The notes beneath the pieces are model-generated. The model searched no databases. It was not told where the DNA came from and saw nothing but the letters and a program-made list of their open reading frames with translations. Made by a program: the position numbers and the translations under genes. A DNA stretch of 64,000 nt, from the IMG/VR virus record IMGVR_UViG_3300020469_000011, positions 64,001 through 128,000 of that record. The stretch is one strand, 5' to 3'. Below, one piece after another: positions 1 through 64,000 of this stretch (within the stretch, counting starts at the first letter, position 1; each line of letters starts with the position of its first letter). Source of the stretch: a virus.

Positions 1-3000
1 TCGTAATATGTTTTAATTTCATCAGATAATGTTCTCAAACTTTCTATATGTGTTTCTCCTAAAACTAACGCTTGAGGTAAAGCATCTTTATCATATGCTT
101 TAACTGTTTGTAGTCTCATGGATTTTTTTATAGGTAAATTGATTACTCTATCTATACGCCTTCTTAATGAAAATAAACGATTCCTATCTATGATTTCATT
201 CATTATTTCAATATGAGGCTCAGGAGTTTGCTCACTTAAACTACTATCCAAGAAAGTTGTGTTCGGAAAATATACAGTTGTTATTGGTGTTATAATTGGA
301 TTAGTTATCTCAGCTAAATCTCTTAAACTTAAAATATTAGCCATTCCAGTTGCTGCCGCTATTGGTATTCTATCACCAACATATTCTAAGAAAGAATATT
401 TTCTATACTCATCTATAAAACGATCTGTCCAAGGTTCAATTTTATCTCCATATTGGAGAAATTCATTTCTAGATAAAACATCAAATTTTACATAAGTTGT
501 TTTTTCTTGAAATAGAACAGTAGAAGAATCTAAAAATGTTGTGTTTGGAAAATAAACTATAGTGTCAATTTGTTCAGCGATAGATACTGCCTGTTCTTGA
601 GGCCGTACATATAAAATTGCTTCTTCTACTGTTGTGGCTCTTCTTGTTAAATCTCCTAGCCATCTTCTACTAATAGCCTTTAACCAAGGTTTAAAGAATA
701 CAGGTACCCAAGGTTTTATAATTTGACCAAAGTCAAAAAATAAAAATCTGTCTAGCAAATCAACTTCTATTTTTCTAAATATTTCATTTTCTGCAACAGA
801 AAATGTATTTCCGGCAGGAGCAGGATCTATTCCACCAGAAACTAAAGTAGATAAAGGTTCTAAACCATCATTAACTGCTAATAAAGAAATATTTGATAAG
901 TATGGAATGGGTTGATCTATTTCTACGGTCGGTATTAAACTATCTACATCATCATGCATTATAAGTTTTCTACTTAAATCTGTAAGTTCGGTAGAAGATA
1001 TTTGAAACGGAGATATATAATTTAAAGGTATAGATATTTGTGTTCTTTCTAATACACTAGTTTTAAAATTATCTATAATAGCATGATTGATTACTGAAGG
1101 AACTTCTATTTTAACATCAAAAACAGTTCTGTCAAAAATTGTATTTTTTCTACCCTGATGTGCGAAACCAAAATCAAAAAAGAAATCGTCTCTATCAAAG
1201 CCTACATCTGTTCCACTAAATTGGAACGGTCTTTTTAAACCATATCCAAAAACATTTTCTTCTAGATGAGTTGTATATTGAGTAGGAGGACTTTCACCTA
1301 ATGTAGCATCAACTTCATTTATTCTTGAAATAACATAACGTACATTATGATTCTTAGGTATTAAATTATCTATATTAGTCCAATTTATAAGATTTCCATC
1401 TTCAACTATTGAACCTAATTTTTCTTTTTCACCAAACACATTTATATCAGCAGCAGAAATCAAAGCATTAATTCTATTTTTTTGTAAATCCTCTATTTTA
1501 TTTAAAACAGTAACAATTGCTTTAGGATCAAATTGATGGTCAGGAGAAAGTACATTAATATTTTCTGCAAGTAATGTTAAAGCTGTCATATCACTAAAAC
1601 TTATTTCATAACCTTCTATATCAACTTTTGGTTTATATCCACGTATTGCTGATATATAATTTTCAAAGGAGAGTTTAGATACTCTGTTTTTTCTTTCATT
1701 AGCGAATCTACCAATATCAAAATTAGCTGCTTCATTTTCTTCACTAACAAATCTAGCAACAGGAGTTTCATTTGGTGAAGAATGTGGTAGTGGAAATGTT
1801 ATAGTAAATGATTGATTATCTTCATTAATGACAGTGTGTAATGGTAGTTCATCTATAGCATAAGCCCGGGTATTTGCTGATGCTTCATTAGAAAGGATAT
1901 CTTCATTAAATGTTTTAAAATCTTTTGATAAGTCAAGGGTTACATAATGAAATTTATTAGGTTCACCAGTTTCTATATGTTTTAAAAATCCGCTATAGTC
2001 AGAAAAATAAAATTCTTGTCTAATTAAGTTTAGTGAAAATTCTGGTTTAGCTAGAACTACATAATCAAGGGTCAGGGGGGAAATTCGGGCTAGGTCCACC
2101 ACTATCGATGGCTCTGGGCCGAAGGTCTGGCTGTTTCCCTTTCGTACTAAAGAACTGAAAAAAAAAAGTTCGGAAGGAGCCACCTCCGGGTAAGGATTGT
2201 TAGTATTTGCGTTGGAATTAAAATCAAATATAATTGTGTTGGAAGGTGGCTCTATTTCCAACATATGTGACAAATCTATTTTTATACCTTCTAAGAAATC
2301 CTCTGTATGCAAAACATCTTCTTCTGTTCCAATTTTTGCAACAGTAAATTCATTATTAATAGCATATGACATATGTACAAAATCTAAATCTGGCTCACTT
2401 ATCTTTATACCACTCTTAATGAAATTCTCTATGTTATCTATTACAACACAATATAAAGTACCTGTATAGCTTACTCTATTTCTTGTAATGTTATTTTTTA
2501 TTCTAACCTGTTCATTTACAACAGATTCATTTGAATATAGTTTACTCAAATCTACTGTGTTAAAGAATGAAGAAGTTCTTGCAATATTTAATTTTTTGGA
2601 TTTTACCTTAAAAAGTAATTTATCTATACCTGAAGTAACTAATTCTTGTTCTTCCGTTACAGTAATAGATAGTCCTGCATTATCTGTATATTCGTATAGA
2701 TAACCATCATAATCAGACTCTATAATTAATTTGGGTTTTTTCCATTTAACAATTCCCTTTTCACTAACATCAGCTACATGATCATCATAAGTTAAATTTT
2801 TAAACATTACCCAACCACGATCTCTAGTAAGAATTTCACTTGTAGGTAAATATGCAGCTTCTCCATTTAAAGAGTTTCCACTAATTAAAGGTTTATAAAC
2901 TGCTGTTTCACTAAAATCAAATGAAGTATTACTGTATTTTACATCATCTCCGCTGGTTCTATTTCCTGTATAATCTGAGATATCACGTACTATAATCATA

Positions 3001-5675
3001 CCACCTCTATTAAAAGAAGCAGTGTGACGATTAATATAATCTATTGTTATTCTAAAATTATCAATGGTTTTATCTTTGGCTGAGTCAATTGGACCTGCTT
3101 TATATTTTATTAAATCAGTTCTCCAGTTAGCTTCATCTTCTACGTTTACTATTTTCATGAAAGATTCAACAGATACTAATCCATCATAGTAAAATTGTTC
3201 TGTAATTAAATTATCTTTGTTATCAGTAGCCAAATACTTATCAAAAGAAGTATTACTTTTGCGTCTATTGTTTGAGTAATAAAAATCATATAAAGGACTT
3301 TGTAATGGATTTGTTACTATATCATCTATGAAATATTTAAAAGTGGCAAATATATCAGGTATGCCATCCATACCACCACCAATTTCTACTCTATGATGAT
3401 CTTTTGTTGTAATAGTTTCATTACTAATTTGAGAGACTTGTATTGTGGGTTCTACTAATATTTTATTATCATTTAAAATAAAGTCGTCTTTGTTCAGAAG
3501 TTTATCTTTTTCTATCTGAACTACCATGTGAGGATATATTTCACTTTGTAAATATCCTGCAGTTTCGTTTTCTATTTCTGTAAATTCAAAAGTTTTTATT
3601 CTAGTTTCTAATTCAGATTCAAATTTATTTCTTATGAACGCTAAAAATCCTGCTGGATGCAATTCATCTAATAATAGAGGTTCAATTAAATCTGCTGGTA
3701 TTTTTGTTATAATTTCATAAGAATAATGTTGATAGTAATAATTATCAAAGAAATACTTATTTGATGAAAGCATACTATCATTGTTTAAGAAATCTCCAAA
3801 AGGTTCAAACAATAAACCAGTTTCATATTCAAGTTTACCTGTTAATCCATGTTCTATTAAAGAGTCATAAAATGTTAGTGTTTCCGGAGGTCTTTTGAAA
3901 ATAACTTCATCTGTATCATCTACCATCAAACCAACATCATCTATTTTTAATTCTGATATTCCATCACCTAGTTTAGACTCTAAAACAGCAGTGTCACTTA
4001 AAGGATTGATATTTACAAGGTCTTTAATTTCGGCAGTTAATTGAGCGTTATTATAAGTAAAAGTTACATCTGTATCGTTTTCTAAATTTGTTGCAGACCG
4101 TTGAGTAACGAATCTTTTAACTTTAACATTTTCACTCTTAATAGAAATACCATTAAATAATATAGGAGTTTCATCTGTATCAATATCTACTTCCCCTATA
4201 CAAGTTGCTAAAGTTTCATCATTTGGAACATTGGTAGCTCCTGATATAGTGAGTGAGGTATTTGCAACAATGTATTGTGCATTAGCTTCATAAGTCGCTG
4301 AGTTTACATCTGTATCAAATAATACATCAAAGTAATTTAATAAACTTGCTTGAGTTAATGAATTAAATGCAGTAGTTCTTGGTGGTAATTCATAGCCTAA
4401 TCCAGAATCTTCAAATTTAACTTCTTTAATTGAACCAACCTCATAATCTGAAGCAAAACTTACTGGAAGAACTTGTAAACTGTTAGTGTTCTGAAATGTA
4501 TTAGAACCTGAAAATACAGTGTTATTTAAATTATAATTTTGAAATGTACTTACAGGTCTATTTTTTATAGTGTTATAATAACTATTAAAAAACTGAGTTA
4601 ATGTTGGATTTACATCAATTGCAGTAACTTTAGCTTTTGCTGAATAAGTTGCTCCTGTAAATTCATTATCAAATACAATTGGATCACCGACACGATAACA
4701 AACTCCAGAATCTTTGATATCAATTTTTGTGACAGAGTGTTTCTTTAATTTAGAAATTCTACCCATACCATCATCAAAGGTAAATCTATCATCTACACTA
4801 TGACCTATTCCACCGTCTATAGGCTTTACACCAATAATAGATTCTAATATTTGAGTTCTTCCTTTTTCAACACCTGTGCTTATATCATAGGCAATAATTG
4901 TTTCATCTTTAACAAATGTTCCGTTTATATAAATTAAATCTAAAAATCCACGAAAAGTATTGTCTAGATATCTTGATACAGTATTTTTACAGGTGGCAGT
5001 AGCTCCAGATATCGTACCAACTATTCTAGCGTTACTAAATGTTGAACCATCTCTGTTGATTTTTATTTGAACTAAATTTTTCTCAGTATATCCACTATCA
5101 GAGAGCCGTAAAATATCTACTTTTGGATAATATAATTCTATGTCATCTTCAAAAAATATTCTAAAAAACCAATAATAAGAATTTTCAGTATCTTTATTTT
5201 TGTAATAATCTAATATTCTTTTAGTTAGAGTTTTTGGATCAACTCTTTTAAACACACTTTCATCAAGTGATACATTATTTTTAAAATATTTTTTAAATAC
5301 GTTTAGTGCGGTATCATAAGAAGTATTATCTTCAATATCATTCATGTATTGATATATATTTTTATAAAGACTTCTTATGAAATATATTTCTCCAGTATCA
5401 CCGTTAAATATAACTTCATTTTTATAAAACTGATTTCCTTCTGTTATATAATCAAAGTATATTCTATTGTTTGTAACAATTTTTACAACTGCTTTAGCTT
5501 TAGATAAAGAGCCGTAAATTAGATCACCTTCTGATAGTTTTTTGTTATCAGATAAAACTATAATTGAAGATTCTAAAAAGTTGTAGTATTCTTCTACAAA
5601 CTTTATGAATTGAGGGTATTGCTCATAAAAATAGTTGGGCAGTTGGCTTTCAACTAAATCTTTGGGTGTTGTCAT
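1..5675 (-). CDS. gp7: Baseplate wedge subunit gp7-like, >1890 aa, runs off the left edge
   Basis: ATG at 5675 overlaps the gp6 stop (ATGA). Translated by hand: MTTPKDLVESQLPNYFYEQYPQFIKFVEEYYNFLE..., FFRIFFEDDIELYYPKVDILRLSD and DNYYYQHYSYEI...LHPAGF, motifs typical of gp7 in T4-like phages. Its absence from the ORF track fits a frame with no stop inside the window; spot checks at 1-60 and 2040-2220 were open. Confidence 0.85.
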   Translation of the reverse strand, partial: MTTPKDLVESQLPNYFYEQYPQFIKFVEEYYNFLESSIIVLSDNKKLSEGDLIYGSLSKAKAVVKIVTNNRIYFDYITEGNQFYKNEVIFNGDTGEIYFIRSLYKNIYQYMNDIEDNTSYDTALNVFKKYFKNNVSLDESVFKRVDPKTLTKRILDYYKNKDTENSYYWFFRIFFEDDIELYYPKVDILRLSDSGYTEKNLVQIKINRDGSTFSNARIVGTISGATATCKNTVSRYLDNTFRGFLDLIYINGTFVKDETIIAYDISTGVEKGRTQILESIIGVKPIDGGIGHSVDDRFTFDDGMGRISKLKKHSVTKIDIKDSGVCYRVGDPIVFDNEFTGATYSAKAKVTAIDVNPTLTQFFNSYYNTIKNRPVSTFQNYNLNNTVFSGSNTFQNTNSLQVLPVSFASDYEVGSIKEVKFEDSGLGYELPPRTTAFNSLTQASLLNYFDVLFDTDVNSATYEANAQYIVANTSLTISGATNVPNDETLATCIGEVDIDTDETPILFNGISIKSENVKVKRFVTQRSATNLENDTDVTFTYNNAQLTAEIKDLVNINPLSDTAVLESKLGDGISELKIDDVGLMVDDTDEVIFKRPPETLTFYDSLIEHGLTGKLEYETGLLFEPFGDFLNNDSMLSSNKYFFDNYYYQHYSYEIITKIPADLIEPLLLDELHPAGFLAFIRNKFESELETRIKTFEFTEIENETAGYLQSEIYPHMVVQIEKDKLLNKDDFILNDNKILVEPTIQVSQISNETITTKDHHRVEIGGGMDGIPDIFATFKYFIDDIVTNPLQSPLYDFYYSNNRRKSNTSFDKYLATDNKDNLITEQFYYDGLVSVESFMKIVNVEDEANWRTDLIKYKAGPIDSAKDKTIDNFRITIDYINRHTASFNRGGMIIVRDISDYTGNRTSGDDVKYSNTSFDFSETAVYKPLISGNSLNGEAAYLPTSEILTRDRGWVMFKNLTYDDHVADVSEKGIVKWKKPKLIIESDYDGYLYEYTDNAGLSITVTEEQELVTSGIDKLLFKVKSKKLNIARTSSFFNTVDLSKLYSNESVVNEQVRIKNNITRNRVSYTGTLYCVVIDNIENFIKSGIKISEPDLDFVHMSYAINNEFTVAKIGTEEDVLHTEDFLEGIKIDLSHMLEIEPPSNTIIFDFNSNANTNNPYPEVAPSELFFFSSLVRKGNSQTFGPEPSIVVDLARISPLTLDYVVLAKPEFSLNLIRQEFYFSDYSGFLKHIETGEPNKFHYVTLDLSKDFKTFNEDILSNEASANTRAYAIDELPLHTVINEDNQSFTITFPLPHSSPNETPVARFVSEENEAANFDIGRFANERKNRVSKLSFENYISAIRGYKPKVDIEGYEISFSDMTALTLLAENINVLSPDHQFDPKAIVTVLNKIEDLQKNRINALISAADINVFGEKEKLGSIVEDGNLINWTNIDNLIPKNHNVRYVISRINEVDATLGESPPTQYTTHLEENVFGYGLKRPFQFSGTDVGFDRDDFFFDFGFAHQGRKNTIFDRTVFDVKIEVPSVINHAIIDNFKTSVLERTQISIPLNYISPFQISSTELTDLSRKLIMHDDVDSLIPTVEIDQPIPYLSNISLLAVNDGLEPLSTLVSGGIDPAPAGNTFSVAENEIFRKIEVDLLDRFLFFDFGQIIKPWVPVFFKPWLKAISRRWLGDLTRRATTVEEAILYVRPQEQAVSIAEQIDTIVYFPNTTFLDSSTVLFQEKTTYVKFDVLSRNEFLQYGDKIEPWTDRFIDEYRKYSFLEYVGDRIPIAAATGMANILSLRDLAEITNPIITPITTVYFPNTTFLDSSLSEQTPEPHIEIMNEIIDRNRLFSLRRRIDRVINLPIKKSMRLQTVKAYDKDALPQALVLGETHIESLRTLSDEIKTYY

Positions 5676-7558
5676 GAGTAACTGGTTCCACTTGACGTTG
5701 AAGAAGAGGTATCGGTTCCTCCACTAAACAATTCTGCTGTTGCTATATTAGAAGATGTTGACGAATTATCTACAAATGGCACAGGATTTATATTAACATC
5801 ACTAACACTAATAGTTAAAACTTGCTCTTTTGCTGGTGTTATAACATAATCATTTGTTTTCATTTCAAATGTCATTTCAGAAGATGTTCCACTTATAGTA
5901 ATTGGAGAAAAATTTTGTAATTCTAATGTACCATTACTGTAATTAATAGTGCCTATATTTTCAATTAATGTAAATTGTTGGGTTGCGTTTGAAACAATTT
6001 TATCAAAAACTATTTGTATTTTGCTGTAGTCAGAACTTTCCTTGAGATAACAATTGTTAACAACTAGATTATTACTATCAAAGTAAGAAAACTTGGTTGC
6101 CGATAGACTACCTCTTTCTACTTCATTATTAAAGTTTACTTTATAGTAATTTCCCGTACCTACATCTATATCTCTTTTTTGATAGAGTTTGACTTCTACA
6201 AATACACCCATATAATATCTATTTAAATCACTTATAGTTTTTATTATATTTGCTGTTTGAAAAGAACTGAAAAACTTTAATAAATTATTTTGAGTAAAAT
6301 CAGATACTGTTTGTTGTACCTCAGTGACAATATCTACATCAGACATGTTTATTCTTACTGCATCATACACAAGCCTAATATCTAATTTTATATAAGTATA
6401 TTCTGGATCTATAACATAAGGTAAAATAGTAATTACATTTACTTCTTGTAGCTTATCTAATATTTGCTGTTTTTCTGAAGCAGAAGTAAAAGTTCTGTTT
6501 CTAGGTTTTACTGCACAAAATACACTCCCATATAAAGGAGGAGTATTTTTTTCTCCACCCCAAACAGATATTGATTCTATAAATGGAAAATATTTCATTA
6601 ACATTATTTGATAGTCTTGTTCTGTTACAGATCTATTTTGACTAAAAAATAACTTTCTAGAATTGTTTCTTATAGTGTCTATATCTTCTTCAGCTTGACC
6701 CTGAGAAGAAACTTGTGTTGTTTGTACTAAATGAGTTGTTGGTAATAATGTTGTGTCATCAAGAGTAAAATTTAAACAATCGTTACCATTAACGCCAGAA
6801 GTTACTAGATACGAAACATCTATTATATTATTATTATTTAACTGTCTGCCTAAAACATTATCACCAAATATTAATTGATATTTTCCACCAAAATTTTCTT
6901 CAACATAAAATATTCTAGATCCGGAATTAAGTAGTGTTATATCATAAACACGATTATATCTTATTCTTTCTGTTGTTTGAGAACTTTCTCTTACATATAC
7001 ATTTAAATAATCTAAATCTATATCTGTGCTTGAGATCTCATACTTTTTTTCAAGCAATAAATTATTCACTACTATATTTTCAGTAATAAAAGTTCCTTGA
7101 ATTAAATCTATTGAGGATGTATAAGAATTAGTTCCATTAAATACTGTTACATCTTTACTTACAAAAGGAAGCACTTCTCCAGTAGCTTTAACACCACTAA
7201 ACTTAGTAGATCCTGGTAATGTAATAACAGTATTAAAATTTGTAGTTTCTGTTAATCTAACAGCTACTATAGCTTTTGCTGATGTTTTTGAATTCGCAAC
7301 ATATCCAAGTTGTTTAGCAATTGATACTGCATTTTTTCTTTTCTGTGCCGTATCTAAAAACATTTCACTTGCAACTTGATTTAAATAATAAGCAGAATAT
7401 TGTGTATTATAAGTTAATAAATCTACTAGAAAATTTAATCCAGATGCTTCAAAATCATAATTTTCAAATTCAGATTTGCTTTTTACATAATCTACTAAAT
7501 TGTTTCTTAGAACATTAAAGTCTAATTCGTTTATATTTTCCGTAGGAATTCTAGACAT
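5672..7558 (-). CDS. gp6: Baseplate wedge subunit gp6
   Basis: ELDFNVLRNNL...YDFEASGLNFLVDLLTYNT...EMFLDTAQKR...AKQLGY, QNRSVTEQDY, VWGGEKNTPPLYG; lies between gp25 and gp7. Confidence 0.95.
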   Translation of the reverse strand: MSRIPTENINELDFNVLRNNLVDYVKSKSEFENYDFEASGLNFLVDLLTYNTQYSAYYLNQVASEMFLDTAQKRKNAVSIAKQLGYVANSKTSAKAIVAVRLTETTNFNTVITLPGSTKFSGVKATGEVLPFVSKDVTVFNGTNSYTSSIDLIQGTFITENIVVNNLLLEKKYEISSTDIDLDYLNVYVRESSQTTERIRYNRVYDITLLNSGSRIFYVEENFGGKYQLIFGDNVLGRQLNNNNIIDVSYLVTSGVNGNDCLNFTLDDTTLLPTTHLVQTTQVSSQGQAEEDIDTIRNNSRKLFFSQNRSVTEQDYQIMLMKYFPFIESISVWGGEKNTPPLYGSVFCAVKPRNRTFTSASEKQQILDKLQEVNVITILPYVIDPEYTYIKLDIRLVYDAVRINMSDVDIVTEVQQTVSDFTQNNLLKFFSSFQTANIIKTISDLNRYYMGVFVEVKLYQKRDIDVGTGNYYKVNFNNEVERGSLSATKFSYFDSNNLVVNNCYLKESSDYSKIQIVFDKIVSNATQQFTLIENIGTINYSNGTLELQNFSPITISGTSSEMTFEMKTNDYVITPAKEQVLTISVSDVNINPVPFVDNSSTSSNIATAELFSGGTDTSSSTSSGTSYS

Positions 7559-7936
7559 CTATCTTATTCTCTTTATTGTTTTTTCAAGAGTCAATAACTC
7601 TAAAGGATTTGATAATAAACTAAATGAAATAAAAATCTTTATATTATTTAAGTCTTGTTCTATATCTACAGATTCTAAGTTTATTCTCGGTTCGTAATTA
7701 TTAATTTGATTTTTTATTGTTGTAGATAATAAATCTTCTTGTATGAAATTATTAAGTTCAAAAACATAGTCTTGTATACCCACTCCAAAATCATTATTAT
7801 ATAATTTTTCTCCTGGTCTAGTATATAATATATGATTTAATGCGCGGAATATTGCTGTTTTAGCATCTAAATTCTTAACAGTTTTTGAACTAGGGTGAGG
7901 TATAAATTTTAAATCTATATCTGAAAATCTTGACAT
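7559..7936 (-). CDS. gp25: Baseplate wedge subunit gp25
   Basis: FSDIDLKFIPHP...AIFRALNHILYTRPGEKLYNNDFG...NYEPRI; 125 aa. Confidence 0.95.
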   Translation of the reverse strand: MSRFSDIDLKFIPHPSSKTVKNLDAKTAIFRALNHILYTRPGEKLYNNDFGVGIQDYVFELNNFIQEDLLSTTIKNQINNYEPRINLESVDIEQDLNNIKIFISFSLLSNPLELLTLEKTIKRIR

Positions 7937-7958
7937 TTAACTTTATTGTCTTTAGATT

Positions 7959-7965
7959 TATTTAT
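7959..7965 (-). promoter_or_regulatory. Probable T4-type late promoter (ATAAATA) upstream of gp25
   Basis: ATAAATA on the minus strand about 25 nt before the gp25 start. Confidence 0.5.
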
Positions 7966-7975
7966 CTAAGCTATT

Positions 7976-10900
7976 TTAATTGGTTCTATAAAAATTGATA
8001 GCAGTATCAATTTTAAAAGTAAAGACTCTCATATTAAAATCAGGATCTTGATAACCTATTAAAATATAGGGTTTTAATATGGTTAAGTCTTCTACACCTA
8101 AAGGTATTTCACCAATGAATCTTTTTTTCTTTGTTCTTCCAAATTTGAAAACTTCGGAAGAGTCACCATTAAGTTGAGTTGCATATCTATGAGCATTTTT
8201 TTGTCCTTCAAATAAAACACCCATATACACATCTATTTTATTTATCTCAGGAAAGTTTGTGTTATAGATAGCATTAGTGGCAGCATCGGCTACTTCAACT
8301 TCCATTTCAAATTCAAATCTATATAATGCATTGTTTGTAATGTTATTATCATCTTGACTAAGTTTTAAAGCATCTTTAGATTTGACACCGTGCAAAAAGT
8401 TACTATCTAATGTACCTATAATATTAAATTCATAAGGAGTTGAGGAACCTATTGCATTAAAATATGAAGGGTCAGAAGATAATGCATCAATATTATTATC
8501 ATCTAATTCAAAACTATTTGTTGTACGAAATCCGTCAAAGCTTAATGTTATTGCTTCAGGATCTTCTCTTTCTTTTACTGAAGGAGATGGATTTGTATCT
8601 TTACTTAATTGTAATTGTATTTCTTCTAAATCTGTAACAGACCTTACTTTAGTATTAGTTGTTATAAAATCTAAATCAAGACCATTAGGATCTAGTATCT
8701 TATCTATCTGACCTGTTTCAATATCAGTGTCAAGGTCAGCAGAATCGTTTAATCCTAATAATTGAGAAATATGTCTGACTGGATAAAAAGGTAATCCTTT
8801 TGGAAGATAACTTAGAAAAAGAAGGGAAAACCCAAATTCATTTGAATAATCTAATTCTGCTCTTGCAATGTCTGCGTATATCTTAGCTTTGAGATAAGCT
8901 ATTTTATTTCTACGTGAAGTTTCTTCATTTTGACTTTTAGAAAAAATACCTCCATTATTTTCAATATTAGTATATATAGCAGAACCTACTTCAAAGGGTT
9001 TGGTAATAGATGATTGTAATTTATTAATAGTGTTTGCTCCAAGTTCTTTTGCAGCATCAAGACTATCATTCCATTCTGTATCTGTCATTGCATCTAATAT
9101 TGACTTATCTTCTAGACTTTTTTTCCTTTCGTTAGCAGGATCATTTTTCTTTGCGAATAAAGTATTAATTTCTTCTTTAATCTTCTCTGCTTCTACTGGA
9201 TCAAGTCTTTTAATACGTCTTAAATGTTTGTCTACAGATGCTAAATTACTTGGTCTAAAAGAAGATTTAGGAGGTCTGTCTTTATAATTTATATCGTCAA
9301 CTCTTGTTAACTTATTAGCTAATTCATCATAACCCTCTAAGCCGTTTGTTCTTGCATATCTTCCATAAACTTTAAATTTTAAATTTAGTTGGAAATTTAA
9401 TAATGTTATTATTTCTTCAATAGCGTCTATTAGAGTCACTAAACTTTCTTTAATATTTTCAAGTTGCTCTATTGTATTATCTAATAAGCTATCTTTTGGA
9501 GAATTACTTGCTGAAACTGTTTCATATAAACTTGTTACATAGTTTTGAACATTTTTAATTATGTTTGTAGTTCCTGTTAAATCACTAAAATTTAATTTAG
9601 CCCATGCACCCCCACCATCTTGGTTATATGGTTGTTCTGTGCTTTCCCAAACTATACCATCGGCCAGAACTGTTTGATCTCCTCCTTCAACTTTTATTAT
9701 TTGTACATATTTGTTAGCAACAATAGAATCATATGTGGCTGTTATATTACTATTTTTGTCTTTTACTGATTGAATTGTAAACGTATGTACATGACTTGTT
9801 TTTTCAATCAATGAATCTTCTACATTATATGTTTGTTGAAATAAGTTTTTATAAAGGTTATTTTTATTGGCAAGAGTATATTCATCATCATAATATATTA
9901 CTTTAGCAGATTTTGTTAAGTCCAACTTGTTATTTTCTTGATATAACTTAATTTCTTCTAATTGTAATGTTTTTGTTTTAACAATATCATTTGCAGTATT
10001 AGCAGTATCAAGAAATTGTTCCTCTGTATCTTTTCTTATTTTATTTTCTATGTCTATCAAATCTTCTTCATATTTCTTTAATTTGGCTTCTCTTGTATTT
10101 GTGCTATCAATAATACTTGTTACCATTGTAAATGGATTTCCACCCTCTAAATCACCTGATGTAGACTTGTTTTTTAAAGCAGTTGCTGCTGTTTTGATAT
10201 CATTAAAACGATTAGTTAATGATGTGTTCATATCAGAAGATATAGCAGACGCACTATTATATGCGTTTAAAGCCTCTAGAAAACTTCTTAATTCTGCATA
10301 TCTATTTTTACCGAAAGAAGATTCACTAGAATATTTTATAATTGCACTTGTTATTGAATCTTTTTGAAAGTAATGTTTGTTTAATACTTCTTGTATATTC
10401 AAAACAGTATTATCTTCTTCAAGATTTAATCTAGATAAATCATCAAGAATATTTTTTGCTGCAGGAACAATTTCCCAATAAATTATTTCTGTTTTGATAT
10501 CTTTAATATCTTCTTTTTGAGCACTATATCCACCTAACCTTCCTTCAAAAAAATCATTATCAAGATTTTCTCGAAATGCACTGTCAAAAACAGCATTTGC
10601 TGAATTTGCAGCAATATCAAAATTTGTATTTGCAATTGCTCCTTGGTTAGCTAAATCTTGTTCTAATTTTTCTTTTCTCGCTTCTGACATATTTAAGATA
10701 GGATCTGCAGGAACGATAAAGATATTTTCTAAATTTTCATCAACTGGATATAATAAACCAGAAGTTTGATTTTTTTGCTCTAATTTTGTGCTTGGATTAA
10801 ACGTACTTAATGATAGTGAGCTTAATTTATTATCTGTCAATACTTTTATTTTTTTAGTAGACGTATCATTGAATAAAGACTTCATATCATCGTGCATTCC

Positions 10901-11668
10901 CTCCAACTGTTGTAGTTGAAAGATATTAGCAAGACCTAGAATAGAATCTAGAAAGGCACTAATGGAATCTATATTTTCAGTTATATCTAATGAAAAATAA
11001 AGAAACAATCCATCATATGTACCAAGAGGTCTAGATAAATTATCAATAGAAGTTTCTACATTTATAAAATCACTTCTTGTATATTTTTTATCTCCTTCTG
11101 CAAAATCTGTTCTATAGAAAGAATCATATAATTTTTCAAATTTTCTCCCTGATTTTTTTAATCCTTCTCCTATTGATGTTTGATAGGGTTTTGTTCTTGG
11201 TAGATTCTCATCAGAAACATCATAAAATTTTCTATATGCAATACTTGCTTGTTGTTCTAAAGAAGTTGTGGGTAAATTTCTTAAACCCCAATTATTTGTA
11301 TTAGGCGGAATTACTAATGCATAAACTCCTAATCTTAATAAAGAATCTAAAGAATTATAAATAAAATCATGAATATATTTTAATACTGCTCTCATGAAAT
11401 TTTCTAGTAAATCTAAAAAATCACGAACTAGTGTAAGAGCAGTAATAGCAAAATCAAAATTATTTACAACTAAATTCCGAACATTTTGCATGTATTCTAA
11501 GTTTTCTTCAATTACATCCTTATTACCAAGACTAATAAAAAATGCAGAGTTGGCGACTTCTTTCCACTCTCCAGCGGTAGCAGTTTCGGTATCAAACTTC
11601 TGTAATTTATCTGTAAAGGTTGCAAAATCTCTACCAGTTGCCTCTCTATATTCCCCTATTGTCGGCAT
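7976..11668 (-). CDS. Large hypothetical virion protein (1230 aa, helical/coiled-coil)
   Basis: Long ORF co-oriented within the baseplate operon; no recognisable family motif. Confidence 0.75.
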   Translation of the reverse strand: MPTIGEYREATGRDFATFTDKLQKFDTETATAGEWKEVANSAFFISLGNKDVIEENLEYMQNVRNLVVNNFDFAITALTLVRDFLDLLENFMRAVLKYIHDFIYNSLDSLLRLGVYALVIPPNTNNWGLRNLPTTSLEQQASIAYRKFYDVSDENLPRTKPYQTSIGEGLKKSGRKFEKLYDSFYRTDFAEGDKKYTRSDFINVETSIDNLSRPLGTYDGLFLYFSLDITENIDSISAFLDSILGLANIFQLQQLEGMHDDMKSLFNDTSTKKIKVLTDNKLSSLSLSTFNPSTKLEQKNQTSGLLYPVDENLENIFIVPADPILNMSEARKEKLEQDLANQGAIANTNFDIAANSANAVFDSAFRENLDNDFFEGRLGGYSAQKEDIKDIKTEIIYWEIVPAAKNILDDLSRLNLEEDNTVLNIQEVLNKHYFQKDSITSAIIKYSSESSFGKNRYAELRSFLEALNAYNSASAISSDMNTSLTNRFNDIKTAATALKNKSTSGDLEGGNPFTMVTSIIDSTNTREAKLKKYEEDLIDIENKIRKDTEEQFLDTANTANDIVKTKTLQLEEIKLYQENNKLDLTKSAKVIYYDDEYTLANKNNLYKNLFQQTYNVEDSLIEKTSHVHTFTIQSVKDKNSNITATYDSIVANKYVQIIKVEGGDQTVLADGIVWESTEQPYNQDGGGAWAKLNFSDLTGTTNIIKNVQNYVTSLYETVSASNSPKDSLLDNTIEQLENIKESLVTLIDAIEEIITLLNFQLNLKFKVYGRYARTNGLEGYDELANKLTRVDDINYKDRPPKSSFRPSNLASVDKHLRRIKRLDPVEAEKIKEEINTLFAKKNDPANERKKSLEDKSILDAMTDTEWNDSLDAAKELGANTINKLQSSITKPFEVGSAIYTNIENNGGIFSKSQNEETSRRNKIAYLKAKIYADIARAELDYSNEFGFSLLFLSYLPKGLPFYPVRHISQLLGLNDSADLDTDIETGQIDKILDPNGLDLDFITTNTKVRSVTDLEEIQLQLSKDTNPSPSVKEREDPEAITLSFDGFRTTNSFELDDNNIDALSSDPSYFNAIGSSTPYEFNIIGTLDSNFLHGVKSKDALKLSQDDNNITNNALYRFEFEMEVEVADAATNAIYNTNFPEINKIDVYMGVLFEGQKNAHRYATQLNGDSSEVFKFGRTKKKRFIGEIPLGVEDLTILKPYILIGYQDPDFNMRVFTFKIDTAINFYRTN

Positions 11669-11802
11669 GACCCCTTTTTATTTTTTTCTTCTTTTTGTAA
11701 TTTTTCTATAAAGGAAACACATAGCTTTAAAGTATCACGTACTTGTTCTAGTTGTTTTATTTCTTTTTCTATCTTATCCTTACTATTTACATTCTCTGTC
11801 AT
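11656..11802 (-). CDS. Small coiled-coil protein (48 aa, MTENVNSKDKIEKEIKQLEQVRDTLKLC...)
   Basis: Translated by hand; fills the gap between two genes and overlaps both; AGGA upstream. Confidence 0.5.
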   Translation of the reverse strand: MTENVNSKDKIEKEIKQLEQVRDTLKLCVSFIEKLQKEEKNKKGSCRQ

Positions 11803-13879
11803 ATATCTTTGTTCCTATTATATGGTAATTTCTATGATTTACTGTGTTACCAGTCTCATCTACAACATTTGCGGCATTTCTATTTTCAATATCTTGATCT
11901 ATAATTTTTTCATAATTTACCAAACTATTGACAGAAGAACGTAATTCCTCTGAGATACCATTAGGTTCCAAATACCATAATATAAATTCTACAATTTTGT
12001 AAGATAAGTTTTTAGGAGTACCCGTAGATAATGTTTTAAATTCATTAGGATCAGAACATAATTTTGTCCAAGTATTAACATCATAGCCACTTTTTCCTTT
12101 ATCAAATATATTTTTCATTTCTGAAAATTTACCAATAACATCATTTATTGCAGATATTTCATTTAAATTAACTGAGCTACCTATATTATAATCTGTAATT
12201 GCAGAGTCATATTCACTGACTGTACTGGTATAACTTGTAGGTGTAGCAGCAATAGTTGCTTCTGGTATAAAGTTTTTAAGAAAATTTAAATTACTTGTTT
12301 TGGCATCATCTGGCCATCCTGTGTTTGCTAAGTAATTATTCCAAACAGTTTCATCTGTTGGATACATTATATCAAATAAGCATTTATCTTGACTTGTTCT
12401 ACGAATCTCAACATTTGCAACAGGACTTTCTGTTTCTAATAATTTAATATTGAAATTAGTTTCTACTCCTGTACCTGATACGTCTTTTAATTGTTTTGCT
12501 AATTGTTCATAAAATACTCCTATTTTAGTTTCAAATAACAAACGAAATAAATTAGGAACAAAATATTGATACTTTTTTAAAGTTGGAATCTGTGAGTTAG
12601 CTAAACGGCTTCTAGTATTTTCAACAATTTCATTTTGCAAATAAGGTGCATCTAAATTAATTACACCACCGCCTCTGTACGGATAAAAAGGACTTTGATC
12701 AAAATAAGGAAAATAATATTGTGTGTATAAAAATGCGTAATAATCAATAGGGTTATAGGTCGGTGGTGATTGAAAATATTTATATGCTGGATGTTTTATT
12801 ATTTGAGTTTTATCAAGTGTTGTTTTTGTTGTTGAAATAACAGCAGCATGAGCATCTACACTACCTCTGAAACCATCTACATCTAATCCGAAAATAAGAT
12901 TTAGTAATCCATTGATAGCATCAAAAACTGGAGCGAAAATTGCTTTAACACCACTCCAAATAAAACCTCCAATATCTATATCAATAATGCCGGAGATTTT
13001 CATCCAGCTTAAAGGATTAGATGGTCCAAAGGCAATCAGTTCAAAATCAAATCTACCACCTCTAGCTTCTCCAACACCTACAACTCTTAACGTATTTTCA
13101 AATGGCTTTCTATGTATTGTTAATACATACTTTTTATTATAAGTTACATTTTCACCTTCTGGTACAAATCCTGTTGAAAAATATGGATTAAAAAAGAAAC
13201 TTGCTGTATTTTGATTTCTATATGACAATGTTTTATCATCTTTAACATCTTCATTATTACCTATCCAAATTGTATGTGTGCTTCCGGTGCTACATTTATT
13301 TCCACTTATATTACCAGGAACTCTTTCATTTGCAACTCTAACATCTATTTCTACATCAACAGCAGTTTCAAAACCATTTTCTATATCTCCCCAAGTGCCT
13401 TCCCAATTATACAAACCGACAGTACAAGCATCTTCTGTATAATCCTCTGGGTCTGTATCTGCATTTGTTATACCCGTGTTTCTTTCCCTTGTACTACTAA
13501 CAGTAAGTGACCAATCTTGATTAGGATTATCAATCATTTTAAAGGGAATATCTATACCATCACTAAATGTTTCTATAGTAGATACAATAGAACCTGGTGA
13601 ATTATTAGCGATGTCTGTCTTATCAAGTGCTCTATTCAATTCATTATTATATGGACCTAAACCCAATCCTTTATTATCACCATCTGATCTTAATACACTA
13701 TCTGGAGCTATCCAATTACCTAAGTAATCGTAAAAGTTTTTAGCAGGAACTTTCATAATAGTATCTGCCGTTTCATTATCTGGTTTCCAATCCTTATTGA
13801 TGATAAGTTCTGGAGATACAACAGTAGCAGTACCTATGATTTGATCGTATATCTTTTTTATCTTGCGAAATTTTGCCAT
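11783..13879 (-). CDS. Hypothetical virion protein (698 aa)
   Basis: ORF track; position in structural operon. Confidence 0.7.
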   Translation of the reverse strand: MAKFRKIKKIYDQIIGTATVVSPELIINKDWKPDNETADTIMKVPAKNFYDYLGNWIAPDSVLRSDGDNKGLGLGPYNNELNRALDKTDIANNSPGSIVSTIETFSDGIDIPFKMIDNPNQDWSLTVSSTRERNTGITNADTDPEDYTEDACTVGLYNWEGTWGDIENGFETAVDVEIDVRVANERVPGNISGNKCSTGSTHTIWIGNNEDVKDDKTLSYRNQNTASFFFNPYFSTGFVPEGENVTYNKKYVLTIHRKPFENTLRVVGVGEARGGRFDFELIAFGPSNPLSWMKISGIIDIDIGGFIWSGVKAIFAPVFDAINGLLNLIFGLDVDGFRGSVDAHAAVISTTKTTLDKTQIIKHPAYKYFQSPPTYNPIDYYAFLYTQYYFPYFDQSPFYPYRGGGVINLDAPYLQNEIVENTRSRLANSQIPTLKKYQYFVPNLFRLLFETKIGVFYEQLAKQLKDVSGTGVETNFNIKLLETESPVANVEIRRTSQDKCLFDIMYPTDETVWNNYLANTGWPDDAKTSNLNFLKNFIPEATIAATPTSYTSTVSEYDSAITDYNIGSSVNLNEISAINDVIGKFSEMKNIFDKGKSGYDVNTWTKLCSDPNEFKTLSTGTPKNLSYKIVEFILWYLEPNGISEELRSSVNSLVNYEKIIDQDIENRNAANVVDETGNTVNHRNYHIIGTKIYDRECK

Positions 13880-13885
13880 ATTATA

Positions 13886-15529
13886 TTAGATAATTCTAGA
13901 GTGATAATTAGGTTCATGACCGATTTCTGCATTTTCAACAATAGCTGTTACTGGAGTTAATGCAGGACCTCCTGATATTGGAGGAGATGGATTTATTATA
14001 TTTGTAAACGAATCATATTTTACAAGTAGTGATTCTTTAATAGTTGATGTCTCTCCTGGAGTAATACCTCCACTATTAAAGAAAATAACATTTGCTACAT
14101 TTGCATTAAGACCTGGTAAAAATCTGATATCAAATGCTCTGTCATAAGCAAATCCATATATTTCTGCTGCTATATCATCCGCTTCTATTTTATAAAATTG
14201 ATTGAATAACGATAGTGGAACTCCTGGATATGTTGATAATATTGGAACATTAAAGCCACTAATATTATAAGTATCGTGATAACCTTCACTAAAAGCGAAT
14301 TCCTCATTTACAGGTGAAGCGGCGCCCAACTCTGCATTAATATAAATTGGATTATAAAACACATGCACGTTATTTGCATTTGCAGGAGGTGATACTACAT
14401 TAAATGAAACTTTTGTTGGTGCTGGTACTACACTAACTTCTTCAACTGTTATTTCAACTTCTGGATCTGTCATGCCAATAAACAAATATAACTCTTCATC
14501 AATTACAGAAGAACCATTTAAAAAATTAAACGGTGTCATGTTAGTATCGGTGGATACGTCAGTAGTTTCTATATAAATGTTATTATTTGATTTGAAATTT
14601 TGATTGTATGTTAAAGTGTGTATATCATCTGCATATTTTAATACATTATTAGCAGTGTCAATTGTTTCATAATCAGGAACACTCCAATTAAAAAGGTTTG
14701 CACTTGGATATGTTACAGGAGCAACAAGCGAATCGTCAATTACTGTATTTGCTGCTTTAGTTATTAAAGGTACTTTATTAGTATATAAAAATACTATACC
14801 AGCAGTATTTGCTAACGTAGCATTAGTTTTATATGAACGAACATTAAAAACCTTTACAGTTTGTAAAGTGTCTTTATTCCATGAATCTGCACGAAACTTA
14901 TATCTCAATGGTTGTGTCGCATTTCCTCTACCATCTGTTGCAACAACTTTTAATGTATTGATGTTATTGTTAATATTTGCAGCAGGTACTGTAAAATCGG
15001 AGGGAAATGTGGTGATAGTGGGTAGTGCTTGTCCGTTTAATTCAACATCAACTTTTAAACCTGTTGCACTAATACTATCATAAACATCTACCTCAAATGT
15101 AGCATCCGCACTACTAAAAATATTTGTTTTTGATCTAAGGGTCATTAAAGGAGGATCAGTATCATTAAAAGAACGTAATATATATGTTTTACTACCAGGA
15201 ACAACATTATCATGTGAGTCTTTTCCAGTAAGTACTAATTCATATTCATTATCTCCTATAGGAAACGCATTAGATATTGGAATTGTTCCACTACTAGCAG
15301 TAACACTACCAGATCCTTTACTAACAACAGTGCTAACTCCATCTGCTTTGGTTTGAATTAAAGACCAGTTTAAGGTCTTAAAACTAGCATCACCATTACT
15401 TCCTCTTTTTACACCGGAACTTGTAAATTCTACAATTGGAGTTTCTCTAGTAGCTCTCCAACCTCCTAATCCAGAAACTACTTCCCATCCGTTACTTTCA
15501 GTAAATATTCCAGAAAAACTTATTGCCAT
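13886..15529 (-). CDS. Virion protein with probable Ig-like beta-sandwich domains (547 aa)
   Basis: YELVLTGKDSHDN, DTDPPLMTL and NTLKVVATDGRGN are typical Ig-like repeat signatures. Confidence 0.65.
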   Translation of the reverse strand: MAISFSGIFTESNGWEVVSGLGGWRATRETPIVEFTSSGVKRGSNGDASFKTLNWSLIQTKADGVSTVVSKGSGSVTASSGTIPISNAFPIGDNEYELVLTGKDSHDNVVPGSKTYILRSFNDTDPPLMTLRSKTNIFSSADATFEVDVYDSISATGLKVDVELNGQALPTITTFPSDFTVPAANINNNINTLKVVATDGRGNATQPLRYKFRADSWNKDTLQTVKVFNVRSYKTNATLANTAGIVFLYTNKVPLITKAANTVIDDSLVAPVTYPSANLFNWSVPDYETIDTANNVLKYADDIHTLTYNQNFKSNNNIYIETTDVSTDTNMTPFNFLNGSSVIDEELYLFIGMTDPEVEITVEEVSVVPAPTKVSFNVVSPPANANNVHVFYNPIYINAELGAASPVNEEFAFSEGYHDTYNISGFNVPILSTYPGVPLSLFNQFYKIEADDIAAEIYGFAYDRAFDIRFLPGLNANVANVIFFNSGGITPGETSTIKESLLVKYDSFTNIINPSPPISGGPALTPVTAIVENAEIGHEPNYHSRII

Positions 15530-15552
15530 TTTATTATATACCTTTTAACATT

Positions 15553-18546
15553 TTAAATTTCTTCATATTCAACTAATCGTATGAAATAACTATCTAATAG
15601 TTGAGGTGGTGAATTTAATGGTGTTTTTAAACTTAATATAAATGTCCCATCACTTGTTGTTCCAATATTAGGATCAAAATCTAAAACATTTGTAGATGAA
15701 TTTATACTGATATTAAGAGCAGTAGTTCCTAATTTAAAATCAAGCTTAGATGCAAATGCGTTATAATTAAATTGATAAGATGATGCTGATACTCCTTTAG
15801 AAGCAAAGTAAGTGCTTCTAGTTATATTTGCATTATTATACTCATTTAAACTATTTGCAGTAGTTGTTCCATCCATATAAACAGTTTGGAAATATTTCAT
15901 CCAATAATCTACAACATCACCATTAGAGGCAAATAATGTATTTTCTGTATCTTTATCATACTTATTAAAAAATAAGTGTGCGTTAGAGTATCCCTTTCTA
16001 CCTTTTTTAAGTACTTTAAATCTATACGGACTGACAACTTCTTGAACTAACATATCTAAACCACATGTGTTATAATCAATAGAGTTTAAATTTGCTGGAT
16101 CATCAGAAGGATTTACTAAAGTACCATATGGGTCATCTGTTGGAAGAGGTGAATTTTTTACCTTTCTTATTTTTAATATGTCACCGTCTCCAAATCCGTG
16201 AGAAATTGGATTACTATTTTTAATTGTTTCTAATACAATATAAGGATCTTCACCATCTGTAAAATATAAACTACCAATTCTAGATTGATTAAGTTGATCT
16301 TTTAGTGTATCTCTAACATCAGGTTTTTTGTCATAAATTGGTGTTCCTAAAGGTTTTGTAAACGTATTGTAATTATAAACATCTAGAAAAGATTCTAAAG
16401 CGGCGGTTACATTAGCAGTATCCTTAATTGTTTTTGTTACATCTGGTATTTTAGTAAAATCAGCATTACTATTACGATAAAGTATTACTTTTTCTGTATT
16501 CGCTCTAGGAACATGAAATACTATACTATTACCTCCAGAATCAGCGCCTGTTGCCGAACCTTTTAATAAGAAGCTACCGGCTCCCTCTACATCAAAACCA
16601 CTATTTAATAAGTCAGGTGATTCTGAATTTGACATAATATTAAATCCAAGACGGTTTATTTTTCCTACATAAGATTGATTTTCAGAATATGCAGGCGTTA
16701 CTTCTATCTGAGTATTACTTGTTACTTCTCTGATTTTATGATACATTTTAAAGCTTTGTGATTTTGCACCTTGCAAGCTTTCTAATGCTCTAGTTATCTT
16801 TGCTCCTCTTGTAAGTGTACCATTAGAAAATCCATTATCTAAATTAGCTTGATCTTTCGGAACTATAACATCATTGGCATCAAGAACAATATATGCACCT
16901 TCTAATCTGTTTTCACGTATATTTCCAAAACGATATTTGAAAGTTCTTCCGCCACCATATTCTTGTATTGTAACTAAATCTCCAACTTCAAAATATCTAT
17001 TTGCTTGATAATTTTGATTTGTAAATTCAATTGTTCCTAAAAGCCTGTTTACTGGTGATGGAATTAAATTTACGCTTTCATTCACTGTAGAAAATAAATC
17101 AGTTGTTACTTCTTTAGATTTCACTTGCAGTGTGCCATCTGTAGTAAACTTAGCATCGTATAGTAAACTTAATCCTAAAACACTTTCTTGTTGAAGTATG
17201 CTTTTATTATTGGTATCAAGAAATGTTTCCATATTTGTTAATTTGTATTCTACACCACTTATTTCTATTTTAGTATTATCTTTGTATATTGTTGGGAAGT
17301 GTTGTCCTCTATAATAAATAGTATTGTCTCCTGTACTAAAGAAACTGCCACCAATGCGTCTTTCTGGAAAACTTAGTTCTATGATATCATCTACAGTTAA
17401 TTCTTCTGTGAAACGTGTTTCCGTACCTTTGATGGGGTCACGTACAATAAGTCCTGTTCCTGCATAATTTAAATCAATTGTATTTGCTGCACCTGTAAAA
17501 TCTCCTGTGTCTGGATTGAACACCAAATCTAAAACAACATCTAAATCAGGTACTATAACTTGATCTCCATCATTAAGAATAGTACCATCTGTAGTAGTAA
17601 CAATCGGTTTACCTCCACCAATAGGAGTTGTTATTAAGAAAGTTCCCTCATCTCCAGGATCCATTTCAATAGTTCCTGTAAGTTCAAATTTATTTTGTAA
17701 GACTAATTCTTCAGTTTCTATTGGAGAACCATCAAATACCATTCTTAGTGGTATTGGTTCAGGACTCACTAATTTACTAAAGGGAAATCCTCCATTGGGA
17801 GTAATATGTGGAAATTGATTATCGCTAAGAGATATCAATGTATTTAAATCGGCTCCTTCAGAACCTGCAGTTATATTTTCATTTATAGTTGTTACACAAT
17901 TAGCTTGATCTGGAATTCCATTTAATATTCCACAATGCATATATGGCAACCAAGGATATTCACTATCATAGCCAGATTCTCTATATTTTGGAATGTAAGC
18001 AGATAGAGGTAAAATTCTAGAATAAACTCCATTTGCTACATTATCTATATAAGTATTACTAGAACCTTTTGTTTCTATAAAAGTATTACCTTGTGAATCA
18101 ATACATTGTAGTATTATACTTTCACAACTATTTCCCATATCAGTAGTTTCATCACTATCTGTATAGAAGCGGAACGCTAATGCAGAAAATCTACCTCCAC
18201 CAATCCAATTTTGTTGTTCGGCTGTTGTTGGTTGATTTTGATCTTGAAAAGGTAATGCACCTAACATGTTAAAACGATGAATATATCTATCAATATCACT
18301 ATCGGTATTAACTGTTTTTTCACTAAAATCCAACCCTCTTAATTGTGCTCTTCTTAATCCAAGAGCAGTACAAACTCTTATGATTTCAGATACTTCAATA
18401 AAATTAAGAGACTGCATTTCCTGAACCATAAAGTTTGCATTATCAATTATTCTTTTTCTTAATTGCTGAACAGCAGCTGGAACTGTTTGTAATCTCAATG
18501 ATATGGCTTTTCTTTTCTGTAGTTTAGAAGCATCTCTTGTTGACAT
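15553..18546 (-). CDS. Hypothetical virion/baseplate protein (997 aa)
   Basis: ORF track; beta-rich; GTETRFTEELTVDDII-type segment; structural operon. Confidence 0.7.
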   Translation of the reverse strand: MSTRDASKLQKRKAISLRLQTVPAAVQQLRKRIIDNANFMVQEMQSLNFIEVSEIIRVCTALGLRRAQLRGLDFSEKTVNTDSDIDRYIHRFNMLGALPFQDQNQPTTAEQQNWIGGGRFSALAFRFYTDSDETTDMGNSCESIILQCIDSQGNTFIETKGSSNTYIDNVANGVYSRILPLSAYIPKYRESGYDSEYPWLPYMHCGILNGIPDQANCVTTINENITAGSEGADLNTLISLSDNQFPHITPNGGFPFSKLVSPEPIPLRMVFDGSPIETEELVLQNKFELTGTIEMDPGDEGTFLITTPIGGGKPIVTTTDGTILNDGDQVIVPDLDVVLDLVFNPDTGDFTGAANTIDLNYAGTGLIVRDPIKGTETRFTEELTVDDIIELSFPERRIGGSFFSTGDNTIYYRGQHFPTIYKDNTKIEISGVEYKLTNMETFLDTNNKSILQQESVLGLSLLYDAKFTTDGTLQVKSKEVTTDLFSTVNESVNLIPSPVNRLLGTIEFTNQNYQANRYFEVGDLVTIQEYGGGRTFKYRFGNIRENRLEGAYIVLDANDVIVPKDQANLDNGFSNGTLTRGAKITRALESLQGAKSQSFKMYHKIREVTSNTQIEVTPAYSENQSYVGKINRLGFNIMSNSESPDLLNSGFDVEGAGSFLLKGSATGADSGGNSIVFHVPRANTEKVILYRNSNADFTKIPDVTKTIKDTANVTAALESFLDVYNYNTFTKPLGTPIYDKKPDVRDTLKDQLNQSRIGSLYFTDGEDPYIVLETIKNSNPISHGFGDGDILKIRKVKNSPLPTDDPYGTLVNPSDDPANLNSIDYNTCGLDMLVQEVVSPYRFKVLKKGRKGYSNAHLFFNKYDKDTENTLFASNGDVVDYWMKYFQTVYMDGTTTANSLNEYNNANITRSTYFASKGVSASSYQFNYNAFASKLDFKLGTTALNISINSSTNVLDFDPNIGTTSDGTFILSLKTPLNSPPQLLDSYFIRLVEYEEI

Positions 18547-18560
18547 AAAAAATAATCCTA

Positions 18561-19034
18561 TTATGTAAATGGTCCAATAATTGTAGCGCCTGCTGCTTTT
18601 GGATCAGAAACTGTTATCTGTATTGCTCTACAAGTTTTATCAATTGCAGTTGCCAATCCTATCGCAAATATGTCTGAACTAGGATTAGGAACTCGGCAAA
18701 TTTTTAAAATGTCAGGTAACATCAATCCTTTTGGAAATACTACTGGTCCAATCTGACCCGCAGTTTGTATTGTTGCTAGACCAGATTCAATTGCTGTAGT
18801 TAAATTACTAGCAAAAACACTTGATTCAAAATTAAAAACATTTCTAAAAACACCTAATAGTTGAGCAGTTGGTGGAATCCATCCTGTAAAAGGTCCAGGT
18901 ATTATATTTAACCCTGTAGACAAATAAAGTTGAATTCCTTGTATAATTTCTGGTACTATAATAGAAGATTCAGGATTAAACTTTCTAAAACTACTTGTAA
19001 AACTAGATATCAATGTTGTTGGTTGAAGAGCCAT
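18561..19034 (-). CDS. Small spike-adjacent protein with threefold internal repeat
   Basis: Directly follows gp5; repeats FRKFNPESS / FRNVFNFESS / CRVPNPSS, each followed by an amphipathic helix. Confidence 0.65.
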   Translation of the reverse strand: MALQPTTLISSFTSSFRKFNPESSIIVPEIIQGIQLYLSTGLNIIPGPFTGWIPPTAQLLGVFRNVFNFESSVFASNLTTAIESGLATIQTAGQIGPVVFPKGLMLPDILKICRVPNPSSDIFAIGLATAIDKTCRAIQITVSDPKAAGATIIGPFT

Positions 19035-19042
19035 AATATAAT

Positions 19043-21136
19043 TTAAAATACAAAAGTTTTTTTACAATAAGCATTTGCAATTGCATTTGATATAGTAGGG
19101 TCCGCTAAATTTACAGGTGACGTTGGTCCTACTGCTGTTAAATGTGTGTGCATATTAAATGCTTGCATGAACGAACTACCTTTTATTGCTGGTTCAACAG
19201 CACTTCTATCTCCTAAACGAACAGCAGTATCACTATGTACCATAGTTTCAAGTTTAGAACTAGTAGATATGAATGATTTTGCTCTTGCAAAAATTTCTTG
19301 ATCTGATAGTATATAAGTACCAATTCTGGAGCGAGTGACTATTCCTTGTCCAGATTCTATATGTGTATTTAATCTAGATTTGGTAGATATATTTGTAGCA
19401 GTAGAAACTACATCAACTGATCCACCTTTAACATTTACACTTCCTAATTGTGTTGTAACTAACTTTACAGAATTTTTAGCAGTTGTTTCTAATACAATAT
19501 TTCCTCTTGAAGACCTAAAATAAATATAGCCTGTTTGAGTTTGTCCAATTATACTAGCCGGATGTGATTGATGCCTTTCAAATTCTGGTGCATATTGAAA
19601 TTGAGCAGTAGTTGCAATGGAAGTGGGGTTAGCAGAAGTAACAGTAAATGATGCTAAATCTGATACTCTAAACGGACCTGGTAATCCATCAAAAGATCTG
19701 GCTGAAATTCTAGTGTCTCCATCTTGAGCATTTAATTCAATGTGACCGTGTTTAGCTTTAACTTCAACTCCTAGTGGGTGAGGAGCATACATTGTTGGCA
19801 TTGTAAAATCATTCTCAGCAATCATAGATATCTGATGATTTGAGCCAATTGTAAAGTTATCGCCGGCATGAAAATTAGTTTCCATTGCCGAACTGATTTT
19901 AGAACTACCAGTAGATAATTCGTATAGTCCTGCTACTTTACCTATATGAGAATTTCTTACTACATAATTGTGAGTACCTACTACTGTATCTAGAAGTTGA
20001 GTATCTTGCAATATTTCATTTGAAGCCACATATCTTAATGAAGACGCATTGAAAGTAGTTCTTCCTGTGGGAGTTTTTATATTAAAATTACCACCTTCAA
20101 CAGTCAGATTATAATCACTTGTACCACATACCCTAACAGTATAATGTTCTGCAGCTAAATTTGCAGCATTAATCATAAGTGCATAACCTTGATTATAAGT
20201 AGAATATTTTCTACCTTTGGTATATTCATAGCTATGATGTTCTGTTAGATCGTATCTCTCATTTACTGTTTTTTGTACTAGTTTACCATCAGGATGTATT
20301 TCTCTAAATGTACCTGAACGATGATATTCATGTATTCTTTCTCCTCTTGGTGTATCATCATATTCTATTATATGACCAGATTCAGTTTCCCATACGTGAT
20401 TAAAGGGATACATTGCAGAATATGGAGACGTAGGCTGATTAAATTTTATTCCTTCTAAAGAAGTTTTCACACCTCTATTTTCTAATTTTATTTTAGAAAG
20501 TAATGGTTCTTTATAAACTCTGGGTGATGTTTCCATTGTAGAGCAAGTTGAAATATCTTTATTAAATGCTATACTAAGGTCAAGCATACCTCTTGCAAGT
20601 TTAGGAGTTGTTGCCTTTCCTTCTCCTTCTATTCTTGGATATCGTTCTACATATTCATCATTATCTATTTCTACACCCAAAGCATTATCCATTCTTTTTC
20701 TTACTTGTGTAGGAGGATTCGGAAATCCTCTACTACTTAACATACTGTCAGGTCTAACATCTTTAAAACCATAAAGATTATAATCTTCAGAATCCTCAAA
20801 ATTTAATTTATCTGGTTTATTAGCATATCCACCAATAGAACCCATTATTAAAGGTTGTTGCGCTTCATCACCATCTAAAAAAATACCAATAACCCAAGAA
20901 CCTTCAACTAGTCCTGTTGGACTTTTTCCAACATCTGTCTGTGCTGCTGAAGTTGTGGGTTGCATTACCATTGCCCAAGGAAGGTCTTCTGTTGGTATGT
21001 CTATGGTACTTGCAGTGTGATAACCAAAACATCTTACTTTAACTCTACCTAGAAAATTTGGGTCCATACGATCTTCTACTACACCTACGAACCATACTAA
21101 ATTTTTTCCAAAATTAATATTGTTTAAATCAAACAT
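19043..21136 (-). CDS. gp5: Baseplate hub/central spike gp5 (no lysozyme domain)
   Basis: WFVGVVEDRMDPNFLGRVKVRCFGYHT (gp5 OB-fold); YPFNHVWETESGHIIEYDDTP..ERIHEYHRSGTF (start of beta-helix); C-terminal HTH (His-Thr-His). Confidence 0.93.
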   Translation of the reverse strand: MFDLNNINFGKNLVWFVGVVEDRMDPNFLGRVKVRCFGYHTASTIDIPTEDLPWAMVMQPTTSAAQTDVGKSPTGLVEGSWVIGIFLDGDEAQQPLIMGSIGGYANKPDKLNFEDSEDYNLYGFKDVRPDSMLSSRGFPNPPTQVRKRMDNALGVEIDNDEYVERYPRIEGEGKATTPKLARGMLDLSIAFNKDISTCSTMETSPRVYKEPLLSKIKLENRGVKTSLEGIKFNQPTSPYSAMYPFNHVWETESGHIIEYDDTPRGERIHEYHRSGTFREIHPDGKLVQKTVNERYDLTEHHSYEYTKGRKYSTYNQGYALMINAANLAAEHYTVRVCGTSDYNLTVEGGNFNIKTPTGRTTFNASSLRYVASNEILQDTQLLDTVVGTHNYVVRNSHIGKVAGLYELSTGSSKISSAMETNFHAGDNFTIGSNHQISMIAENDFTMPTMYAPHPLGVEVKAKHGHIELNAQDGDTRISARSFDGLPGPFRVSDLASFTVTSANPTSIATTAQFQYAPEFERHQSHPASIIGQTQTGYIYFRSSRGNIVLETTAKNSVKLVTTQLGSVNVKGGSVDVVSTATNISTKSRLNTHIESGQGIVTRSRIGTYILSDQEIFARAKSFISTSSKLETMVHSDTAVRLGDRSAVEPAIKGSSFMQAFNMHTHLTAVGPTSPVNLADPTISNAIANAYCKKTFVF

Positions 21137-22677
21137 TATTCACCACCCGTAAAAAGTTGAAGTCTTTGTTTTCTTTTTTCCTCATTAACAATTTTCTGTA
21201 TTTCTGCTGAAAGTAAAGAAGTATCTGCCAATTCTCTATCTGCTTCCAAGACTATATCTTCTGATTCTGTCTTTACTGATATATCTGTTTGCTTAAATTC
21301 TTTATCTGTTCTATAGCCTTCTGATATTGTATCAGTAATCATTTCTATTAACAGTTTGTATTTTTCAGACTTGTCTATAGAATGATGAATTCTTGTAACT
21401 AGATATTTTCCAGTTAAATAGATATCTTCTTTATCTTCTTCTCCTTCTGGCACATAAAAATAAACTATATCACCTACATTAATATTGCCTGAACTGTCTC
21501 CTGGCATTTCAATTTGAATAACTAAAGAATCTATTTGAGACTGTATGCTCATTCGTCTTTGATACATTTCAGGACGATGCTCTGAAAAATTCTGAGATTC
21601 ATAATCGCCTGACTGAAATAAAACAACTTCATTTACAGTTAAAGGTTTTTCTCCTACTGAACTATTGTGTAAAAAATCTGTATAATCTGTTGATAATAAA
21701 GATTTTCCATCATTAACATGATACTGTTTTTTTGCATCTTCTTGATAATAATATCTTTTATTTTTTACATTTCTTTTTTCTAAATCTATGAAATCTACGT
21801 TAGAAGAATACATTCCTCTTGACATATTTTTAAAAATATCAAAACGATTTACAATTTTATAATCATATATAATATTCCATATAGTCAGTTTGTTTTTTGT
21901 TAATATATCTTTGGGAATATATACTAAGGTTTTTACTCTATTATCATCTCTTTTTCTTTTAAAAATATCTTCTAAACTGACAAAACGAAAACGATTTATA
22001 TCTTGAAAGAAAAAGAATAATGAACCTGTTTTAGAAACAGACCTTTTACATAATTTATTAATTGTTCTAAAGGGAGTTAAACTTGGTACAACATATTTTT
22101 CAACGTGACCTGATTCAGTTTCTATTGTAAAATAATTAACACTAGCATTTTTTTCTTTTATAATATACTCATTAGTTTCTTTTATACTTACTGTGCTTTC
22201 ATCAACTAGATTCAAATAATTTTTACATATATCAGAAACCATTGCTGATAAAGAACCTCTATGATAAGACCTTGATATTTTTTGTTTTTCGTTTACTATA
22301 GCAACATCAGATGTTAAAAATAAAGTATATAAATTGGTATTTGTGTTTACTCTTTCTATTTCTGAAATTCCTGTTACTCTCATTCTTACCAAAATAGCTA
22401 TTTTAGTATTCATTGAACGAAAACATATCTGAACATATTCTTCACCAATAATAGGAACTTCTGATAATAAATTAGTAGAATCCAATATACCTACTTTTCC
22501 ACTCAAACAATTTGAGTAAATATCCTCATAGATACTAAAATTAGTGTAAACAAGATCTAAGATATATTGTTTTTTAGAAGGTGCAGATCTTTCTAACCAT
22601 AAACTAATAAGTTCATAGTCTCCTATTTCACTTGGAAAAAAGTCTGTTTTTACAGTTCTATCAAAAATAGTTCTCAT
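21136..22677 (-). CDS. Baseplate hub protein, gp27-like
   Basis: FSIYEDIYSNCLSGKVGILDSTNLLSEVPIIGEE, FFFFQD..RFRFVSLE, GKYLVTRIHH; lies between gp53 and gp5. Confidence 0.75.
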   Translation of the reverse strand: MRTIFDRTVKTDFFPSEIGDYELISLWLERSAPSKKQYILDLVYTNFSIYEDIYSNCLSGKVGILDSTNLLSEVPIIGEEYVQICFRSMNTKIAILVRMRVTGISEIERVNTNTNLYTLFLTSDVAIVNEKQKISRSYHRGSLSAMVSDICKNYLNLVDESTVSIKETNEYIIKEKNASVNYFTIETESGHVEKYVVPSLTPFRTINKLCKRSVSKTGSLFFFFQDINRFRFVSLEDIFKRKRDDNRVKTLVYIPKDILTKNKLTIWNIIYDYKIVNRFDIFKNMSRGMYSSNVDFIDLEKRNVKNKRYYYQEDAKKQYHVNDGKSLLSTDYTDFLHNSSVGEKPLTVNEVVLFQSGDYESQNFSEHRPEMYQRRMSIQSQIDSLVIQIEMPGDSSGNINVGDIVYFYVPEGEEDKEDIYLTGKYLVTRIHHSIDKSEKYKLLIEMITDTISEGYRTDKEFKQTDISVKTESEDIVLEADRELADTSLLSAEIQKIVNEEKRKQRLQLFTGGE

Positions 22678-23180
22678 GAATTTATTATCACTGGTAAATC
22701 AGATTGAATTACGTTTATAATTGAAGGGTCAAAAACTCTAATTGTTTTCTTAGCTTCGTTTTCTTTTACAATTTTATCAAAAGCTGTCAAAGTTTTTGTT
22801 ATACCCAAAGATGTTTTTCCAACTTCATACCCGTTAGCATCATAGTAAGCAACAATTTCTCTGTTTGCTTTTTCTATAGAACCATATTTTTTAGTTATAA
22901 ATTTATCTAAATTTATTTGTGAAAGAACCCAATCTTGATAAACACTGTAAACATCATTTAACAAAAGTATTGTCCATGTATAATCATAAGTATCATACAA
23001 TTCAAAAGAGATTTCTTCTGGTCTTTTTTCGTTTTCAATTTCATAATTAATAATAACTAAAGAGTCTTGATTTTTTTTAACATAATCTAATAATTTAACT
23101 CTAACTGAAATGTCAACCATATTAACTGATTGACCATCTATCGCATAACGTGTTTTTGGAAATTCTTGAAAAAAATACAT
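22674..23180 (-). CDS. gp53: Baseplate wedge subunit gp53
   Basis: MYFFQEFPKTRY...YEIENEKRPEEISFELYDTYDYTWTILLLN...DW (LysM-like gp53 signature). Confidence 0.9.
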   Translation of the reverse strand: MYFFQEFPKTRYAIDGQSVNMVDISVRVKLLDYVKKNQDSLVIINYEIENEKRPEEISFELYDTYDYTWTILLLNDVYSVYQDWVLSQINLDKFITKKYGSIEKANREIVAYYDANGYEVGKTSLGITKTLTAFDKIVKENEAKKTIRVFDPSIINVIQSDLPVIINS

Positions 23181-23196
23181 TTAATTTTATAGATTG

Positions 23197-24138
23197 TTAA
23201 TTAGTAGAAATATTGTGTACTCTGTCTACATCACCTCTTGTAAACACTTTAGTTTCTTGTAATGTTAATCCTATAGAAGTAGAAACATAAAATTTTTCAC
23301 CGTCTTCTTCAAAGAATGTCATTTCATTTTGGTCTGTAACATCGTTATGAGATACATCCACTTTTGTTATTACAGAAGGTAATAACTTAAATTTATTAAA
23401 AGGTTTATTATCAACATATATTTCTAACAACATGTTACTAGGATATTTATAATGATTATTATAATTTACAGTAGCTTTTTTACCTGGATCAGTAGTAGAT
23501 GGAAGAGCATTTTTTAAAAACACCTTTTCCATTTTTTTAATATTTTTAGCTTCTTCTTTATTTTTAGGATATAAATTCCAAGTAAAAATAAAAAATCTAT
23601 AATTTTGCGAATCTCCCTGATAAAAAACTCTAGTATGTGGATTATACGCTACACCTTCAGCAAAAGCACCTGCTCTAATTGGAGCAGCATCTGTTCTTAA
23701 CACTGCTGAAGTAACAAAAGCTTTTGCTACTTCAGTACCTTTGCTCTTATTTACTGTTTCTTGAAGTGTTTTTTTAATACCACCAGTAGTCTGGCCAAAC
23801 TCTCTCACATTAGCATATATGACGTTTCCTAATACACCTATATCTTCCGGACTATAACTTGCACTAATAGTTTCATACATTAATCTTGGAGGTATAGGTA
23901 GATATAAAATAGGATATATTATTTCTTGTATTTTATTTAAAATTCTAGAATTTGCACTAGCTCTATGTTTGACAAATGTTATCTTTACATAATTCTTTTG
24001 ATATGTTTCTCCAGTTTTTCCTATTCTTACACTAGATGCAATTTCTTGTGAAGCCGACTCAGTGTTTGTGACAAAAAGATCATTGGGATATTTAATAAAT
24101 TTTTCTTCAGCCATTGTGTGCCTGTAAATTTTCTGCAT
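23197..24138 (-). CDS. Baseplate tail-tube cap/initiator, gp48-like
   Basis: LYLPIP, YNPHTRVFYQG..RFFIFTWNLYPKNKEEAKNI, LTLQETKVFTR. Confidence 0.75.
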   Translation of the reverse strand: MQKIYRHTMAEEKFIKYPNDLFVTNTESASQEIASSVRIGKTGETYQKNYVKITFVKHRASANSRILNKIQEIIYPILYLPIPPRLMYETISASYSPEDIGVLGNVIYANVREFGQTTGGIKKTLQETVNKSKGTEVAKAFVTSAVLRTDAAPIRAGAFAEGVAYNPHTRVFYQGDSQNYRFFIFTWNLYPKNKEEAKNIKKMEKVFLKNALPSTTDPGKKATVNYNNHYKYPSNMLLEIYVDNKPFNKFKLLPSVITKVDVSHNDVTDQNEMTFFEEDGEKFYVSTSIGLTLQETKVFTRGDVDRVHNISTN

Positions 24139-25132
24139 CGTCTGCAGTGTATATTTTTGTTTCCATTATGATAAGATTTATTTCATATGTTTGATGGTAA
24201 TATCCTTTTTCACCTTTTATAAATGATTCAACATCACCGCTTGACCCATAAAAAGTATTCAAATCTCTTACTACAAATGTATATGGAAAATTCATAAAGT
24301 ATCCAATTTTATCTTTTCCTTCTTCTATTTCAGAATTTCCTTTTATTCTTTCACAAATAGTTAATTTAATTTCATTTGGTATTTTAAATACTGAGCTAAA
24401 CCATTGACCCTGATTATCTTCAAAAAAAGTTTTATCAGTATATTTTTCTGTAACATCACCAAATATAGTGTTAGCAAAACCTAAATAATTAGTAGTGGCA
24501 TTAAATGCTCTTAAAGACTCTCTTCCTGCAGTATTAAGTACTGAGAAACTAGTATCCGATAGACTAGGTAATGATGATTTCTGTATTGCTTTTATTATTT
24601 TTTCTAGTTCTATAGCATCTTCTTCATTTTTAGGAGTTATCTTCCAATCTAAAGTAAATTCTCTTACCCTACTCACACCATCAAATAATAAAGTAAAATT
24701 CGGTGCTCTTGTTAGACCTAATCCTTGAGCACCTAACTTAAAGAATTTATTATCTGTCATCATGATTTCTTTTGACAAATAAGTATCAAAAGCGTTGTAT
24801 GCAGTTGTTGCTAAAGAACCAAGAGTATCCAAAGTAGAAGGTCCTGATGAACCAGAAGGACCTTCTGATGCTAAATTTTTTTTTCCACTCAAAACATTAC
24901 TTAGCGCATTTCTTACACCTTCATACTTATCTTTAACAAGTTCTCCAATAACCCCGAGTTCTCTCTGAGAATAATCTAATTGAAAATCTTCCCTTAATAA
25001 TCCTTTTGGCAATGGCAAATAAATAGTAGAAACAGATTTTTCTTTATCAACGGAAGATTCTATGATCTCTATTTTAAGAAAAAATCTCTGAAAATTCTCT
25101 ACATTTTTTGGAAAAAATATTTCTTCTGACAC
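24107..25132 (-). CDS. Second gp48/gp54-like tail-tube cap paralogue (GTG start)
   Basis: IYLPLP, PNFTLLFDGV..REFTLDWKITPKNEEDA, METKIYT; same motif layout as the neighbouring gene. Confidence 0.7.
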   Translation of the reverse strand: MSEEIFFPKNVENFQRFFLKIEIIESSVDKEKSVSTIYLPLPKGLLREDFQLDYSQRELGVIGELVKDKYEGVRNALSNVLSGKKNLASEGPSGSSGPSTLDTLGSLATTAYNAFDTYLSKEIMMTDNKFFKLGAQGLGLTRAPNFTLLFDGVSRVREFTLDWKITPKNEEDAIELEKIIKAIQKSSLPSLSDTSFSVLNTAGRESLRAFNATTNYLGFANTIFGDVTEKYTDKTFFEDNQGQWFSSVFKIPNEIKLTICERIKGNSEIEEGKDKIGYFMNFPYTFVVRDLNTFYGSSGDVESFIKGEKGYYHQTYEINLIIMETKIYTADDAENLQAHNG

Positions 25133-25143
25133 TCTATATACCT

Positions 25144-25581
25144 ATGAGAAAAAGCCGAAATTACAGACAGGGTAGATTTAAACCTAAGAATATAGCAAAA
25201 TATAAAGGAAACTCCGGTAATGTTATTTATCGTAGTTCTTGGGAAAAAAGAATAATGGCCTTCTTTGATGAATCCGCAAATGTAAAATGGTGGAACTCTG
25301 AAGGCTTAATAGTTCCATACTTTAATCCTATTGATAAAAAGATGCATTCTTATTTTCCAGATTTTGTTTTCATGAATAAAAATAACAAAGTATACATGAT
25401 AGAAGTAAAGCCTTACAAAGAAACATTACCACCTGTAAAGAAAGGTAGAAACTATAGGTCAGCAGCAATTACTTATGTTATCAATCAATCAAAATGGAAA
25501 CAAGCAATTGAATTTTGTGAAAAGCAAAATTGGCAATTTGTAGTTTGGACAGAAAAAGAAATGAAAAAAATGGGAATCTAG
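25144..25581 (+). CDS. gp4: Head completion nuclease gp4
   Basis: YRQGRFKPKNIAKYKG...YRSSWE...WNSE...YFPDF...IEVKP...NQSKW; ATG at 25144 is the likely start; divergent from the baseplate operon as in T4. Confidence 0.93.
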   Translation: MRKSRNYRQGRFKPKNIAKYKGNSGNVIYRSSWEKRIMAFFDESANVKWWNSEGLIVPYFNPIDKKMHSYFPDFVFMNKNNKVYMIEVKPYKETLPPVKKGRNYRSAAITYVINQSKWKQAIEFCEKQNWQFVVWTEKEMKKMGI

Positions 25582-25603
25582 TGAAGAAAACTTAATATAA
25601 TAC

Positions 25604-25632
25604 TTGACTTTTACTTAATTCTGTGTTACAAT
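25604..25632 (+). promoter_or_regulatory. Sigma70-type early promoter
   Basis: TTGACT-N17-TACAAT with extended TG, upstream of the SF2 helicase. Confidence 0.75.
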
Positions 25633-25666
25633 AGGTTTTATTAATAAATCTGTAACATGGAGTGAT

Positions 25667-27532
25667 ATGGAAAACTTTGAAATAAAAAGATATATTTCTG
25701 AACTTGACTCATCTGTATTTTTTTGTCACAATCATTACACATCACTAATTGATTCCCCAACAGGTTCCGGTAAAACAGAATTGATTTTTGAAAGATCTTT
25801 AGATACTCCTAAAATTATAATTGCCTTTCCTTATACATCTCAAGTTATACAACAACAAAAATTACATATTGACTATCAGTGTTTATATGATGATAATCAA
25901 TATGATGATTCCAAATCAAATAAAATAATTTGTACTTATGATAAGTTAGTAACTTTAATTAATCACGATCTAGATCTAAATGAATACGAATTGCATCTAG
26001 ATGAATGTCACAATTTATATGTCTCTTCCAACTATAGAGATCGTATAATGTATTATATTTCGCTTTCTATCAGAAATCGTAACTATAAAAAAGTGTTTTT
26101 GTATTCAAGTACCTATGACACAAAATATCTTAATAACTATTTAATTATTGATAAACATTTTAAGATAACATGCAAAGATAAGAATAAAGACGATATTACT
26201 TGTATCCACTTAGATAATAGTAGTAAAGTTACAATGAATGAATCTATACTTTATCATTTTCAATATAATGTTATGAACAATGAAAAGGTTTTGATTTATC
26301 GTAACAACAAAAGTGAGAATATTTCTCTAGGTAAATCATTAGAAGATATCGGATTTGATGTTTTAGTTGTAGATAGTGATAGTAAAAATGAAGAAGAAAT
26401 CATTGACCTTCTGAGAAATCAAGAGATATCAAATAAAACAAATGTACTAATTACAACATCAATACTAACTGAAGGTATAAACTTATTGAATAAAAATATA
26501 ACTCAGATTCATTATATTGATAAAAGTAAGAGCGCATCAACTATTAGGCAATTTACAAGTAGAGCAAGAAATCGAAAACATAAAACATTTGTGTGGTATA
26601 AAAAAGAAGAAAATTTTAATATAAAGAAAAATATATTTGAAGAGTGGTATGATTTTAATGAGAATGCAAAATCTCTAGAACAGAACTATAACTATATTGT
26701 ACAAACAACTGAAAGTAAACTAAGAAACAAACACATCAATCATATATTAAAAGCATCTACTTTTTATGATAGGAGTTGGAGACAATTTGGATATCGCAAT
26801 GTAAACAGCAGTATTAAAATAGATTACACAAGAATAGCGAATTACTTTTATGAATTAGATGTTAGCAATCAAAGTCATAATTCTTACATACTTGGTGAGG
26901 AATTAGAGAAGCATAACTTTGATGTTCATTATATGAATTATGAAATATTAATTGATAAGAACGATCAACTTAATTCCAAAATGAATTCAAGAACAGTTAA
27001 AGAAGAAAGAAAGGCAGATAAGATTCTTATATTACAAAATTATATAGATGAAAATACAAATGTAAAGAAAAGATTAATTGAGTTGTTGAGAAAGAAAAAT
27101 AAAGATTCTTTAGAAAATCGTGAAATAAAAATAGCAAGAGAATGGATACAACTTGAAAAAAATAATGTTAGTAAACAAGATATACTTGAAATTATTAAGA
27201 ATAATAATAGTCATAAAGCTAAATATAGGTTATCTTTAAAATATCAAATGCAAAACGATTTACTTTATAATGAACTTGTCAATCTTGTTGAGGTTAATAA
27301 AAGGTATGGTGTAGAAGAACGTAGTGATTTACTACTACAAGCGGATAAAAATATTTTATCCAAACACAAGATTGACCTAAATATAAAAAAGATGTCTGAC
27401 GGTAGCGTACATGGTAAAACAAGTAAAGGAATCTTCTCAAATTTATTTAACTTAAATACTCATGTATATAATGGTAAACACACAATTTCTATAAAAGATT
27501 TAGATCCTCTATTCTTTCAAACAACCAATTAA
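25667..27532 (+). CDS. Superfamily 2 (DExH) helicase, origin-binding-protein-like
   Basis: Walker A SPTGSGKT, DECH, motif III SST, motif V TTSILTEGIN, motif VI RQFTSRAR; GGAG SD. Confidence 0.8.
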   Translation: MENFEIKRYISELDSSVFFCHNHYTSLIDSPTGSGKTELIFERSLDTPKIIIAFPYTSQVIQQQKLHIDYQCLYDDNQYDDSKSNKIICTYDKLVTLINHDLDLNEYELHLDECHNLYVSSNYRDRIMYYISLSIRNRNYKKVFLYSSTYDTKYLNNYLIIDKHFKITCKDKNKDDITCIHLDNSSKVTMNESILYHFQYNVMNNEKVLIYRNNKSENISLGKSLEDIGFDVLVVDSDSKNEEEIIDLLRNQEISNKTNVLITTSILTEGINLLNKNITQIHYIDKSKSASTIRQFTSRARNRKHKTFVWYKKEENFNIKKNIFEEWYDFNENAKSLEQNYNYIVQTTESKLRNKHINHILKASTFYDRSWRQFGYRNVNSSIKIDYTRIANYFYELDVSNQSHNSYILGEELEKHNFDVHYMNYEILIDKNDQLNSKMNSRTVKEERKADKILILQNYIDENTNVKKRLIELLRKKNKDSLENREIKIAREWIQLEKNNVSKQDILEIIKNNNSHKAKYRLSLKYQMQNDLLYNELVNLVEVNKRYGVEERSDLLLQADKNILSKHKIDLNIKKMSDGSVHGKTSKGIFSNLFNLNTHVYNGKHTISIKDLDPLFFQTTN

Positions 27533-27538
27533 TAAAAT

Positions 27539-28072
27539 ATGAATCTAAACGAAGCTTTTGATTTTCATAAAAACAATAACGTACCTTATTGTTTTACTTT
27601 ATTTCAACCATACTCTTCTAGTTTTTATCACTTCTATGCTGAAGCAAGAACAAAAGAGTTTTGGCATATTGATGATAAAGAAATATTTGAAACTACTAAT
27701 TTAGGTGAATTTGATCATTATGAAGATAATTATGTTCCATTAGATTTGCCTATTCTTTGTGAATCAAGCACAGAGTATCAAGGAAAAAAAGTTGAATTGA
27801 ATAAACCAAAAAGAGGTGGTTCCAAGAAATATTATGTTTACACTAGAAATCCAGATACAAAAAAAGTAGTGAAAGTTTCTTTTGGTGCTGAAGGTGGAGG
27901 TCAAAATCTTAGAGTTAAGATTAATGATCCAGATGCTAGAAGAAATTTTGCTTCAAGACATGACTGTAAAAATAAAAAGGATAAGACTAAAGCTGGATAC
28001 TGGTCTTGTAGATTACCAAGGTATGCTTCTATGCTAGGCTTAGATGTTAAAAACCCAAACTCATTTTGGTAA
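27539..28072 (+). CDS. Conserved phage protein with basic C-terminal module (KVSFG...ARRNFASRHDC...AGYWSC)
   Basis: Motif pattern recurrent in large marine phages; function unknown. Confidence 0.7.
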   Translation: MNLNEAFDFHKNNNVPYCFTLFQPYSSSFYHFYAEARTKEFWHIDDKEIFETTNLGEFDHYEDNYVPLDLPILCESSTEYQGKKVELNKPKRGGSKKYYVYTRNPDTKKVVKVSFGAEGGGQNLRVKINDPDARRNFASRHDCKNKKDKTKAGYWSCRLPRYASMLGLDVKNPNSFW

Positions 28073-28087
28073 AAAAATAAATATGTT

Positions 28088-28354
28088 ATGAAACATTATG
28101 AACAAATTGATAACATAAGAACTATACATAATGATATAGAACACTTTGTTTGGCACAGAGATAAATACGATAGAGAAATTAATATTATCTCTGGTGAAAA
28201 TTGGTTTTTACAAATAGAACATGAATTGCCTAAAAGAATGAATGTTAGTCAGTGTATGTTTATTAAAAAAGAAGTCTGGCATCGTATCTTTTGTACGAGT
28301 GAAGACTTAGACAATGACTTGGTTATTGTCATTAAAGAACTTATAAAAGAATAG
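28088..28354 (+). CDS. Small cupin-like protein
   Basis: WHRD..DREI...W.LQ....P.......FI.K.VWHRI matches a cupin two-motif His pattern. Confidence 0.55.
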   Translation: MKHYEQIDNIRTIHNDIEHFVWHRDKYDREINIISGENWFLQIEHELPKRMNVSQCMFIKKEVWHRIFCTSEDLDNDLVIVIKELIKE

Positions 28355-28358
28355 AAAA

Positions 28359-29174
28359 ATGTTATCTTTTAATCAGTATCTTACCGAAAAGAAAAAGAAA
28401 AAGCCTTGTTGGGATGGTTATAAACAAGTTGGCATGAAGATGAAGAACGGAAAAAAAGTTCCAAATTGTGTACCTGTCAATGAAGATTTTGATGTTGACC
28501 CAAATGATAAATTAAAACCAGTACCCACTGTAGAAGAGATTACTAAAAAACATAATGTATCTACAGAAGAAGTTGAAAAGCAAATTAAAAAAGGTACTGA
28601 TATAGAGAAAGAGCATACAGAAGATACCGATACTGCTAAACAAATTGCACATGCACATATAGATGAAGCATTAGACTACTATGAAAAATTAGCTGATTGT
28701 GTTGAAGAAGAGTTTTTAGATGAAATGTATACTAAGCCTGGATTAAGAGAAAAAATTAAAAATAGAATTAAGGCGGGTAGTAAAGGTGGTAAACCAGGAC
28801 AATGGTCAGCCAGAAAGTCTCAGATGCTTGTACAGCAGTATGAAAAAGAAGGTGGTGGTTATAAATCTAAAGGAAGGTCAAAGAAGCAGAGAAACCTATC
28901 TAGATGGTCTAAAACAGATTGGAAAACGCATGACGATAAGCCATCAATACAGGGACAAAAACATGATGAAGTTGATGCATATCTTCCTAAAGCAGCAATT
29001 GCACACATGAAAAGAAAAGATAAAGAGAACGATACGAATTTATATTCTAAAATGACAAGTCAAAAAAGAAAAGCGGCTAAATCAAATGATCAACATGCCG
29101 ATTATTCTGATGATGTAAAGAAAGCAAGAAAAGCAGCAATCAAACATGCACATAGAAGTGTTAAGGGTAAGTAA
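28359..29174 (+). CDS. Modular putative internal head protein with capsid-targeting leader
   Basis: MLSFNQYLTE leader; modules PCWDGY..PNCVP, GTDIEKEHT..AKQIAHAH..DYY and YTKPGLRE..GGKPGQWSARK. Confidence 0.7.
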   Translation: MLSFNQYLTEKKKKKPCWDGYKQVGMKMKNGKKVPNCVPVNEDFDVDPNDKLKPVPTVEEITKKHNVSTEEVEKQIKKGTDIEKEHTEDTDTAKQIAHAHIDEALDYYEKLADCVEEEFLDEMYTKPGLREKIKNRIKAGSKGGKPGQWSARKSQMLVQQYEKEGGGYKSKGRSKKQRNLSRWSKTDWKTHDDKPSIQGQKHDEVDAYLPKAAIAHMKRKDKENDTNLYSKMTSQKRKAAKSNDQHADYSDDVKKARKAAIKHAHRSVKGK

Positions 29175-30421
29175 TGAAATCATTCAATCAATTTATAACT
29201 GAAAACAAAATTTTAAATGAAGGTGGTAACGCACCATTTATTAATCGTGAAACTGGAGAAAAATTGGGCGATGCTCAAAAAATAGATTTAAATAAGGTAA
29301 ACAGAACTAAATTAGCTAAAAGTTTACAGCTATTGTTTGCTCAGTTAAATAAGCTTTATGAAAAGAAACATGGTGAAAAATTATGGAATGATTTTAGTGT
29401 AATAGAAACGGGTCATGCATTCAATGGTTCTTCTGAACATTTCTTTAATAAAAATATATCTGATGCTAAATTTAAAAAACACAAGCCAATGGTAGGTGAT
29501 ATAGATGTAACTATACATAATGATGAAAAAGTAAAAATTCAAAAATTAAAACCTTTGTTCGATTTACTTTCTGAATTGGAAAACAAAAAAATAACAAATG
29601 AATTTGTATACAAAGGACAAAATAAGAAGCAACAGCAAGGACATCAGATTAATGCTATCTTTCAATTTCAGAATCCAAAGATAAATGTACAAGTTGACTT
29701 TGAAGGTGTTCACTATACAGAAGATCATAAACCTACACCATTTGCAAAGTTTGCACACAATTCATCTTGGGATGATATTGAACAAGGAATGAAAGGTGTT
29801 GGTCATAAACTGTTAATTCAGAATTTAGCAAGAGCATTATCAGAGATGAAAGATGTTGTAGTGTTAACTAAAACTTCTCCATCCGAACCACCAGAGGAGG
29901 TTAAAGTTTCTAAAGCAGCATCTTCAGATGCACCCACTAATTTAGCTTTCAGTGTTGATTTAGGAATAAGAGAAAAGTATGCTCCTGCTGTTGATTCAAA
30001 AGGCAAGCAAGTCTATGTCAATGGCAAGCCAGCATTTCGAGAATTGAAAACAGGAGACAGTAAGTATCACAAAGACATTGATGTGATTTACACAATGATC
30101 TTTAAGAAGAAACCTTCAGAGGATGGCGAGGATTTGAAAAAGTTTCACAGTTTCACTGGAACGTTGGAATTGCTCGAGTCGCATAAGGTAGAAGATGATG
30201 TCATTCGCACCATGTTCAAGTCACTGATAGAAAAAAGTCTATTTGGTAAAAATGCACAAGGTTTTGAAAAAAATAATCCAGAAGGTGACAAAAAAATTAA
30301 AATGTTGATTGTAGATATGTTAGTTAAAAAGTTTCCATATCTAAATCCTATCTTAAATGGATATGAAGAAGAAATAAAAACCTATTATAATAATTATAAA
30401 AAGGTAAAGGTTGACGCATGA
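29174..30421 (+). CDS. Pol-beta-superfamily nucleotidyltransferase with capsid-targeting leader
   Basis: MKSFNQFITE leader; FNGSS...VGDIDV and a distal VQVDFE form the hG[GS]..DhD..D triad. Confidence 0.7.
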   Translation: MKSFNQFITENKILNEGGNAPFINRETGEKLGDAQKIDLNKVNRTKLAKSLQLLFAQLNKLYEKKHGEKLWNDFSVIETGHAFNGSSEHFFNKNISDAKFKKHKPMVGDIDVTIHNDEKVKIQKLKPLFDLLSELENKKITNEFVYKGQNKKQQQGHQINAIFQFQNPKINVQVDFEGVHYTEDHKPTPFAKFAHNSSWDDIEQGMKGVGHKLLIQNLARALSEMKDVVVLTKTSPSEPPEEVKVSKAASSDAPTNLAFSVDLGIREKYAPAVDSKGKQVYVNGKPAFRELKTGDSKYHKDIDVIYTMIFKKKPSEDGEDLKKFHSFTGTLELLESHKVEDDVIRTMFKSLIEKSLFGKNAQGFEKNNPEGDKKIKMLIVDMLVKKFPYLNPILNGYEEEIKTYYNNYKKVKVDA

Positions 30422-32031
30422 TGTCTTTTAAAACATTTTCCCTTAGAGAAAATTATATTATTGAAGCCGCAGGTAATGCAATGCTTGATGTATCTATTAC
30501 AAATGCAGATAAAGCCTTCAAAAATAAAACAAAATTCTTTTACTATGTTGGAGATGATGAAAAATTATTAAGTGAAAAGGAATACTCAATAGAAGAAAAA
30601 TATGACGGCGTGAAGCTTACCTTATTTCGTAATGGAAAAGATTTTGATTCTAAAAACTTTGAAAATAATTGGGTTATAGCCTACAAAAATAGAAAATTAC
30701 ATCCAAGTGAATTTAAATCTACGTCTGCTGCAAATGTAAAACAAAAAGGTATTGGTGTTTCTCAGTATAAAATTATTGCAGATCATTTGAAAAAAATACA
30801 TAAGAGTTTAGATTCAATACCAAAGAATACAGAATTTTTTGTTGAATTTTTAATGCAAAAATCTACCTTAACTAGAACATATGAAAATAAACATGGTGTT
30901 GTGTTAATAGGATATTCACATAATGCTAAAGTAGATCAAGAAGACGATTTTCGTTTCTATACAAAAGAAACTAAATTAAATCAAAGTTTAAATCAAGAAT
31001 ATGCTAAGTTACTGAAATTAGATCTACCTCAAATATTATTTGAAGGAGGTGTTGGTTCTTTTGAAAATTTGAAAGAAGGTGCTTTAGATGATGAACTTAA
31101 AAAACTTCTAAGGAAAAATAAAACCAAAATTCAAGAATTTTACAAGTATAAAAAATGGGATGACTTATATGAATTAATCAAAACTATTTTTCTAGATGTG
31201 TCAAGTTTTTATGGTGGTGTGATGGAAGGAGTTGTACTAAAAGATATTAAACAAAAAACAATGTACAAATTTCTCCAAACAGACCAACATGATAAAGAGT
31301 TTCGTCAGAAGATAAAACAACAATATAAAATGGATGAAGATAAAGAAAAGGAATATTATAAAACTCTAGATAAACTTGCTAAAGATATTTTGAGTAAATT
31401 AGATTTGAGCAAAGAACACTCTGAAATAATGAGTGATTTATCAACTGCTGTTTACAAGAAAAAATTACCAAGAAATTTACATACCAAGAGAAACGATCAT
31501 CAAATAAAAGAAGATCTTCATTTAAAAGTAAAAGATGCATTTGAAAAAATGCTTAAAGGTTGGGGTGGTGTAGTAGGTAAATTTAGAATTGTTACTAAAG
31601 AACATGTAAACATGATAGACTATGCTCTTAAAAAATACAAAGGTGTTTCTGTAATGCTTGTTGCAGGCTCTAGAGATATTATGTTAGTTCAAGAGAATAT
31701 GAAAATTTTTAAAGAAATATTTAAAGACAAACCGGCAGAATTTTTTATAGCTAAGACCGGAAACATAATAAGATTAGAGCAACTTACTAGAAATCCTATT
31801 GTTGCTTATGTAGCTGGACCAGATAGAAAAGAAGATTATCAAAAACAAATTGAGGGTGCTAATAGCGATGCAGTTGTAGATGTTTATGATGGAGGAAAAA
31901 GAGATGAAATTTCTGCATCAAAAGCAGAAGAAGCTTTGATGGCAAATGATGTACAATCATTAAGAAAAATTGTACATCCAGTTGCTCTTAAAAATATTGA
32001 TAAATGGGAAAAATATTACAGTAAATTTTAA
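30418..32031 (+). CDS. Fusion of an ATP-dependent ligase-like (KxDG) domain and a HIGH-family cytidylyl/adenylyltransferase-like domain
   Basis: EEKYDG (motif I), FFVEFL (III), MEGVVLK (IV), YKF (V); C-terminal GKFRIVTKEH, VAGPDR, ISASKA. Confidence 0.65.
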   Translation: MMSFKTFSLRENYIIEAAGNAMLDVSITNADKAFKNKTKFFYYVGDDEKLLSEKEYSIEEKYDGVKLTLFRNGKDFDSKNFENNWVIAYKNRKLHPSEFKSTSAANVKQKGIGVSQYKIIADHLKKIHKSLDSIPKNTEFFVEFLMQKSTLTRTYENKHGVVLIGYSHNAKVDQEDDFRFYTKETKLNQSLNQEYAKLLKLDLPQILFEGGVGSFENLKEGALDDELKKLLRKNKTKIQEFYKYKKWDDLYELIKTIFLDVSSFYGGVMEGVVLKDIKQKTMYKFLQTDQHDKEFRQKIKQQYKMDEDKEKEYYKTLDKLAKDILSKLDLSKEHSEIMSDLSTAVYKKKLPRNLHTKRNDHQIKEDLHLKVKDAFEKMLKGWGGVVGKFRIVTKEHVNMIDYALKKYKGVSVMLVAGSRDIMLVQENMKIFKEIFKDKPAEFFIAKTGNIIRLEQLTRNPIVAYVAGPDRKEDYQKQIEGANSDAVVDVYDGGKRDEISASKAEEALMANDVQSLRKIVHPVALKNIDKWEKYYSKF

Positions 32032-32345
32032 TCAACTTGAGAAATTAATATATCATAATCCATAGTAATTTCAAATTGAAAGTTTTCATAAAAATTAAAT
32101 TGTATAATTCCATCATCTAACTTCATGAGAAATAGAAAAGTATATTTGTTGAAATAAGTTCTTCTGTTTTCGCTTGCATATTTAAAAAAGTATTCATCAA
32201 ATTCTGAATTGTCTATGCTATCGTAACCTTTCATTCTTATAACATTATCTTGATTAAAATATACATGAATTTCATTATCAACAAAATCTATCACATTAGC
32301 ATTAGAAAAATTAAATAGATGTTTATCAGATTCAACTAAAATCAT
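32028..32345 (-). CDS. Hypothetical protein (105 aa)
   Basis: GAGGAG SD upstream; TATAAATA on the minus strand at 32406-32413. Confidence 0.65.
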   Translation of the reverse strand: MILVESDKHLFNFSNANVIDFVDNEIHVYFNQDNVIRMKGYDSIDNSEFDEYFFKYASENRRTYFNKYTFLFLMKLDDGIIQFNFYENFQFEITMDYDILISQVD

Positions 32346-32390
32346 AATGGTTTCTCCTCAACATGAGTAAAGTCAATTAAAAATTAATAA

Positions 32391-32413
32391 CTAAATATAG
32401 TTAAGTATTTATA
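32391..32413. promoter_or_regulatory. Face-to-face late promoter motifs (CTAAATA on plus; TATAAATA on minus)
   Basis: Intergenic region between divergent genes; matches the T4 late consensus. Confidence 0.5.
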
Positions 32414-32439
32414 TTCAAAAAATGAGGAAATAAAGATAT

Positions 32440-33273
32440 ATGGCAAGACTACAATCTATTCAAAAACCTACCACCCTGCTTACTTTAAAGTTCTCAAAAA
32501 CAGAAGCAAATGCATTTTCAGGTGCTGCCGGTGAAATTATATTAATTACAATAAATGGTATCATTCAAGGTGATGTTAGAATTTCAACAGGAAATCCTAA
32601 CTATACGATGCCAGTATATCCTATAGGTTCTCTCGTTTATTACGCCGGACAGACTCCTCCAAATGGATATTTATTCTGCAATGGAGCAACAGTATCAAGT
32701 AGTCTATATCCAGAATTGTATAGTAAAATAGGAACAACTTGGGGAGGAGATAGTACAAATTTTGCTTTACCCAATTTTACAACAGATGGTGGAAGATTTA
32801 TTAGAAATTTAAATCAACAAGGTGTTGGTAATTCAACATTTCCAGATTATTACTATACAAGTTATGATGATTATGGGACGTATAATAGATTTACTGCCAA
32901 TCTACAGTTAGTAAATAGAACATTCGGACAGTTTCAATCTGATGCATATGGATATCATTCTCATGGCAAACCATCAAATTCAGAATATGCAGGAGATCAT
33001 AGTCACAATTACTATGGGTCTAGAAATGCAACAAATGGTGTGCAATTAGGTAGTGACACTGCTGGAGTTAATGGATATAGAGGAGTGTTTGGATATGGGT
33101 CTGCAGCAACAACAGTTTCTTCCGGATATCATGTACATTATGGATGGTTGGGGTATGGACCAAATCAAAGTTCAACTTTACATAATACTGTTGATGCTGC
33201 TAATAGTTCTTTAAATAATCAAGGTGAGACAAGACCTGTAAATCATCCACTAATGTTCTGTATAAAATACTAA
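32440..33273 (+). CDS. Tail-collar-domain fibre protein 1
   Basis: PIGSLVYYAGQTPPNGYLFCNGATVSSSLYPELY..IGTTWG..FALPN collar domain; HxH motifs; ends ETRPVNHPLMFCIKY. Confidence 0.88.
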   Translation: MARLQSIQKPTTLLTLKFSKTEANAFSGAAGEIILITINGIIQGDVRISTGNPNYTMPVYPIGSLVYYAGQTPPNGYLFCNGATVSSSLYPELYSKIGTTWGGDSTNFALPNFTTDGGRFIRNLNQQGVGNSTFPDYYYTSYDDYGTYNRFTANLQLVNRTFGQFQSDAYGYHSHGKPSNSEYAGDHSHNYYGSRNATNGVQLGSDTAGVNGYRGVFGYGSAATTVSSGYHVHYGWLGYGPNQSSTLHNTVDAANSSLNNQGETRPVNHPLMFCIKY

Positions 33274-33286
33274 AGGATTATATAAA

Positions 33287-34105
33287 ATGCCGCTACAAGG
33301 AATTAGTTCTGGAGTTTTTAAATTTTCAACTACTACTCAAAATAGAGCAAGAACTTCCATACCAGGAACGATGGCTATTTCTGTAGATGATAATAATACT
33401 ATAACAGGTGATTTTAGAGTTCATGACGGACTTACTCCTGGAGGTATTTCAAATCCACCTCCTGGTACTGTCTCGCATATAATCTCAAAATATGATAGTA
33501 ATTTTACAGATAATATTTCAGAACCAGATGGTTGGTTTTTCTGTGATGGTAGAGAAGTTGTGATAGCAGAATATAATGCATTATATCAAGCGATTGGTAC
33601 ACATTGGAATGAAGGAACCGTAACAAGTGGTTCATATAAAATACCTGATCTTAGAAATCATTATATAAGATGTACTACAGGCGCTGTTGGTCTTTCACAA
33701 AAACAAGATAGTGTTATTGAAAAACATTCTCATTGGATGTTATGGGATGGAGCAGGAAGTCATACTCATACATATACACCATATCAAGATGGTAATTATG
33801 CACCTAATGTGTATGCTTTATATATTAGACATACTAATGATGTTTCCGGATCAGATTCAGGTTATTATGATAATACTGGTATAAAGAATCAACCAGTATA
33901 TAATACACCGGGAGCATATACATATCATTGGGGAGGCAGCTATGGAGGTCCTGGACCAACTTATATTACAATGGGCTATGGTTCATCTTTACCTGCTAAT
34001 GGTAGTAGTGCTCTTGAACACCATCATCAAGTCTCTCTTACTAATGCAGGTAGTTCTGAAGTAGATTTATATCATGTTAAATTATCAACATTTATAAAGT
34101 ATTAA
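33287..34105 (+). CDS. Tail-collar-domain fibre protein 2
   Basis: RVHDGLTPGG N-terminal motif; PDGWFFCDGR...YNALYQAIG...IPDLR; HxH motifs; ends FIKY. Confidence 0.88.
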   Translation: MPLQGISSGVFKFSTTTQNRARTSIPGTMAISVDDNNTITGDFRVHDGLTPGGISNPPPGTVSHIISKYDSNFTDNISEPDGWFFCDGREVVIAEYNALYQAIGTHWNEGTVTSGSYKIPDLRNHYIRCTTGAVGLSQKQDSVIEKHSHWMLWDGAGSHTHTYTPYQDGNYAPNVYALYIRHTNDVSGSDSGYYDNTGIKNQPVYNTPGAYTYHWGGSYGGPGPTYITMGYGSSLPANGSSALEHHHQVSLTNAGSSEVDLYHVKLSTFIKY

Positions 34106-34107
34106 AA

Positions 34108-35367
34108 ATGGCAGACAATTATTTTTCGAATAGAATATCAATAGATGAAAGAAAACTTGATGTAAATGATGATTCTTCAAATTTTGACATCACTTCTAGT
34201 AATTATAGTACATTTATCGGTGACGTAGGAATACAAAGATTAAAAGGATTAGCTGTTACTAAACTAGATGTTAATACATTACCCACCGATGGTAATGATA
34301 CATTTCCTACAAACAAAGGAACTTTCGCTGTTTTAGAATCTGGAAATAATAATTATACAGGTCAAATAAGAATTCTAGATGGTGGTGTAACAAGAACTGG
34401 TAAACCTGTTCCTCATGTTGGGACTTTAGGCTATTTTGCGTACAATGGTATTCCAGATGGTTGGTTAGAATGTAATGGAGCATTTATATTATATGCAAAA
34501 AATGCAGGATCTGGAACTTTTAAAGATACTGAATTTACTGAACTATACAATGTTCTTAATACATGGACAAGTGCAAATTCTGACACTGCAGTTACCACAC
34601 AACCTATCTCTACAGGAAATGCTTTTAAGTTACCTGATTTTAGGGGATTTTTTATCAGATGTTCGAATACTGGAGAAGTACCACAAACAAAATACAACAC
34701 TAGTAATTATAAAAATCATTCTCACAATGGAGCTTCTCTTTATAGTAGTCATTCTGGAGGAAGTCCTGAAGTTGGAACTTACGGTTTTGCTAGATTTGCT
34801 TTCTCAGGAGATCATGGAAGTGATCAAGATTATAGTAATCCGATGAATGGGATGGATGGTTATGAATATAATTATTATCATTTAAATGCTGAAAGAGGTT
34901 CTTGGTCTGGTAGATATAATTATTCTTATTCACATCAGTATGGTTGGGCCCAAACTTACACTTATTCAGGCTGGCAAGGCGACATATATACTCACGGAAC
35001 AGGTGGCGGCCGTGCTGGTGGTACATATGGTTCTAATCCAGAAAATATATACTCATTTGATAGGCATTTACATCCTCAGATGAGAACATGGCAAAGAAAT
35101 AGTGATTACGGACCCTTGCATGGATATACATCTAATCCATTTCAAGGTGCAGAAAATTATCAAGGCTGGTGGTATTGGCCTGCTCATATTGCACTTTCAA
35201 ATGCTGGAACTCCCGCAGGCTCAGAACTATTAAATTCTGGTTATGATGGAGATAGGACATCAACTGCGGGTAGTCACCGACATGGAATTAATGTAGGACC
35301 TAGTTACAGAGGTGAAACTGAAACAAGAGCAACTAATATTGCTTTGAAAATTTGTATAAAATACTGA
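34108..35367 (+). CDS. Tail-collar-domain fibre protein 3
   Basis: PDGWLECNG...FKLPDFRGFFIR; HxH motifs; ends ETRATNIALKICIKY. Confidence 0.88.
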   Translation: MADNYFSNRISIDERKLDVNDDSSNFDITSSNYSTFIGDVGIQRLKGLAVTKLDVNTLPTDGNDTFPTNKGTFAVLESGNNNYTGQIRILDGGVTRTGKPVPHVGTLGYFAYNGIPDGWLECNGAFILYAKNAGSGTFKDTEFTELYNVLNTWTSANSDTAVTTQPISTGNAFKLPDFRGFFIRCSNTGEVPQTKYNTSNYKNHSHNGASLYSSHSGGSPEVGTYGFARFAFSGDHGSDQDYSNPMNGMDGYEYNYYHLNAERGSWSGRYNYSYSHQYGWAQTYTYSGWQGDIYTHGTGGGRAGGTYGSNPENIYSFDRHLHPQMRTWQRNSDYGPLHGYTSNPFQGAENYQGWWYWPAHIALSNAGTPAGSELLNSGYDGDRTSTAGSHRHGINVGPSYRGETETRATNIALKICIKY

Positions 35368-35379
35368 TAAAGGAATTTA

Positions 35380-35895
35380 ATGGAAACTGTAAATCATAAA
35401 GATGTATGTATTTTAGATGAAAATAATTATTTTTTAAGACAAGTTAGAATTTTTAGAGATCCAAGAGACCCTGAAAACTTTTTATATCCACCTAACGCAC
35501 ATGAAATTGATCCTCCAGAAGTGCATTTACTTGAATCTGGTCATTTGGCTTTATGGAATACAGAAGATTCCGTTTGGGTATATGAACATCCAGAACCAGA
35601 AAGTAATAGTCAACCTCCGGTAGATCCAATGTATGCTTTAAGAGTTTCTAGGGACTATAGGTTACACAAATCTGATATTCATGTTTTACAATGTTATGAA
35701 AATGGTGAACCTGTTAGTGAGGCTGTAAAAAAATATAGAATAGAATTAAGAGACATTCCAAATAAAATAGCAGATGGTACATATTCAGAACCAATAGTAA
35801 ATCCTGATCCAGAACCAGATGCAAGATTTAAAGAGCCTTCAGGTTTAATTATTTTTGAAAATTGGCCTGAAATTCCAAAGGAAATGCTAGAATGA
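35380..35895 (+). CDS. Tail fibre assembly chaperone
   Basis: LRVSRDYRLHKSD...YRIELRDIP...WPEIP chaperone signature; follows the fibre genes. Confidence 0.8.
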   Translation: METVNHKDVCILDENNYFLRQVRIFRDPRDPENFLYPPNAHEIDPPEVHLLESGHLALWNTEDSVWVYEHPEPESNSQPPVDPMYALRVSRDYRLHKSDIHVLQCYENGEPVSEAVKKYRIELRDIPNKIADGTYSEPIVNPDPEPDARFKEPSGLIIFENWPEIPKEMLE

Positions 35896-36407
35896 CCACT
35901 CAACATTGTATCTTAAATTCAAATAATAAATTTGTTGATGTTGTAAGTGAAGAAGATTCTTCACAATACACAACAGTTTTAGCTATACCCCCAACTTTAA
36001 AAGAAAATTTTGAAGCTACTTGGGATGATGGTACATGGATAGTAAGAAGAATACGTGCAAATACTACTCAAGAAATATCTAATATAGAATATACTGAAGA
36101 CAATAAAATTGAAAACACTTTTTATAATCATACTACCGTTCAATACTTGGAAGAGCAACTGAATATATTGCGTGTAAAAATGGCAATTGATTATGAAAAA
36201 AATGGTGAAGTCTTAAAAAAACATACTGATTATGAAAACGTATTAAATAGTTACATTGAAACATGTTCTAATGTTGTTTTAAAAGAAGAAGATATCTATA
36301 TTGAAGAAGAGTTTCCTGATCCAGAAGATGAACAAAAAACGGTAATTAATAAAATTTTAAATTATAAAAATTATTTTAGAAACCTTGAGGATTTAGCAGA
36401 TTTTTAA
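35892..36407 (+). CDS. Hypothetical protein, possibly a second fibre chaperone
   Basis: IPPTLKENFEATWDDGTW resembles the N-terminus of the preceding gene. Confidence 0.55.
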   Translation: MTTQHCILNSNNKFVDVVSEEDSSQYTTVLAIPPTLKENFEATWDDGTWIVRRIRANTTQEISNIEYTEDNKIENTFYNHTTVQYLEEQLNILRVKMAIDYEKNGEVLKKHTDYENVLNSYIETCSNVVLKEEDIYIEEEFPDPEDEQKTVINKILNYKNYFRNLEDLADF

Positions 36408-36408
36408 C

Positions 36409-36437
36409 TTGACTTTTTTATCTGTATCTGTTATACT
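36409..36437 (+). promoter_or_regulatory. Sigma70-type early promoter of hsp20 (late CTAAATA motif also at 36452-36458)
   Basis: TTGACT-N17-TATACT with extended TG. Confidence 0.75.
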
Positions 36438-36492
36438 AACGTAAAAGTCAACTAAATAGTTTTGAGGAAGTAAAGATGCTTTCTCATTATAA

Positions 36493-36568
36493 GCAGTCGC
36501 TCATTTTGAGGTCTGCGATATATAGCAACGCACGTTGCTTAATATTACTCGCTTAATAAGGAGGCTAT
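36493..36568 (+). promoter_or_regulatory. ROSE-like RNA thermometer in the hsp20 5' UTR
   Basis: Three hairpins; in the last, CUCGCUU pairs with AAGGAG (the SD) leaving a bulged G. Confidence 0.65.
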
Positions 36569-37054
36569 ATGTTTCTTACACGTTATTCAAGTAACGACTG
36601 GGATAAAATTTTTAGACATTCTGTAGATTTGTTTGATCGAATGGAAATGATTCTTGATGATCAACAGTTCTCAAATTCGTTATCACATACGTTTCCCCCT
36701 CATAATATACGCAAAAAAGATAATTCTTATCTAATTGAAATGGCTGTTGCTGGTTTCAATAAAGACGAAATTGATATTTTTAAGGAAAAGAATCATCTTG
36801 TCATTGAGGGTAAAAAGGAAGAAAAGAATGAAGAAGGTTTTGTGTATCGTGGAATTGCAAATCGTTCTTTTAAGAAATCATTTGCTCTAAGTGAGGACAT
36901 GAAAGTTCTTGCTGCAGATATGAGAGATGGTATGTTGTATGTTGGTCTAGAACATGAAATTCCAGAAAAAGATAAACCTCAAAAAATTGTTATTGGTGAC
37001 CGTGCTGACACTATGTCTTCTGTAATTAATAGTGTTAAAAAATTAGTCGCTTAA
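36569..37054 (+). CDS. hsp20: Small heat-shock protein Hsp20 (IbpA-like)
   Basis: FPPHNI..YLIEMAVAGF..LVIEG..YRGIANRSFKKSFAL..ADMRDGML. Confidence 0.95.
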   Translation: MFLTRYSSNDWDKIFRHSVDLFDRMEMILDDQQFSNSLSHTFPPHNIRKKDNSYLIEMAVAGFNKDEIDIFKEKNHLVIEGKKEEKNEEGFVYRGIANRSFKKSFALSEDMKVLAADMRDGMLYVGLEHEIPEKDKPQKIVIGDRADTMSSVINSVKKLVA

Positions 37055-37064
37055 TATAAAGTAT

Positions 37065-37086
37065 GGTGGTTGTGAAAGCAGCCACC
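37065..37086 (+). terminator. GAAA-tetraloop hairpin after hsp20 (terminator or processing site)
   Basis: GGTGGTTGT-GAAA-GCAGCCACC; no strong U-tract. Confidence 0.5.
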
Positions 37087-37097
37087 TATATATAAAA

Positions 37098-37173
37098 GCG
37101 AGAATAGCTCAATAAGGCAGAGTACAGTCTTACCAAGATTGTGGTGCAGGTTCAATTCCTGCTTCTCGCTCCA
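37098..37173 (+). tRNA. tRNA-Gly with anticodon ACC
   Basis: 76-nt cloverleaf: acceptor GCGAGAA/TTCTCGC, U73 then CCA; D stem GCTC/GAGT; anticodon stem CAGTC/GATTG with loop TT-ACC-AA; T arm GCAGG-TTCAATT-CCTGC. Confidence 0.9.
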
Positions 37174-37200
37174 AACACATCATACACACAGGAGAATTAA

Positions 37201-37500
37201 ATGCAACCATACCCAATCCATCAACATTTTTATACCGCTCGGCGAGATTCTGAGCTTGTTAGGTATTTTAAAAATGAATATCGTTATGATTGGGAATTAA
37301 ATTATGTTAATTTCATGGAACGTGCGAAATCAGAAAAGTACAGTAAAACATTTAAAATATTGGTAAAAAAGTTTAAATTAATTATGAAAATCATGTTTGG
37401 TAATTATTCTGAAGAATACTTATTGAAAGTTAATGAAAAACAAATTTTTAAAGATTTATATGATTCTGAAAGAAAACAAAATTACCCTAGTTATGCGTAA
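37201..37500 (+). CDS. Hypothetical protein
   Basis: AGGAG SD preceded by a CA-rich leader. Confidence 0.7.
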   Translation: MQPYPIHQHFYTARRDSELVRYFKNEYRYDWELNYVNFMERAKSEKYSKTFKILVKKFKLIMKIMFGNYSEEYLLKVNEKQIFKDLYDSERKQNYPSYA

Positions 37501-37539
37501 ATTTAAATTGAACACACACATCACACAAAAGAGAGCATC

Positions 37540-37818
37540 ATGACAGATAGCAAAAATCCATTTCAGATCAGACAAGAACTTTTAAACACCGCAAAAGAAT
37601 ATGTTGAATCAATGTACAATATGCAACAATCTGCTATCGAAAGGCAATTTCATTTAGCTGAAGAAGTAATGAAGAAAAATGAAGAGCAGGGTATGAAAAT
37701 GTTTCAACAGACTACAGAAAATTTAGAAAAATACTGTAAGTCATATCCAGGAGTAGACCAAATTCTTACTGTTGCTAAACAATTTCAAGACTTTGTAGAT
37801 AATAAAGATAAAAAATAA
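37540..37818 (+). CDS. Conserved phage hypothetical protein (KNPFQIRQELL...YPGVDQILTVAKQFQDFV)
   Basis: ORF track; CA-rich leader; motif pattern familiar from large phages. Confidence 0.75.
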   Translation: MTDSKNPFQIRQELLNTAKEYVESMYNMQQSAIERQFHLAEEVMKKNEEQGMKMFQQTTENLEKYCKSYPGVDQILTVAKQFQDFVDNKDKK

Positions 37819-37837
37819 TTACATTAATAGGATTTTT

Positions 37838-37909
37838 ATGGTAGTTGATTTATTGTTTATAGGATTCGTTGCATTTTTTGTTACAGTCCTCTGGTCTAAA
37901 AAAATATGA
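37838..37909 (+). CDS. 23-aa single-pass membrane peptide (MVVDLLFIGFVAFFVTVLWSKKI)
   Basis: Translated by hand; AGGA SD; hydrophobic core followed by KK. Confidence 0.5.
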   Translation: MVVDLLFIGFVAFFVTVLWSKKI

Positions 37910-37920
37910 CCTAATATACT

Positions 37921-37955
37921 ACTCCTAAATAATACATCAATTATTGTTTAGGAGT
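37921..37955 (+). promoter_or_regulatory. 14-bp hairpin sequestering the resolvase SD, with a late-promoter motif in its 5' arm
   Basis: ACTCCTAAATAATA-catcaat-TATTGTTTAGGAGT, followed by a T-run and ATG. Confidence 0.7.
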
Positions 37956-37960
37956 TTTTT

Positions 37961-38539
37961 ATGTTATATATTGGTATTGATTTTTCCATTAGTAGTCCTT
38001 GTGTTTGCTTTTGGGATACAAAAAAACAGCATTTATTTGAAAATTGCGAATTCTTTTTTCTACACTCAAAACCTAGCATTTCAAAAATAAATTTTCCTTC
38101 AAATATTTTTTATTCAGAATCTTCTGGATCAAAAGATAATTCCGTTCGCTTTTCGGAAAATGCAAAACTATTATCAACTGAAATTAAAAAAAGACTTGAC
38201 ATTTATAAAAAATCTGTTATAATGTTGGAAGGTTATTCTATGGGAGCAAAGGGAAGACTTTTTGACATAGGAGAAGCAACCGGAATTTTAAAATTATTTT
38301 TATCGTATGAAAATATTAAACCTATTATTATTGCACCAACTCAAATCAAAAAAATAGCAACTGGCAAAGGAAACGCAAATAAATTTAAAATGCTTGAAAG
38401 ATTTTTTGAAATAAATACTAGTTTACACAATTCAGATTGGACACAAGTTTTAATAACAGAAAAGCACATACAACCACCATTGACGGATATTGTAGATAGT
38501 TTTTTTATTTCTAACTCATTTACGGTAACATATGATTAA
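37961..38539 (+). CDS. RuvC-like Holliday junction resolvase
   Basis: YIGIDFS, MLEGYS, FDIGEATGILK, PTQIKKIATGKGNANK, DIVDS. Confidence 0.8.
   Translation: MLYIGIDFSISSPCVCFWDTKKQHLFENCEFFFLHSKPSISKINFPSNIFYSESSGSKDNSVRFSENAKLLSTEIKKRLDIYKKSVIMLEGYSMGAKGRLFDIGEATGILKLFLSYENIKPIIIAPTQIKKIATGKGNANKFKMLERFFEINTSLHNSDWTQVLITEKHIQPPLTDIVDSFFISNSFTVTYD
38196..38223 (+). promoter_or_regulatory. Intragenic sigma70-type promoter upstream of thyX
   Basis: TTGACA-N16-TATAAT with extended TG. Confidence 0.6.
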
Positions 38540-39407
38540 AGCTAAAATTGTTCAGGATAGTTCTTTACCTACTGGAGAAAGAGTTTTGACTTTCTCTGCA
38601 ATGTATGGTAGATTAATTCATTCTGAACTTCTTAGACACCGTGCTGCATCTCATTCAGTGAAAAGTTCTCGAGCGATACCCACTAAAAAATATCGAGAAG
38701 AAGTTAAACAAAACATTTATGTCCCAGTTAAATTTGGCACAAAAAAGAGAGGAATGCAAGCAGGTGAACCTACCTTTTTAAGTAAATTTTATGGAGAAAG
38801 AGTATGGAGACTTTCTTCAAAATTTGCATGTTTGTTCCATTGGATGATGGAAAAATTAGATATACATAAGGAAGTAGCTAATCGTATTTTAGAACCATAT
38901 GTGTGGGTTGAAGAAACAATTACTGTTGAAGCTGATGCTTTAAAAGAAATAGCCGAACTTAGAATTCATGATGATGCACAAGAAGATGTTCGTAAAATCG
39001 TTGAAGAAATGTTATATGAAATGGATAAAAGCACACCTGTTAAATTAAAAGAAGGACAATGGCATGTTCCTTATGTTGTGAGAAAAATTACAGATAATGG
39101 GATAATATATACAGATAATAATGGCAAAAATTTAACATTGGATGAGGCTATTGTTTGCTCTGCTGCTAGATCCGCTAGAAGTTCTTACGCTAATCATGAT
39201 AATAGTATGTCTGTACTTGAAAAGGATATTAAACTTGCTAAACAATTAATTGGTTCTAAACCAATGCACTTGTCACCGTTTGAACATCAAGCAAGACCAT
39301 TTAAAGATGATCTTGAAAAGAATCAATATGGTTCTAATCTTCGTCATTTCTTTCAGCAAAGAAAGGCAATTGAAAATTCATTATGGCACTACGAAATCAA
39401 TTCATGA
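38532..39407 (+). CDS. thyX: Flavin-dependent thymidylate synthase
   Basis: ELLRHRAASHSVKSSRAIP (RHRx7S motif), KEVANRILEP, HLSPFEH. Confidence 0.88.
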   Translation: MIKAKIVQDSSLPTGERVLTFSAMYGRLIHSELLRHRAASHSVKSSRAIPTKKYREEVKQNIYVPVKFGTKKRGMQAGEPTFLSKFYGERVWRLSSKFACLFHWMMEKLDIHKEVANRILEPYVWVEETITVEADALKEIAELRIHDDAQEDVRKIVEEMLYEMDKSTPVKLKEGQWHVPYVVRKITDNGIIYTDNNGKNLTLDEAIVCSAARSARSSYANHDNSMSVLEKDIKLAKQLIGSKPMHLSPFEHQARPFKDDLEKNQYGSNLRHFFQQRKAIENSLWHYEINS

Positions 39408-40711
39408 AACCTGGCGAAATAACATTTCGCCAAAGACTAGAAGCTAATTGGAAATCACCAAACGAAAATATATTAAAGTATATTGAAAATACAGTAGATG
39501 AACGGGGGTTTCCAAATATTCCAAATTGGAAAAGTTATAAAGAAGGAAAAGATGAATTAGAGTTATATTCAGCTTTAATGTATTTTTTATTAAATGCAAA
39601 ATTATCTTTACCTAATGCAAATGAACCTGAACATAGTGTTCGTAAGTTATTCTTTAAATTTAAAAATAATACTATTGCTCCTTTTGTTCATCATTATGAC
39701 TTAGACAAACCATTAATCCATCGTTTATCTGGCAGTAGAAATACACAATATATTCATGATTATGATGATTGGAGTATGGGGTTCTTTCCTCAACATATAA
39801 CAGCAAATAAAATTTCTAATTATTTTGCTGAAAATGAGAGAATGCAATGTGAAATAACTAATCGTGAAAGTCCTACATTTTTGTGGACTACTGAACACGG
39901 TATGTCTAGATTAATGGATTGTATTCGTAGAGTTGGTATTGATGTTTTAAATGAGAAAAAATTAAAAAAAGCTTTTGGATATGCTGGTCAAGTTGCAGCC
40001 CAGTTCAATGTAAATACATCTAAAAATATTTATAATATAGTTCCAGGAAAAACAATATTTGATATATCAAGTGGTTGGGGGGATAGATTAACAGGCTTCT
40101 ATCTATCTAATAAAAAAACATATATAGGAACTGATCCAAATTTAAGTATGTATGAAATCTATAAAAAGATGTCTTACACATATGAAAAATGGTTAGGAAA
40201 CGATAATCCTAAAATAACAGAACATGATAATTATTTTGAACTTAAAGGTGTGAAAAATGTTAGAATTTATTGTTTACCTGCCGAAGATATTGATTATGAT
40301 CAAATTCCAAATATTGATCTTACTTTTTCATCTCCGCCATATTTTAATAAAGAACTATATGGTAAAGATTCTGAAAATGAAGATAGTCAATCATGGAAAA
40401 GATATGATACAGATGACAAATGGTTAACAAATTTTTTATATGTGATACTAGATAATCTCATTCCAAAATCAAAAATTACTATGATAAACATCACAGATGT
40501 TGGAACTGATGTTAGAGATAATCGTAAATGTATTTGTGACCCAATGGTAGAGAGATATAAAAATAAATTTGTAGGAATCACAGGATTTCAATTATCACAA
40601 AACATGAACATCGTCAGATATTTAACTGGTCATTACACTGAACCGATTTGGACCTTTGGTGAAAATTTCTTACAAGAAAATAAAGTAAATTTAATGGAAT
40701 TATTTAATTAG
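39383..40711 (+). CDS. DNA amino-methyltransferase (m4C/m6A type)
   Basis: SAM-binding FDISSGWGDRL, YIGTDPN, catalytic FSSPPYF. Confidence 0.8.
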   Translation: MALRNQFMKPGEITFRQRLEANWKSPNENILKYIENTVDERGFPNIPNWKSYKEGKDELELYSALMYFLLNAKLSLPNANEPEHSVRKLFFKFKNNTIAPFVHHYDLDKPLIHRLSGSRNTQYIHDYDDWSMGFFPQHITANKISNYFAENERMQCEITNRESPTFLWTTEHGMSRLMDCIRRVGIDVLNEKKLKKAFGYAGQVAAQFNVNTSKNIYNIVPGKTIFDISSGWGDRLTGFYLSNKKTYIGTDPNLSMYEIYKKMSYTYEKWLGNDNPKITEHDNYFELKGVKNVRIYCLPAEDIDYDQIPNIDLTFSSPPYFNKELYGKDSENEDSQSWKRYDTDDKWLTNFLYVILDNLIPKSKITMINITDVGTDVRDNRKCICDPMVERYKNKFVGITGFQLSQNMNIVRYLTGHYTEPIWTFGENFLQENKVNLMELFN

Positions 40712-40719
40712 GGAGAATT

Positions 40720-41007
40720 ATGTTACATAGAGTTACCGCAACTATTGATAAAGAAAGAACTTGGGAGAAGGTTTTAAATCTTGACTATCTATTGAGTTTT
40801 GAACCATATGCTGATAAAAATGGAATTTATATTGTTTTAAATCTTTCAGATCAAAAATATAAATTTCATTATACAAGTATAGATACGATGATGGAAGATT
40901 ACGAAAAATTACACACAAACATGTCAGAGAGTTTTACACAAATGCATTCAATTATAAATCCTATGGATGTGTCAACTGAAAACGAAAATGACGTATTATT
41001 AGGATAA
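40720..41007 (+). CDS. Hypothetical protein
   Basis: GGGAG SD; ORF track. Confidence 0.7.
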   Translation: MLHRVTATIDKERTWEKVLNLDYLLSFEPYADKNGIYIVLNLSDQKYKFHYTSIDTMMEDYEKLHTNMSESFTQMHSIINPMDVSTENENDVLLG

Positions 41008-41010
41008 AAC

Positions 41011-41106
41011 ATGGAAAAAATTACAATGTTTTTTATAGTCTTAATATCTTTTGTATTAATTTCAATGTATTTTCTAGGTAAAAAAGTAATTGATATTCTT
41101 GATTAA
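41011..41106 (+). CDS. 31-aa membrane peptide (MEKITMFFIVLISFVLISMYFLGKKVIDILD)
   Basis: Translated by hand; AGGA SD; one hydrophobic helix. Confidence 0.5.
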   Translation: MEKITMFFIVLISFVLISMYFLGKKVIDILD

Positions 41107-41118
41107 AAATATTATAAT
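41090..41118 (+). promoter_or_regulatory. Sigma70-type promoter for the tRNA and guaA
   Basis: TTGATA-N17-TATAAT, 10 nt before the tRNA. Confidence 0.55.
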
Positions 41119-41128
41119 TTTTGAAAAG

Positions 41129-41205
41129 GGGCCTCTAGCTCAATAGGTTAGAGCACCGCACTCATAATGCGTAGGTTCTCGGTTCAAGTCCGAGGGGGCC
41201 CACCA
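41129..41205 (+). tRNA. tRNA with CAT anticodon, most likely tRNA-Ile2 (lysidine, reads AUA)
   Basis: Acceptor GGGCCTC/GGGGCCC, A73 then CCA, loop CT-CAT-AA; body resembles bacterial Ile2 and lacks initiator features. Confidence 0.85.
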
Positions 41206-41242
41206 CCTCCAAAAAAACCTTTATGAAAATATAATTAAATGA

Positions 41243-42973
41243 ATGAATAAATTACTTATCTTTGACTATGGAAGTCAGTATACACATTTGATTTCCAAGA
41301 GATTTAGAAAACTTGGTTACTACACTGAAATATGTCAACCCGATATAGATTTACAATTAATATCTGCTAACGGTATTATTTTATCTGGAGGTCCTGGAAG
41401 TACAAATGCAAATAATGATTTAAATACTAATATATTTGATTTGAATATTCCAATATTAGGTATATGTTATGGTCATCAGTTAATAGCTTCCTACTTCAAA
41501 GGCACAGTAAAATCAAATACTAATGTGGAATTTGGAAAAGCAAACCTAACAAAATGTGAAGATAGTCTTCTTTTTAAAAGATTACCAAATACATTTCAAG
41601 TTTGGATGAGTCATCATGATACTATAACTTCTTTACCTGAGCAGTTTAAAGTTATAGGTAAAACAGAAACTCCTTCTGCAATTGAGCATAAACATAAAAA
41701 GATCTATTCATTACAATTTCATCCAGAAGTTAATGATACAAACTTTGGTTCAATAATATTAGATAATTTTGCCAAAATATGTAACATTGAAAATAATTGG
41801 AATACTAAAAACTTTACTGAATCTAGTATTAAAAATATTAAAGAAGAAGTAAAAGACCGTAATGTACTCATGTTTCTGAGTGGAGGTGTAGATTCTAGTG
41901 TTGCATTTTCTTTACTCAACGAGTCTCTGGGGTCTGAACGTGTATTAGGTCTTTTTATAGATAACGGATTTTTAAGAACAAATGAAGCTAAAATAATTTT
42001 AGAAAAATACAATTCTTTAGGTTATGATAATATAATATTTCGTGACTATAGTATTAAATTTTTAGAAGCTATAAAAAATATTACAGACCCAGAAGAGAAG
42101 CGCAAGTCTGTAGGAGAAACTTTTCTAAAAGTTAGAGAAGAATTTTTAGATGAATTAAATTTAAATACTGATGATTGGTTATTGGGACAAGGTACTTTAT
42201 ATCCAGATATTATTGAATCGGGTGGTTCAAAAAATTCACATGTGATCAAATCACATCACAACAGAGTAGATGCTGTAAAAAAATATATTGATAAAGGTTT
42301 GATAATTGAACCGCTAAAGGAATTATATAAAGATGAAGTTCGTATTCTTGGAGCTTTATTAGGACTCCCAAAACAAATAGTACAAAGACATCCATTTCCA
42401 GGTCCAGGTCTTTCCATTAATGTAATTTGTTCTGATTCAATTTCTGAACAAACTAGTGAATTTTTACCAATAAAAAGTGTTGGTGTGCAAGGTGATCAAA
42501 GAACTTATAAATCTCCAAAGGTCATTCATAATAAAGCTGATTGGGATACATTAGAAAAATTAAGTATTGAACATACTAATAAGGTAGATGGGAGCAATAG
42601 AGTTGTTTTACATTTATCTAAAAGTGAAATTAAACATAATGGTTGGATTAGAAAAATTGCGTATTGCACAGAAGAAAGATTAAATATTCTCAGAAAAGCA
42701 GAAACTATAGTCTCTGAGAGTCTAGAAAAAAATAATTGGATGATAAAACTTTTTCAAGTATTAGTTATTCTTTTACCAATTAGTGAAAATGGGAAAAAAG
42801 AAAGTATTGTGATAAGACCAGTGGTATCAGAAGATGTGATGACTGCACAATTTGCTAAAATTGATTGGGATGTCATAGAAGAAATTGTAGATAAATTGTA
42901 TAAGATGCCGAATATAGATTCGGTCTTTTATGATATTACACATAAACCTCCAGCGACTTTTGGGTGGGAATAA
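41243..42973 (+). CDS. guaA: GMP synthase (glutamine-hydrolysing)
   Basis: DYGSQYT, LGICYGHQ, QFHPEV, LSGGVDSS, QGTLYPDIIES, IKSHHN, RHPFPGPGL, KPPATFGWE. Confidence 0.95.
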   Translation: MNKLLIFDYGSQYTHLISKRFRKLGYYTEICQPDIDLQLISANGIILSGGPGSTNANNDLNTNIFDLNIPILGICYGHQLIASYFKGTVKSNTNVEFGKANLTKCEDSLLFKRLPNTFQVWMSHHDTITSLPEQFKVIGKTETPSAIEHKHKKIYSLQFHPEVNDTNFGSIILDNFAKICNIENNWNTKNFTESSIKNIKEEVKDRNVLMFLSGGVDSSVAFSLLNESLGSERVLGLFIDNGFLRTNEAKIILEKYNSLGYDNIIFRDYSIKFLEAIKNITDPEEKRKSVGETFLKVREEFLDELNLNTDDWLLGQGTLYPDIIESGGSKNSHVIKSHHNRVDAVKKYIDKGLIIEPLKELYKDEVRILGALLGLPKQIVQRHPFPGPGLSINVICSDSISEQTSEFLPIKSVGVQGDQRTYKSPKVIHNKADWDTLEKLSIEHTNKVDGSNRVVLHLSKSEIKHNGWIRKIAYCTEERLNILRKAETIVSESLEKNNWMIKLFQVLVILLPISENGKKESIVIRPVVSEDVMTAQFAKIDWDVIEEIVDKLYKMPNIDSVFYDITHKPPATFGWE

Positions 42974-42975
42974 AC

Positions 42976-43004
42976 TTGACATTTCTCTAGAATTATGATA
43001 TAAT
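42976..43004 (+). promoter_or_regulatory. Sigma70-type early promoter of the DNA polymerase
   Basis: TTGACA-N17-TATAAT with extended TG. Confidence 0.8.
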
Positions 43005-43042
43005 TAAATAATTGTAAAATATTCTCAACTAATAAGGAATCA

Positions 43043-45559
43043 ATGTTTTATACTAATGTAGCACTTGTTGGTAATAAAATACACATGAGGTATATTGAAA
43101 ATGGAATAAGAAAACAAAATGATTTTTCTTTCAGTCCTGAATTGTTTATAAAAAGTAAGAAAGGTAATTTTAGAGATCTATATAATAATTCCTATAAAAG
43201 TATAGAAGTAGAAAACGTAAAAACCGCCAAAGAAAAAGTTAAAAGTTCTTCTAATATTGAAGACTATACTATTTGTGGTAATGCAAAACCCGAATTTGAG
43301 TTTATTCATAGAAACTTTCCTGAAAACATATCCTTTGACTCCTCACAAATAAACATTGGTTATCTTGATATTGAGGTTTTTACAGACGGTGCTTTTCCTG
43401 AACCATCTGCCGCAAAATATCCAATCAATGCTATATCCTTTCGTATTCATGAAATGACACATGCTTTTGGTTTAACCTATGACAATGTTACCTATAAAAG
43501 CAAAAAAGATGATGTAACTGTATATCTATTTGATACTGAAGAAAAATTATTAACTGAATTTATAAATTTTTGGAGTAAATGTGAATTAGATGTTATATCT
43601 GGTTGGAACTCTAATAGTTTTGATATTCCATACATTTGCAGAAGAATAGAAAATGTATTTGGTGAAAGGTATTTAAAAAGACTATCCCCATATTCAAAAA
43701 TCTTTTCAACAGAAAGAAAGAATGATTTTGGTAATAAAGAGATTGCATATAAAATTTATGGAATATCTCAAATAGACTATCTTGCAATCTACAAAAAATT
43801 TACATTTAAAAATCGTGAAAGCTATAAACTAGATTTTATTGCACAAGAAGAATTGGGTGAACGTAAAGAAGATGTATCTGATTATGATAATCTATTTGAT
43901 TTGTATGAAAAAGACTTTGAACTTTTCATGGATTATAATATTAAAGATACTGAACTTGTAGAAAGATTAGATGATAGATTAAAGCTAATGGAAATAGCAT
44001 TAACTCTGGCATATTTTTCAAAAGTAAATTATGAAGATATCTTTAGTCCAATGAGGTATTGGGAAAACATTATTCAAAATTATCTTTATGAACATCAGAT
44101 AGTTGTACCAATTGAAAAGCCAGAAAATGAAAAGACTAAAAAGTTTGAAGGTGCGTATGTAAAAGATCCAATTGTAGGTAAACATGATTTCATGGTATCC
44201 TTTGACTTCACTGCTCTGTATCCATATATTCTTCGTACATTTAATATTTCTCCAGAAACTATTCAAGGAATGCGATATGATCTAGATGTAGAATCTATAT
44301 TAAATCAATCAATTGATTTATCTAGTGAATATGAAAAAGACATTACTGTAGCTGCAAATGGAGCCAGATTCACTCGCAAACACACTGGATTTATTCCTGC
44401 TCTTATTAAAAGAATGTTAGATTTGAGAGTTGATTCTAAAAAAGAAATGATTAAGACTCAGCAGAAAATTGAAGAAATGAAAAAGAGCGGTGAAAATCTA
44501 AATGATATTAAACTTTTAGAAAAGAAAACAGTTGCTTTATTTAATATGCAACTTGTAGCTAAAGTAGCTGCAAACTCTTTTTATGGAATTTGTGGATTAA
44601 AATATTTTCGTTTTTATGATATACGTTTAGCAGAAGCAGTAACTTATTCCGGTCAAGCAGCAAATCGTTTTGTAGAAAAGAAAGTAAATGAATATTTAAA
44701 TAAATTACTAGAGACAGAAAATAAAGATTATACAATCTATATGGATACAGATTCTTGTTATTTTGACCTAAGTGGAATGGTGAATAAATTTGTTCCTAAT
44801 AAAACAAAACAAGAACAGAACGAGTTTGTCAAGAAAGTGGGTTATTCAAAACTCACAGAATGTATTGATAATGCTATTGATAGTTTCAACAAATATTTAA
44901 ATGTTCATGATGCTATTCTTAATATGAAAATGGAAGCCGTTGGTGGTGGAGTTTTTATAGCAAAGAAAAAGTATGTAATGTCAATAGTCCATATGGAAGG
45001 TGTAGACTATGCAAAACCAAAATTAAAAATGACAGGTGTTGAAGCAGTAAAATCTTCAACTCCTGCTCCAGCTAGAAAAGCTTTGACAGACTGTGCGAAT
45101 ATTCTTGTCACAGGAACAGAAGATGAACTAATTGAATATGTCACAAAATTTCGTAAAGAATGGAATGGTCTATCTCCAGATCAAATTGGATTACCAACTT
45201 CAGTGAATGGTATATTTAAGTATCACACAAAAGATAATAGATATGCACTTGGCTGTCCTATACATGTGAGAGCAGCAATTAATTATAATTATTGGATATC
45301 CGAATATAAAATTGATATGCATTATTCTGATATTAAAGATGGTTCAAAAGCAAAGTATGTTTTTCTTATAAACCAAAACTACACTAGAGAAAATGTCATA
45401 GCGTTTCCATCTAAGCTACCGAAAGAACTTGACTTACACTCCAAAATAGATTATAATGCTCAGTTAGAAAGATCATTTCTTTCTCCTCTTAAAATTATGC
45501 TTGAGCCAACTGGTTGGAATTATGAGAAAAAAGTAAATTTAATGGATTTATTTTCTTAA
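43043..45559 (+). CDS. gp43: Family B DNA polymerase gp43
   Basis: DIEV (exo I), GWNSNSFDIPY, YNIKD, SFDFTALYP, KVAANSFYG, YMDTDS, KKKY; C-terminal LMDLF. Confidence 0.97.
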   Translation: MFYTNVALVGNKIHMRYIENGIRKQNDFSFSPELFIKSKKGNFRDLYNNSYKSIEVENVKTAKEKVKSSSNIEDYTICGNAKPEFEFIHRNFPENISFDSSQINIGYLDIEVFTDGAFPEPSAAKYPINAISFRIHEMTHAFGLTYDNVTYKSKKDDVTVYLFDTEEKLLTEFINFWSKCELDVISGWNSNSFDIPYICRRIENVFGERYLKRLSPYSKIFSTERKNDFGNKEIAYKIYGISQIDYLAIYKKFTFKNRESYKLDFIAQEELGERKEDVSDYDNLFDLYEKDFELFMDYNIKDTELVERLDDRLKLMEIALTLAYFSKVNYEDIFSPMRYWENIIQNYLYEHQIVVPIEKPENEKTKKFEGAYVKDPIVGKHDFMVSFDFTALYPYILRTFNISPETIQGMRYDLDVESILNQSIDLSSEYEKDITVAANGARFTRKHTGFIPALIKRMLDLRVDSKKEMIKTQQKIEEMKKSGENLNDIKLLEKKTVALFNMQLVAKVAANSFYGICGLKYFRFYDIRLAEAVTYSGQAANRFVEKKVNEYLNKLLETENKDYTIYMDTDSCYFDLSGMVNKFVPNKTKQEQNEFVKKVGYSKLTECIDNAIDSFNKYLNVHDAILNMKMEAVGGGVFIAKKKYVMSIVHMEGVDYAKPKLKMTGVEAVKSSTPAPARKALTDCANILVTGTEDELIEYVTKFRKEWNGLSPDQIGLPTSVNGIFKYHTKDNRYALGCPIHVRAAINYNYWISEYKIDMHYSDIKDGSKAKYVFLINQNYTRENVIAFPSKLPKELDLHSKIDYNAQLERSFLSPLKIMLEPTGWNYEKKVNLMDLFS
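45429..45457 (+). promoter_or_regulatory. Intragenic sigma70-type promoter upstream of uvsX
   Basis: TTGACT-N17-TATAAT in the 3' end of gp43. Confidence 0.65.
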
Positions 45560-45578
45560 CATTTAATGAAGGATTGTT

Positions 45579-46649
45579 ATGTCAAGTTTTTTTAAAAACT
45601 ATGCAAAATCAATGAAAAACGAACTTGCTACTATTGTTGGTGAGCAGGGTATGATAGGTGATTGTGAAGAATTTTTAGATACAGGTTCTTACATGCTGAA
45701 TGCAATTATGTCAGCGGATTTATTTAAAGGCATTCCTAAAAATAAAACAATTGCTATTGCATCAGATTCAGGTATTGGCAAATCATTCTTTTGTGTATCT
45801 ATTGCAAAAGAATTTCAAAAGAATTTTCCAAATGGATATGTTGTTTATTATGAAACAGAAAATGCATTTACTACAAAAATGTTTGCTGAAAGAGGAATTG
45901 ATCTAAACCGTTTGCTTTATGTACCAATTGGAACTGTTGAACAATTCCGACATGAGTCAACAAAATTTGTTAAAGATTATAATGGTTTGTCAGAAGAAGA
46001 GAAAGTACCATTTATTATGATATTAGATTCTATTGGTAACTTGTCTACAGAAAAAGAATATGAAGATGCTATTTCAGGTGCAAACAAAACAGATATGACA
46101 AAAGGCAGACTTGTTAAATCAGCACTAAGAACATTGAAAATGGAATTGTCAAGAGCCAATGCCCCATTGATTATGACTAATCATGTATACAGTGAAATCG
46201 GTTCAATGTATCCTCAAGAAGTAATGACCGGTGGAAAAGGTCCTTTGTTTCTGTCCGATGTAGTTTTGTTTTTATCTAAACGTAAAGATAAAGATGGAAC
46301 AGTACAAGTTGGTAATTTTATTTCAGCAAGAGCCAGAAAATCAAGATTTACTAAAGAAAATTCAAAAGTTGAAATTTATTTAAACTTTAAAACTGGTATT
46401 AATAAATATCATGGTCTTTTACCTTTTGCTGAAAAGGCAGGTGTTTATAAAAAAATTGGTAATCGTTATGAAGTTTCTGATGGACGTAAATTATATGAAA
46501 AACAGATTATGGAAAATCCACAAGAATTTTTCACTCAAGAAGTATTAGAAAAAATCAATGAATATATTCATGAAGAATTTTCATATGGTGGTTATACGGA
46601 AGAACTGCCATTTGATAGTTTAGATGAAGATGTTTTAGAAAAGGAGTAA
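45579..46649 (+). CDS. uvsX: RecA-like recombinase UvsX
   Basis: DTGSYMLNAIMS, SGIGKS, ILDSIGNL, DMTK, TNHVY, GGKG. Confidence 0.93.
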   Translation: MSSFFKNYAKSMKNELATIVGEQGMIGDCEEFLDTGSYMLNAIMSADLFKGIPKNKTIAIASDSGIGKSFFCVSIAKEFQKNFPNGYVVYYETENAFTTKMFAERGIDLNRLLYVPIGTVEQFRHESTKFVKDYNGLSEEEKVPFIMILDSIGNLSTEKEYEDAISGANKTDMTKGRLVKSALRTLKMELSRANAPLIMTNHVYSEIGSMYPQEVMTGGKGPLFLSDVVLFLSKRKDKDGTVQVGNFISARARKSRFTKENSKVEIYLNFKTGINKYHGLLPFAEKAGVYKKIGNRYEVSDGRKLYEKQIMENPQEFFTQEVLEKINEYIHEEFSYGGYTEELPFDSLDEDVLEKE

Positions 46650-46655
46650 CTTAAA

Positions 46656-47030
46656 ATGGAAAACAATACAATATTTAATTATGGTGTGGTTAAAGATGAA
46701 AGTGATGATAGATGGGCTATTCATATTGAAAGTGGAGATTTTACGGATTTTATTTTTAAAATAGATCATCTTCGCTTGACATATAAAACTGATGATGATA
46801 GACTAAAGTTGGTTGAAAGTTATGATGAAGTAGATGATAAAGATGTAATTCTAGATTTTCAGTATGACCTTACCTCAGTCCCAAACAATTTTGAAAATGT
46901 AGATGGTAGTCAAGAGGCTTTTGAAAATGTTGCTAGAAATATTTTAATTGATATTTTAATGAGTCATCCTGAATTATATAAATTGGAGTCTAATAATGAA
47001 CACCAAGCTGATATTGAACAGCCTAATTAA
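46656..47030 (+). CDS. Hypothetical protein, positional equivalent of gp40
   Basis: Lies between uvsX and 41, as gene 40 does in T4; acidic 124 aa. Confidence 0.55.
   Translation: MENNTIFNYGVVKDESDDRWAIHIESGDFTDFIFKIDHLRLTYKTDDDRLKLVESYDEVDDKDVILDFQYDLTSVPNNFENVDGSQEAFENVARNILIDILMSHPELYKLESNNEHQADIEQPN
46776..46804 (+). promoter_or_regulatory. Possible intragenic promoter upstream of gp41
   Basis: TTGACA-N17-TAGACT with extended TG. Confidence 0.45.
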
Positions 47031-48354
47031 AAACAAAAGTTATGTTAATAAAACTCTCCCTTTTCTAAAACAAGAATATTTTGAAGACAAATTAGAAAAG
47101 TCTATATATAGTTATATATCTAAATTTATTACAGAATATAATACTCTTCCTTCAGATGATGTTGTAGAATATTATGCAGGTAAAGATAACACTTTAAGTG
47201 ATGATGAACTAAAAGAACTTAGTAGTGTTTGGAATGATATCATTAATCAAGATACAGAAAATATGACGGTAGATTGGTTAGTAGATATTACCGAAGAATG
47301 GTGTAAAGAAAGAGCAATTTTTCTTGCTGTAAGTGAATCTATTAATATTATTACAGATGATAAAAAGAAAGGTGATAAAAATACTATACCAGATATATTA
47401 AAAGATGCATTGTCTGTTTCCTTTGATACAAATATTGGTCATGACTTTACAGAAGATGCAGAATCTAGATTTGAATATTATCATAAAAAAGAATCTAAAC
47501 TTCCTTTTGATATTGAAATGTTAAACAAAATTACTAAAGGTGGTTTTACTCATGGAACATTAAATTTATTTTTAGGTGGGACTAATTCTGGTAAAACTCT
47601 TTTTATGTGCCATTTAGCTGCATCATATTTGAATCATGGATACAATGTTTTATATATAACACTTGAAATAGCCGAAGAAGAAATTGCTAAACGAATTGAT
47701 TCTAATTTGATGAATATAAAAATGTCTGAAGTTACTACAATGACTAAGGATAGTTTTCTGACAAAAATTGAAAAAATTAGAGCAAAAACAATTGGAAACT
47801 TAAAAATAAAACAATATCCGCCGGCTTCTGCAAATATTAATCATTTTCGTGCTTTACTAAATGAGTTAAATTTAAAGAAAAATTTTGCTCCAGATATAAT
47901 TATAGTAGATTATTTAGGATTGTGTTCCTCTGCTAGAATACGTTCTTCTGAAAATTCTTTTAATTTTTATAAATCAGTTGCTGAAGAAATGAGAGGTCTT
48001 GCTGTAGAGAAAAAAGTACCTATTGTTAGCAATCATCAATTTAATCGTTCAGGCCAATATAATACAGATGTAGATTTAGAAAACATTTCAGAATCACATG
48101 GTATATCTATGACTGCTGATTTTATGGCAGCAATTATAGTTACTGAAGAATTTATTGAAGAAAAGAAAGTTATGATAAAACAACTGAAAAGTAGATATAA
48201 TGATCCGAGTTATTATAATAAATTCATGATTGGAATGGATAGAGAAAAAATGAAACTCTATAATTTAGAAGATGAGCACGTTATAGAAATGGCATCTATA
48301 AAAGAAAAAGATGATGTTGTTTCAAAACCAAAAGTAAATATTGATTTTTCGTAA
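46996..48354 (+). CDS. gp41: Replicative helicase gp41 (DnaB family)
   Basis: SVSFDTNIGHDF, GGTNSGKT, YITLEIAEE, IIVDYL, AEEMRGLA, SESHG, QLKSRY. Confidence 0.95.
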   Translation: MNTKLILNSLIKNKSYVNKTLPFLKQEYFEDKLEKSIYSYISKFITEYNTLPSDDVVEYYAGKDNTLSDDELKELSSVWNDIINQDTENMTVDWLVDITEEWCKERAIFLAVSESINIITDDKKKGDKNTIPDILKDALSVSFDTNIGHDFTEDAESRFEYYHKKESKLPFDIEMLNKITKGGFTHGTLNLFLGGTNSGKTLFMCHLAASYLNHGYNVLYITLEIAEEEIAKRIDSNLMNIKMSEVTTMTKDSFLTKIEKIRAKTIGNLKIKQYPPASANINHFRALLNELNLKKNFAPDIIIVDYLGLCSSARIRSSENSFNFYKSVAEEMRGLAVEKKVPIVSNHQFNRSGQYNTDVDLENISESHGISMTADFMAAIIVTEEFIEEKKVMIKQLKSRYNDPSYYNKFMIGMDREKMKLYNLEDEHVIEMASIKEKDDVVSKPKVNIDFS

Positions 48355-48362
48355 GGAATATT

Positions 48363-48965
48363 ATGTTAGATCCAAATAATATATTTTTAATAGGAAATCC
48401 TGAATTCTATTCAGATCCTCAAAAAAATATGTTTCGTTCAGATATATGGGATGACTATGAGTCTATGAATGAAGACTTGATATCTTATTGGAATGAGACT
48501 GTAAATAAAGATAATATTGTTTATATAGTCTGCGGTAAAGGAGGTATTGGAAATTCTTTTTTTAAAAATAAATTGAATGAAAAATTAAATGGTGAGATAA
48601 TTTTAATTCAAAATAAAAATTCATCGATACCTAAATATTATAACCATTTTGTAAGTGAAGCAGAATTCGTACATGTTAAGGCAATTGATTTAAATATTCA
48701 ATATACTATTTATTTAACTAATTTTTTAGAACATATAAATAGAGTAGAAGCTAATTTCACAGTAACTTCATGTTTAACTAATAACTTAAAAAAAGTAAAT
48801 GAAAAATTTATATATTATGAAAGTAAAGAAGGTTCACACATATTTGTAAATAATTTGAATAAACCTGTATTTAATTTATCAGCAGATTTATGGGAATTTA
48901 AACCAGTACGCTTATCTACTTTATTAGAAATTTACAAAAGCTATTGCATATTTAACTCAGAATAA
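48363..48965 (+). CDS. Degenerate calcineurin-like phosphoesterase homologue
   Basis: MNEDLISYWNETVNKDNIVY and C-terminal NLSADLWEFKPV match the phage metallophosphoesterase scaffold, but the metal ligands are missing. Confidence 0.55.
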   Translation: MLDPNNIFLIGNPEFYSDPQKNMFRSDIWDDYESMNEDLISYWNETVNKDNIVYIVCGKGGIGNSFFKNKLNEKLNGEIILIQNKNSSIPKYYNHFVSEAEFVHVKAIDLNIQYTIYLTNFLEHINRVEANFTVTSCLTNNLKKVNEKFIYYESKEGSHIFVNNLNKPVFNLSADLWEFKPVRLSTLLEIYKSYCIFNSE

Positions 48966-48967
48966 AA

Positions 48968-49492
48968 ATGAAAAAAACATACAATCAATTTGTAGAAAGT
49001 ATTCTTTTAGAAAAAAAGAAAAAGAATAAAAAAGAACCAGATAGTGATCTTTTTTTAGATAATGAAGAAGAAGAGGAAGAAGAACCTACTGATGAAGAAG
49101 AATCTACTGATGAAGAAGAATCTGAAGATACTGAAGAGGATACTCCAGAAGAAGGTGAGGAAGATGAGCCAGAACCAAAAGAGGATGAAAAAGAATACGA
49201 TCCTGATGACGAAGAAAAAGTTAAGACTTCAAAACAAGATACTGAGAAAAAAGCTTTAAAAAACGTATCAACTGACGTAGAAGATAGTGATATGGAAAGT
49301 GATGAAATTGAAGACAAAATTGATGATGAAATAGAGTATTTAGAAACTGATAAAGAAAGAAATGAAAAATTATCTTATAAAGATAAAAAAGAAGAAGAAG
49401 AAAAACAGAAAAAAGAAAAACAAGATAAAGAAGATAATAAAACTAAAATCGTTATCAATCCTAACATCACAGAACATTTAAATAACTGGTAA
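48968..49492 (+). CDS. Highly acidic low-complexity protein with capsid-targeting-like leader
   Basis: MKKTYNQFVE..LLE leader; E/D-rich; 18-nt tandem repeat around 49086-49121. Confidence 0.75.
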   Translation: MKKTYNQFVESILLEKKKKNKKEPDSDLFLDNEEEEEEEPTDEEESTDEEESEDTEEDTPEEGEEDEPEPKEDEKEYDPDDEEKVKTSKQDTEKKALKNVSTDVEDSDMESDEIEDKIDDEIEYLETDKERNEKLSYKDKKEEEEKQKKEKQDKEDNKTKIVINPNITEHLNNW

Positions 49493-49498
49493 TCTAAA

Positions 49499-50701
49499 AT
49501 GGCAGCATCAAACGATAGAAAGATTTCTCAATTACCTCTACTGACTGAAGTAAAAGATGACTCAACTTTTCTTGTTGTTAGTAACATTAGTACTACTCCT
49601 AAGAATGAGAGAATCAATACTCAGACCTTGTTTAACCAAGTACCTGTTTCCGTGACAGTAGGAAAAGAATTAAGTGGAAAAGATGTTATCTTTAACACTA
49701 CTCTTTCTGCAGCTAATAGATTTTATTTTGATAGTTCTAGTGGGGATTTAAATCTTGGAAGAAATTTAACAGTTGCAAACAGCGTTACGGTTACTAATGA
49801 CTTAACTGTAAATGGTACTGTTTACTTTGGTGCGATCAATCCTAATTTTGTTAATCTTGATATTACAGGAAATTTTACAAGTAATGGTTCAGCCAATGTA
49901 GGAACAACTCTACTTGTTGCTGGTGAATCCACGTTTTCAGAAAATGTAACAGCAAGCAAGCATCTAACAGTTTCAAATAATTTAACTGTTGCCGGAGCAA
50001 CAACTCTCACAGGAAATTTAACCGGCGAACACATTATTTCAAATACTGCGAATATATCAACATTAACAGTAACAAATAGTATTGCTGGTGCACAGTCAAT
50101 ATCGTCTGTAAGTTCTTTTGCTGAAAACATTGTTGCAAATAATACTATTACTGCTAACGGCTCTATTACGTCTGTAGGTAATATTACTGGTAATGCAGGC
50201 ACATTAACTTCTTTAAACGTTACATCTAATGGTCAAGTAGGAAATAGATTAACAGTTCAAAATCTAACAACTCAAGTAAATGCAGATATTGATGGTCAAG
50301 TAACGGCAAATAATGTTGTAGCAAATATTAATTTAACATCACCAGCTGCTACAATTACTACGTTGAATACCACTACATTAAATGCAACAGATTTTGAATC
50401 TACTAATAATATTAATGCACTAGCTATTACTACTGTAAACTTAGCAGTTGATACGTTTAGTATTAGTACACTAGATGCTACCACTTTAACTTCAAACACT
50501 ATAAATGCTAATAATGTAATTTCCCCAGACATATCAGTCTCTAATTTAAAAATGAGTATTATCACTACTTTACCAGATGCTAATACTATACCAGACGGAA
50601 CTATGGTTCTTTATTTTAATGCAGGAAATTATTCATTACAAGTAGCTGCAGGAACACCACCAGCTAGATATTGGAGATCTGTATTCTTAGGAAATCCATA
50701 A
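49499..50701 (+). CDS. Beta-stranded fibre-like virion protein
   Basis: RKISQLP N-terminus; repeated NLTV/GNIT units. Confidence 0.7.
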   Translation: MAASNDRKISQLPLLTEVKDDSTFLVVSNISTTPKNERINTQTLFNQVPVSVTVGKELSGKDVIFNTTLSAANRFYFDSSSGDLNLGRNLTVANSVTVTNDLTVNGTVYFGAINPNFVNLDITGNFTSNGSANVGTTLLVAGESTFSENVTASKHLTVSNNLTVAGATTLTGNLTGEHIISNTANISTLTVTNSIAGAQSISSVSSFAENIVANNTITANGSITSVGNITGNAGTLTSLNVTSNGQVGNRLTVQNLTTQVNADIDGQVTANNVVANINLTSPAATITTLNTTTLNATDFESTNNINALAITTVNLAVDTFSISTLDATTLTSNTINANNVISPDISVSNLKMSIITTLPDANTIPDGTMVLYFNAGNYSLQVAAGTPPARYWRSVFLGNP

Positions 50702-50718
50702 TATGATAAATCTTTGTT

Positions 50719-51111
50719 ATGGTTGATATATCTGAAGAGAGTTTTTATAATTTTGCTATATCTAATTTAAAATCAAAATATTTAATAGAATCAGAGTTTC
50801 GTTCTCTTTTAAAACATATAATATACATTAAGAGACTATTAAAAAAATATAAAGACAACTCTAAAACAATTAATATTAATCTATTAATAAATCATTTTGT
50901 TATTCTATATAATGAGTTTGATCAAAATTCGTTAACAGCGATATTATTTTATCAAATAAACGAGTTATATTATCCACAATTAAAAACTATTTTGTTATTG
51001 TTAAACAATATTAATTACGATGATGTGTTAATACTTAATAATGTTAAAATAGAAATAAGCAATATTCTTATAGATAAAGAATTAGAAAATATATTAAAAA
51101 GAATAATTTAA
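50719..51111 (+). CDS. Conserved T4-like phage hypothetical protein
   Basis: EF...KHIIYIKRLLKKY...LLINHFVILYNEF pattern typical of marine T4-like phages. Confidence 0.75.
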   Translation: MVDISEESFYNFAISNLKSKYLIESEFRSLLKHIIYIKRLLKKYKDNSKTININLLINHFVILYNEFDQNSLTAILFYQINELYYPQLKTILLLLNNINYDDVLILNNVKIEISNILIDKELENILKRII

Positions 51112-52268
51112 TGTCTTATCATAAAAAACACAACTTTCAAAATCAGCTTTCTTTATTTCTTAATATAGATGAAGAAAATGGTGGTAATGGTGGCGGCGGT
51201 AATGGTGGTGGAAACGGTAACGGTGGAAATGGTGGTCCAATGACTTCAGCTACAACGGGATTGCCAACTTCTGGAGAAGATACTTTTAGAAGAAATTCTT
51301 ATTTAGAAGGGGGAGTGTCTGGTTATTATTATGACCCAAATAAAAAAAGAAAAAAGAAACGAAAAAAATTAAAAAAATCTTTCTTAGATTATATGATAGG
51401 AGATGGATCTTCTTATGTTAAAGAAGATAAAGAATCTCCCATTGATTTTGCAATGTCTATAAATGAGGAAGATTTATCCGAACTGTTTGGTGAATCTGTA
51501 TATGAATTTGGAGAAAATACCTACACCGTAAAATACTATAGAAAAGGTGAAAATTATAGTTATGGTAAAATGTTCTTTGTAGGTAATAACAAATTTGCAA
51601 TGAGATTTAACAAAGAGCCAAAATCAAAGAACGAAATTGATAGTATATCTTTTTGGAATAAATGGTCAACAGAAATAGTAAACGAGGATTTAAATTTCAG
51701 TATAACACCAGATGCAGACGTTATAACAGATGATCTAAGTTTAGAAAAATGTTATGAGATAGCAAAGCAAATATTTAAAAATAGAAAACCGAGATTTGTA
51801 AAGATTGACAATATTAAGATAGAAAAAGGGGGAAAGCCAGCTAACAAAGAATTTCAAGAAGAGTTGGGGGAAGATGGAAAAAAATCTGTGAGTTTCACAG
51901 AATTACTTGACTTTGCCCGCCAAAAGGGGTATACTGTAAAGGAGCCAGGCGATGGTTCTCTTGATATTAATCTAGTTGTACCCATGAAGATTCCTAATAA
52001 AGAATTTATAATTCCTCATGAATCAGAATATAAAAAGACTATGAATGTAGATAAGTTTGTTGAAAATAACAAGCTTTTATTAACACCAGTCAATATACAA
52101 AACTTTGTTAAAAATGTTCAAGATGCAGAAGAATTATTAGAATTTTTTAGAAGTTTATTTAAAGACAACCTAATAAATAATTTATCTTTTGAAGCAATAG
52201 TTTTTGCTTCTAAAGTCATAAAAAGTAAACATCCTGAATGGCTTAAACTTTTAGTTCCTAGAATGTAA
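51111..52268 (+). CDS. Hypothetical protein with Gly/Asn tract and basic patch
   Basis: ORF track; NGGNGGGGNGGGNGNGGNGG. Confidence 0.7.
   Translation: MSYHKKHNFQNQLSLFLNIDEENGGNGGGGNGGGNGNGGNGGPMTSATTGLPTSGEDTFRRNSYLEGGVSGYYYDPNKKRKKKRKKLKKSFLDYMIGDGSSYVKEDKESPIDFAMSINEEDLSELFGESVYEFGENTYTVKYYRKGENYSYGKMFFVGNNKFAMRFNKEPKSKNEIDSISFWNKWSTEIVNEDLNFSITPDADVITDDLSLEKCYEIAKQIFKNRKPRFVKIDNIKIEKGGKPANKEFQEELGEDGKKSVSFTELLDFARQKGYTVKEPGDGSLDINLVVPMKIPNKEFIIPHESEYKKTMNVDKFVENNKLLLTPVNIQNFVKNVQDAEELLEFFRSLFKDNLINNLSFEAIVFASKVIKSKHPEWLKLLVPRM
51907..51935 (+). promoter_or_regulatory. Intragenic sigma70-type promoter upstream of the Nudix-to-primase genes
   Basis: TTGACT-N17-TATACT. Confidence 0.55.
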
Positions 52269-52270
52269 TT

Positions 52271-52711
52271 ATGAAAAAAGTTAGTTCTGGTATCGTGATA
52301 ACAAATGGAAAAATAGTTCTTGGTTGTAAATCTTATAAATGGGATTTACCTAAAGGAGAAATAGAAAAAGATGAAAAGCCAATAGATGCTGCAGTTCGAG
52401 AGGCTAAAGAAGAAACAGGATTACAGATAGATAAAAATGATTTAACTGAATTGGGATTTTTTGATTATACAAAACACAAAGATTTATGGTTATATTTACA
52501 TGTACCTAAGAAATTACCAGATACTTCAAAAATGAAATGCACAACATATTTTGAAGATAGAAATGGAAATGAAATTTTAGAGGTATCTGACTATAAGTAT
52601 ATTAATTTTAAATATCTGGAAAGATTTTTTTATCGTTCAATTTGTAAAGTATTAAGAATAATTGAACAATCTTCTACTTTTTCGGACTACTTTAAAGGAG
52701 GTCTAAAATGA
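52271..52711 (+). CDS. Nudix hydrolase (T4 NudE-like)
   Basis: Nudix box GEIEKDEKPIDAAVREAKEETGL. Confidence 0.92.
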   Translation: MKKVSSGIVITNGKIVLGCKSYKWDLPKGEIEKDEKPIDAAVREAKEETGLQIDKNDLTELGFFDYTKHKDLWLYLHVPKKLPDTSKMKCTTYFEDRNGNEILEVSDYKYINFKYLERFFYRSICKVLRIIEQSSTFSDYFKGGLK

Positions 52712-53070
52712 GTCATTTATCAGCGTTACTGAATACAATGGAATCAATTGAAATTGATAGAGAACTAGGTCTACAAATTTTTGAAAATTATGTAACGGAG
52801 TATGTGCAATTAATACATGAAGAAAAAGATGCAATCTCAGAAAAGGATTTTGAAGTTATGAAAGAAGTCGCAGTTTCTCTTGGGTTAGATCCTAAAGATT
52901 TTGAAAGTGCGATGAATACAATGGCAGAAGATGATGAATATGATAAATACGATGCACAAGTAGATAATGTTGTTGATAACGATGACTTGCCTCCAGGCGT
53001 AACAGAATTTACTAGTTATTTAAATCGTTGGGTTTCCCCTAATCCTTTAGATACACGTACTCTATATTAA
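52708..53070 (+). CDS. Acidic hypothetical protein
   Basis: AGGAGG SD; ORF track. Confidence 0.7.
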   Translation: MSHLSALLNTMESIEIDRELGLQIFENYVTEYVQLIHEEKDAISEKDFEVMKEVAVSLGLDPKDFESAMNTMAEDDEYDKYDAQVDNVVDNDDLPPGVTEFTSYLNRWVSPNPLDTRTLY

Positions 53071-53073
53071 AAT

Positions 53074-53448
53074 ATGAAAGTTCATTCATTTTTAAAAGTA
53101 AAAAAAGATATACAGAAATTTTTAAACTATGAAATGGTTAAAATAGAAGACAAAAAACCTAATCGTATTTTGCCTGTATTTCAACGTATTAATGATGATG
53201 TTCCCTATTTAACAGAATCTAAACTTGAAGATGCCTATTTAAATAAGGAAATTTCAAAAAAAACTAAAAAACTTCTTGAGTGGCTTTCTATAAAAGAAAA
53301 TTTAGAAGTCGCTGAGAATATTTACAATAATAATAAAAATAAATTTGAAGAAGTTACCTTCCTTTTGGAAAGTGAAAAAATAAATTTTACAACATTAGTT
53401 AGGAAGTTAATACATAAACATGAACAAGCGATCTCTTGTAGAGAATAA
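53074..53448 (+). CDS. Hypothetical protein
   Basis: ORF track. Confidence 0.65.
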   Translation: MKVHSFLKVKKDIQKFLNYEMVKIEDKKPNRILPVFQRINDDVPYLTESKLEDAYLNKEISKKTKKLLEWLSIKENLEVAENIYNNNKNKFEEVTFLLESEKINFTTLVRKLIHKHEQAISCRE

Positions 53449-54442
53449 ATCTCTTCAAAAAGAATTCCTTCATCGTCTTTCATCCACTCTAAGAAATTTT
53501 AAATGGAAAACAAACGGAGCTAATTTTTCTTGCCCCATTTGTGGGGATAGCAAGAAAAATGAAACTAAGGCAAGAGGTTATATTTTTGAAAAAGAAAATC
53601 TATATCAATACTTTTGCCATAATTGTGGTTTTAGTTCAAACTTTTCTTTCTTTCTGAAGAGTGTAAATTCTTTACTTCATACAGAATATCTAAAAGAACT
53701 TTTTCTAGATAAAAAAAGAACAGATGCTATAATGAGTTCTGTCAGACCAAAACTTCTACCAAATAGAATTTCGCTTACTTATGTAAAAGCACCTACTATT
53801 GATTCTTTAGATGAGGGACATGTAGCAAAAGAATATGTTAAACGTAGAAAAATTCCAAATAAATATCTAAAGGAATTATTTTATGTATCAACTTTTGGAA
53901 ATTGGGTTAGAAAGCATTATGATCCAAATTATTCTGGTGGTAATGATGAAAGAATAATTATTCCTTTTTACAATGGAAAAAAACAACTAGTAGCTTTTCA
54001 AGGTAGAGCACTATCTGGAAATACAAAACTCAGATATATAACTATAAAATTAAGTGAGAAAGCTCCAAAAATATATAATTTTGATAATGTAGATGTAAAG
54101 AAAAAGATATATATTGTTGAGGGTCCGATTGATGCAATGTTCTTACCTAATGCGATAGCTGTTGCTGGTTCAGATGTTACAAAAACTTTAGATAAATTAA
54201 ATTTTGATTTTGTATTTGTTGCTGATAGAGAACCCAGAAATCCAGAAATAATTAAAAAGATTGCAAATATGATAGACCGAAAGTATAAAGTATCTTTATT
54301 GCCAGAGTCTATGCCCGGTAAAGATATTAATGAATATATACTAAATGATTACACAACTAATCAAATAGTTCAGATGATTGATCGTTTTACTTTTGAAGGA
54401 CTTCAAGCAACTTTTCAACTCAAAATGTGGCAAAAAATCTAA
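53420..54442 (+). CDS. gp61: DNA primase gp61
   Basis: Zn finger CPICGDS...CHNCG, RIIIPF, FQGRAL, VEGPIDAMF, DREPRN, KDINE. Confidence 0.95.
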   Translation: MNKRSLVENKSLQKEFLHRLSSTLRNFKWKTNGANFSCPICGDSKKNETKARGYIFEKENLYQYFCHNCGFSSNFSFFLKSVNSLLHTEYLKELFLDKKRTDAIMSSVRPKLLPNRISLTYVKAPTIDSLDEGHVAKEYVKRRKIPNKYLKELFYVSTFGNWVRKHYDPNYSGGNDERIIIPFYNGKKQLVAFQGRALSGNTKLRYITIKLSEKAPKIYNFDNVDVKKKIYIVEGPIDAMFLPNAIAVAGSDVTKTLDKLNFDFVFVADREPRNPEIIKKIANMIDRKYKVSLLPESMPGKDINEYILNDYTTNQIVQMIDRFTFEGLQATFQLKMWQKI

Positions 54443-54462
54443 AAGTTAAAAAATCAAAATCT

Positions 54463-54470
54463 TATAAATA
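54463..54470 (+). promoter_or_regulatory. T4 late promoter TATAAATA
   Basis: Exact consensus, intergenic, upstream of the 72-aa ORF. Confidence 0.65.
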
Positions 54471-54506
54471 TATTCACTATACTATAAATTTTAAAAGAGT
54501 TCAAAT

Positions 54507-54725
54507 ATGGCTACACCAACATTAGATGCACTAAGAAGTGACGTAGGAGATCCTACTAAATATGAGATTATCACATCAACAGGTCATGCCTATCTTGTAC
54601 AAAATCATAATGTTATCGCTACAGGTACAAGTCCTAATAGTGTAATAATTTGTACTGATTCTACAAAAGCAACTAAAATAGTTAGTTTAGTTGATGCTAG
54701 TATAGTGGCTTTGTTGAAAAAATAA
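54507..54725 (+). CDS. Small hypothetical (late) protein
   Basis: ORF track; late promoter upstream. Confidence 0.6.
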   Translation: MATPTLDALRSDVGDPTKYEIITSTGHAYLVQNHNVIATGTSPNSVIICTDSTKATKIVSLVDASIVALLKK

Positions 54726-54832
54726 ATCTTTTTTAATCTAAACAATTTAACAAAGGAAGAAAGTGTAGAAATATACTTAATGGATTCGTACATTCTTTTT
54801 TTAACATATTAATTATCGAGAGGATATAAAAC

Positions 54833-56635
54833 ATGAGTGCCCGTATACTTTCAATGCCTCAAAGTAACAAAAAGGAATATTATGGTGTAGAAATTAATGA
54901 ACAGAGAAGTGATAATTTATCAGATATGGCAAATAAAATGTTAACTCAATTTTATTGCCGTGAAGAAGAAACTCCTCAAGAGGCTTTTGCAAGAACTGCA
55001 ATTTGTTTTTCAGCCGGTGATTTAGATTTGGCACAAAGAATATATGATGCTGTATCAAAAGGTTGGTTTATGTTTGCTTCTCCTGTATTATCCAATTCAA
55101 TTCTACCAGGTGAAAAAGCAAAAGCAATGCCAATTTCTTGTTTTCTACTTGACATTCAAGACAATTTAGATTCAATTATAGACCATTCTACAGAAATACG
55201 GTGGTTATCAGTAAAAGGAGGTGGAATCGGAGCTAACTGGTCCAAAGTTCGGTCCGTCTCAAATAAAGCACCAGGACCAATGCCGTTCCTTCATACGATT
55301 GATGCTGATATGATAGCATATCGTCAAGGAAAAACACGTAAAGGTTCTCTCTGTGCATTCTTAGATATATCCCATCCAGATATCATAGAATTTACAAACA
55401 TGAGAGTTCCAACAGGTGATGTAAATCGTAAAAATTTAAACTTACACCACTCTATAAACATCACAGATGAATTCATGAGAGCCGTTGAACGAGATGAAAT
55501 GTGGGATTTGATTGACCCATCAGATAAAACAGTTAGAGATACTATCCGTGCTCGAGAACTTTGGGAAATGATCCTAGAAGTTCGTTATCGTACAGGTGAA
55601 CCAAATATACATTTTATTACTGAGTCCAATAGACACTTACCTCAACCTTTAAAAGATAAAGGATTAAAAATAAATAGTTCTAATTTATGCCAAGAGATTA
55701 CTTTGCCAACAAATGAAGATAGAACCGCTGTGTGTTGCCTATCTAGTTTAAATCTTGACAAATACGATGAGTGGCATAAGACAACATTAGTAGAAGATAT
55801 GATTACCATGCTAGATAATGTACTTCAATTTTTTATTGACAATGCTCCCAACCAATTACAAAAAGCAAAATATTCTGCAAGTAGAGAAAGATCTTTAGGA
55901 CTAGGTGCTATGGGTTTTCATTCTTGGTTACAAAAGAATAATATTGCATGGGAAAGTCCTGAAGCAAAAATTGAAAATGAAGAAATTTTTTCATTCATAT
56001 CAAAGAAAGCCGAATCACAAACAAGATTATTAGGATTACAGAAAGGAGAATACTTAGATGGCATCGGCACAGGCCGAAGAAATGCACATCTAACCGCAAT
56101 TGCTCCAAATGCTAATTCTGGAATGTTGCTTGGTGTTTCGCCTTCTATAGAACCATATAATGCCAATACATTTACACAAAGATCTCGCATTGGTTCTTAT
56201 TTAATTAAGAATCCTTACTTAGCAGATATATTGGAAAAATATGGTAAAAATACTGATTCTATTTGGTCCGATATTATGTTGAATAGGGGGTCTGTTCAAC
56301 ATTTAAATTTTTTATCTGAACATGAAAAAAATGTATATAAAACTGCTATGGAATTAGATCAAGAGACAGTTGTGGAACATGCTGCAGATAGACAAAAATA
56401 TATTGAACAAGGTCAGAGTGTGAATTTATTTTTTCCTGCTAAAATGGATAAAGCTAATTTATCCAGAGTTCACTACATTGCATGGAAGAAAAAACTTAAA
56501 ACTTTATATTACTTGAGAACGGAAGCTGAACATCGTGTAGAAAATGTATCTTCACAGGTTGAGAGGGTTGCACTTGAAGACTATGTAGAAGATAAACCCA
56601 AGCAAGAGGATGACTGTTTAAACTGTCAAGGATAG
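54833..56635 (+). CDS. nrdA: Class I ribonucleotide reductase alpha subunit (no ATP-cone)
   Basis: ASPVLSN, ISCF, GGGIG, SNLCQEI, CCLSS, APNANS, TLYYLR, C-terminal CLNCQG. Confidence 0.95.
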   Translation: MSARILSMPQSNKKEYYGVEINEQRSDNLSDMANKMLTQFYCREEETPQEAFARTAICFSAGDLDLAQRIYDAVSKGWFMFASPVLSNSILPGEKAKAMPISCFLLDIQDNLDSIIDHSTEIRWLSVKGGGIGANWSKVRSVSNKAPGPMPFLHTIDADMIAYRQGKTRKGSLCAFLDISHPDIIEFTNMRVPTGDVNRKNLNLHHSINITDEFMRAVERDEMWDLIDPSDKTVRDTIRARELWEMILEVRYRTGEPNIHFITESNRHLPQPLKDKGLKINSSNLCQEITLPTNEDRTAVCCLSSLNLDKYDEWHKTTLVEDMITMLDNVLQFFIDNAPNQLQKAKYSASRERSLGLGAMGFHSWLQKNNIAWESPEAKIENEEIFSFISKKAESQTRLLGLQKGEYLDGIGTGRRNAHLTAIAPNANSGMLLGVSPSIEPYNANTFTQRSRIGSYLIKNPYLADILEKYGKNTDSIWSDIMLNRGSVQHLNFLSEHEKNVYKTAMELDQETVVEHAADRQKYIEQGQSVNLFFPAKMDKANLSRVHYIAWKKKLKTLYYLRTEAEHRVENVSSQVERVALEDYVEDKPKQEDDCLNCQG

Positions 56636-56694
56636 CTCAGTGAAGTCTCAGAATCATCACCACAAACTTTTTTTATTACACACTAGGGTAAATA

Positions 56695-57918
56695 ATGGAA
56701 ATTAAAATTTATTCAAAAAATAATTGTTCTTATTGTAAAAAAGCTAAAGAGTGGTTTGACACAAACCAAATGGAATATGAAGAAATTGTGCTTGATGACC
56801 ATAAAGAACGTATGGATTTTTATCAACGTGTTTCAAATGGAAAAGAAGTAAATAGTGTTCCACAAATTTTTATAGATGAAAAACATATTGGAACTTATAC
56901 TGATTTATTAAAACAAGAAGCATTAATATTAAAAAAAGCATTTGGAGGACTCGAAGTCTCTTCAATTACATATAAACCTTTTCGTTATGAATGGGCAGTT
57001 GAGATGGCTCAGAATCATGAAAAAATTCATTGGATTCCAGAAGAGGCTTCTCTTGAAGATGATGTTCATGATTGGAAATCTGGTAAATTATCTCAAGGTG
57101 AAAAAGATTTTATTCGTAGTGTACTCACATTGTTTGTTCAATCTGATGTAAATGTTGGTGAAAACTATATTAACTATTATTTAAAGATTTTTAAGAACAA
57201 TGAAATTCGTAAAATGTTATCATCATTTGCTGCTAGAGAATTCATACATCAAGAAGCATATGCACTATTTAATGACACAATTGGATTTCCAGAATCAGAA
57301 TATTCTGTATTTTTAGAAATAGAGGAAATGAGAGAGAAACATGATTTTATGTTAGACATTGATGTAAGTACAAAAGAAGGCACAGGACTAGCAATTGCTA
57401 GGTCTGTTATTAATGAAGGACTAGTTTTGTTTAGTTCTTTTGCAATGCTTTTAAATCTCCAAAGATTTGGTAAACTAAAAGGTTTTGGTAAAATCAATGA
57501 ATGGTCAGTGCGTGATGAAAATCTCCATGCACAAGGAATGGCAAAATTATTCAGAACATATTGTAGTGAAAATCCACGTATTGTTAATGATGGGTTTAAA
57601 AAGAAAATTTATAGTATGATTCGTAAAGCAGTGGAACTTGAAGATATGTTTATTGAACGTGCATTTGGATTTTCTAAAATGGAAGGACTAACTCAAGAAG
57701 AAATGAAGATGTATATTCGTTATATGGCAGATAGACGTTTGATTCAATTAGGAATGAAAGGTAATTATAAGATTAAGGAAAATCCTTTGTCTTGGTTGGA
57801 TCATATTTTAAATGCACCAGACCATACAAACTTCTTTGAGGGTAGAGTGACTGAATATACAGTTGCTGGTTTAACCGGTAAATTTAATTATGATTTTGTT
57901 GATGAGGTTGCAGCCTAA
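56695..57918 (+). CDS. nrdB: Glutaredoxin-fused ribonucleotide reductase beta subunit
   Basis: N-terminal CSYC..SVPQIFID..IG glutaredoxin; then YKPFRYEWA, HWIPEE, REFIHQEAY, NEG, RDENLH, NFFEGRVTEY. Confidence 0.95.
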   Translation: MEIKIYSKNNCSYCKKAKEWFDTNQMEYEEIVLDDHKERMDFYQRVSNGKEVNSVPQIFIDEKHIGTYTDLLKQEALILKKAFGGLEVSSITYKPFRYEWAVEMAQNHEKIHWIPEEASLEDDVHDWKSGKLSQGEKDFIRSVLTLFVQSDVNVGENYINYYLKIFKNNEIRKMLSSFAAREFIHQEAYALFNDTIGFPESEYSVFLEIEEMREKHDFMLDIDVSTKEGTGLAIARSVINEGLVLFSSFAMLLNLQRFGKLKGFGKINEWSVRDENLHAQGMAKLFRTYCSENPRIVNDGFKKKIYSMIRKAVELEDMFIERAFGFSKMEGLTQEEMKMYIRYMADRRLIQLGMKGNYKIKENPLSWLDHILNAPDHTNFFEGRVTEYTVAGLTGKFNYDFVDEVAA

Positions 57919-58184
57919 CGAAAAAATCTATTTCTTTTAAGTGTTTTGAGCGGCTCACGATATATAGTTTTAGGAAAATAAGGATAGTGTTGATTTTGAT
58001 AACGATTTCTTTGTGTTCTAGCCGCTCTCACATCACTCAGAGGAGAAGGTTTTTTATTAATCCTCTGAGTTTGTTTTATTATATTTTGAATACTTTCTTG
58101 CTCCTTTCTCAAATCTCCTTCCGACATACCTAATAAAATAAAAGAACTTAAAAGTATTAAAATATTTTTCATTTTAGGCATCAA
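57915..58184 (-). CDS. Small protein with N-terminal hydrophobic signal
   Basis: MKNILILLSSFILLG; converges on nrdB. Confidence 0.55.
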   Translation of the reverse strand: MMPKMKNILILLSSFILLGMSEGDLRKEQESIQNIIKQTQRINKKPSPLSDVRAARTQRNRYQNQHYPYFPKTIYREPLKTLKRNRFFR

Positions 58185-59007
58185 GTATAATATTACATTT
58201 TTCTAACGCACTAATCATTCTTGTCATTCCAATTCCCCCACCAACTCTAGGAAAAAAATCAAAAGACAAGAATTTTTCTAATTCAGCTTCTACTCTATCT
58301 TTTCCAAATAAGTTATAAAGCAATTGACTATACTCACCATTTGTTATAGTATGAAAAGTATCACGCATTTGATCTACATTTGTTGACCTCTCTGCTGAAC
58401 CAATTGTCTCCATTCCTCCAAGAATAACGTCAATCTTTTTACTATGCACTCCATCTTCATGTCTACTCATATTCCAAAATGGACTTGTAAATTCTGGAAA
58501 ATCTGTAATCATACAAGTACCAAAATTGTTAAACATTGACTCTTCATGACTTGCATCAAGCTCACTATCAACAGCAAAATGTTCCTGCCATTCTACATAT
58601 GTTCTTTCAGTTATATCATCAAATCCTAGATAATTACAAAGTTGATATTCCATCTCACTTAAATTTTCAATTGTTCCTGGAAACTCAAATTCAAACATAG
58701 GGAAAATTATATCATGTCTTCCTGGTATTGCATTTGGTTCTTGTCTATAACTAGTGCTGATACAAAAAAACCCTTCAGAAGAAGGGCTTTTTAATAATTC
58801 ATGTTCTAACCACATCTGACCTGTTTGAGGTAAAGGCCATACCTCTCCTGCGTAATTATAAGTAGCAACATTGAACGGGTCTTCACATGCTGCTAGAATA
58901 CTCAAACGATTTTGAGTGTGAACTTCTGCGAAACCTCTATCTAAAAAAAAAGATCGTAAAGAATTTACGGTGCTTGTATATTTGCGAGGATCAATTAGTT
59001 GGGTCAT
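58174..59007 (-). CDS. Class IIb aaRS paralogue (AsnRS-like catalytic core without anticodon-binding domain; asparagine-synthetase-like)
   Basis: RSFFLDRGFAEV (motif 1), YRQEP..RH..F..FEFE (motif 2), ETIGSAER, GGGIGMTR (motif 3); AGGAG SD points to ATG 59007. Confidence 0.8.
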   Translation of the reverse strand: MTQLIDPRKYTSTVNSLRSFFLDRGFAEVHTQNRLSILAACEDPFNVATYNYAGEVWPLPQTGQMWLEHELLKSPSSEGFFCISTSYRQEPNAIPGRHDIIFPMFEFEFPGTIENLSEMEYQLCNYLGFDDITERTYVEWQEHFAVDSELDASHEESMFNNFGTCMITDFPEFTSPFWNMSRHEDGVHSKKIDVILGGMETIGSAERSTNVDQMRDTFHTITNGEYSQLLYNLFGKDRVEAELEKFLSFDFFPRVGGGIGMTRMISALEKCNIILDA

Positions 59008-59017
59008 TTTTCTCCTT

Positions 59018-59248
59018 TCATTTTTTGTCAATTAATTTTTCAACTTCTAATTTTTCTAAATCCCATTGTATATCTTCTAATATCACATCAAGCATTCTAA
59101 AGTTTTCTTTTGCTTCAGAAATGGCTGCTCCTAATATTTCTTTAGTTTCACCATCTTCCATTTGATTATAAATTTTTATAGCAAGACGAAAAACTTTGGG
59201 GGCTTCAGTCAATTCTTTCAAAATAAAATCAAACTCTGTATTACTCAT
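59018..59248 (-). CDS. Hypothetical protein
   Basis: ORF track. Confidence 0.6.
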   Translation of the reverse strand: MSNTEFDFILKELTEAPKVFRLAIKIYNQMEDGETKEILGAAISEAKENFRMLDVILEDIQWDLEKLEVEKLIDKK

Positions 59249-59257
59249 ACGTTTTTA

Positions 59258-59362
59258 TTAAATCTCACGAAAGTATAGTAAATATATTATGAATCCCAAA
59301 GCATAAGCTAAAGAACCATATGTAAATATCATGGATAAAATTTTACGTGTATTTTCTTTCAT
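59258..59362 (-). CDS. 34-aa membrane peptide (MKENTRKILSMIFTYGSLAYALGFIIYLLYFREI)
   Basis: Translated by hand; fills the gap; one TM helix. Confidence 0.45.
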   Translation of the reverse strand: MKENTRKILSMIFTYGSLAYALGFIIYLLYFREI

Positions 59363-59513
59363 TATTAATTTTTTGCTGAATCAATTCTTGTTTAATATTA
59401 TTTTTAATCCATTGAGGTAGTTCACTATATCTATATTCTGTCATACCAATTTTCATATTTGGGTCAATGTAAATTTCTTCTTCTGGTTCTGTTATTGGTT
59501 GTGCTTTATCCAT
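59343..59513 (-). CDS. Small hypothetical protein (56 aa, MDKAQPITEPEEEIYIDP...)
   Basis: Translated by hand; AAGG upstream. Confidence 0.4.
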   Translation of the reverse strand: MDKAQPITEPEEEIYIDPNMKIGMTEYRYSELPQWIKNNIKQELIQQKINNERKYT

Positions 59514-59520
59514 AAATACC

Positions 59521-60111
59521 TTATTTCACCCTCAATGTAAATTCAATAGGGTCTAATTTAATAATATTTAAACTCTCATTTACAAATCCATGTAACTTAG
59601 TTTTATATAATAATGTGATATCTGATGTATTATCAACATTAACCTTTGCTCCATCTAAAGTCATATCAGATTTTACAAGAGAGTAATTAAAGAATCCACT
59701 TGATGCTTTAGTAAAGTTATCTAATCCTGGTGTAATTCCAGTTTGATTAACAACAACCATATCAGAAGTACCTTCAATATATAGAGTGAGTACTGGTAAA
59801 GTTCCTAATGTCCAATTAGCAAGTGATAAATTTTGTGAAGTGCCACCATACAGTGCCATAACATATGTACTATTTTCTGAAGATTTTGGTGTTAGTGACG
59901 TAGTAGAATTTGAACTACTTTTATCATTTGTTGTGGTAGTAGTAGTGGTAGTGGTTACTGTATGATTGTCTTTAATAATTTCTTTATGACTAGTTACAGT
60001 ATGATTATCTTTGAGAGTGATTGTAGATTCTAACTTATTTTCTGGTAAAGCATCTCTACATGATGCTGCTAATAATGCTAATGCTATAATAGTGATAGCC
60101 TTTTTAAACAT
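59521..60111 (-). CDS. Lipoprotein with Thr/Ser-rich linker
   Basis: AGGAG SD, then MFKKAITIIALALLAAS|C lipobox; duplicated KDNHTVT; poly-Thr. Confidence 0.75.
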   Translation of the reverse strand: MFKKAITIIALALLAASCRDALPENKLESTITLKDNHTVTSHKEIIKDNHTVTTTTTTTTTNDKSSSNSTTSLTPKSSENSTYVMALYGGTSQNLSLANWTLGTLPVLTLYIEGTSDMVVVNQTGITPGLDNFTKASSGFFNYSLVKSDMTLDGAKVNVDNTSDITLLYKTKLHGFVNESLNIIKLDPIEFTLRVK

Positions 60112-60112
60112 T

Positions 60113-61111
60113 CTACTCCTTTTTAATTTTATCAATATATTTTTTAACTATATTTGGTTTCATTTGATGTTCTTTCTCATCAATTATCTGAACATTAAGA
60201 CCTTTAACAATTTCTCTGAATTCAGAATTCGTTACCTTTGCGTTTTCTAATGCTTCTTCAATATAATAAACTTGTAATATTTTAAAGTTAGATAAAACTA
60301 TTTCATCATAGTCTAAATATTTGGAACCTGATGTCCATTTTTTACTCTGCATATTTGGCCAGCGCATAATAAGTTCATTAAAAACTTTGCGATATTCTTT
60401 TTTACTTTTAATAATCCTTTCAGTTCCAGCAACATATTGTCTTATATATTTCTGTTTAACATCGCCTGAAATATCATAAGGAGTATAATCATTTTCTTTA
60501 TCTCCATATTCATCACGAAGTTTTTTGAGTAAATTTTGTTTAAATATAACTAGTTTTTGAAGTAAAAGTTTGTATTGATAAAATTTCATTTCTTTTTCGG
60601 CAGATGTCATTTTATTTTTTTTTGATTTCCCATCTAAAAAGAATTCGATATATGATGATGACATAATTGAACTATCACTATCTCCACTTATATCAATAAC
60701 TCTCACTCCTTTTTTATCTGGCTTGCTCATGATGTCGCCAGCTTGACCCATTAGTGCAGTTCCTTCTAAAATAGTAATAACACCACCCCCATCATCCCAA
60801 ATTCCATACAACATTGTTCCAATATTATCAACAGTAAAAGCTGAAATTTGTTTTGTTCTTTTATTTTGAAGTTTTTTAAGTTTATCTAAACCTTTTACTC
60901 CAGAGGAATGTGCAGCTATTAAACGCACTGGTGTTGAAACTCTTTCTATAAATTTTTGATCAAGAATAAGATGAAAACTTTTATCTTTTTCATCTTGAAA
61001 TATATATTCTTTGTCATCAGCCAGCAATCCATCTGCTTCCATGAATATATGGTCAAATAAAGACCGCTGCCATTGAACCTCTTCGTTTACTACTTCTTTA
61101 AATGACTTCAT
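60113..61111 (-). CDS. Putative internal head protein (capsid leader), possible ADP-ribosyltransferase fold
   Basis: MKSFKEVVNE leader; AAHS / ISAFT / YDEIVL spaced like an H-S-E core (weak evidence). Confidence 0.55.
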   Translation of the reverse strand: MKSFKEVVNEEVQWQRSLFDHIFMEADGLLADDKEYIFQDEKDKSFHLILDQKFIERVSTPVRLIAAHSSGVKGLDKLKKLQNKRTKQISAFTVDNIGTMLYGIWDDGGGVITILEGTALMGQAGDIMSKPDKKGVRVIDISGDSDSSIMSSSYIEFFLDGKSKKNKMTSAEKEMKFYQYKLLLQKLVIFKQNLLKKLRDEYGDKENDYTPYDISGDVKQKYIRQYVAGTERIIKSKKEYRKVFNELIMRWPNMQSKKWTSGSKYLDYDEIVLSNFKILQVYYIEEALENAKVTNSEFREIVKGLNVQIIDEKEHQMKPNIVKKYIDKIKKE

Positions 61112-62718
61112 TTATTTTTTAGTTGAATTTTTTCTGCATCAGAAAGTTGATTGTTTTTATCTAATACACTTACAAGTGCGTTTGATACCTTTGCTGAGAG
61201 TCTATTTGTATGAACAAGATCAAGTATACGGTTCTTTAACATTCTTATAGCTCTATCATCTCTCAAACTCTGAAGAGTTTTTGAACCTTTTGACTTAGTT
61301 TCACCTGTGAATACTTTATCAAAGATTGCTGGAAAAGCCTCTTGAACTTCTGCAGGTATCTTATATTGTTTCTTTGACTCAATAGGTATATCATAATTTG
61401 TTAACATGTGAACATTGATTGGCTCATCTTTAATCACATCAATAATAGTTTTTGAACTTGGATTTAAATGAAGAATTGCTGAAAGATTTTGCGGTCTTCT
61501 TTGAACTAAGTTGTTCAAGTCCTCTTGAGAAAATTTGATTTCAGAATGATTGATTAAAAAATCACGAACTTCTTTTGGACTGATATTTCTGGCAAGAGAA
61601 AGCATGAGTGATTTATGGTCAACATCAATCATTTGGTCATAATAGTCTAAGTCTTTGTCCAATATTTCTTTTTCAACAATCGGTGGTAACTTTTGTGTCA
61701 TCTTCTTCTTGTCAAGTAATGTCTTCTTATCCTTATCTTTTTTTGTCAGTATACGAACAAGGTCAGGATATTTTTCACGGGGTATCTCACTGATGTTCTT
61801 ACCTCTGCGAATATGAGTTTCTAACTCACCTTCTCTCTTTGCAAATTTTGTTGAACTATGTTTCTTATTATATTCTACATCTTTATTCGGAATAATTTTA
61901 ACAACCTTATAACCTTTGCGACTAAAAAACACGGCTTGTCTTGGTTCATTTTCATGAACTACACCTAATCCAGGATCTTCAACAAGGTCATAATAGAATT
62001 GCTTACCTGGTGCTCGACGAAGAATTGTTGCCCATAAAGTAGGCTTTGGTACATATTTCTTGATTACTGGATAAGATTCTTCTTCAGTTTTTTCAAACAG
62101 TTCAGACAATTCATCCCAACTTTTCGTAACTAAAAATCCGGACATTCGTGTAACATTCCATAATTGACTTGCGACACGGCGAGTTGTTGCATTTTTTCTT
62201 GCATATTTTTCAATAGCACTAAAGTAACTTCTTGCCAATACTGAATCAAATTGCTTACCATGTTTCTTTTTCATTAAGTCAACAATATCGTGCCTTAGTT
62301 TAGGTAGGTCTGAATTTAAGTCACTTGTTTTATATGCAGCAACATTCAAAGTTTTACATTCTGGTGTTTTTTGAATCAAAGCGATCCAAGGTTTTTCTCC
62401 CGCAAATGGCACACGAAAAACTTGCTCACCAGATTCTGAAGGTGGGGGGTACTCTTTATACATGTCTAACAAACTATATGTGTAGATGCCCCATGGCGTC
62501 ATGTATTTTGATTTGGTGTTCAAAAGAACTACAGGTGAATCTGACCTTTCATCATCTTTTTCTTTCTTTGTGTTCGTTTCGAAGTTTTTAGGATCTGTAA
62601 TAAAAGTTGCATAGTATCCAGGCTTATTGTATTTCTCAAGAGCATAATATGGTGCTTGTTTTGGATTCTGCTTTGGATTTTTTCTTGCTTCTGTGATAAA
62701 CGAATGAAAAGATTTCAT
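61108..62718 (-). CDS. Putative internal head protein (capsid leader), possible ADP-ribosyltransferase-like N-terminal domain
   Basis: MKSFHSFITE leader; TPWGIYTY, PFAG, GVVHENEPRQAVFF. Confidence 0.55.
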   Translation of the reverse strand: MKSFHSFITEARKNPKQNPKQAPYYALEKYNKPGYYATFITDPKNFETNTKKEKDDERSDSPVVLLNTKSKYMTPWGIYTYSLLDMYKEYPPPSESGEQVFRVPFAGEKPWIALIQKTPECKTLNVAAYKTSDLNSDLPKLRHDIVDLMKKKHGKQFDSVLARSYFSAIEKYARKNATTRRVASQLWNVTRMSGFLVTKSWDELSELFEKTEEESYPVIKKYVPKPTLWATILRRAPGKQFYYDLVEDPGLGVVHENEPRQAVFFSRKGYKVVKIIPNKDVEYNKKHSSTKFAKREGELETHIRRGKNISEIPREKYPDLVRILTKKDKDKKTLLDKKKMTQKLPPIVEKEILDKDLDYYDQMIDVDHKSLMLSLARNISPKEVRDFLINHSEIKFSQEDLNNLVQRRPQNLSAILHLNPSSKTIIDVIKDEPINVHMLTNYDIPIESKKQYKIPAEVQEAFPAIFDKVFTGETKSKGSKTLQSLRDDRAIRMLKNRILDLVHTNRLSAKVSNALVSVLDKNNQLSDAEKIQLKNK

Positions 62719-63186
62719 TTATTTTCTTGACATGTAGGCTTGAGCGCCAAAATAGAAACCAACTATTGATGCTTGAGCTAAGTAAAATAAACCTAGTAGG
62801 TCTGCAAGTGCAGAAACTCTACTATCTTTTAGAATAGGTGTAAATAAAACAATTGTAAATAAAACCATACTGATGATAGAAATCCAAGACATTCTTTTTT
62901 GAGCTTCAGCTTTTTCTTCTCTTAACTCTAATTCTAAAATTTTAGTTGTTCTTTCAATCTCTTCATCTGTAATAGTACCATCAGAATTCAAATCATATTT
63001 CTTTAAATATTCTTGAATTTTTTCAGTCATCGGCTTCTTTTTAAAAAAGTTGAATCGCCAAATCATCATCATCTTACCGTATTTATCAACTTGTTTATTT
63101 TTATCTTGACTGTTCTCAAGCCTTTTTTTTCTTAATACTTCATGTTCTAAATGAGTTTTATAAATTAAATCTCTGTAGTCGGACAT
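62719..63186 (-). CDS. EF-hand-containing two-TM membrane protein (true start may be ATG 63030)
   Basis: DLNSDGTITDEE EF-hand loop, two hydrophobic helices, GFYFG C-terminus. Confidence 0.7.
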   Translation of the reverse strand: MSDYRDLIYKTHLEHEVLRKKRLENSQDKNKQVDKYGKMMMIWRFNFFKKKPMTEKIQEYLKKYDLNSDGTITDEEIERTTKILELELREEKAEAQKRMSWISIISMVLFTIVLFTPILKDSRVSALADLLGLFYLAQASIVGFYFGAQAYMSRK

Positions 63187-63193
63187 AACAATC

Positions 63194-64000
63194 TCATAAT
63201 TTATCTAAAATTTTAGTAGCAATAGTTTCAGGTAAATAAGACTCTGGAAATTTTTCAAAAATTGGGACCGTACACATTTTGATAATACGATCTTTATCTT
63301 CTAGTATTTCATTCATTTCATTTTCTATCTCTTCAAATGTTTTATTATGAGCGTTTATAAAAGTATTTGAATCAAAATATTTTAAAGCATCTTTTCCTCC
63401 CCAATAAATCGGTATACTTGTTGATAATAATGGATGTAAGAGTTTTTCTGTCATATAAACATCATCATATGCGTTTTCAAATGCAATAGTAAATAAAAAA
63501 TCTTTTATGTAATTTAACTTATCTTCTTTTGTATTTCCTATACTATGTCCTATATTATTTGCAAATCTTCCAGCAGAGTGTACAAATCGTTTTTCAGAAA
63601 GAAATTTAAAAAAATCTGTTCTTGGTGAATATCCAACAGCAGGATTTCCAAAAATAAAATTACAATATTTATTTTTGTTATAAAATTTTCTTTTCTCTGT
63701 AGTTACTTTATAATGATAAGGATCTTCTATATTTGTAAAATTGAGATATGCTAACCATAAAGGGCATTGGATATTTGTTTCTGATTCCTCATCATAAGAA
63801 ATTGAGAAGTCACAAGGGTAGTCTTTTATTTCTACTTTAATCCAAGGATTAGTACCAATCAAAAATTTTTCACTAGCATAAAATATTTTTTTACATTTAT
63901 CATATCTTGAAATTACGTTTTTTGGATTTCCAAAAACTCCATATATTAATAGATCTGGATTATGTGGAGTAATTTCAATTTTTGTTTTTAATCTTAAAAT
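63194..64000 (-). CDS. GT10-family alpha-1,3/4-fucosyltransferase-like glycosyltransferase (5'-truncated by the window edge)
   Basis: Frame continues to the edge (NPDLLIYGVFG..KKIFYASE); CNFIFGN, RTDFF, VHSAG, FTIAFEN, YMTEKL, IPIYWG. Confidence 0.88.
   Translation of the reverse strand: MLRLKTKIEITPHNPDLLIYGVFGNPKNVISRYDKCKKIFYASEKFLIGTNPWIKVEIKDYPCDFSISYDEESETNIQCPLWLAYLNFTNIEDPYHYKVTTEKRKFYNKNKYCNFIFGNPAVGYSPRTDFFKFLSEKRFVHSAGRFANNIGHSIGNTKEDKLNYIKDFLFTIAFENAYDDVYMTEKLLHPLLSTSIPIYWGGKDALKYFDSNTFINAHNKTFEEIENEMNEILEDKDRIIKMCTVPIFEKFPESYLPETIATKILDKL

Follow-up and report, generated by a model that had tools for sequence, protein, structure and literature searches.

The window analysed here, a 64,000-nucleotide stretch of the genome of an uncultured marine T4-like phage, opens inside a giant gene on the minus strand, which continues past the window start and encodes a protein of 2688 aa in the full contig (Table 1). 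The N-terminus of the predicted protein matches the Pfam family PF23786 Baseplate_wedge (31.1 bits, cut-off 27) and PHROG 17744 (E = 2.7e-29), and the gene order in relatives is gp25-gp6-gp7-gp8. An N-terminal wedge domain together with a place between gp6 and gp8 marks the product, as judged by homology and synteny, as a T4 gp7-type baseplate wedge protein. A phmmer search with the full protein against PDB sequences, solved T4 gp7 included, returned no match, and the C-terminal 1500 residues of the full-length relatives matched nothing in Pfam or PHROGs. AlphaFold2 modelling of residues 850-1500 from a 7-row alignment reached a mean pLDDT of 34 and was confident only in a beta-rich domain at residues ~940-1080.

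Table 1. Features of the gp7-like gene and of the candidate recoding cassette, in window coordinates.
Feature	Coordinates	Strand	Remark
First 1891 codons of the giant gp7-like baseplate wedge gene	1..5675	-	ORF list; ATG 5675-5673
Full -1 open stretch, stop to stop, 44 codons	2065..2199	-	Coincides with the GC island
Small hairpin, 6 pairs and one bulge	2171..2188	-	3 nt separate its 3' arm from the T run
Shine-Dalgarno (SD)-like GGAGGTG, perfect	2181..2187	-	In codons CCG GAG GTG; ends 13 nt before the T run
Putative T10 slip site (A10 on the + strand)	2158..2167	-	Zero frame CTT TTT TTT TTC
-1-frame tail ORF, 30 codons and TGA	2065..2157	-	Accessible only through a shift at the T run
+1-frame TAG, three codons past the run	2147..2149	-	Would end the product of mRNA minus one U

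GC-rich island and its relatives

Within the gene, GC content rises abruptly. By composition count, positions 2071-2190 hold 64 G+C among 120 nucleotides, the very figure given in a preliminary description of the locus, and positions 2068-2192 hold 66 among 125 (52.8%); the window overall has 29.8% GC (sd 5.3% across 100-nt windows), and the island is among its two highest 100-nt peaks (0.53). The remaining high GC peaks in the window are tRNA genes or Gly-rich/conserved coding sequence. By codon position (1/2/3), GC amounts to 0.57/0.44/0.52 in the island vs. 0.40/0.32/0.14 in the entire gene, the surplus lying largely at synonymous sites, and the earlier attribution of the excess to G/C-ending codons holds with a GC3 of 52% in the island vs. 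14% in the gene. Re-translation likewise returned the open zero frame and the peptide that had been reported for it. The island proved to be single-copy and not a repeat in a repeat search and a search of its own genome, which rules out a mobile mini-element.

The cassette recurs in six diverged lineages represented by 21 independent assemblies from different projects; the proteins of these lineages are only 26-61% identical, and column identity of the island across them averages 73% over 161 columns. The zero-frame peptide aligns without insertion in all relatives and the flanks are collinear. Since the six lineages form one clade, their agreement partly reflects shared ancestry. Dozens of cluster members encode full-length ORFs, which indicates that T10 is the stable genomic state.

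Relatives were sought by several routes. The island DNA had no match in the phage database, tblastn of the 44-aa -1 ORF against 50,697 phage records found no relative, and neither a related-locus search with a single protein nor a search for fragment-sized proteins found any. HMMER against 1.8 billion representatives added one true fragment (P0005), three other new matches being dismissed as repeat proteins. In IMG/VR, the degenerate DNA pattern of EPSIVVDLA retrieved lineage L007 and one chance match (L006), and that of PEVAP..FFF retrieved L007 only; a shortened form of the latter recovered three more copies of the L003 lineage from JGI metagenomes, together with five chance matches.

Overlapping -1 frame

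In each of the six lineages, 28-30 sense codons follow T10 in the -1 frame before a stop at the island end. The 44-codon stretch is the longest -1 opening in every full-length gene examined, with a median stretch of 4-5 codons, and among 716 ungapped 28-codon windows only those of the island are without -1 stops in 5/5 full-length genes. Under synonymous-codon resampling, an open -1 frame had P values of 0.01-0.02 in two lineages and 0.18-0.63 in four; with such moderate values openness alone is a weak argument, thus the case stands on the conservation of the peptide and on the invariant T10.

The -1 peptides of the lineages align gap-free over 27 codons, with the core L-R-P-x-A-I-D-S-G. Six columns are invariant and are encoded by several synonymous codons, and the invariant Leu, Pro, Ser, Gly and Pro columns use 3-4 of these, including a change of Ser from AGT to TCA/TCT. 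Identity by -1-frame codon position is 0.48/0.63/0.43, a coding-like pattern, and the same bases give 0.62/0.43/0.49 by frame-0 codon position vs. 0.565/0.659/0.472 gene-wide. Mean peptide identity over the tail is 41.5% in frame -1 vs. 32.3% in frame 0, and only at the tail windows does frame -1 surpass frame 0 (+0.13 vs. a mean of -0.21, sd 0.09). These comparisons indicate purifying selection on the -1 peptide and, together with a second frame that is open in all relatives, give the locus the properties of an overlapping gene of the P3N-PIPO type.

No ATG, GTG or TTG is conserved in the -1 frame between its upstream stop and the T run, so independent initiation was rejected and the frame can be entered only by a shift. 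The preliminary description had found no ATG-initiated overlapping ORF in the plus frame checked; that search covered the plus strand and ATG starts, and missed the sense-strand -1 ORF, which lacks a start codon. In the +1 frame, a stop comes 0-3 codons past the run in 5/6 lineages and after 17 codons in the remaining one (L008).

Invariant T run

All 21 assemblies of the six lineages carry exactly 10 T, and the run sits at the homologous codon in every lineage. The codons around the run differ among lineages (CTT, GTT or ATT before, and TTC, TTA or TTG after it), as do the zero-frame residues (LFFF, VFFF, IFFF and IFFL). It is the sole run of at least 8 within each 8-9 kb gene and the sole A/T run of at least 10 in the 146.5-kb contig, where 5.6 are expected; with 4 A/T runs of at least 9 vs. 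15.9 expected, long A/T runs are otherwise avoided in this phage genome. The locus thus combines what is looked for in slippage sites, i.e., a homopolymer of ~9 or more A/T inside a coding sequence, its conservation against a run-avoiding background, and defined products in the non-zero frames (the -1 tail, and an early +1 stop in 5/6 lineages). The heptamer U_UUU_UUU is in phase within xUU UUU UUU UUC/A/G in all lineages. Runs of nine A or nine T make bacterial RNA polymerase slip efficiently in vivo, and E. coli ribosomes shift poorly to -1 on U_UUU_UUU (excerpts of PMC5009743).

Elements upstream of the run and RNA folds

The SD-like GGAGGTG is identical in 5/6 lineages, L017 being without GGAGG. 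The three codons that contain it are all rare, their joint frequency being 4e-4 to 2e-3 from each gene's own codon usage, and the 21 nt 5' of T10 are identical in L003 and L008, although the proteins there are 37% identical. This phage uses SD-type ribosome binding sites, AGGA being present in 34% of the regions upstream of gene starts vs. 6% of the background. Work by Larsen and colleagues in 1994 reportedly placed the SD-like element ~10-14 nt 5' of the heptamer, and an element at that distance is found here in 5/6 lineages, the exception again being L017.

The hairpin followed by T10 that had been read on the mRNA strand was located on the minus (sense) strand at 2188-2171 and 2167-2158, and a terminator-pattern scan flagged the pair as terminator-like. 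When the 24 nt preceding the run are folded, 5/6 lineages form as their best structure a hairpin whose end lies 2-3 nt upstream of the T's, whereas L019 folds differently. With -4 to -8 kcal/mol the hairpin is weak, and shuffled sequences mostly do as well; the exceptions are L017 (0/500 shuffles) and, by a small margin, the window (0.07). Although the pattern matches, the element is unlike an intrinsic terminator, which closes a transcription unit with a stable GC-rich hairpin abutting a U tract, as the hairpin here sits 3.5 kb into an 8-kb gene with its stem 3 nt from the run.

Compared with shuffles, single-sequence folds gave z = 0.0 for the sense and z = -2.1 for the antisense strand, and neither strand's fold was found conserved across the relatives. 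The GGGAAA/UUUCCC stem suggested earlier does appear in the sense-strand MFE fold, but this fold does not exceed its shuffles and the stem is not conserved in relatives. RNAalifold paired the upstream GGUGGC with GCCAUC ~47 nt downstream in 5/6 lineages, with one compensatory pair, in a consensus fold of only -6.8 kcal/mol without covariation credit. The conserved stem-loop or pseudoknot that dnaX-type sites have a few nt 3' of the heptamer was not found, since the 3' MFE folds differ between lineages and the consensus fold has no local 3' helix. An Rfam scan of 1900-2350 at E <= 10 yielded only a meaningless lncRNA match.

Discussion

We propose that the island is a programmed recoding cassette that yields, in addition to the full-length protein, a short gp7 of ~1203 aa ending in a conserved tail of 30 residues, and we consider this highly probable on comparative grounds. 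It is from the anatomy of the cassette and its conservation that we infer a shift. Most mRNA and ribosomes would continue in the zero frame to the 2688-aa protein, while a fraction would shift to -1 at T10 and terminate 30 codons further as the short gp7. As the main route, in our view, the host RNA polymerase would slip on the ten-base run, so that some transcripts would gain one U; transcripts minus one U would end within three codons. The upstream hairpin may assist this slippage, and a ribosomal -1 shift on U_UUU_UUU aided by the SD-like GGAGGTG may add to it or be the main route. Identity falls from 45-61% in the module N-terminal to the putative slip site to 25-48% in the C-terminal module, and Pelagibacter phage Mosig, a cultured relative, has a gp7 homologue of 874 aa, with tail-fibre and chaperone genes standing as separate genes between gp7 and gp8. 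We count both the module boundary at the site and the short gp7 of Mosig as support for a recoding cassette. Among the explanations put forward in the preliminary description, a frameshift signal at U10 for a shorter gp7 is the one that the comparative evidence sustains; the other items on that list were not supported.

The same product could arise by a purely ribosomal route, a dnaX-like -1 frameshift on U_UUU_UUU (or U_UUU_UUC/A/G) stimulated by GGAGGTG, which we hold possible at clearly less than an even chance, a share of the probability assigned above to the cassette as a whole. It would make use of a slippery heptamer that is in frame in all lineages and of a perfect 7-nt SD-like element, built from rare codons 13 nt before the run in 5/6 lineages, in a phage where such ribosome binding sites are in use; a 5' SD is a major stimulator of the dnaX -1 frameshift and of ~56% of IS-element -1 frameshifts (excerpts of PMC5009743). 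However, a heptamer would be enough for the ribosome, yet exactly ten T's are kept everywhere, and U-only heptamers are far less shift-prone in E. coli than A_AAA_AAG (excerpts of PMC5009743). A conserved 3' stem-loop was not found either, and L017 retains T10 and the tail without GGAGG. We slightly favour RNA polymerase slippage, with ribosomal -1 frameshifting nearly as likely.

Ten-base homopolymers are prone to replication slippage, and T10 could be a DNA-level contingency locus whose length changes in replication would create heritable T11/T9 variants making only short gp7, so that the -1 tail would serve these variants and not a fixed ratio per infection. The truncated products defined in both non-zero frames would suit such a locus and such a use of the tail, but both seem improbable to us, as no T9, T11 or gene split at the site occurs in the 21 assemblies or the cluster members examined, which are consensus sequences that minority T-run variants would escape. 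A shade less probable still is an RNA or DNA signal, be it a partial intrinsic terminator or attenuator, a rare-codon pause or a long-range helix, with the open -1 frame as a by-product of high GC. The terminator pattern fits the hairpin and U run, GC-ending codons are rare in the gene, the GGUGGC/GCCAUC pairing has its compensatory pair, and the frequency of stop codons falls with high GC alone; such a signal does not, however, predict codon-periodic -1 conservation, Ser switching between AGT and TCN, or the same stop position in six lineages, and a terminator amid an essential 8-kb gene would give a stop-less mRNA. The sense fold at the level of its shuffles, the weak consensus and the lack of an Rfam match also speak against it, and with no conserved RNA fold or Rfam family the earlier suggestions of an attenuator, antisense RNA, origin or packaging element are left without support. 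Finally, the abrupt jump in composition and a sequence unique in the genome could point to recombination with a GC-richer donor, to a mobile element inserted in frame or to a chimeric assembly. We give this almost no credence, because the zero-frame peptide aligns without insertion between collinear flanks and the island has diverged along with the host genes; the same cassette with exactly T10 in 21 assemblies of six lineages, from different projects, likewise disposes of the recombined, recoded or misassembled segment once considered.

A recoding cassette has partial counterparts in systems described in excerpts of PMC5009743 and PMC5027478. In Thermus, transcriptional slippage gives dnaX two products, one short and one long, with stops in both other frames (PMC5009743). 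As in the tau/gamma gene of T. thermophilus, a long ORF here contains a 9-10-base A/T run partway with nearby stops in a non-zero frame, and slippage mRNAs would end early to give short and long proteins with a common N-terminus; unlike there, a conserved tail of 28-30 residues is encoded in one non-zero frame, the product is a baseplate protein of the virion, and slippage is a prediction. The -1 frameshift of E. coli dnaX is stimulated by a 5' SD (PMC5009743). The gp7-like gene shares a slippery heptamer in the zero frame, preceded at a similar spacing by an SD-like element as putative stimulator, and the proposed shift would likewise give a shorter product, ~40-45% into the gene; it differs from E. 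coli dnaX in its all-U slippery sequence, in a run of 10 nt vs. 7, and in that no conserved 3' stem-loop was found. The start-less ORF overlapping a very long ORF, with conservation in the second frame, resembles potyvirus P3N-PIPO, whose access route, polymerase slippage on a homopolymer, is also the one proposed here (PMC5027478, PMC5009743). There, an RNA virus uses its own polymerase on GA6 to enter ~60-115 codons, whereas a DNA phage would depend on the host polymerase, T10 and 30 codons.

Slippage of RNA polymerase on A/T runs also sets the ratios of protein variants in an injection and assembly machine, the Shigella type III secretion system, with truncated products of spa33 and mxiA and an extended one of mxiE (PMC5009743); these are cellular genes, and the excerpted text mentions no conserved overlapping tail. 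In the Roseiflexus IS630 element, a terminator-like nascent-RNA hairpin stands just 5' of the slip motif as it does here, but there a strong 6-bp GC stem abuts T5C5, a motif unable to slip unaided (PMC5009743), whereas in gp7 a weak hairpin is separated by 3 nt from a T10 that should need no aid in slipping. Two morphogenesis proteins with a common N-terminus in a set ratio are known in phages from the lambda G/GT tail chaperone and T7 gene 10A/10B (PMC5009743); in the excerpts, the shifted product of these is longer and minor, the sites are ribosomal, and none lies in the baseplate wedge gene gp7. The cyanomyoviruses P-SSM2 and P-SSM4, marine T4-like phages as well, carry giant gp7 fusions, very large genes with the gp7 wedge initiator as N-terminus, which were proposed to be baseplate-anchored fibres (Sullivan et al. 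2005, PMC1079782); recoding is not reported in that paper.

We hypothesize, at even chances, that slippage of polymerase and/or ribosome at the fixed T10 gives the clade two gp7 isoforms at a set ratio for its baseplates, a tailed one of canonical size and a giant one. With two isoforms, the giant form would carry the variable extension of ~1500 residues, probably a fibre-like part, and the ratio would set how many of the six wedges bear it. Such a ratio would matter for how these abundant ocean phages, which have no cultured member, recognise hosts and assemble baseplates. Gene callers annotate only the giant ORF, thus a second virion protein, if made, is invisible in these genomes. We found no published account of recoding in gp7, and, if true, this would be the first described recoding event in a baseplate wedge gene and would unite an SD-like element and a terminator-like hairpin ahead of one slip site. 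The cassette could serve the recoding field as a natural one in which polymerase slippage and SD-stimulated ribosomal shifting are separable by simple mutations.

On this reading, the high GC of the island would follow from three demands acting together: a second frame would have to be kept stop-free in a 29%-GC genome, a tail rich in Pro, Gly, Arg, Ala and Ser would have to be encoded, and the SD-like/hairpin element would have to be retained. In very AT-rich genomes, a sharp in-frame GC island beside a homopolymer run can thus mark a hidden second frame.

Gene context and composition of the island

The GC-rich island lies in a minus-strand ORF of a 146.5-kb viral contig from IMG/VR (29.6% GC, completeness estimate 68%, bases 64001-128000 in the window), which extends past the window edge and encodes 2688 aa in the whole contig. 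Judged by homology and gene order, this is an uncultured marine T4-like phage and the product is a giant wedge protein of the gp7 type, because its N-terminus matches a phage baseplate wedge family (Pfam PF23786, PHROG 17744) and the gene in relatives is placed between the gp25/gp6 and gp8 homologues. The nearest cultured phages are the Pelagibacter phages Mosig and HTVC008M and the Methylophilales phage Melnitz, with a match limited to the first ~340 residues at ~25% identity.

A recount reproduced the 64 G+C in 120 nt reported in the preliminary description. Third-position GC is 52% in the island vs 14% in the gene, and the 100-nt GC peak of 0.53 is more than 4 sd over the window mean, the remaining high-GC peaks in the window being tRNAs or Gly-rich/conserved coding sequences. 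The genome contains just one copy of the island, and no Rfam family matches it. The island's run of ten T's on the sense strand (T10) is the only A/T run of at least ten bases in the whole contig, where 5.6 are expected by composition, and runs of at least nine number 4 vs 15.9 expected, a strong depletion for a 29.6%-GC genome that is consistent with selection against slippage-prone tracts. The contig's three other 9-base runs are found inside minus-strand ORFs; at each of them one alternative frame hits a stop in 1-3 codons, and at the first listed in the table the -1 frame is open for ~29 further codons. A second GC peak of 0.53, made of GGT/GGC/AAC codons in a Gly/Asn-rich low-complexity stretch, looks like the ordinary compositional bias of glycine codons.

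Window coordinates of the features discussed
Feature	Position	Strand	Basis
Giant gp7-type ORF	start 5675, past window edge	minus	
Predicted beta-rich domain, gp7 residues ~940-1080	~2436-2858		AlphaFold model
GC-rich island	2071-2190	minus (sense)	recount
Terminator-like pattern	2188-2171		terminator-pattern scan
Upstream helix arm GGUGGC	2181-2186		RNAalifold
T10 run	2167-2158	minus (sense)	
-1 tail ORF	2157-2065	minus	
Downstream helix arm GCCAUC	~2106-2111	minus	RNAalifold
-1-frame stop TGA	2067-2065	minus	frame translation
Second GC peak	51157-51297	plus (ORF)	
A9 run (sense)	24876-24884	minus (ORF)	
T9 run (sense)	58943-58951	minus (ORF)	
A9 run (sense)	60615-60623	minus (ORF)	

Conservation of the run and of a hidden -1 frame

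The zero-frame peptide of the island aligns gap-free with relatives that are ~50% identical, and their DNA also carries a GC-rich island, in genes of 29% GC and with long stretches that are identical, synonymous sites included, so the suggested alignment with related gp7 genes turned out in favour of conservation. A search with the N-terminal 1160 residues gathered additional giant gp7 genes. The same feature is present in three more lineages (L017, L018, L019) and one fragment (L008), and a cassette-derived motif search of IMG/VR recovered ten genuine gp7 copies plus a single chance match. Altogether, exactly ten T's stand at the homologous codon in 21 assemblies from different projects, belonging to six lineages of one clade. 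An insertion, a recombined patch or a misassembled segment, the latter two considered in the preliminary description, is rejected on these grounds. None of the cluster members looked at has the gene split at T10.

Translation of the three sense frames around T10 revealed that the -1 frame opens a little way before the island, extends through the run and 28-30 codons beyond it, and stops at the island end; the +1 frame meets a stop 0-3 codons past the run in five of the six lineages. In each full-length gene examined, -1-frame open stretches have a median of 4-5 codons, and no other is as long as the one at T10, with its 44-53 codons. A codon alignment of five genes gave 716 ungapped windows of 28 codons, with a median of 20 -1 stops per window set; only at the island are such stops absent from all five genes. 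Because no start codon is conserved in the -1 frame, this frame is reachable only by a shift at the run. Taken alone, its openness is weak evidence, partly because the overlap itself shapes the zero-frame peptide; resampling of synonymous codons for the observed zero-frame peptide gave moderate P values of 0.01 to 0.63.

The pattern of substitution shows selection on the -1 peptide. Across 27 codons the six -1 tails can be aligned gap-free, with six invariant columns, five of which use several synonymous codons (Leu four, Pro three, Gly three, a second Pro three, and Ser AGT vs TCA/TCT); this switch of Ser codon family is hard to explain except by amino-acid-level selection. Identity at codon positions 1/2/3 is 0.48/0.63/0.43 in the -1 frame, which is the usual coding signature, and 0.62/0.43/0.49 in frame 0 on the same bases, an abnormal pattern when compared with the gene-wide frame 0 (0.565/0.659/0.472). 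Mean pairwise peptide identity is 41.5% in the -1 frame vs 32.3% in frame 0 on the same bases, and only in island windows is the -1 translation better conserved than the zero frame (+0.13 vs a gene mean of -0.21, sd 0.09). No relative of the tail was found by tblastn of the 44-aa -1 ORF against 50,697 phage records.

Proposed slippage and rival explanations

The cassette consists of a slip-prone run invariant at ten bases, a conserved -1 ORF that lacks a start codon and begins at the run, and a conserved element just upstream, and the earlier proposal of a frameshift signal at U10 giving a shorter gp7 gains support from the conserved T10 and the selected ORF. Most probably, a fraction of transcripts would gain one U at T10 and encode a short gp7 of ~1203 aa (1173 residues plus a 30-residue tail), transcripts lacking one U would give a tail-less truncation, and the remaining ones would give the 2688-aa protein. 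Atkins et al. 2016 (PMC5009743) describe efficient in vivo slippage by bacterial RNA polymerase at runs of nine A or T, the long and short subunits produced by slippage in Thermus thermophilus dnaX, where both other frames stop near the run, the truncated products of Shigella spa33 and mxiA, and a Roseiflexus IS element in which a nascent hairpin just 5' of the slip motif boosts slippage. Polymerase slippage is favoured as the main route because exactly ten T's are kept in all lineages, though a heptamer would be enough for ribosomes. A ribosomal -1 shift at the run is nearly as likely, since an SD-like element is conserved upstream, and both routes may operate. The phage's ribosome binding sites are of the SD type. 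L003 and L008 share all of the 21 nt preceding T10, at a protein identity of 37% in the region. In five of six lineages these nucleotides include GGAGGTG, which perfectly complements the 3' end of 16S rRNA; it is spelled by three rare codons with a joint expectation of 4e-4 to 2e-3 under each gene's own codon usage. The same source gives, for E. coli, a 5' SD as a stimulator of the dnaX -1 ribosomal frameshift and U-only heptamers as weak sites. The SD feature is common to E. coli dnaX and gp7. The conserved 3' stem-loop, one of the features that define a dnaX-type ribosomal cassette, is absent from gp7, the six-lineage comparison having found no conserved local structure downstream of the run.

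The bases of the upstream element also fold into a small hairpin, which in five of six lineages ends 2-3 nt short of the run. In L017, which is without GGAGG, the hairpin was equalled by 0 of 500 shuffles; in the other lineages shuffled sequences do as well as the hairpin. The scan did flag the terminator-like hairpin and T10 first noted from the sequence; as an intrinsic terminator, the element fails. In five of six lineages RNAalifold also paired the upstream GGUGGC with GCCAUC ~47 nt past the run; one U-A/A-U pair is compensatory, and the consensus energy, at -6.8 kcal/mol, is weak. This helix could not exist with a polymerase or ribosome sitting on the run, and the pairing may be accidental because coding constrains both arms too. 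On this reading of the cassette as a slip site, the high GC of the island has a simple cause in the overlap and the upstream element, because in a genome of 29% GC a second frame must avoid TAA, TAG and TGA, the -1 peptide is rich in Pro/Gly/Arg/Ala/Ser, and the SD-like/hairpin element is itself GC-rich.

Possible roles of the isoforms

The T10 site splits gp7 into a better conserved N-terminal module, with 45-61% identity between lineages, and a C-terminal module that is 1460-1700 residues long and diverges more, with 25-48%. In Mosig (MT647606.1, region 8971-15710) the gp7 homologue has 874 aa and is separated from gp8 by a tail-fibre gene, a small ORF and a tail assembly chaperone gene, each on its own; the giant gp7 of the window's clade has gp8 directly after it. 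For cyanomyoviruses, giant genes fused to gp7 have been suggested to encode baseplate-anchored fibres (PMC1079782). On account of this module split, gene layout and fusions, the short form would look like a gp7 encoded on its own, and the long form would be gp7 with a fused distal extension. A 650-residue AlphaFold model is confident only in a predicted beta-rich domain (pLDDT 70-86) ~90 residues upstream of the slip site.

Known recoding systems and distant gp7 genes

By its apparent mechanism, the cassette belongs to known recoding. Thermus dnaX, in which slippage gives a truncated isoform, is the closest case, and potyvirus P3N-PIPO is also close, with slippage into a short conserved ORF hidden within a long one. 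In other phage genes, lambda G/GT and T7 10A/10B, the shift gives a longer product. Full-text literature searches found no description of recoding in any baseplate wedge gene, gp7 included. Both the T10 cassette and the GC island are missing from the more distant giant gp7 genes of loci L020 and L021 (proteins P0012 and P0013). These two genes have in common an A10 run (xxA AAA AAA AAA; L020:5198-5207, L021:5105-5114) near codon 1535-1566, which encodes D-[LP]-K-K-K-F-F-D-S. No other A/T run in either gene is as long, and the two remaining frames stop in 2-6 codons. The A10 run could act as another slip site of the dnaX kind, or it could reflect nothing more than conserved lysines in an AT-rich genome; P0014 and P0019 contain the KKKFFD motif as well.

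Follow-up and report, generated by a model that had tools for sequence, protein, structure and literature searches.

Predicted head-targeted nucleotidyltransferase and RNA ligase-adenylyltransferase genes in an uncultured marine T4-like phage

Two adjoining genes of an uncultured marine T4-like phage (IMG/VR record IMGVR_UViG_3300020469_000011) encode proteins with nucleotidyl-transfer motifs behind short N-termini that recall those of the T4 internal head proteins. Which enzymes are these, would they be carried in the capsid, and on what might they act? The window analysed here is a stretch of 64,000 nucleotides (positions 64,001 to 128,000 of the record); the contig examined was of 146.5 kb, 68% complete by the CheckV estimate.

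Results

The genes and their immediate surroundings are as follows.

28076-28083: AATAAATA box, 5 nt upstream of the 88-aa ORF
28088..28354, + strand: 88-aa ORF, function not assigned; first of a tightly packed four-gene string, with synteny to loci L018 and L019
28359..29174, + strand: ORF0, 271-aa basic protein (pI 9.4) with leader MLSFNQYLTE; Pfam DUF5661, E 1e-7
29174..30421, + strand: ORF1, 415 aa; nucleotidyltransferase of the Pol-beta superfamily, palm and thumb Pol X-like, helical domain at the C-terminus; phrog_19290
30418..32031, + strand: ORF2, 537 aa; RNA ligase fused to a HIGH-superfamily adenylyltransferase; phrog_27149
32028..32345, - strand: convergent 105-aa ORF, function not assigned; conserved beside the module in 10 loci

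A first-pass annotation had described ORF1 and ORF2 as translationally coupled, and this is confirmed here, since both reading frames lie at these positions and the ORF1 stop and ORF2 start overlap (ATGA). ORF0 and ORF1 also overlap (TAATG), so that three leader-bearing genes are coupled. ORF0 is probably an internal head protein, and the AATAAATA box is, on weak sequence evidence, a possible T4-type late promoter.

The catalytic residues of ORF1 map to these positions.

29426..29704, + strand: catalytic core of ORF1 (invariant columns, alignment A2)
29426-29431, + strand: G85-S86, invariant
29498-29506, + strand: D109-I-D111, invariant
29690-29704, + strand: Q173-V-D175-F-E177, invariant

The Pol-beta nucleotidyltransferase motifs (GS, GDxD and QxDFE) noticed at first pass are indeed present, and G85-S86, G108-D109-x-D111 and Q173-x-D175-F176-E177 did not vary among 36 homologues with identities down to 32%. 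The AF2 model of ORF1 (pLDDT 90.4) has a Pol X fold, its top structural matches being Pol beta, mu, lambda, TdT and ASFV Pol X, at modest Z values of 7.5-8 and with both palm and thumb covered; ASFV Pol X aligned over 170 of 176 residues (Z 7.5). The polymerase likeness thus reaches well past the minimal nucleotidyltransferase core, to which OAS and cGAS-like receptors gave weaker matches (Z 6.4-7.5). As these best matches, of modest Z, are family X DNA polymerases, a DNA substrate fits equally. ORF1 gave no match to the RlaP family (PF10127), and domains of its type begin the giant multidomain proteins P0207, P0210 and P0212.

ORF2 is composed of three domains behind its leader.

30478..31305, + strand: ligase nucleotidyltransferase domain, residues about 21-296 (Foldseek, VIA and invariant columns)
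30598-30609, + strand: motif I, K61-Y-D-G64, invariant
31306-31551, + strand: helical linker domain, residues 297-378, following the ligase domain
31552..32028, + strand: NMNAT/PPAT-like adenylyltransferase domain, residues 379-537
31576-31605, + strand: motif G387-KFRIVTKE-H396
31909-31920, + strand: motif I498-SAS

The ligase motifs K61-x-D63-G64, E139, E270-G271 and K284 did not differ among 24 homologues, the most distant 31% identical, and those of covalent catalysis are all intact. In the AF2 model of ORF2 (pLDDT 86.7), the ligase domain matched T4 Rnl2 in Foldseek (E 8e-7) and, in VIA, Rnl2 (Z 9.7), NgrRnl (9.6), REL1 (9.3) and Trl1 (8.7), with a Prochlorococcus DNA ligase within about 1 Z of these RNA ligases; the nucleotidyltransferase fold is followed by a helical domain and not by an OB fold. 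Thus, while the ATP-dependent ligase motifs initially proposed stand, the generic ATP-dependent (DNA) type does not, and the structural model identifies an RNA ligase of the Rnl2/Trl1 type. A tblastn search of the 146.5-kb contig with T4 Rnl2 gave no match.

The HIGH-like adenylyltransferase domain was likewise recovered, with G387-K388-F389-R390, T393, H396 and S499-A500 invariant in the same 24 homologues. Each motif quoted at first pass, in ORF1 and in ORF2, is present and conserved. Its closest structural match in VIA was the NMNAT of M. jannaschii (Z 16.8, rmsd 2.1, 148 of 164 residues aligned), followed by PPAT (15.7), NadM (14.6-14.9) and NadR (13.3). The profile of the ORF2 family (A1), however, matched PPAT (E 2.6e-4) and not NMNAT, and an invariant Thr replaces the first His of H-x-G-H, as it does in PPAT. 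Neither NAPRTase nor Nampt was found in the 146.5-kb contig. The gene at 41243-42973, GATase/NAD-synthase-like, is a GMP synthase.

The survey of gene neighbourhoods bore out the co-occurrence of the two genes. They adjoin in 26 of 29 IMG/VR viral loci, at 25-65% identity, and both families are present in the same 21 cultured-phage records; the module is widespread among phages. Moreover, they are fused into single proteins in both orders, as ligase-HIGH-NTase (L036, L037, L039 and L040) and as NTase-ligase-HIGH (P0170 and P0159), and this linkage in sequence supports a functional coupling of ORF1 and ORF2. A kinase adjoins the ligase in five loci; its best named match is the Pnkp kinase domain, a weak one (E 4e-4) well below the cut-off. 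Both families also occur fused to a comparable P-loop kinase domain, in P0026, named by JGI 'predicted kinase/nicotinamide mononucleotide adenylyltransferase', and in P0053. In P0076 and P0077, an ORF1-type domain is fused to a CCA-adding-enzyme domain. Some carriers encode a separate ATP-dependent DNA ligase (CP220 gp033; L021, 9184-10632). No kinase, CCA enzyme or RlaP was found in the 146.5-kb contig.

Both proteins begin with leaders like those that target proteins to the T4 capsid.

29174..29221, + strand: ORF1 propeptide MKSFNQFITENKILNE, residues 1-16, like the T4 capsid-targeting sequence (CTS); predicted cuts after ITE10 and LNE16, predicted mature N-terminus GGN
30418..30465, + strand: ORF2 propeptide MMSFKTFSLRENYIIE, residues 1-16, CTS-like; Glu16 invariant

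The leaders MKSFNQFITE (ORF1) and MMSFKTFSLRE (ORF2) resemble directly MKTYQEFIAE of T4 IPIII/IPII and MKTFKEF... of IPI in the T4 record, as the first-pass annotation had it. Both have aromatic residues at positions 4 and 7 plus (I/L)xE, the determinants of targeting and processing in T4 (PMC9026906). In the 146.5-kb contig, 133 ORFs are 100 aa or longer, and 9 of them carry such a leader followed by [LIV]xE (0.12 expected); a looser leader pattern matches 10 ORFs (Poisson P about 1e-16). The leaders are also the sole N-terminal parts modelled with low confidence, residues 1-16 of ORF1 being disordered and residues 1-25 of ORF2 having pLDDT below 50.

To place the cut site, we counted residues in 187 ORF1-family representatives, 98 of them leader-bearing and 78 starting M-GGN. 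Before GGN, P1 was Glu in 91 and P3 was Leu or Ile in 92 of the 98, in leaders otherwise variable, and E16-G17-G18-N19 is conserved in the alignment of 36 homologues. By sequence, (L/I)xE before GGN is the gp21 cut motif, and both proteins share a conserved predicted cut behind Glu16, LNE|GGN in ORF1 and IIE|AAG in ORF2. Cleavage at (I/L)xE, as originally suggested, agrees with a conserved motif, and ITE10 (ORF1) and LRE11 (ORF2) become extra upstream candidates. A leader is lacking from the ORF2 homologue in CP220/IBB_35 and in Va1; in CP220 and Va1 the protein begins immediately ahead of the conserved LD(I/V)SI.

Mass spectrometry of virions had been proposed as a check, and a published proteome provides one for relatives about 33% identical to ORF1 and ORF2. 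In Campylobacter phage IBB_35, ESI-MS/MS of virions lists gene 1-56, the ORF1 homologue (17% coverage), and genes 2-25 and 2-24 (2.9% and 23.7%), into which that record splits the ORF2 homologue (PMC3322345). The preparation was CsCl-free and analysed as gel bands, and an ExsB-like protein, likely non-structural, is also listed (PMC3322345). Since the IBB_35 ORF2 homologue is leaderless yet in virions, either the tag is not the sole route to the head or the proteome includes contaminants. Head genes are also close in other lineages: among conserved neighbours of the module, Peptidase_S77 (gp21) is the most frequent (8 loci), gp23 adjoins the module in 6, and S77 is encoded by 3 of 5 larger related contigs. 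Neither gp21 nor gp23 was seen in the 146.5-kb contig (68% complete by CheckV). By analogy, ORF1 and ORF2 probably travel inside the capsid and enter the host together with the DNA.

Discussion

We believe, with a probability of about 0.5, that the module is a packaged add-and-seal RNA repair kit carried as head cargo with gp21-type processing. ORF1, ORF2 and probably ORF0 would be brought to the prohead core by the T4-type capsid-targeting propeptide, and a gp21-type prohead protease would cut after Glu16 to leave mature ends GGN... and AAGN.... By analogy with the T4 internal proteins and Alt, the basic mature enzymes would stay with the DNA and probably be ejected alongside it. In the cell they could work as a single add-and-seal unit that mends broken polynucleotides, presumably in this order: the Pol X-like nucleotidyltransferase (ORF1) would extend the 3'-OH end with the missing nucleotides, and the ligase domain of ORF2, adenylylated at Lys61, would close the 3'-OH/5'-phosphate break. 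The NMNAT/PPAT-like domain may yield some AMP-phosphate-X product. The likeliest substrate would be RNA, for instance tRNA that host ribonucleases have cleaved and trimmed, and the Pnkp-like kinase and CCA-adding domains in relatives favour packaged RNA repair; RNA end repair is thus the one role among those first envisaged that gained support. However, tRNA-cleaving defences usually act late in infection, so the benefit of pre-packaging is not obvious.

The first-pass annotation knew of no characterised system with this composition. We found no paper describing the trio of NTase and ligase-HIGH, but pairs of RNA ligase and RlaP are described in phages (PMC7824862, PMC12776372). Such pairs restore lost nucleotides and then ligate (PMC12776372, PMC7824862); they are known from phage and bacteria (Burroughs and Aravind 2016, as cited in PMC7824862) and by biochemistry (PMC12776372). 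Like the present module, RlaP (PF10127) with Rnl1/Rnl2 ties a Pol-beta NTase to an ATP-dependent RNA ligase to add, then seal; in both cases a kinase and a CCA enzyme occur in the broader gene surroundings. In contrast, ORF1 lacks the PF10127 match and has the Pol X palm plus thumb, ORF2 has the extra NMNAT/PPAT-like domain, and RlaP systems are cytoplasmic whereas the present proteins are predicted to be capsid-targeted. The N-terminal domain of ORF2 has the fold of T4 Rnl2 and REL1, with motifs I, III, IV and V. The editosome likewise pairs a Pol-beta TUTase (RET2) with an Rnl2-family ligase, nucleotide addition preceding sealing; kinetoplastid REL1/REL2 and RET2 are mitochondrial, whereas the present module is viral and implies no guide RNA.

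As for packaging, T4 IPI, IPII, IPIII and Alt are also basic proteins with a short MK[ST][FY]xx[FY] tag followed by (L/I)xE, several unrelated genes per genome having only the tag in common; relatives' genes beside gp21/gp23 and homologues in virions complete the likeness. The T4 cargo, however, consists of small inhibitors or an ADP-ribosyltransferase, while here it would be three predicted nucleotidyl-transfer enzymes, and many relatives of the module have no tag.

The same architecture and packaging could instead serve the phage's own DNA, the first enzyme filling gaps or adding (ribo)nucleotides at nicks or ends of the injected genome and the ligase sealing, which would shield that genome, as it enters, from defences that nick or cut. 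Packaging is most sensible for a job to be done at the moment of DNA entry, like that of T4 IPI* (PMC3012670). The ORF1 matches to Pol beta, mu, lambda, TdT and ASFV Pol X (Z 7.5-8) and the DNA ligase within about 1 Z point the same way. The arrangement would resemble ASFV Pol X with its ligase, or the cooperating polymerase and ligase of bacterial LigD, in that a Pol X-like enzyme reduced to palm and thumb is paired with a ligase; ORF1, however, has no sequence-level Pol X membership, and the ligase here is RNA-type. Rnl2-like ligases prefer a 3'-ribonucleotide at the nick. We nevertheless consider this unlikely: every top ligase match is an RNA ligase, a helical domain stands in place of the OB domain, the CCA-adding and Pnkp-like domains of relatives indicate RNA, and CP220 and L021 already have a separate DNA ligase. 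Less probable again is a module for small nucleotides, in which the NMNAT-like domain and a kinase (a NadR-like pairing) rebuild NAD+ or another dinucleotide while the other two enzymes make or alter a nucleotide signal, to blunt NAD-depleting or signalling defences at entry. The NMNATs that head the structural matches, the JGI name of P0026, the OAS and cGAS-like receptor matches and the known phage NAD salvage with HIGH NTases (PMC7824862) would suit it. The C-terminal domain does have the fold of NadM-type NMNAT and PPAT (CoaD), with G-x-F-x-x-x-(H/T)-x-x-H and ISxS/T motifs, but here it shares one polypeptide with an RNA ligase and reads T-K-E-H instead of H-x-G-H or T-x-G-H; its Thr and profile are those of PPAT, the 146.5-kb contig offers no NAD or CoA synthesis context (no NAPRTase/Nampt, and a GMP synthase at 41243-42973), Pnkp is the kinase's best named match, and an RNA-ligase domain with intact catalytic motifs would be left without a role. 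The NAD manipulation put forward at first pass gained no support.

It is doubtful, too, that these are ordinary cytoplasmic repair enzymes whose shared N-terminus reflects some lineage-specific effect on translation or stability and not packaging, the virion detections being carry-over. The 78 of 187 leaderless ORF1-family members, together with CP220 and Va1, the gp21 not found in the 146.5-kb contig and the CsCl-free, gel-band IBB_35 proteome with its likely non-structural proteins would be explained in this way. Against it, the leaders agree with the positions mapped by experiment for targeting and processing in T4, over 90% of leader-bearing relatives have (L/I)xE directly before GGN while the rest of the leader varies, the module adjoins gp21/gp23 in several lineages, and both proteins were detected independently in IBB_35 virions even though their genes are about 65 kb apart in its close relative CP220. 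That ORF1 acts independently of the ligase, AMPylating or NMPylating host defence or translation proteins, is very improbable, and the NMPylation role first suggested gained no support. Pol-beta NTases in injected polyvalent proteins are predicted protein modifiers (PMC5512222), and P0207, P0210 and P0212 start with ORF1-type domains, but the obligate link to an RNA ligase, with repeated fusions, and the palm-plus-thumb likeness well beyond the minimal NTase core argue otherwise.

If the packaged add-and-seal reading is true, this phage would deliver a polynucleotide repair kit together with its DNA.

Gene organization around the module

The window lies in an IMG/VR viral contig of 146.5 kb with about 30% G+C, estimated by CheckV to be 68% complete, in which T4-type genes for replication (gp43 polymerase, UvsX, gp41, gp61 and NrdAB) are present. 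Megablast of the locus against phages gave no match. The genes concerned, in positions counted from the start of the window, are as follows.

28359-29174, plus strand: ORF0, 271 aa, probable internal head protein, preceding ORF1 and overlapping it as TAATG
29174-30421, plus strand: ORF1, 415 aa, nucleotidyltransferase (NTase)
30418-32031, plus strand: ORF2, 537 aa, ligase-adenylyltransferase fusion, its start overlapping the ORF1 stop as ATGA
32028-32345, minus strand: 105-aa ORF, convergent with ORF2, a conserved neighbour of the module in 10 loci, without a family match
32440-35367, plus strand: three tandem paralogues of 277, 272 and 419 aa, directly downstream of the module

With an 88-aa ORF lying 4 nt upstream of ORF0, the first three genes form a tight four-gene string, and the products of ORF0, ORF1 and ORF2 are all basic (pI 9.0-9.5). 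The downstream paralogues, rich in Gly, Ser, Tyr and His and each with a C-terminal -IKY, recur in 10 related loci and are probably proteins of tail-fibre or collar type. When window positions 25000-33000 were scanned, sigma-70 promoters and terminators did not rise above shuffled sequences. Exact TATAAATA late promoters were rarer than chance in the AT-rich window as a whole, with no enrichment. Over the whole contig, 10 of the 133 ORFs have ATAAATA in the 60 nt preceding them, where about 1.7 would be expected, and the motif is likely the late-promoter core of the NATAAATA type. Such a box (28076-28083) stands before the ORF at 28088, but we place little weight on it because just 5 nt separate it from the ATG.

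To examine the neighbourhood in other viruses, 29 IMG/VR loci were collected with the ORF2 profile. The expected co-occurrence of the NTase and ligase genes held: an ORF1 homologue was found within about 2.5 kb of the ORF2 homologue in 26 of the 29, at identities down to 25-30%, and the two were also found fused. Four loci encode a single protein of 954-958 aa that runs from the ligase through the HIGH domain to the NTase, and in two further proteins (P0170, 892 aa; P0159, 1180 aa) the NTase comes first, followed by the ligase and the HIGH domain. That the fusions exist in either order argues strongly for joint action of the three activities. ORF1 resembles RlaP, the RNA-ligase-associated Pol-beta NTase (PF10127), in this conserved linkage to an RNA-ligase gene. 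The commonest conserved neighbour was a prohead protease of the T4 gp21 type (Peptidase_S77, 8 loci), followed by the major capsid protein Gp23 (6 loci), and Peptidase_S77 was encoded in three of five larger related contigs. In the 146.5-kb contig itself, T4 gp21, gp22, gp23, gp24 and gp68 were not found by tblastn and PF03420, and PHROG scans of 20 large ORFs returned replication and tail genes and no head genes, which we attribute to the incompleteness of the contig (about 68% complete).

The ORF1 nucleotidyltransferase

The Pol-beta NTase signature proposed for ORF1 in the first-pass annotation was confirmed. Among 36 aligned homologues, the most distant 32% identical, G85-S86, G108-D109-x-D111 and Q173-x-D175-F-E177 are invariant, and the protein carries the hG[GS] motif, the DxD pair on the next strand and the third acidic residue (D175) of the superfamily, to which its best fold matches also belong. 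The AlphaFold (AF2) model has a pLDDT of 90.4, with values below 50 only at residues 1-16 and the last three. Foldseek matched it to Pol lambda and Pol beta over about 275 columns (E about 1e-3), and the top matches of VIA, a structural aligner independent of Foldseek, were likewise Pol X enzymes, at modest Z values in a range that the aligner grades as middling (Table). OAS/cGLR, TUTases and poly(A) polymerase ranked below Pol X and matched the catalytic core only; the Pol-beta-superfamily matches of both aligners together spanned Z 5.5-8.0. The N-terminal domains of Pol beta (8-kDa and fingers HhH) have no counterpart in the model, the aligned chain ranges beginning at about residue 131. As modelled, ORF1 is an NTase of the Pol-beta superfamily whose palm and thumb resemble those of Pol X; because the Z values are modest, we keep it out of family X.

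Table. Structural matches of ORF1 and of the C-terminal domain of ORF2 (residues 379-537)
ORF1, Pol beta: Z 8.0, 187 aligned
ORF1, Pol mu: Z 7.8
ORF1, ASFV Pol X: Z 7.5, rmsd 3.6, 170/176 residues aligned
ORF1, TdT: Z 7.4
ORF2 379-537, M. jannaschii NMNAT: Z 16.8, rmsd 2.1, 148/164 aligned
ORF2 379-537, PPAT: Z 15.7
ORF2 379-537, NadM: Z 14.6-14.9
ORF2 379-537, NadR: Z 13.3

By sequence, ORF1 had no family match in Pfam or NCBIfam at E up to 1 and nothing significant among PDB sequences, and the profile of its family alignment returned from PDB a chance hit only and no Pol X. Identity with RlaP was ruled out because PF10127 gave no match in the Pfam scan; the same profile found nothing across the contig at E up to 0.1, whereas control genomes matched. 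ORF1 belongs to phrog_19290 (function not annotated), and a language-model atlas placed it among viral clusters, one of them titled 'nucleotidyltransferase family protein'. A profile search of 1.84 billion representatives recovered 766 relatives (693 at E up to 1e-10), which are cluster representatives at 50% identity and almost all viral; the family occurs in T4-like phages that infect marine bacteria, Vibrio and Campylobacter, annotated as hypothetical. An ORF1-type NTase (M-GGN...) also opens several giant proteins of 1200-2078 aa (P0207, P0210, P0212/P0218 and P0229), in which it is followed by Amidoligase_2, a second NTP_transf_2 domain and DUF6934; they look like injected polyvalent proteins with this NTase as their base.

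The ORF2 ligase-adenylyltransferase fusion

The ligase motifs and fold first ascribed to ORF2 stood, and the best fold matches refine the call from an ATP-dependent ligase in general to one of RNA-ligase type. Motif I (K61-x-D63-G64), E139, motif IV (E270-G271) and motif V (K284) are invariant across 24 homologues, down to 31% identity, and the set of motifs for covalent nucleotidyl transfer (KxDG of motif I, motif III, EG of motif IV and the Lys of motif V) is complete. In the model (pLDDT 86.7, residues 1-25 disordered), residues 21-296 were matched by Foldseek to T4 Rnl2 (E 8e-7) and fungal Trl1 (2.5e-5), with weaker E values for Naegleria RNA ligase and REL1, and by VIA to Rnl2 (Z 9.7), NgrRnl (9.6), REL1 (9.3) and Trl1 (8.7). 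Where DNA ligases carry the OB fold, ORF2 has an all-helical segment (residues 293-380). On the predicted structure, residues 21-380 are an ATP-dependent RNA ligase of the Rnl2/Trl1 type without an OB domain. Sequence searches gave ORF2, a member of phrog_27149, no direct Pfam match and nothing significant in NCBIfam or among PDB sequences, and tblastn with T4 Rnl2 found nothing in the contig. PF09414 (RNA_ligase) had no hit in ORF2, scored 21-22 bits in relatives, under the cut-off of 27, and was precomputed on the related proteins P0008 and P0010; hits of PF09414, PF01467 and PF08218 among the relatives ranged from weak to passing. Some carriers of the module have, a few kb downstream of it, a gene for a separate ATP-dependent DNA ligase (PF01068), as in the related locus L021 (9184-10632); Campylobacter phage CP220 also encodes one (gp033).

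The suspected HIGH-like adenylyltransferase was also recovered, with its (H/T)xGH and ISxT signatures conserved: G387-K-F-R..T393..H396 and S499-A500 are invariant in the same 24 homologues. Residues 379-537 adopt in the model the Rossmann-like fold of small HIGH-superfamily adenylyltransferases, a very good match by VIA, closest to M. jannaschii NMNAT (Table), and the ORF2 family profile matches PPAT by sequence (E 2.6e-4). We take T393-K-E-H396 to be the T-x-G-H form of the HIGH motif, the PPAT variant with Thr first; the glycine of xGH is replaced by Glu. PF01467 (CTP_transf_like) had no hit in ORF2 and passed its cut-off of 21 bits in two related loci (L025, 24.5; L029, 25.0).

Leaders and predicted processing

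In the T4 record, internal proteins IPIII and IPII begin with MKTYQEFIAE and IPI with MKTFKEFTSTTTPVSTITE. Of the 10 residues in this tag, those at positions 4 and 7 specify targeting and those at positions 8 and 10 processing (PMC9026906). The internal-protein-like leaders noted at the outset proved real features of the contig: aromatic residues at positions 4 and 7 followed by (I/L)xE occur in ORF1 (MKSFNQFITE), ORF0 (MLSFNQYLTE) and ORF2 (MMSFKTFSLRE), and this pattern opens 9 of the 133 contig ORFs of at least 100 aa, against 0.12 expected from its internal frequency.

To locate the cut site, we surveyed 187 ORF1-family representatives with G[GS]N near the N-terminus, of which 78 begin with M-GGN and 98 carry leaders at least 8 residues long. 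Glu directly precedes GGN in 91 of these 98 and Leu or Ile occupies P3 in 92, the leaders otherwise varying widely in sequence. In ORF1 itself the conserved residues are E16-G17-G18-N19, and leaderless homologues, such as that of Vibrio phage Va1, start at M-GGN with stop codons upstream. Judged by sequence, the (L/I)xE before GGN is the cut motif of T4 gp21, lying right where the folded protein begins, so that leaderless proteins (Met removed) and processed ones would expose the same GGN end. Glu16 of ORF2 is also invariant, and the first residue of the leaderless CP220 and Va1 proteins lies only a few positions ahead of the conserved LD(I/V)SI. The predicted mature masses are 45.5 kDa (ORF1) and 60.6 kDa (ORF2).

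T4-like leaders were seen in at least nine otherwise unrelated genes of the contig (for instance MKSFHSFITE, MKSFKEVVNE, MKKFKEFISE, MKTFNQFLIE and MISFSNFCTNFLIE), among them the following.

28359-29174, window coordinates: ORF0
48968-49492, window coordinates: leader-bearing gene
60113-61111, minus strand, window coordinates: leader-bearing gene
61108-62718, minus strand, window coordinates: leader-bearing gene
50672-51142, minus strand, genome coordinates: leader-bearing gene
140416-142833, genome coordinates: leader-bearing gene
143941-144258, genome coordinates: leader-bearing gene
144255-144872, genome coordinates: leader-bearing gene (genome-coordinate entries: L009, L011)

Apart from a GP88 domain in an 805-aa protein, Pfam gave no informative family for the other leader-bearing proteins. 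The leaders suggest that this phage encodes a large set of head cargo.

Virion evidence from cultured phages

Homologues of ORF1 and ORF2, about 33% identical, occur in the same 21 cultured-phage records, 15 from Campylobacter (CP220, CPt10, CP21, IBB_35 and similar phages; Firehammervirus where taxonomy was checked) and 6 from Vibrio, including Va1 and phiTY18. For Campylobacter phage vB_CcoM-IBB_35, 38 virion proteins have been reported by ESI-MS/MS (PMC3322345), and we mapped the gene numbers through the coordinate table of that paper and the GenBank record. Gene 1-56 (39251-40417, 44,446 Da) is the ORF1 homologue and was detected in the virion at 17% coverage, and genes 2-25 and 2-24, detected at 2.9% and 23.7%, are two pieces of the ORF2 homologue; all three were recorded by the authors as hypothetical proteins without homologues (PMC3322345). 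The two pieces are annotated as separate hypothetical genes at HM246721.1 23855-25289 (L003). The split, in a 454 assembly, is probably a homopolymer frameshift, since CP220 has a single gene of 503 aa. The virion list contains some unlikely structural proteins, and coverage of one of the fragments is very low; the ORF2 homologue from Campylobacter phages, moreover, has no leader. The IBB_35 detection nevertheless lends packaging an indirect but independent support, and we consider it highly probable that the module is packaged in the phage head. Ejection with the DNA would follow the T4 precedent (PMC3012670, PMC9026906).

Proposed function of the module

The reading that we favour, with a probability of roughly one half for the whole chain, is that the phage head delivers the module as a unit for RNA repair that adds nucleotides and then seals. 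Pairs of an RNA ligase and a Pol-beta NTase (RlaP), in which one or two lost nucleotides are restored before sealing, are known from phages and bacteria (PMC7824862, PMC12776372). The main rival is a DNA version of the same chemistry, in which nicks or ends of the entering genome would be filled and sealed; the Pol X likeness of ORF1 and the logic of pre-packaging speak for it. RNA is favoured because the ligase resembles RNA ligases and not DNA ligases, because relatives add a P-loop kinase with a weak likeness to Pnkp, and because in two related proteins (P0076 and P0077) an ORF1-type domain is fused with the domain of a CCA-adding enzyme (E 8e-23). The kinase gene adjoins the ligase gene in 5 loci (e.g. 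L021, 6762-7298) and the kinase occurs as a fusion in P0026 and P0053; the best named match of the L021 and P0053 kinases is the bacterial Pnkp kinase domain, at a weak E of 4e-4, and against PDB sequences the kinase neighbour gave weak adenylate-kinase matches only. In the 146.5-kb contig itself, the AAA_33, PolyA_pol and RlaP families were not found.

The third domain may instead have a small-molecule role of the NAD type, as its resemblance to NMNAT would allow, but the contig offers no pathway partners, and NAPRTase was not found in it. A link to NAD synthesis through a PHROG match to 'NAD synthetase' at 41243-42973 (plus strand) was rejected, as the gene is a phage GMP synthase (GATase, NAD_synthase-like ATP-PPase and GMP_synt_C), whose relatives are labelled in PHROGs as 'NAD synthetase' or glutamine amidotransferase, names that could mislead. 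A bolder proposal, which we think improbable, is that these phages inject a new class of enzyme system, whose three nucleotidyl-transfer steps would make up one undescribed pathway and would act in the first seconds of infection, before any phage gene is read. The NMNAT/PPAT-like domain would, for example, activate or cap a 5'-phosphate end or supply a dinucleotide cofactor, while the Pol X-like enzyme would rebuild the 3' end and the ligase would join the two; acting on host tRNAs or on the incoming genome, the system would pre-empt nuclease defences.

No paper describing the module was found in the literature, and surveys of polyvalent proteins, jumbo phages and NAD-ADPr do not mention it. 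The packaging route and the repair logic of the favoured RNA repair unit are of known kinds; the combination, the NTase family and the ligase-adenylyltransferase fusion are new. The cultured carriers (the CP220/IBB_35 group and Va1/phiTY18) make the idea open to direct testing. The module provides a new ligase-associated NTase family and an unexplained ligase-adenylyltransferase fusion, and the varied natural propeptides, all ending in (L/I)xE, are useful for the study of head targeting and for engineered phage protein delivery. Known phage-head cargo comprises small anti-restriction proteins, ADP-ribosyltransferases and RNA polymerases. To these, a head-borne kit for polynucleotide repair would add another class, and its existence would imply that some hosts damage RNA or DNA so early that the repair enzymes must come with the genome.

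Follow-up and report, generated by a model that had tools for sequence, protein, structure and literature searches.

Transfer RNA genes encoded by bacteriophages are a kind of element that is already known, and glycine tRNAs are among those carried in the tRNA arrays of large phages. Phage T4 encodes tRNA-Gly(UCC), and further examples are the tRNA-Gly(gcc) of Bixzunavirus mycobacteriophage and the tRNA-Gly(tcc) of Aeromonas phage phiA8-29. The gene described here resembles these phage tRNA-Gly(GCC) and (UCC) genes in type, size, glycine identity elements and accessory setting in a large lytic phage, but differs from them in having A at position 34.

A glycine tRNA with the anticodon ACC has been described as the sole “universally absent” A34 tRNA of the four-fold codon boxes (bioRxiv 10.64898/2026.05.15.725136). 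The anticodon has been studied in engineered form in E. coli and human systems, where it was placed on glycine tRNA bodies of the GCC or CCC type, with, among others, a UUACCAA loop resembling the one in the E. coli GCC body, and showed a reading preference of U > C > G > A (Boren et al. 1993; Saint-Leger et al. 2016, PMC4928997; Raval et al. 2026, bioRxiv 10.64898/2026.05.15.725136). In these experiments GlyRS charges the E. coli tRNA-Gly(ACC), which stays unmodified and is active; its reading of GGU is strong and that of GGC weak (Boren 1993 cited in PMC11066159; bioRxiv 10.64898/2026.05.15.725136; PMC4928997), and it competes on GGA and GGG (PMC11066159; bioRxiv 10.64898/2026.05.15.725136; PMC4928997). 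The engineered form is functional, and its overexpression slows the growth of E. coli (bioRxiv 10.64898/2026.05.15.725136). Leu-AAG of the Lactobacillales and Thr-AGU of the Mollicutes are cellular tRNAs in which A34 likewise stands in place of G34, in a four-fold box and in AT-rich genomes with many U-ending codons. These serve other codon boxes, and Leu-AAG is inosine-modified, whereas Gly-ACC is reported to be unmodified. A search of the literature on phage tRNA-Gly(ACC) or phage A34 tRNAs found nothing, and the works that state the absence of the ACC form are silent on phages.

Here we show that an uncultured phage carries a real and structurally canonical glycine-type tRNA with an ACC anticodon. 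The engineered tRNAs are laboratory mutants whose natural counterpart has been called absent from all life, whereas this one is natural and phage-borne. The data also point to tRNA-Gly(ACC) as a recurrent and apparently undescribed class, in which it takes the place of tRNA-Gly(GCC) in AT-rich phages.

The phage in question is uncultured, marine and T4-like. Its genes include those for the baseplate wedge and hub, a DNA polymerase of the gp43 type (40-42% identical to cyanomyovirus polymerases), a helicase, ribonucleotide reductase, thymidylate synthase and Hsp20. Its IMG/VR record comprises 146,510 bp, is estimated to be 68% complete and has a GC content of 29.6%; the stretch analysed, referred to here as the window, consists of the 64,000 nucleotides at bases 64001-128000 of that record. 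Five tRNAs are found in the record (Asn GTT, Asp GTC, Arg TCT, Gly ACC and Met CAT), the ACC gene being the sole tRNA-Gly in these 146 kb at 68% completeness. ARAGORN places two of the five in the window, a tRNA-Gly(acc) at 37098-37173 (+), 76 nt long with an encoded CCA, and a tRNA-Met at 41129-41205. The tRNA-Gly starts 44 nt past the Hsp20 stop codon, beyond a hairpin, and ends 27 nt before a small open reading frame. The features of the locus are these:

36409..36437, plus strand: match to a sigma-70-like promoter (TTGACT-17-TATACT with TG) upstream of the Hsp20 gene, from a consensus scan only, in a region where such sites are no more numerous than in shuffled sequence and the scan is weak
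36569..37054, plus strand: Hsp20 gene, the upstream neighbour and synteny anchor (phrog_432, 1.4e-35; Pfam HSP20; 51-79% identity in relatives)
37065..37086, plus strand: 8-bp hairpin right after the Hsp20 stop, its position kept in relatives (sequence; alignment with five relatives)
37098..37173, plus strand: tRNA-Gly gene with ACC anticodon (ARAGORN, Rfam RF00005, sequence, fold z-score, anticodon-free neighbours)
37132..37134, plus strand: anticodon ACC (A34, C35, C36) in the loop TT-ACC-AA, with U32, U33, A37 and A38 around it (sequence; ARAGORN, gene position 35)
37201..37500, plus strand: 99-aa open reading frame, the downstream neighbour, with a CA-rich leader and an AGGAG ribosome-binding site (open reading frame list; alignment)

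The cloverleaf is complete. Rfam RF00005 matches 37098-37170 at 58.6 bits (cut-off 29; E 4.4e-10) over the full model (positions 1-71), with zero non-canonical pairs flagged, and all 21 of the 21 stem pairs are intact, as are the conserved tertiary positions. The acceptor stem (GCGAGAA/TTCTCGC) reads G1-C72, C2-G71 and G3-C70, followed by the discriminator T73; the D arm has the stem GCTC/GAGT and a 9-nt loop containing GG; the anticodon stem is CAGTC/GATTG, the variable loop has 4 nt and the T arm is GCAGG-TTCAATT-CCTGC. The predicted fold energy of -27.1 kcal/mol corresponds to a z-score of -3.9 against 200 shuffles. The first-pass annotation of this DNA, made from the sequence alone, had described an intact cloverleaf with glycine identity elements and ACC at 37132-37134, and ARAGORN, Rfam and the sequence agree with it on these points.

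Glycyl-tRNA synthetase (GlyRS) of the E. coli type recognises its substrates by U73, G1-C72, C2-G71, G3-C70, C35 and C36. Every one of these elements is present in the window tRNA, and when anticodons were removed from 1207 distinct phage tRNAs (187 Gly and 1020 others), the 25 nearest to it were all glycine tRNAs (25 of 25). Judged by its identity elements and body, the gene would thus count as a bacterial tRNA-Gly and a predicted GlyRS substrate. The loss of the elbow between G18-G19 and the T loop that, together with weak EF-Tu binding, marks staphylococcal-type non-proteinogenic tRNA-Gly is not seen here, as the D loop retains GG and the T loop reads TTCAATT; since the elbow is canonical (G18 G19, and TTC in the T loop), it offers no argument against ribosomal use.

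Relatives of the phage were collected in two ways, as 21 IMG/VR records found through the DNA polymerase (62-90% identity) and as 45 metagenome loci found through alignment of Hsp20. Gene order is conserved in every relative that covers the interval between Hsp20 and the gene orf92, and there was no tRNA at this site in any of the 21 polymerase-found loci or in 36 Hsp20-found loci; the relatives with the flanking genes kept and no tRNA here number about 40. The interval measures 401-426 nt in seven polymerase-derived loci and 486 nt here, and in an alignment with five relatives the 76-nt tRNA falls precisely in the space separating the hairpin from the CA-rich leader. Five larger relative records contained a tRNA-Met at most. 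As the relatives keep the flanking genes and lack the tRNA, the gain is private to this lineage, and the singleton is most simply explained as one gain there. For the same reason there is no orthologue that could confirm the ACC anticodon, and equally none that shows GCC or TCC.

Two further features of this neighbourhood bear on how it changes. The tRNA adjoins a fast-evolving gene, the 99-aa open reading frame, which has no Pfam or PHROG family match, is 30% identical to its counterpart in one relative (L006) and is undetectable in most others, unlike the far better conserved Hsp20 (58-79% identity) and orf92 (61-96%). Between the tRNA-Met and the DNA polymerase lies a gene of 576 aa resembling GMP synthase (41243-42973, plus strand; with the domains GATase, NAD_synthase and GMP_synt_C) that is absent from all fetched relatives, in which the tRNA-Met sits some 30-40 nt upstream of the polymerase gene; it represents a second lineage-specific insertion within the same 6-kb stretch as the tRNA-Gly. 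Separately, an Hsp20 that is 59% identical to that of the window was found on a 346-kb metagenome contig (L048, WLWF01000006.1), which is either a much larger relative of this phage group or a mis-join.

The tRNA itself has no close copy in GenBank phages or JGI metagenomes. In IMG/VR, an exact core pattern gave no close copy, and an acceptor-anchored pattern recovered only two unrelated glycine tRNAs. Among GTDB genomes there was again no close copy, the lone match being a Gly(GCC) of Blattabacterium that agrees at 58 of about 74 positions, and at that level of identity it was rejected as a donor. The nearest sequence overall is a phage Gly(GCC) (locus L213) at 82%, from a phage of 25% GC. 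The earlier description of the body as close to bacterial tRNA-Gly(GCC) therefore holds only in moderate form: the best match is indeed of the GCC type, but it comes from a phage, and the bacterial one is more distant.

The anticodon, on the other hand, is far from a unique oddity, as the first reading had taken it to be. A single narrow pattern (TAGCTCA, gap, TTACCAA, gap, GGTTCRANTCC) matched 45 other IMG/VR contigs, and ARAGORN called a tRNA-Gly(acc) in all 45, making ACC a recurrent phage isoacceptor. These contigs reduce to 18 distinct sequences with varied acceptor, anticodon and T stems. In an alignment of 18 distinct rows that includes the window tRNA (alignment A5), 99.5% of stem cells are paired and double-sided changes occur at 12 of the 21 pairs; the covariation score is 0.60, compared with 0.20 after shuffling (reached in 0 of 500 shuffles) and 0.08-0.17 with slid partners. 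Because TAGCTCA, TTACCAA and GGTTCRANTCC were set by the search pattern, those columns are invariant by construction, while the stems were free to vary and co-vary. The window tRNA has the features by which we define the class here: an intact Gly-ACC cloverleaf, a phage that is rich in AT and in GGT, and the absence of Gly(GCC) from its 68%-complete record. When five ACC tRNA families were compared with GenBank phages, no ACC form was found, and matches, where there were any, reached no more than 89% identity and had gcc, tcc or ccc as the anticodon. The same frame with TTGCCAA matched at least 120 IMG/VR contigs, so that ACC is a minority but no rarity among phage tRNA-Gly of this type.

The relationship between the two anticodons was followed on a tree of 19 ACC and 104 GCC sequences (the GCC ones from among the matches listed), built from 73 columns with position 34 masked, for which the numbers are rough. 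The ACC label requires 12 changes between ACC and GCC on this tree, of which at least seven are forced by well-supported branches, compared with 17.9 on average for shuffled labels; one ACC/GCC pair is identical outside position 34. Judged from these sequences, a single origin of phage ACC is excluded. The suggestion that the gene arose by a G34-to-A change gains from this, as G34/A34 switches do occur in phage tRNA-Gly, in one pair with position 34 as the only difference.

Several of the collected loci carry other unusual tRNAs. A tandem pair of tRNA-Gly(acc) occurs on L080 (3646-3798) and on six similar contigs (L081, L089, L097, L113, L118 and L121; 36-71 kb); in one copy an aberrant T loop (TGCGGCT) is combined with the loop ATACCAT, in the other the acceptor stem contains a G-G mismatch, and they may be diverging or non-standard glycine tRNAs. 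Other non-Arg A34 tRNAs were found among 167 IMG/VR loci (L077-L241) that had been chosen for their glycine tRNAs, namely Thr(agt) 10, Ser(act) 4, Ser(aga) 3, Leu(aag) 2, Cys(aca) 1 and His(atg) 1, so A34 in phages may extend more widely than glycine. L099 (2546-3447), a 110-kb phage contig, has about 20 tRNAs, among which Gly(acc) and Gly(tcc) adjoin Ser(aga) and a tRNA with a CTA anticodon (called Pyl) that is possibly an amber suppressor; the array also includes one tRNA-like call with an abnormal anticodon loop.

Where ACC is present, GCC is not. At the fetched loci, ACC occurs alone in 27 cases, together with TCC in 18 and together with GCC in 0, and no ACC gene is found at the GCC loci. 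A broader GCC pattern run over whole records detected the GCC form in 0 of 44 ACC records, among them a complete 369-kb phage, the same pattern having recovered the GCC gene in four of five GCC records used as a control. In both loci and whole records, ACC thus substitutes for GCC specifically and never for TCC. Cells present a different picture, in that 123 of 401 Bacteroidota genomes contained the frame when R was allowed at position 34, and all of the approximately 135 matches listed read TTGCCAA. The absence of Gly(ACC) from cells, which the first-pass annotation had stated, is in keeping with this result and with the literature.

Composition distinguishes the two groups as well. Median GC is 33.5% at ACC loci (range 29-44%) and 39.8% at GCC loci among the matches listed (Mann-Whitney p = 3e-7), and the median share of GGT among glycine codons is 50% and 41%, respectively, again with GCC loci from among the matches listed (p = 3e-5); the loci include families of related contigs, so these p-values overstate independence, and the association is correlative. 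In the phage studied here the glycine codons are GGT 47%, GGA 43%, GGC 7% and GGG 3%, which bears out the expectation that GGT would be very frequent, as it is the commonest of the four. There is no early or late signal in this usage, the GGT share being 46% in baseplate and tail genes and 50% in replication genes. The Asn GTT and Asp GTC tRNAs of the same phage keep G34 although 83-84% of those codons are T-ending; the retention of G34 in two-codon boxes fits a scheme in which A34 can be tolerated only if a misread codon of the box still means the same amino acid, as in a four-fold box.

Taken with the published decoding by ACC, the composition pattern leads us to read the window gene as a working decoder of GGU, and we consider it somewhat more probable than its opposite that A34 is left unmodified and pairs with GGU in Watson-Crick fashion. 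The host GlyRS would charge the tRNA, which would then serve on the ribosome with a perfect match at GGU and weak reading of the other GGN codons, and would fill the role that tRNA-Gly(GCC) holds in other phages. Its gene appears to have been gained by this lineage alone, through insertion downstream of the Hsp20 hairpin and ahead of the leader that belongs to the next open reading frame. The tRNA is probably cut from a read-through transcript: a terminator scan found no canonical terminator between Hsp20, the tRNA and the next gene, which makes such processing plausible; the hairpin, having no T run, would be a weak terminator at best, and the promoter match upstream of Hsp20 might give rise to a transcript that extends across the tRNA. 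Certain observations count against a decoder. In relatives without the tRNA, GGT makes up 42-60% of glycine codons, equal to or above the share in this phage, so the gene is accessory and dispensable and the codon bias predates it. The ACC gene is a singleton among the roughly 40 syntenic relatives, the GGT share is alike in structural and replication genes, and the engineered form carries a growth cost in E. coli.

Other explanations differ in what they make of the adenosine at position 34. It might be deaminated to inosine, by host TadA or by an unrecognised phage enzyme, so that one tRNA read GGU, GGC and GGA, codons that make up 97% of the glycine codons of this phage. All other widespread A34 tRNAs (Arg-ACG, and Leu-AAG in some Firmicutes) are inosine-modified according to the literature, and the loop shares U33-A34-C35 and A37-A38 with tRNA-Arg(ACG). 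Nevertheless, the Gly-tRNA(ACC) of E. coli is unmodified and a very poor ADAT substrate (PMC4928997; bioRxiv 10.64898/2026.05.15.725136), and Gly(TCC), which covers GGA and GGG, is also present at 18 ACC loci. The record (146 kb, 68% complete) yielded no deaminase of PF00383 or PF14437, and the 44 other ACC phage records yielded no TadA; PF14437 matches in five of those 44 were considered as TadA candidates and rejected, as they are dCMP deaminases (ComEB, phrog_174). The superwobble through inosine that the first-pass annotation had entertained finds no backing in these results and is, in our estimate, improbable. We give a similarly small chance to the idea that nothing adaptive is involved, that is, that a recently captured tRNA-Gly(GCC) underwent a neutral or mildly harmful G34A change, that the gene is decaying, or that the consensus is wrong at 37132. 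This idea would predict a singleton of which neither IMG/VR and the JGI metagenomes nor GTDB genomes and GenBank phages hold a close copy, and without which the relatives manage. Set against that are the intact state of all stem pairs and conserved tertiary positions and the body itself, whose 47% GC and G-U pairs suggest long adaptation to an AT-rich phage rather than a fresh capture. The presence of ACC in at least seven independent phage lineages, with compensatory changes in the stems, makes a chance error at 37132 improbable, and an assembly error there is unlikely.

Still other explanations remove the tRNA from ordinary decoding or see the altered base as a disguise. As a private carrier, the glycine-charged tRNA would feed a non-ribosomal transferase, for instance of the Mom type, and the odd anticodon would keep it out of translation. 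Such chemistry exists, since a Mom-type enzyme makes N6-carbamoylmethyl-adenine in phage DNA from Gly-tRNAGly; Mom accepts all isoacceptors as substrate and probably recognises the acceptor end (PMC13219725). A match to PF25680 (Mom) was found neither in the 68%-complete record nor in the 44 other ACC records, although the same profile detected the Mom of phage Mu at 2.8e-77; a phmmer search with Mu Mom gave no match, and the record at its 68% completeness has no match to PF00583 (GNAT) or PF13480 (Fem-like), nor is a Mom or other aminoacyl-transferase found near the tRNA, whose neighbours are Hsp20 and small open reading frames without a transferase domain. The elbow and T loop of the window tRNA are normal, and the ACC tRNAs of IMG/VR are members of ordinary tRNA arrays, next to Gly(TCC). 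A transferase partner could lie in the 32% of the genome that is missing, which keeps the carrier idea alive at a low level, as a quite improbable one. Lower still, and by analogy, we rank evasion of a host anticodon nuclease or toxin that targets tRNA-Gly(GCC), by which A34 might preserve GGY decoding. In phage T5, tRNAs whose anticodon loops are altered have been reported to escape defences directed at tRNAs, and the exclusive replacement of GCC, never of TCC, is in line with such escape. We know of no defence nuclease specific for tRNA-Gly(GCC), however, and came across none; a one-base change at position 34 in an otherwise unaltered loop would be a minimal disguise, and the association with AT-rich and GGT-rich genomes is predicted by codon matching and not by nuclease escape, which we regard as highly improbable here.

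From an evolutionary standpoint, the decoding of GGU by an unmodified A34 would extend to the whole class. AT-rich, GGU-rich phages would have switched their tRNA-Gly from G34 to A34 several times and then retained it. We hold it to be an even chance that phages have repeatedly evolved an unmodified-A34 Gly(ACC) and keep it under selection, replacing GCC in AT-rich phages and reading GGU, as a tRNA that would be affordable in a short lytic infection though purged from cells; the window tRNA would be one independent gain of this kind. Taken alone, as a lone copy in an uncultured phage, it is a modest exemplar and a weaker one than families that are conserved elsewhere, and the weight lies in the class. 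For annotation, the consequence is that a Gly-ACC call in a phage is not to be dismissed as an error. For the question in tRNA biology of why tRNA-Gly(ACC) is so generally avoided, natural, structurally intact and repeatedly evolved phage forms provide test material, bearing on the modification of A34, the range of GGN codons read, the cost in frameshifting and growth, and what a phage can afford as compared with a cell.
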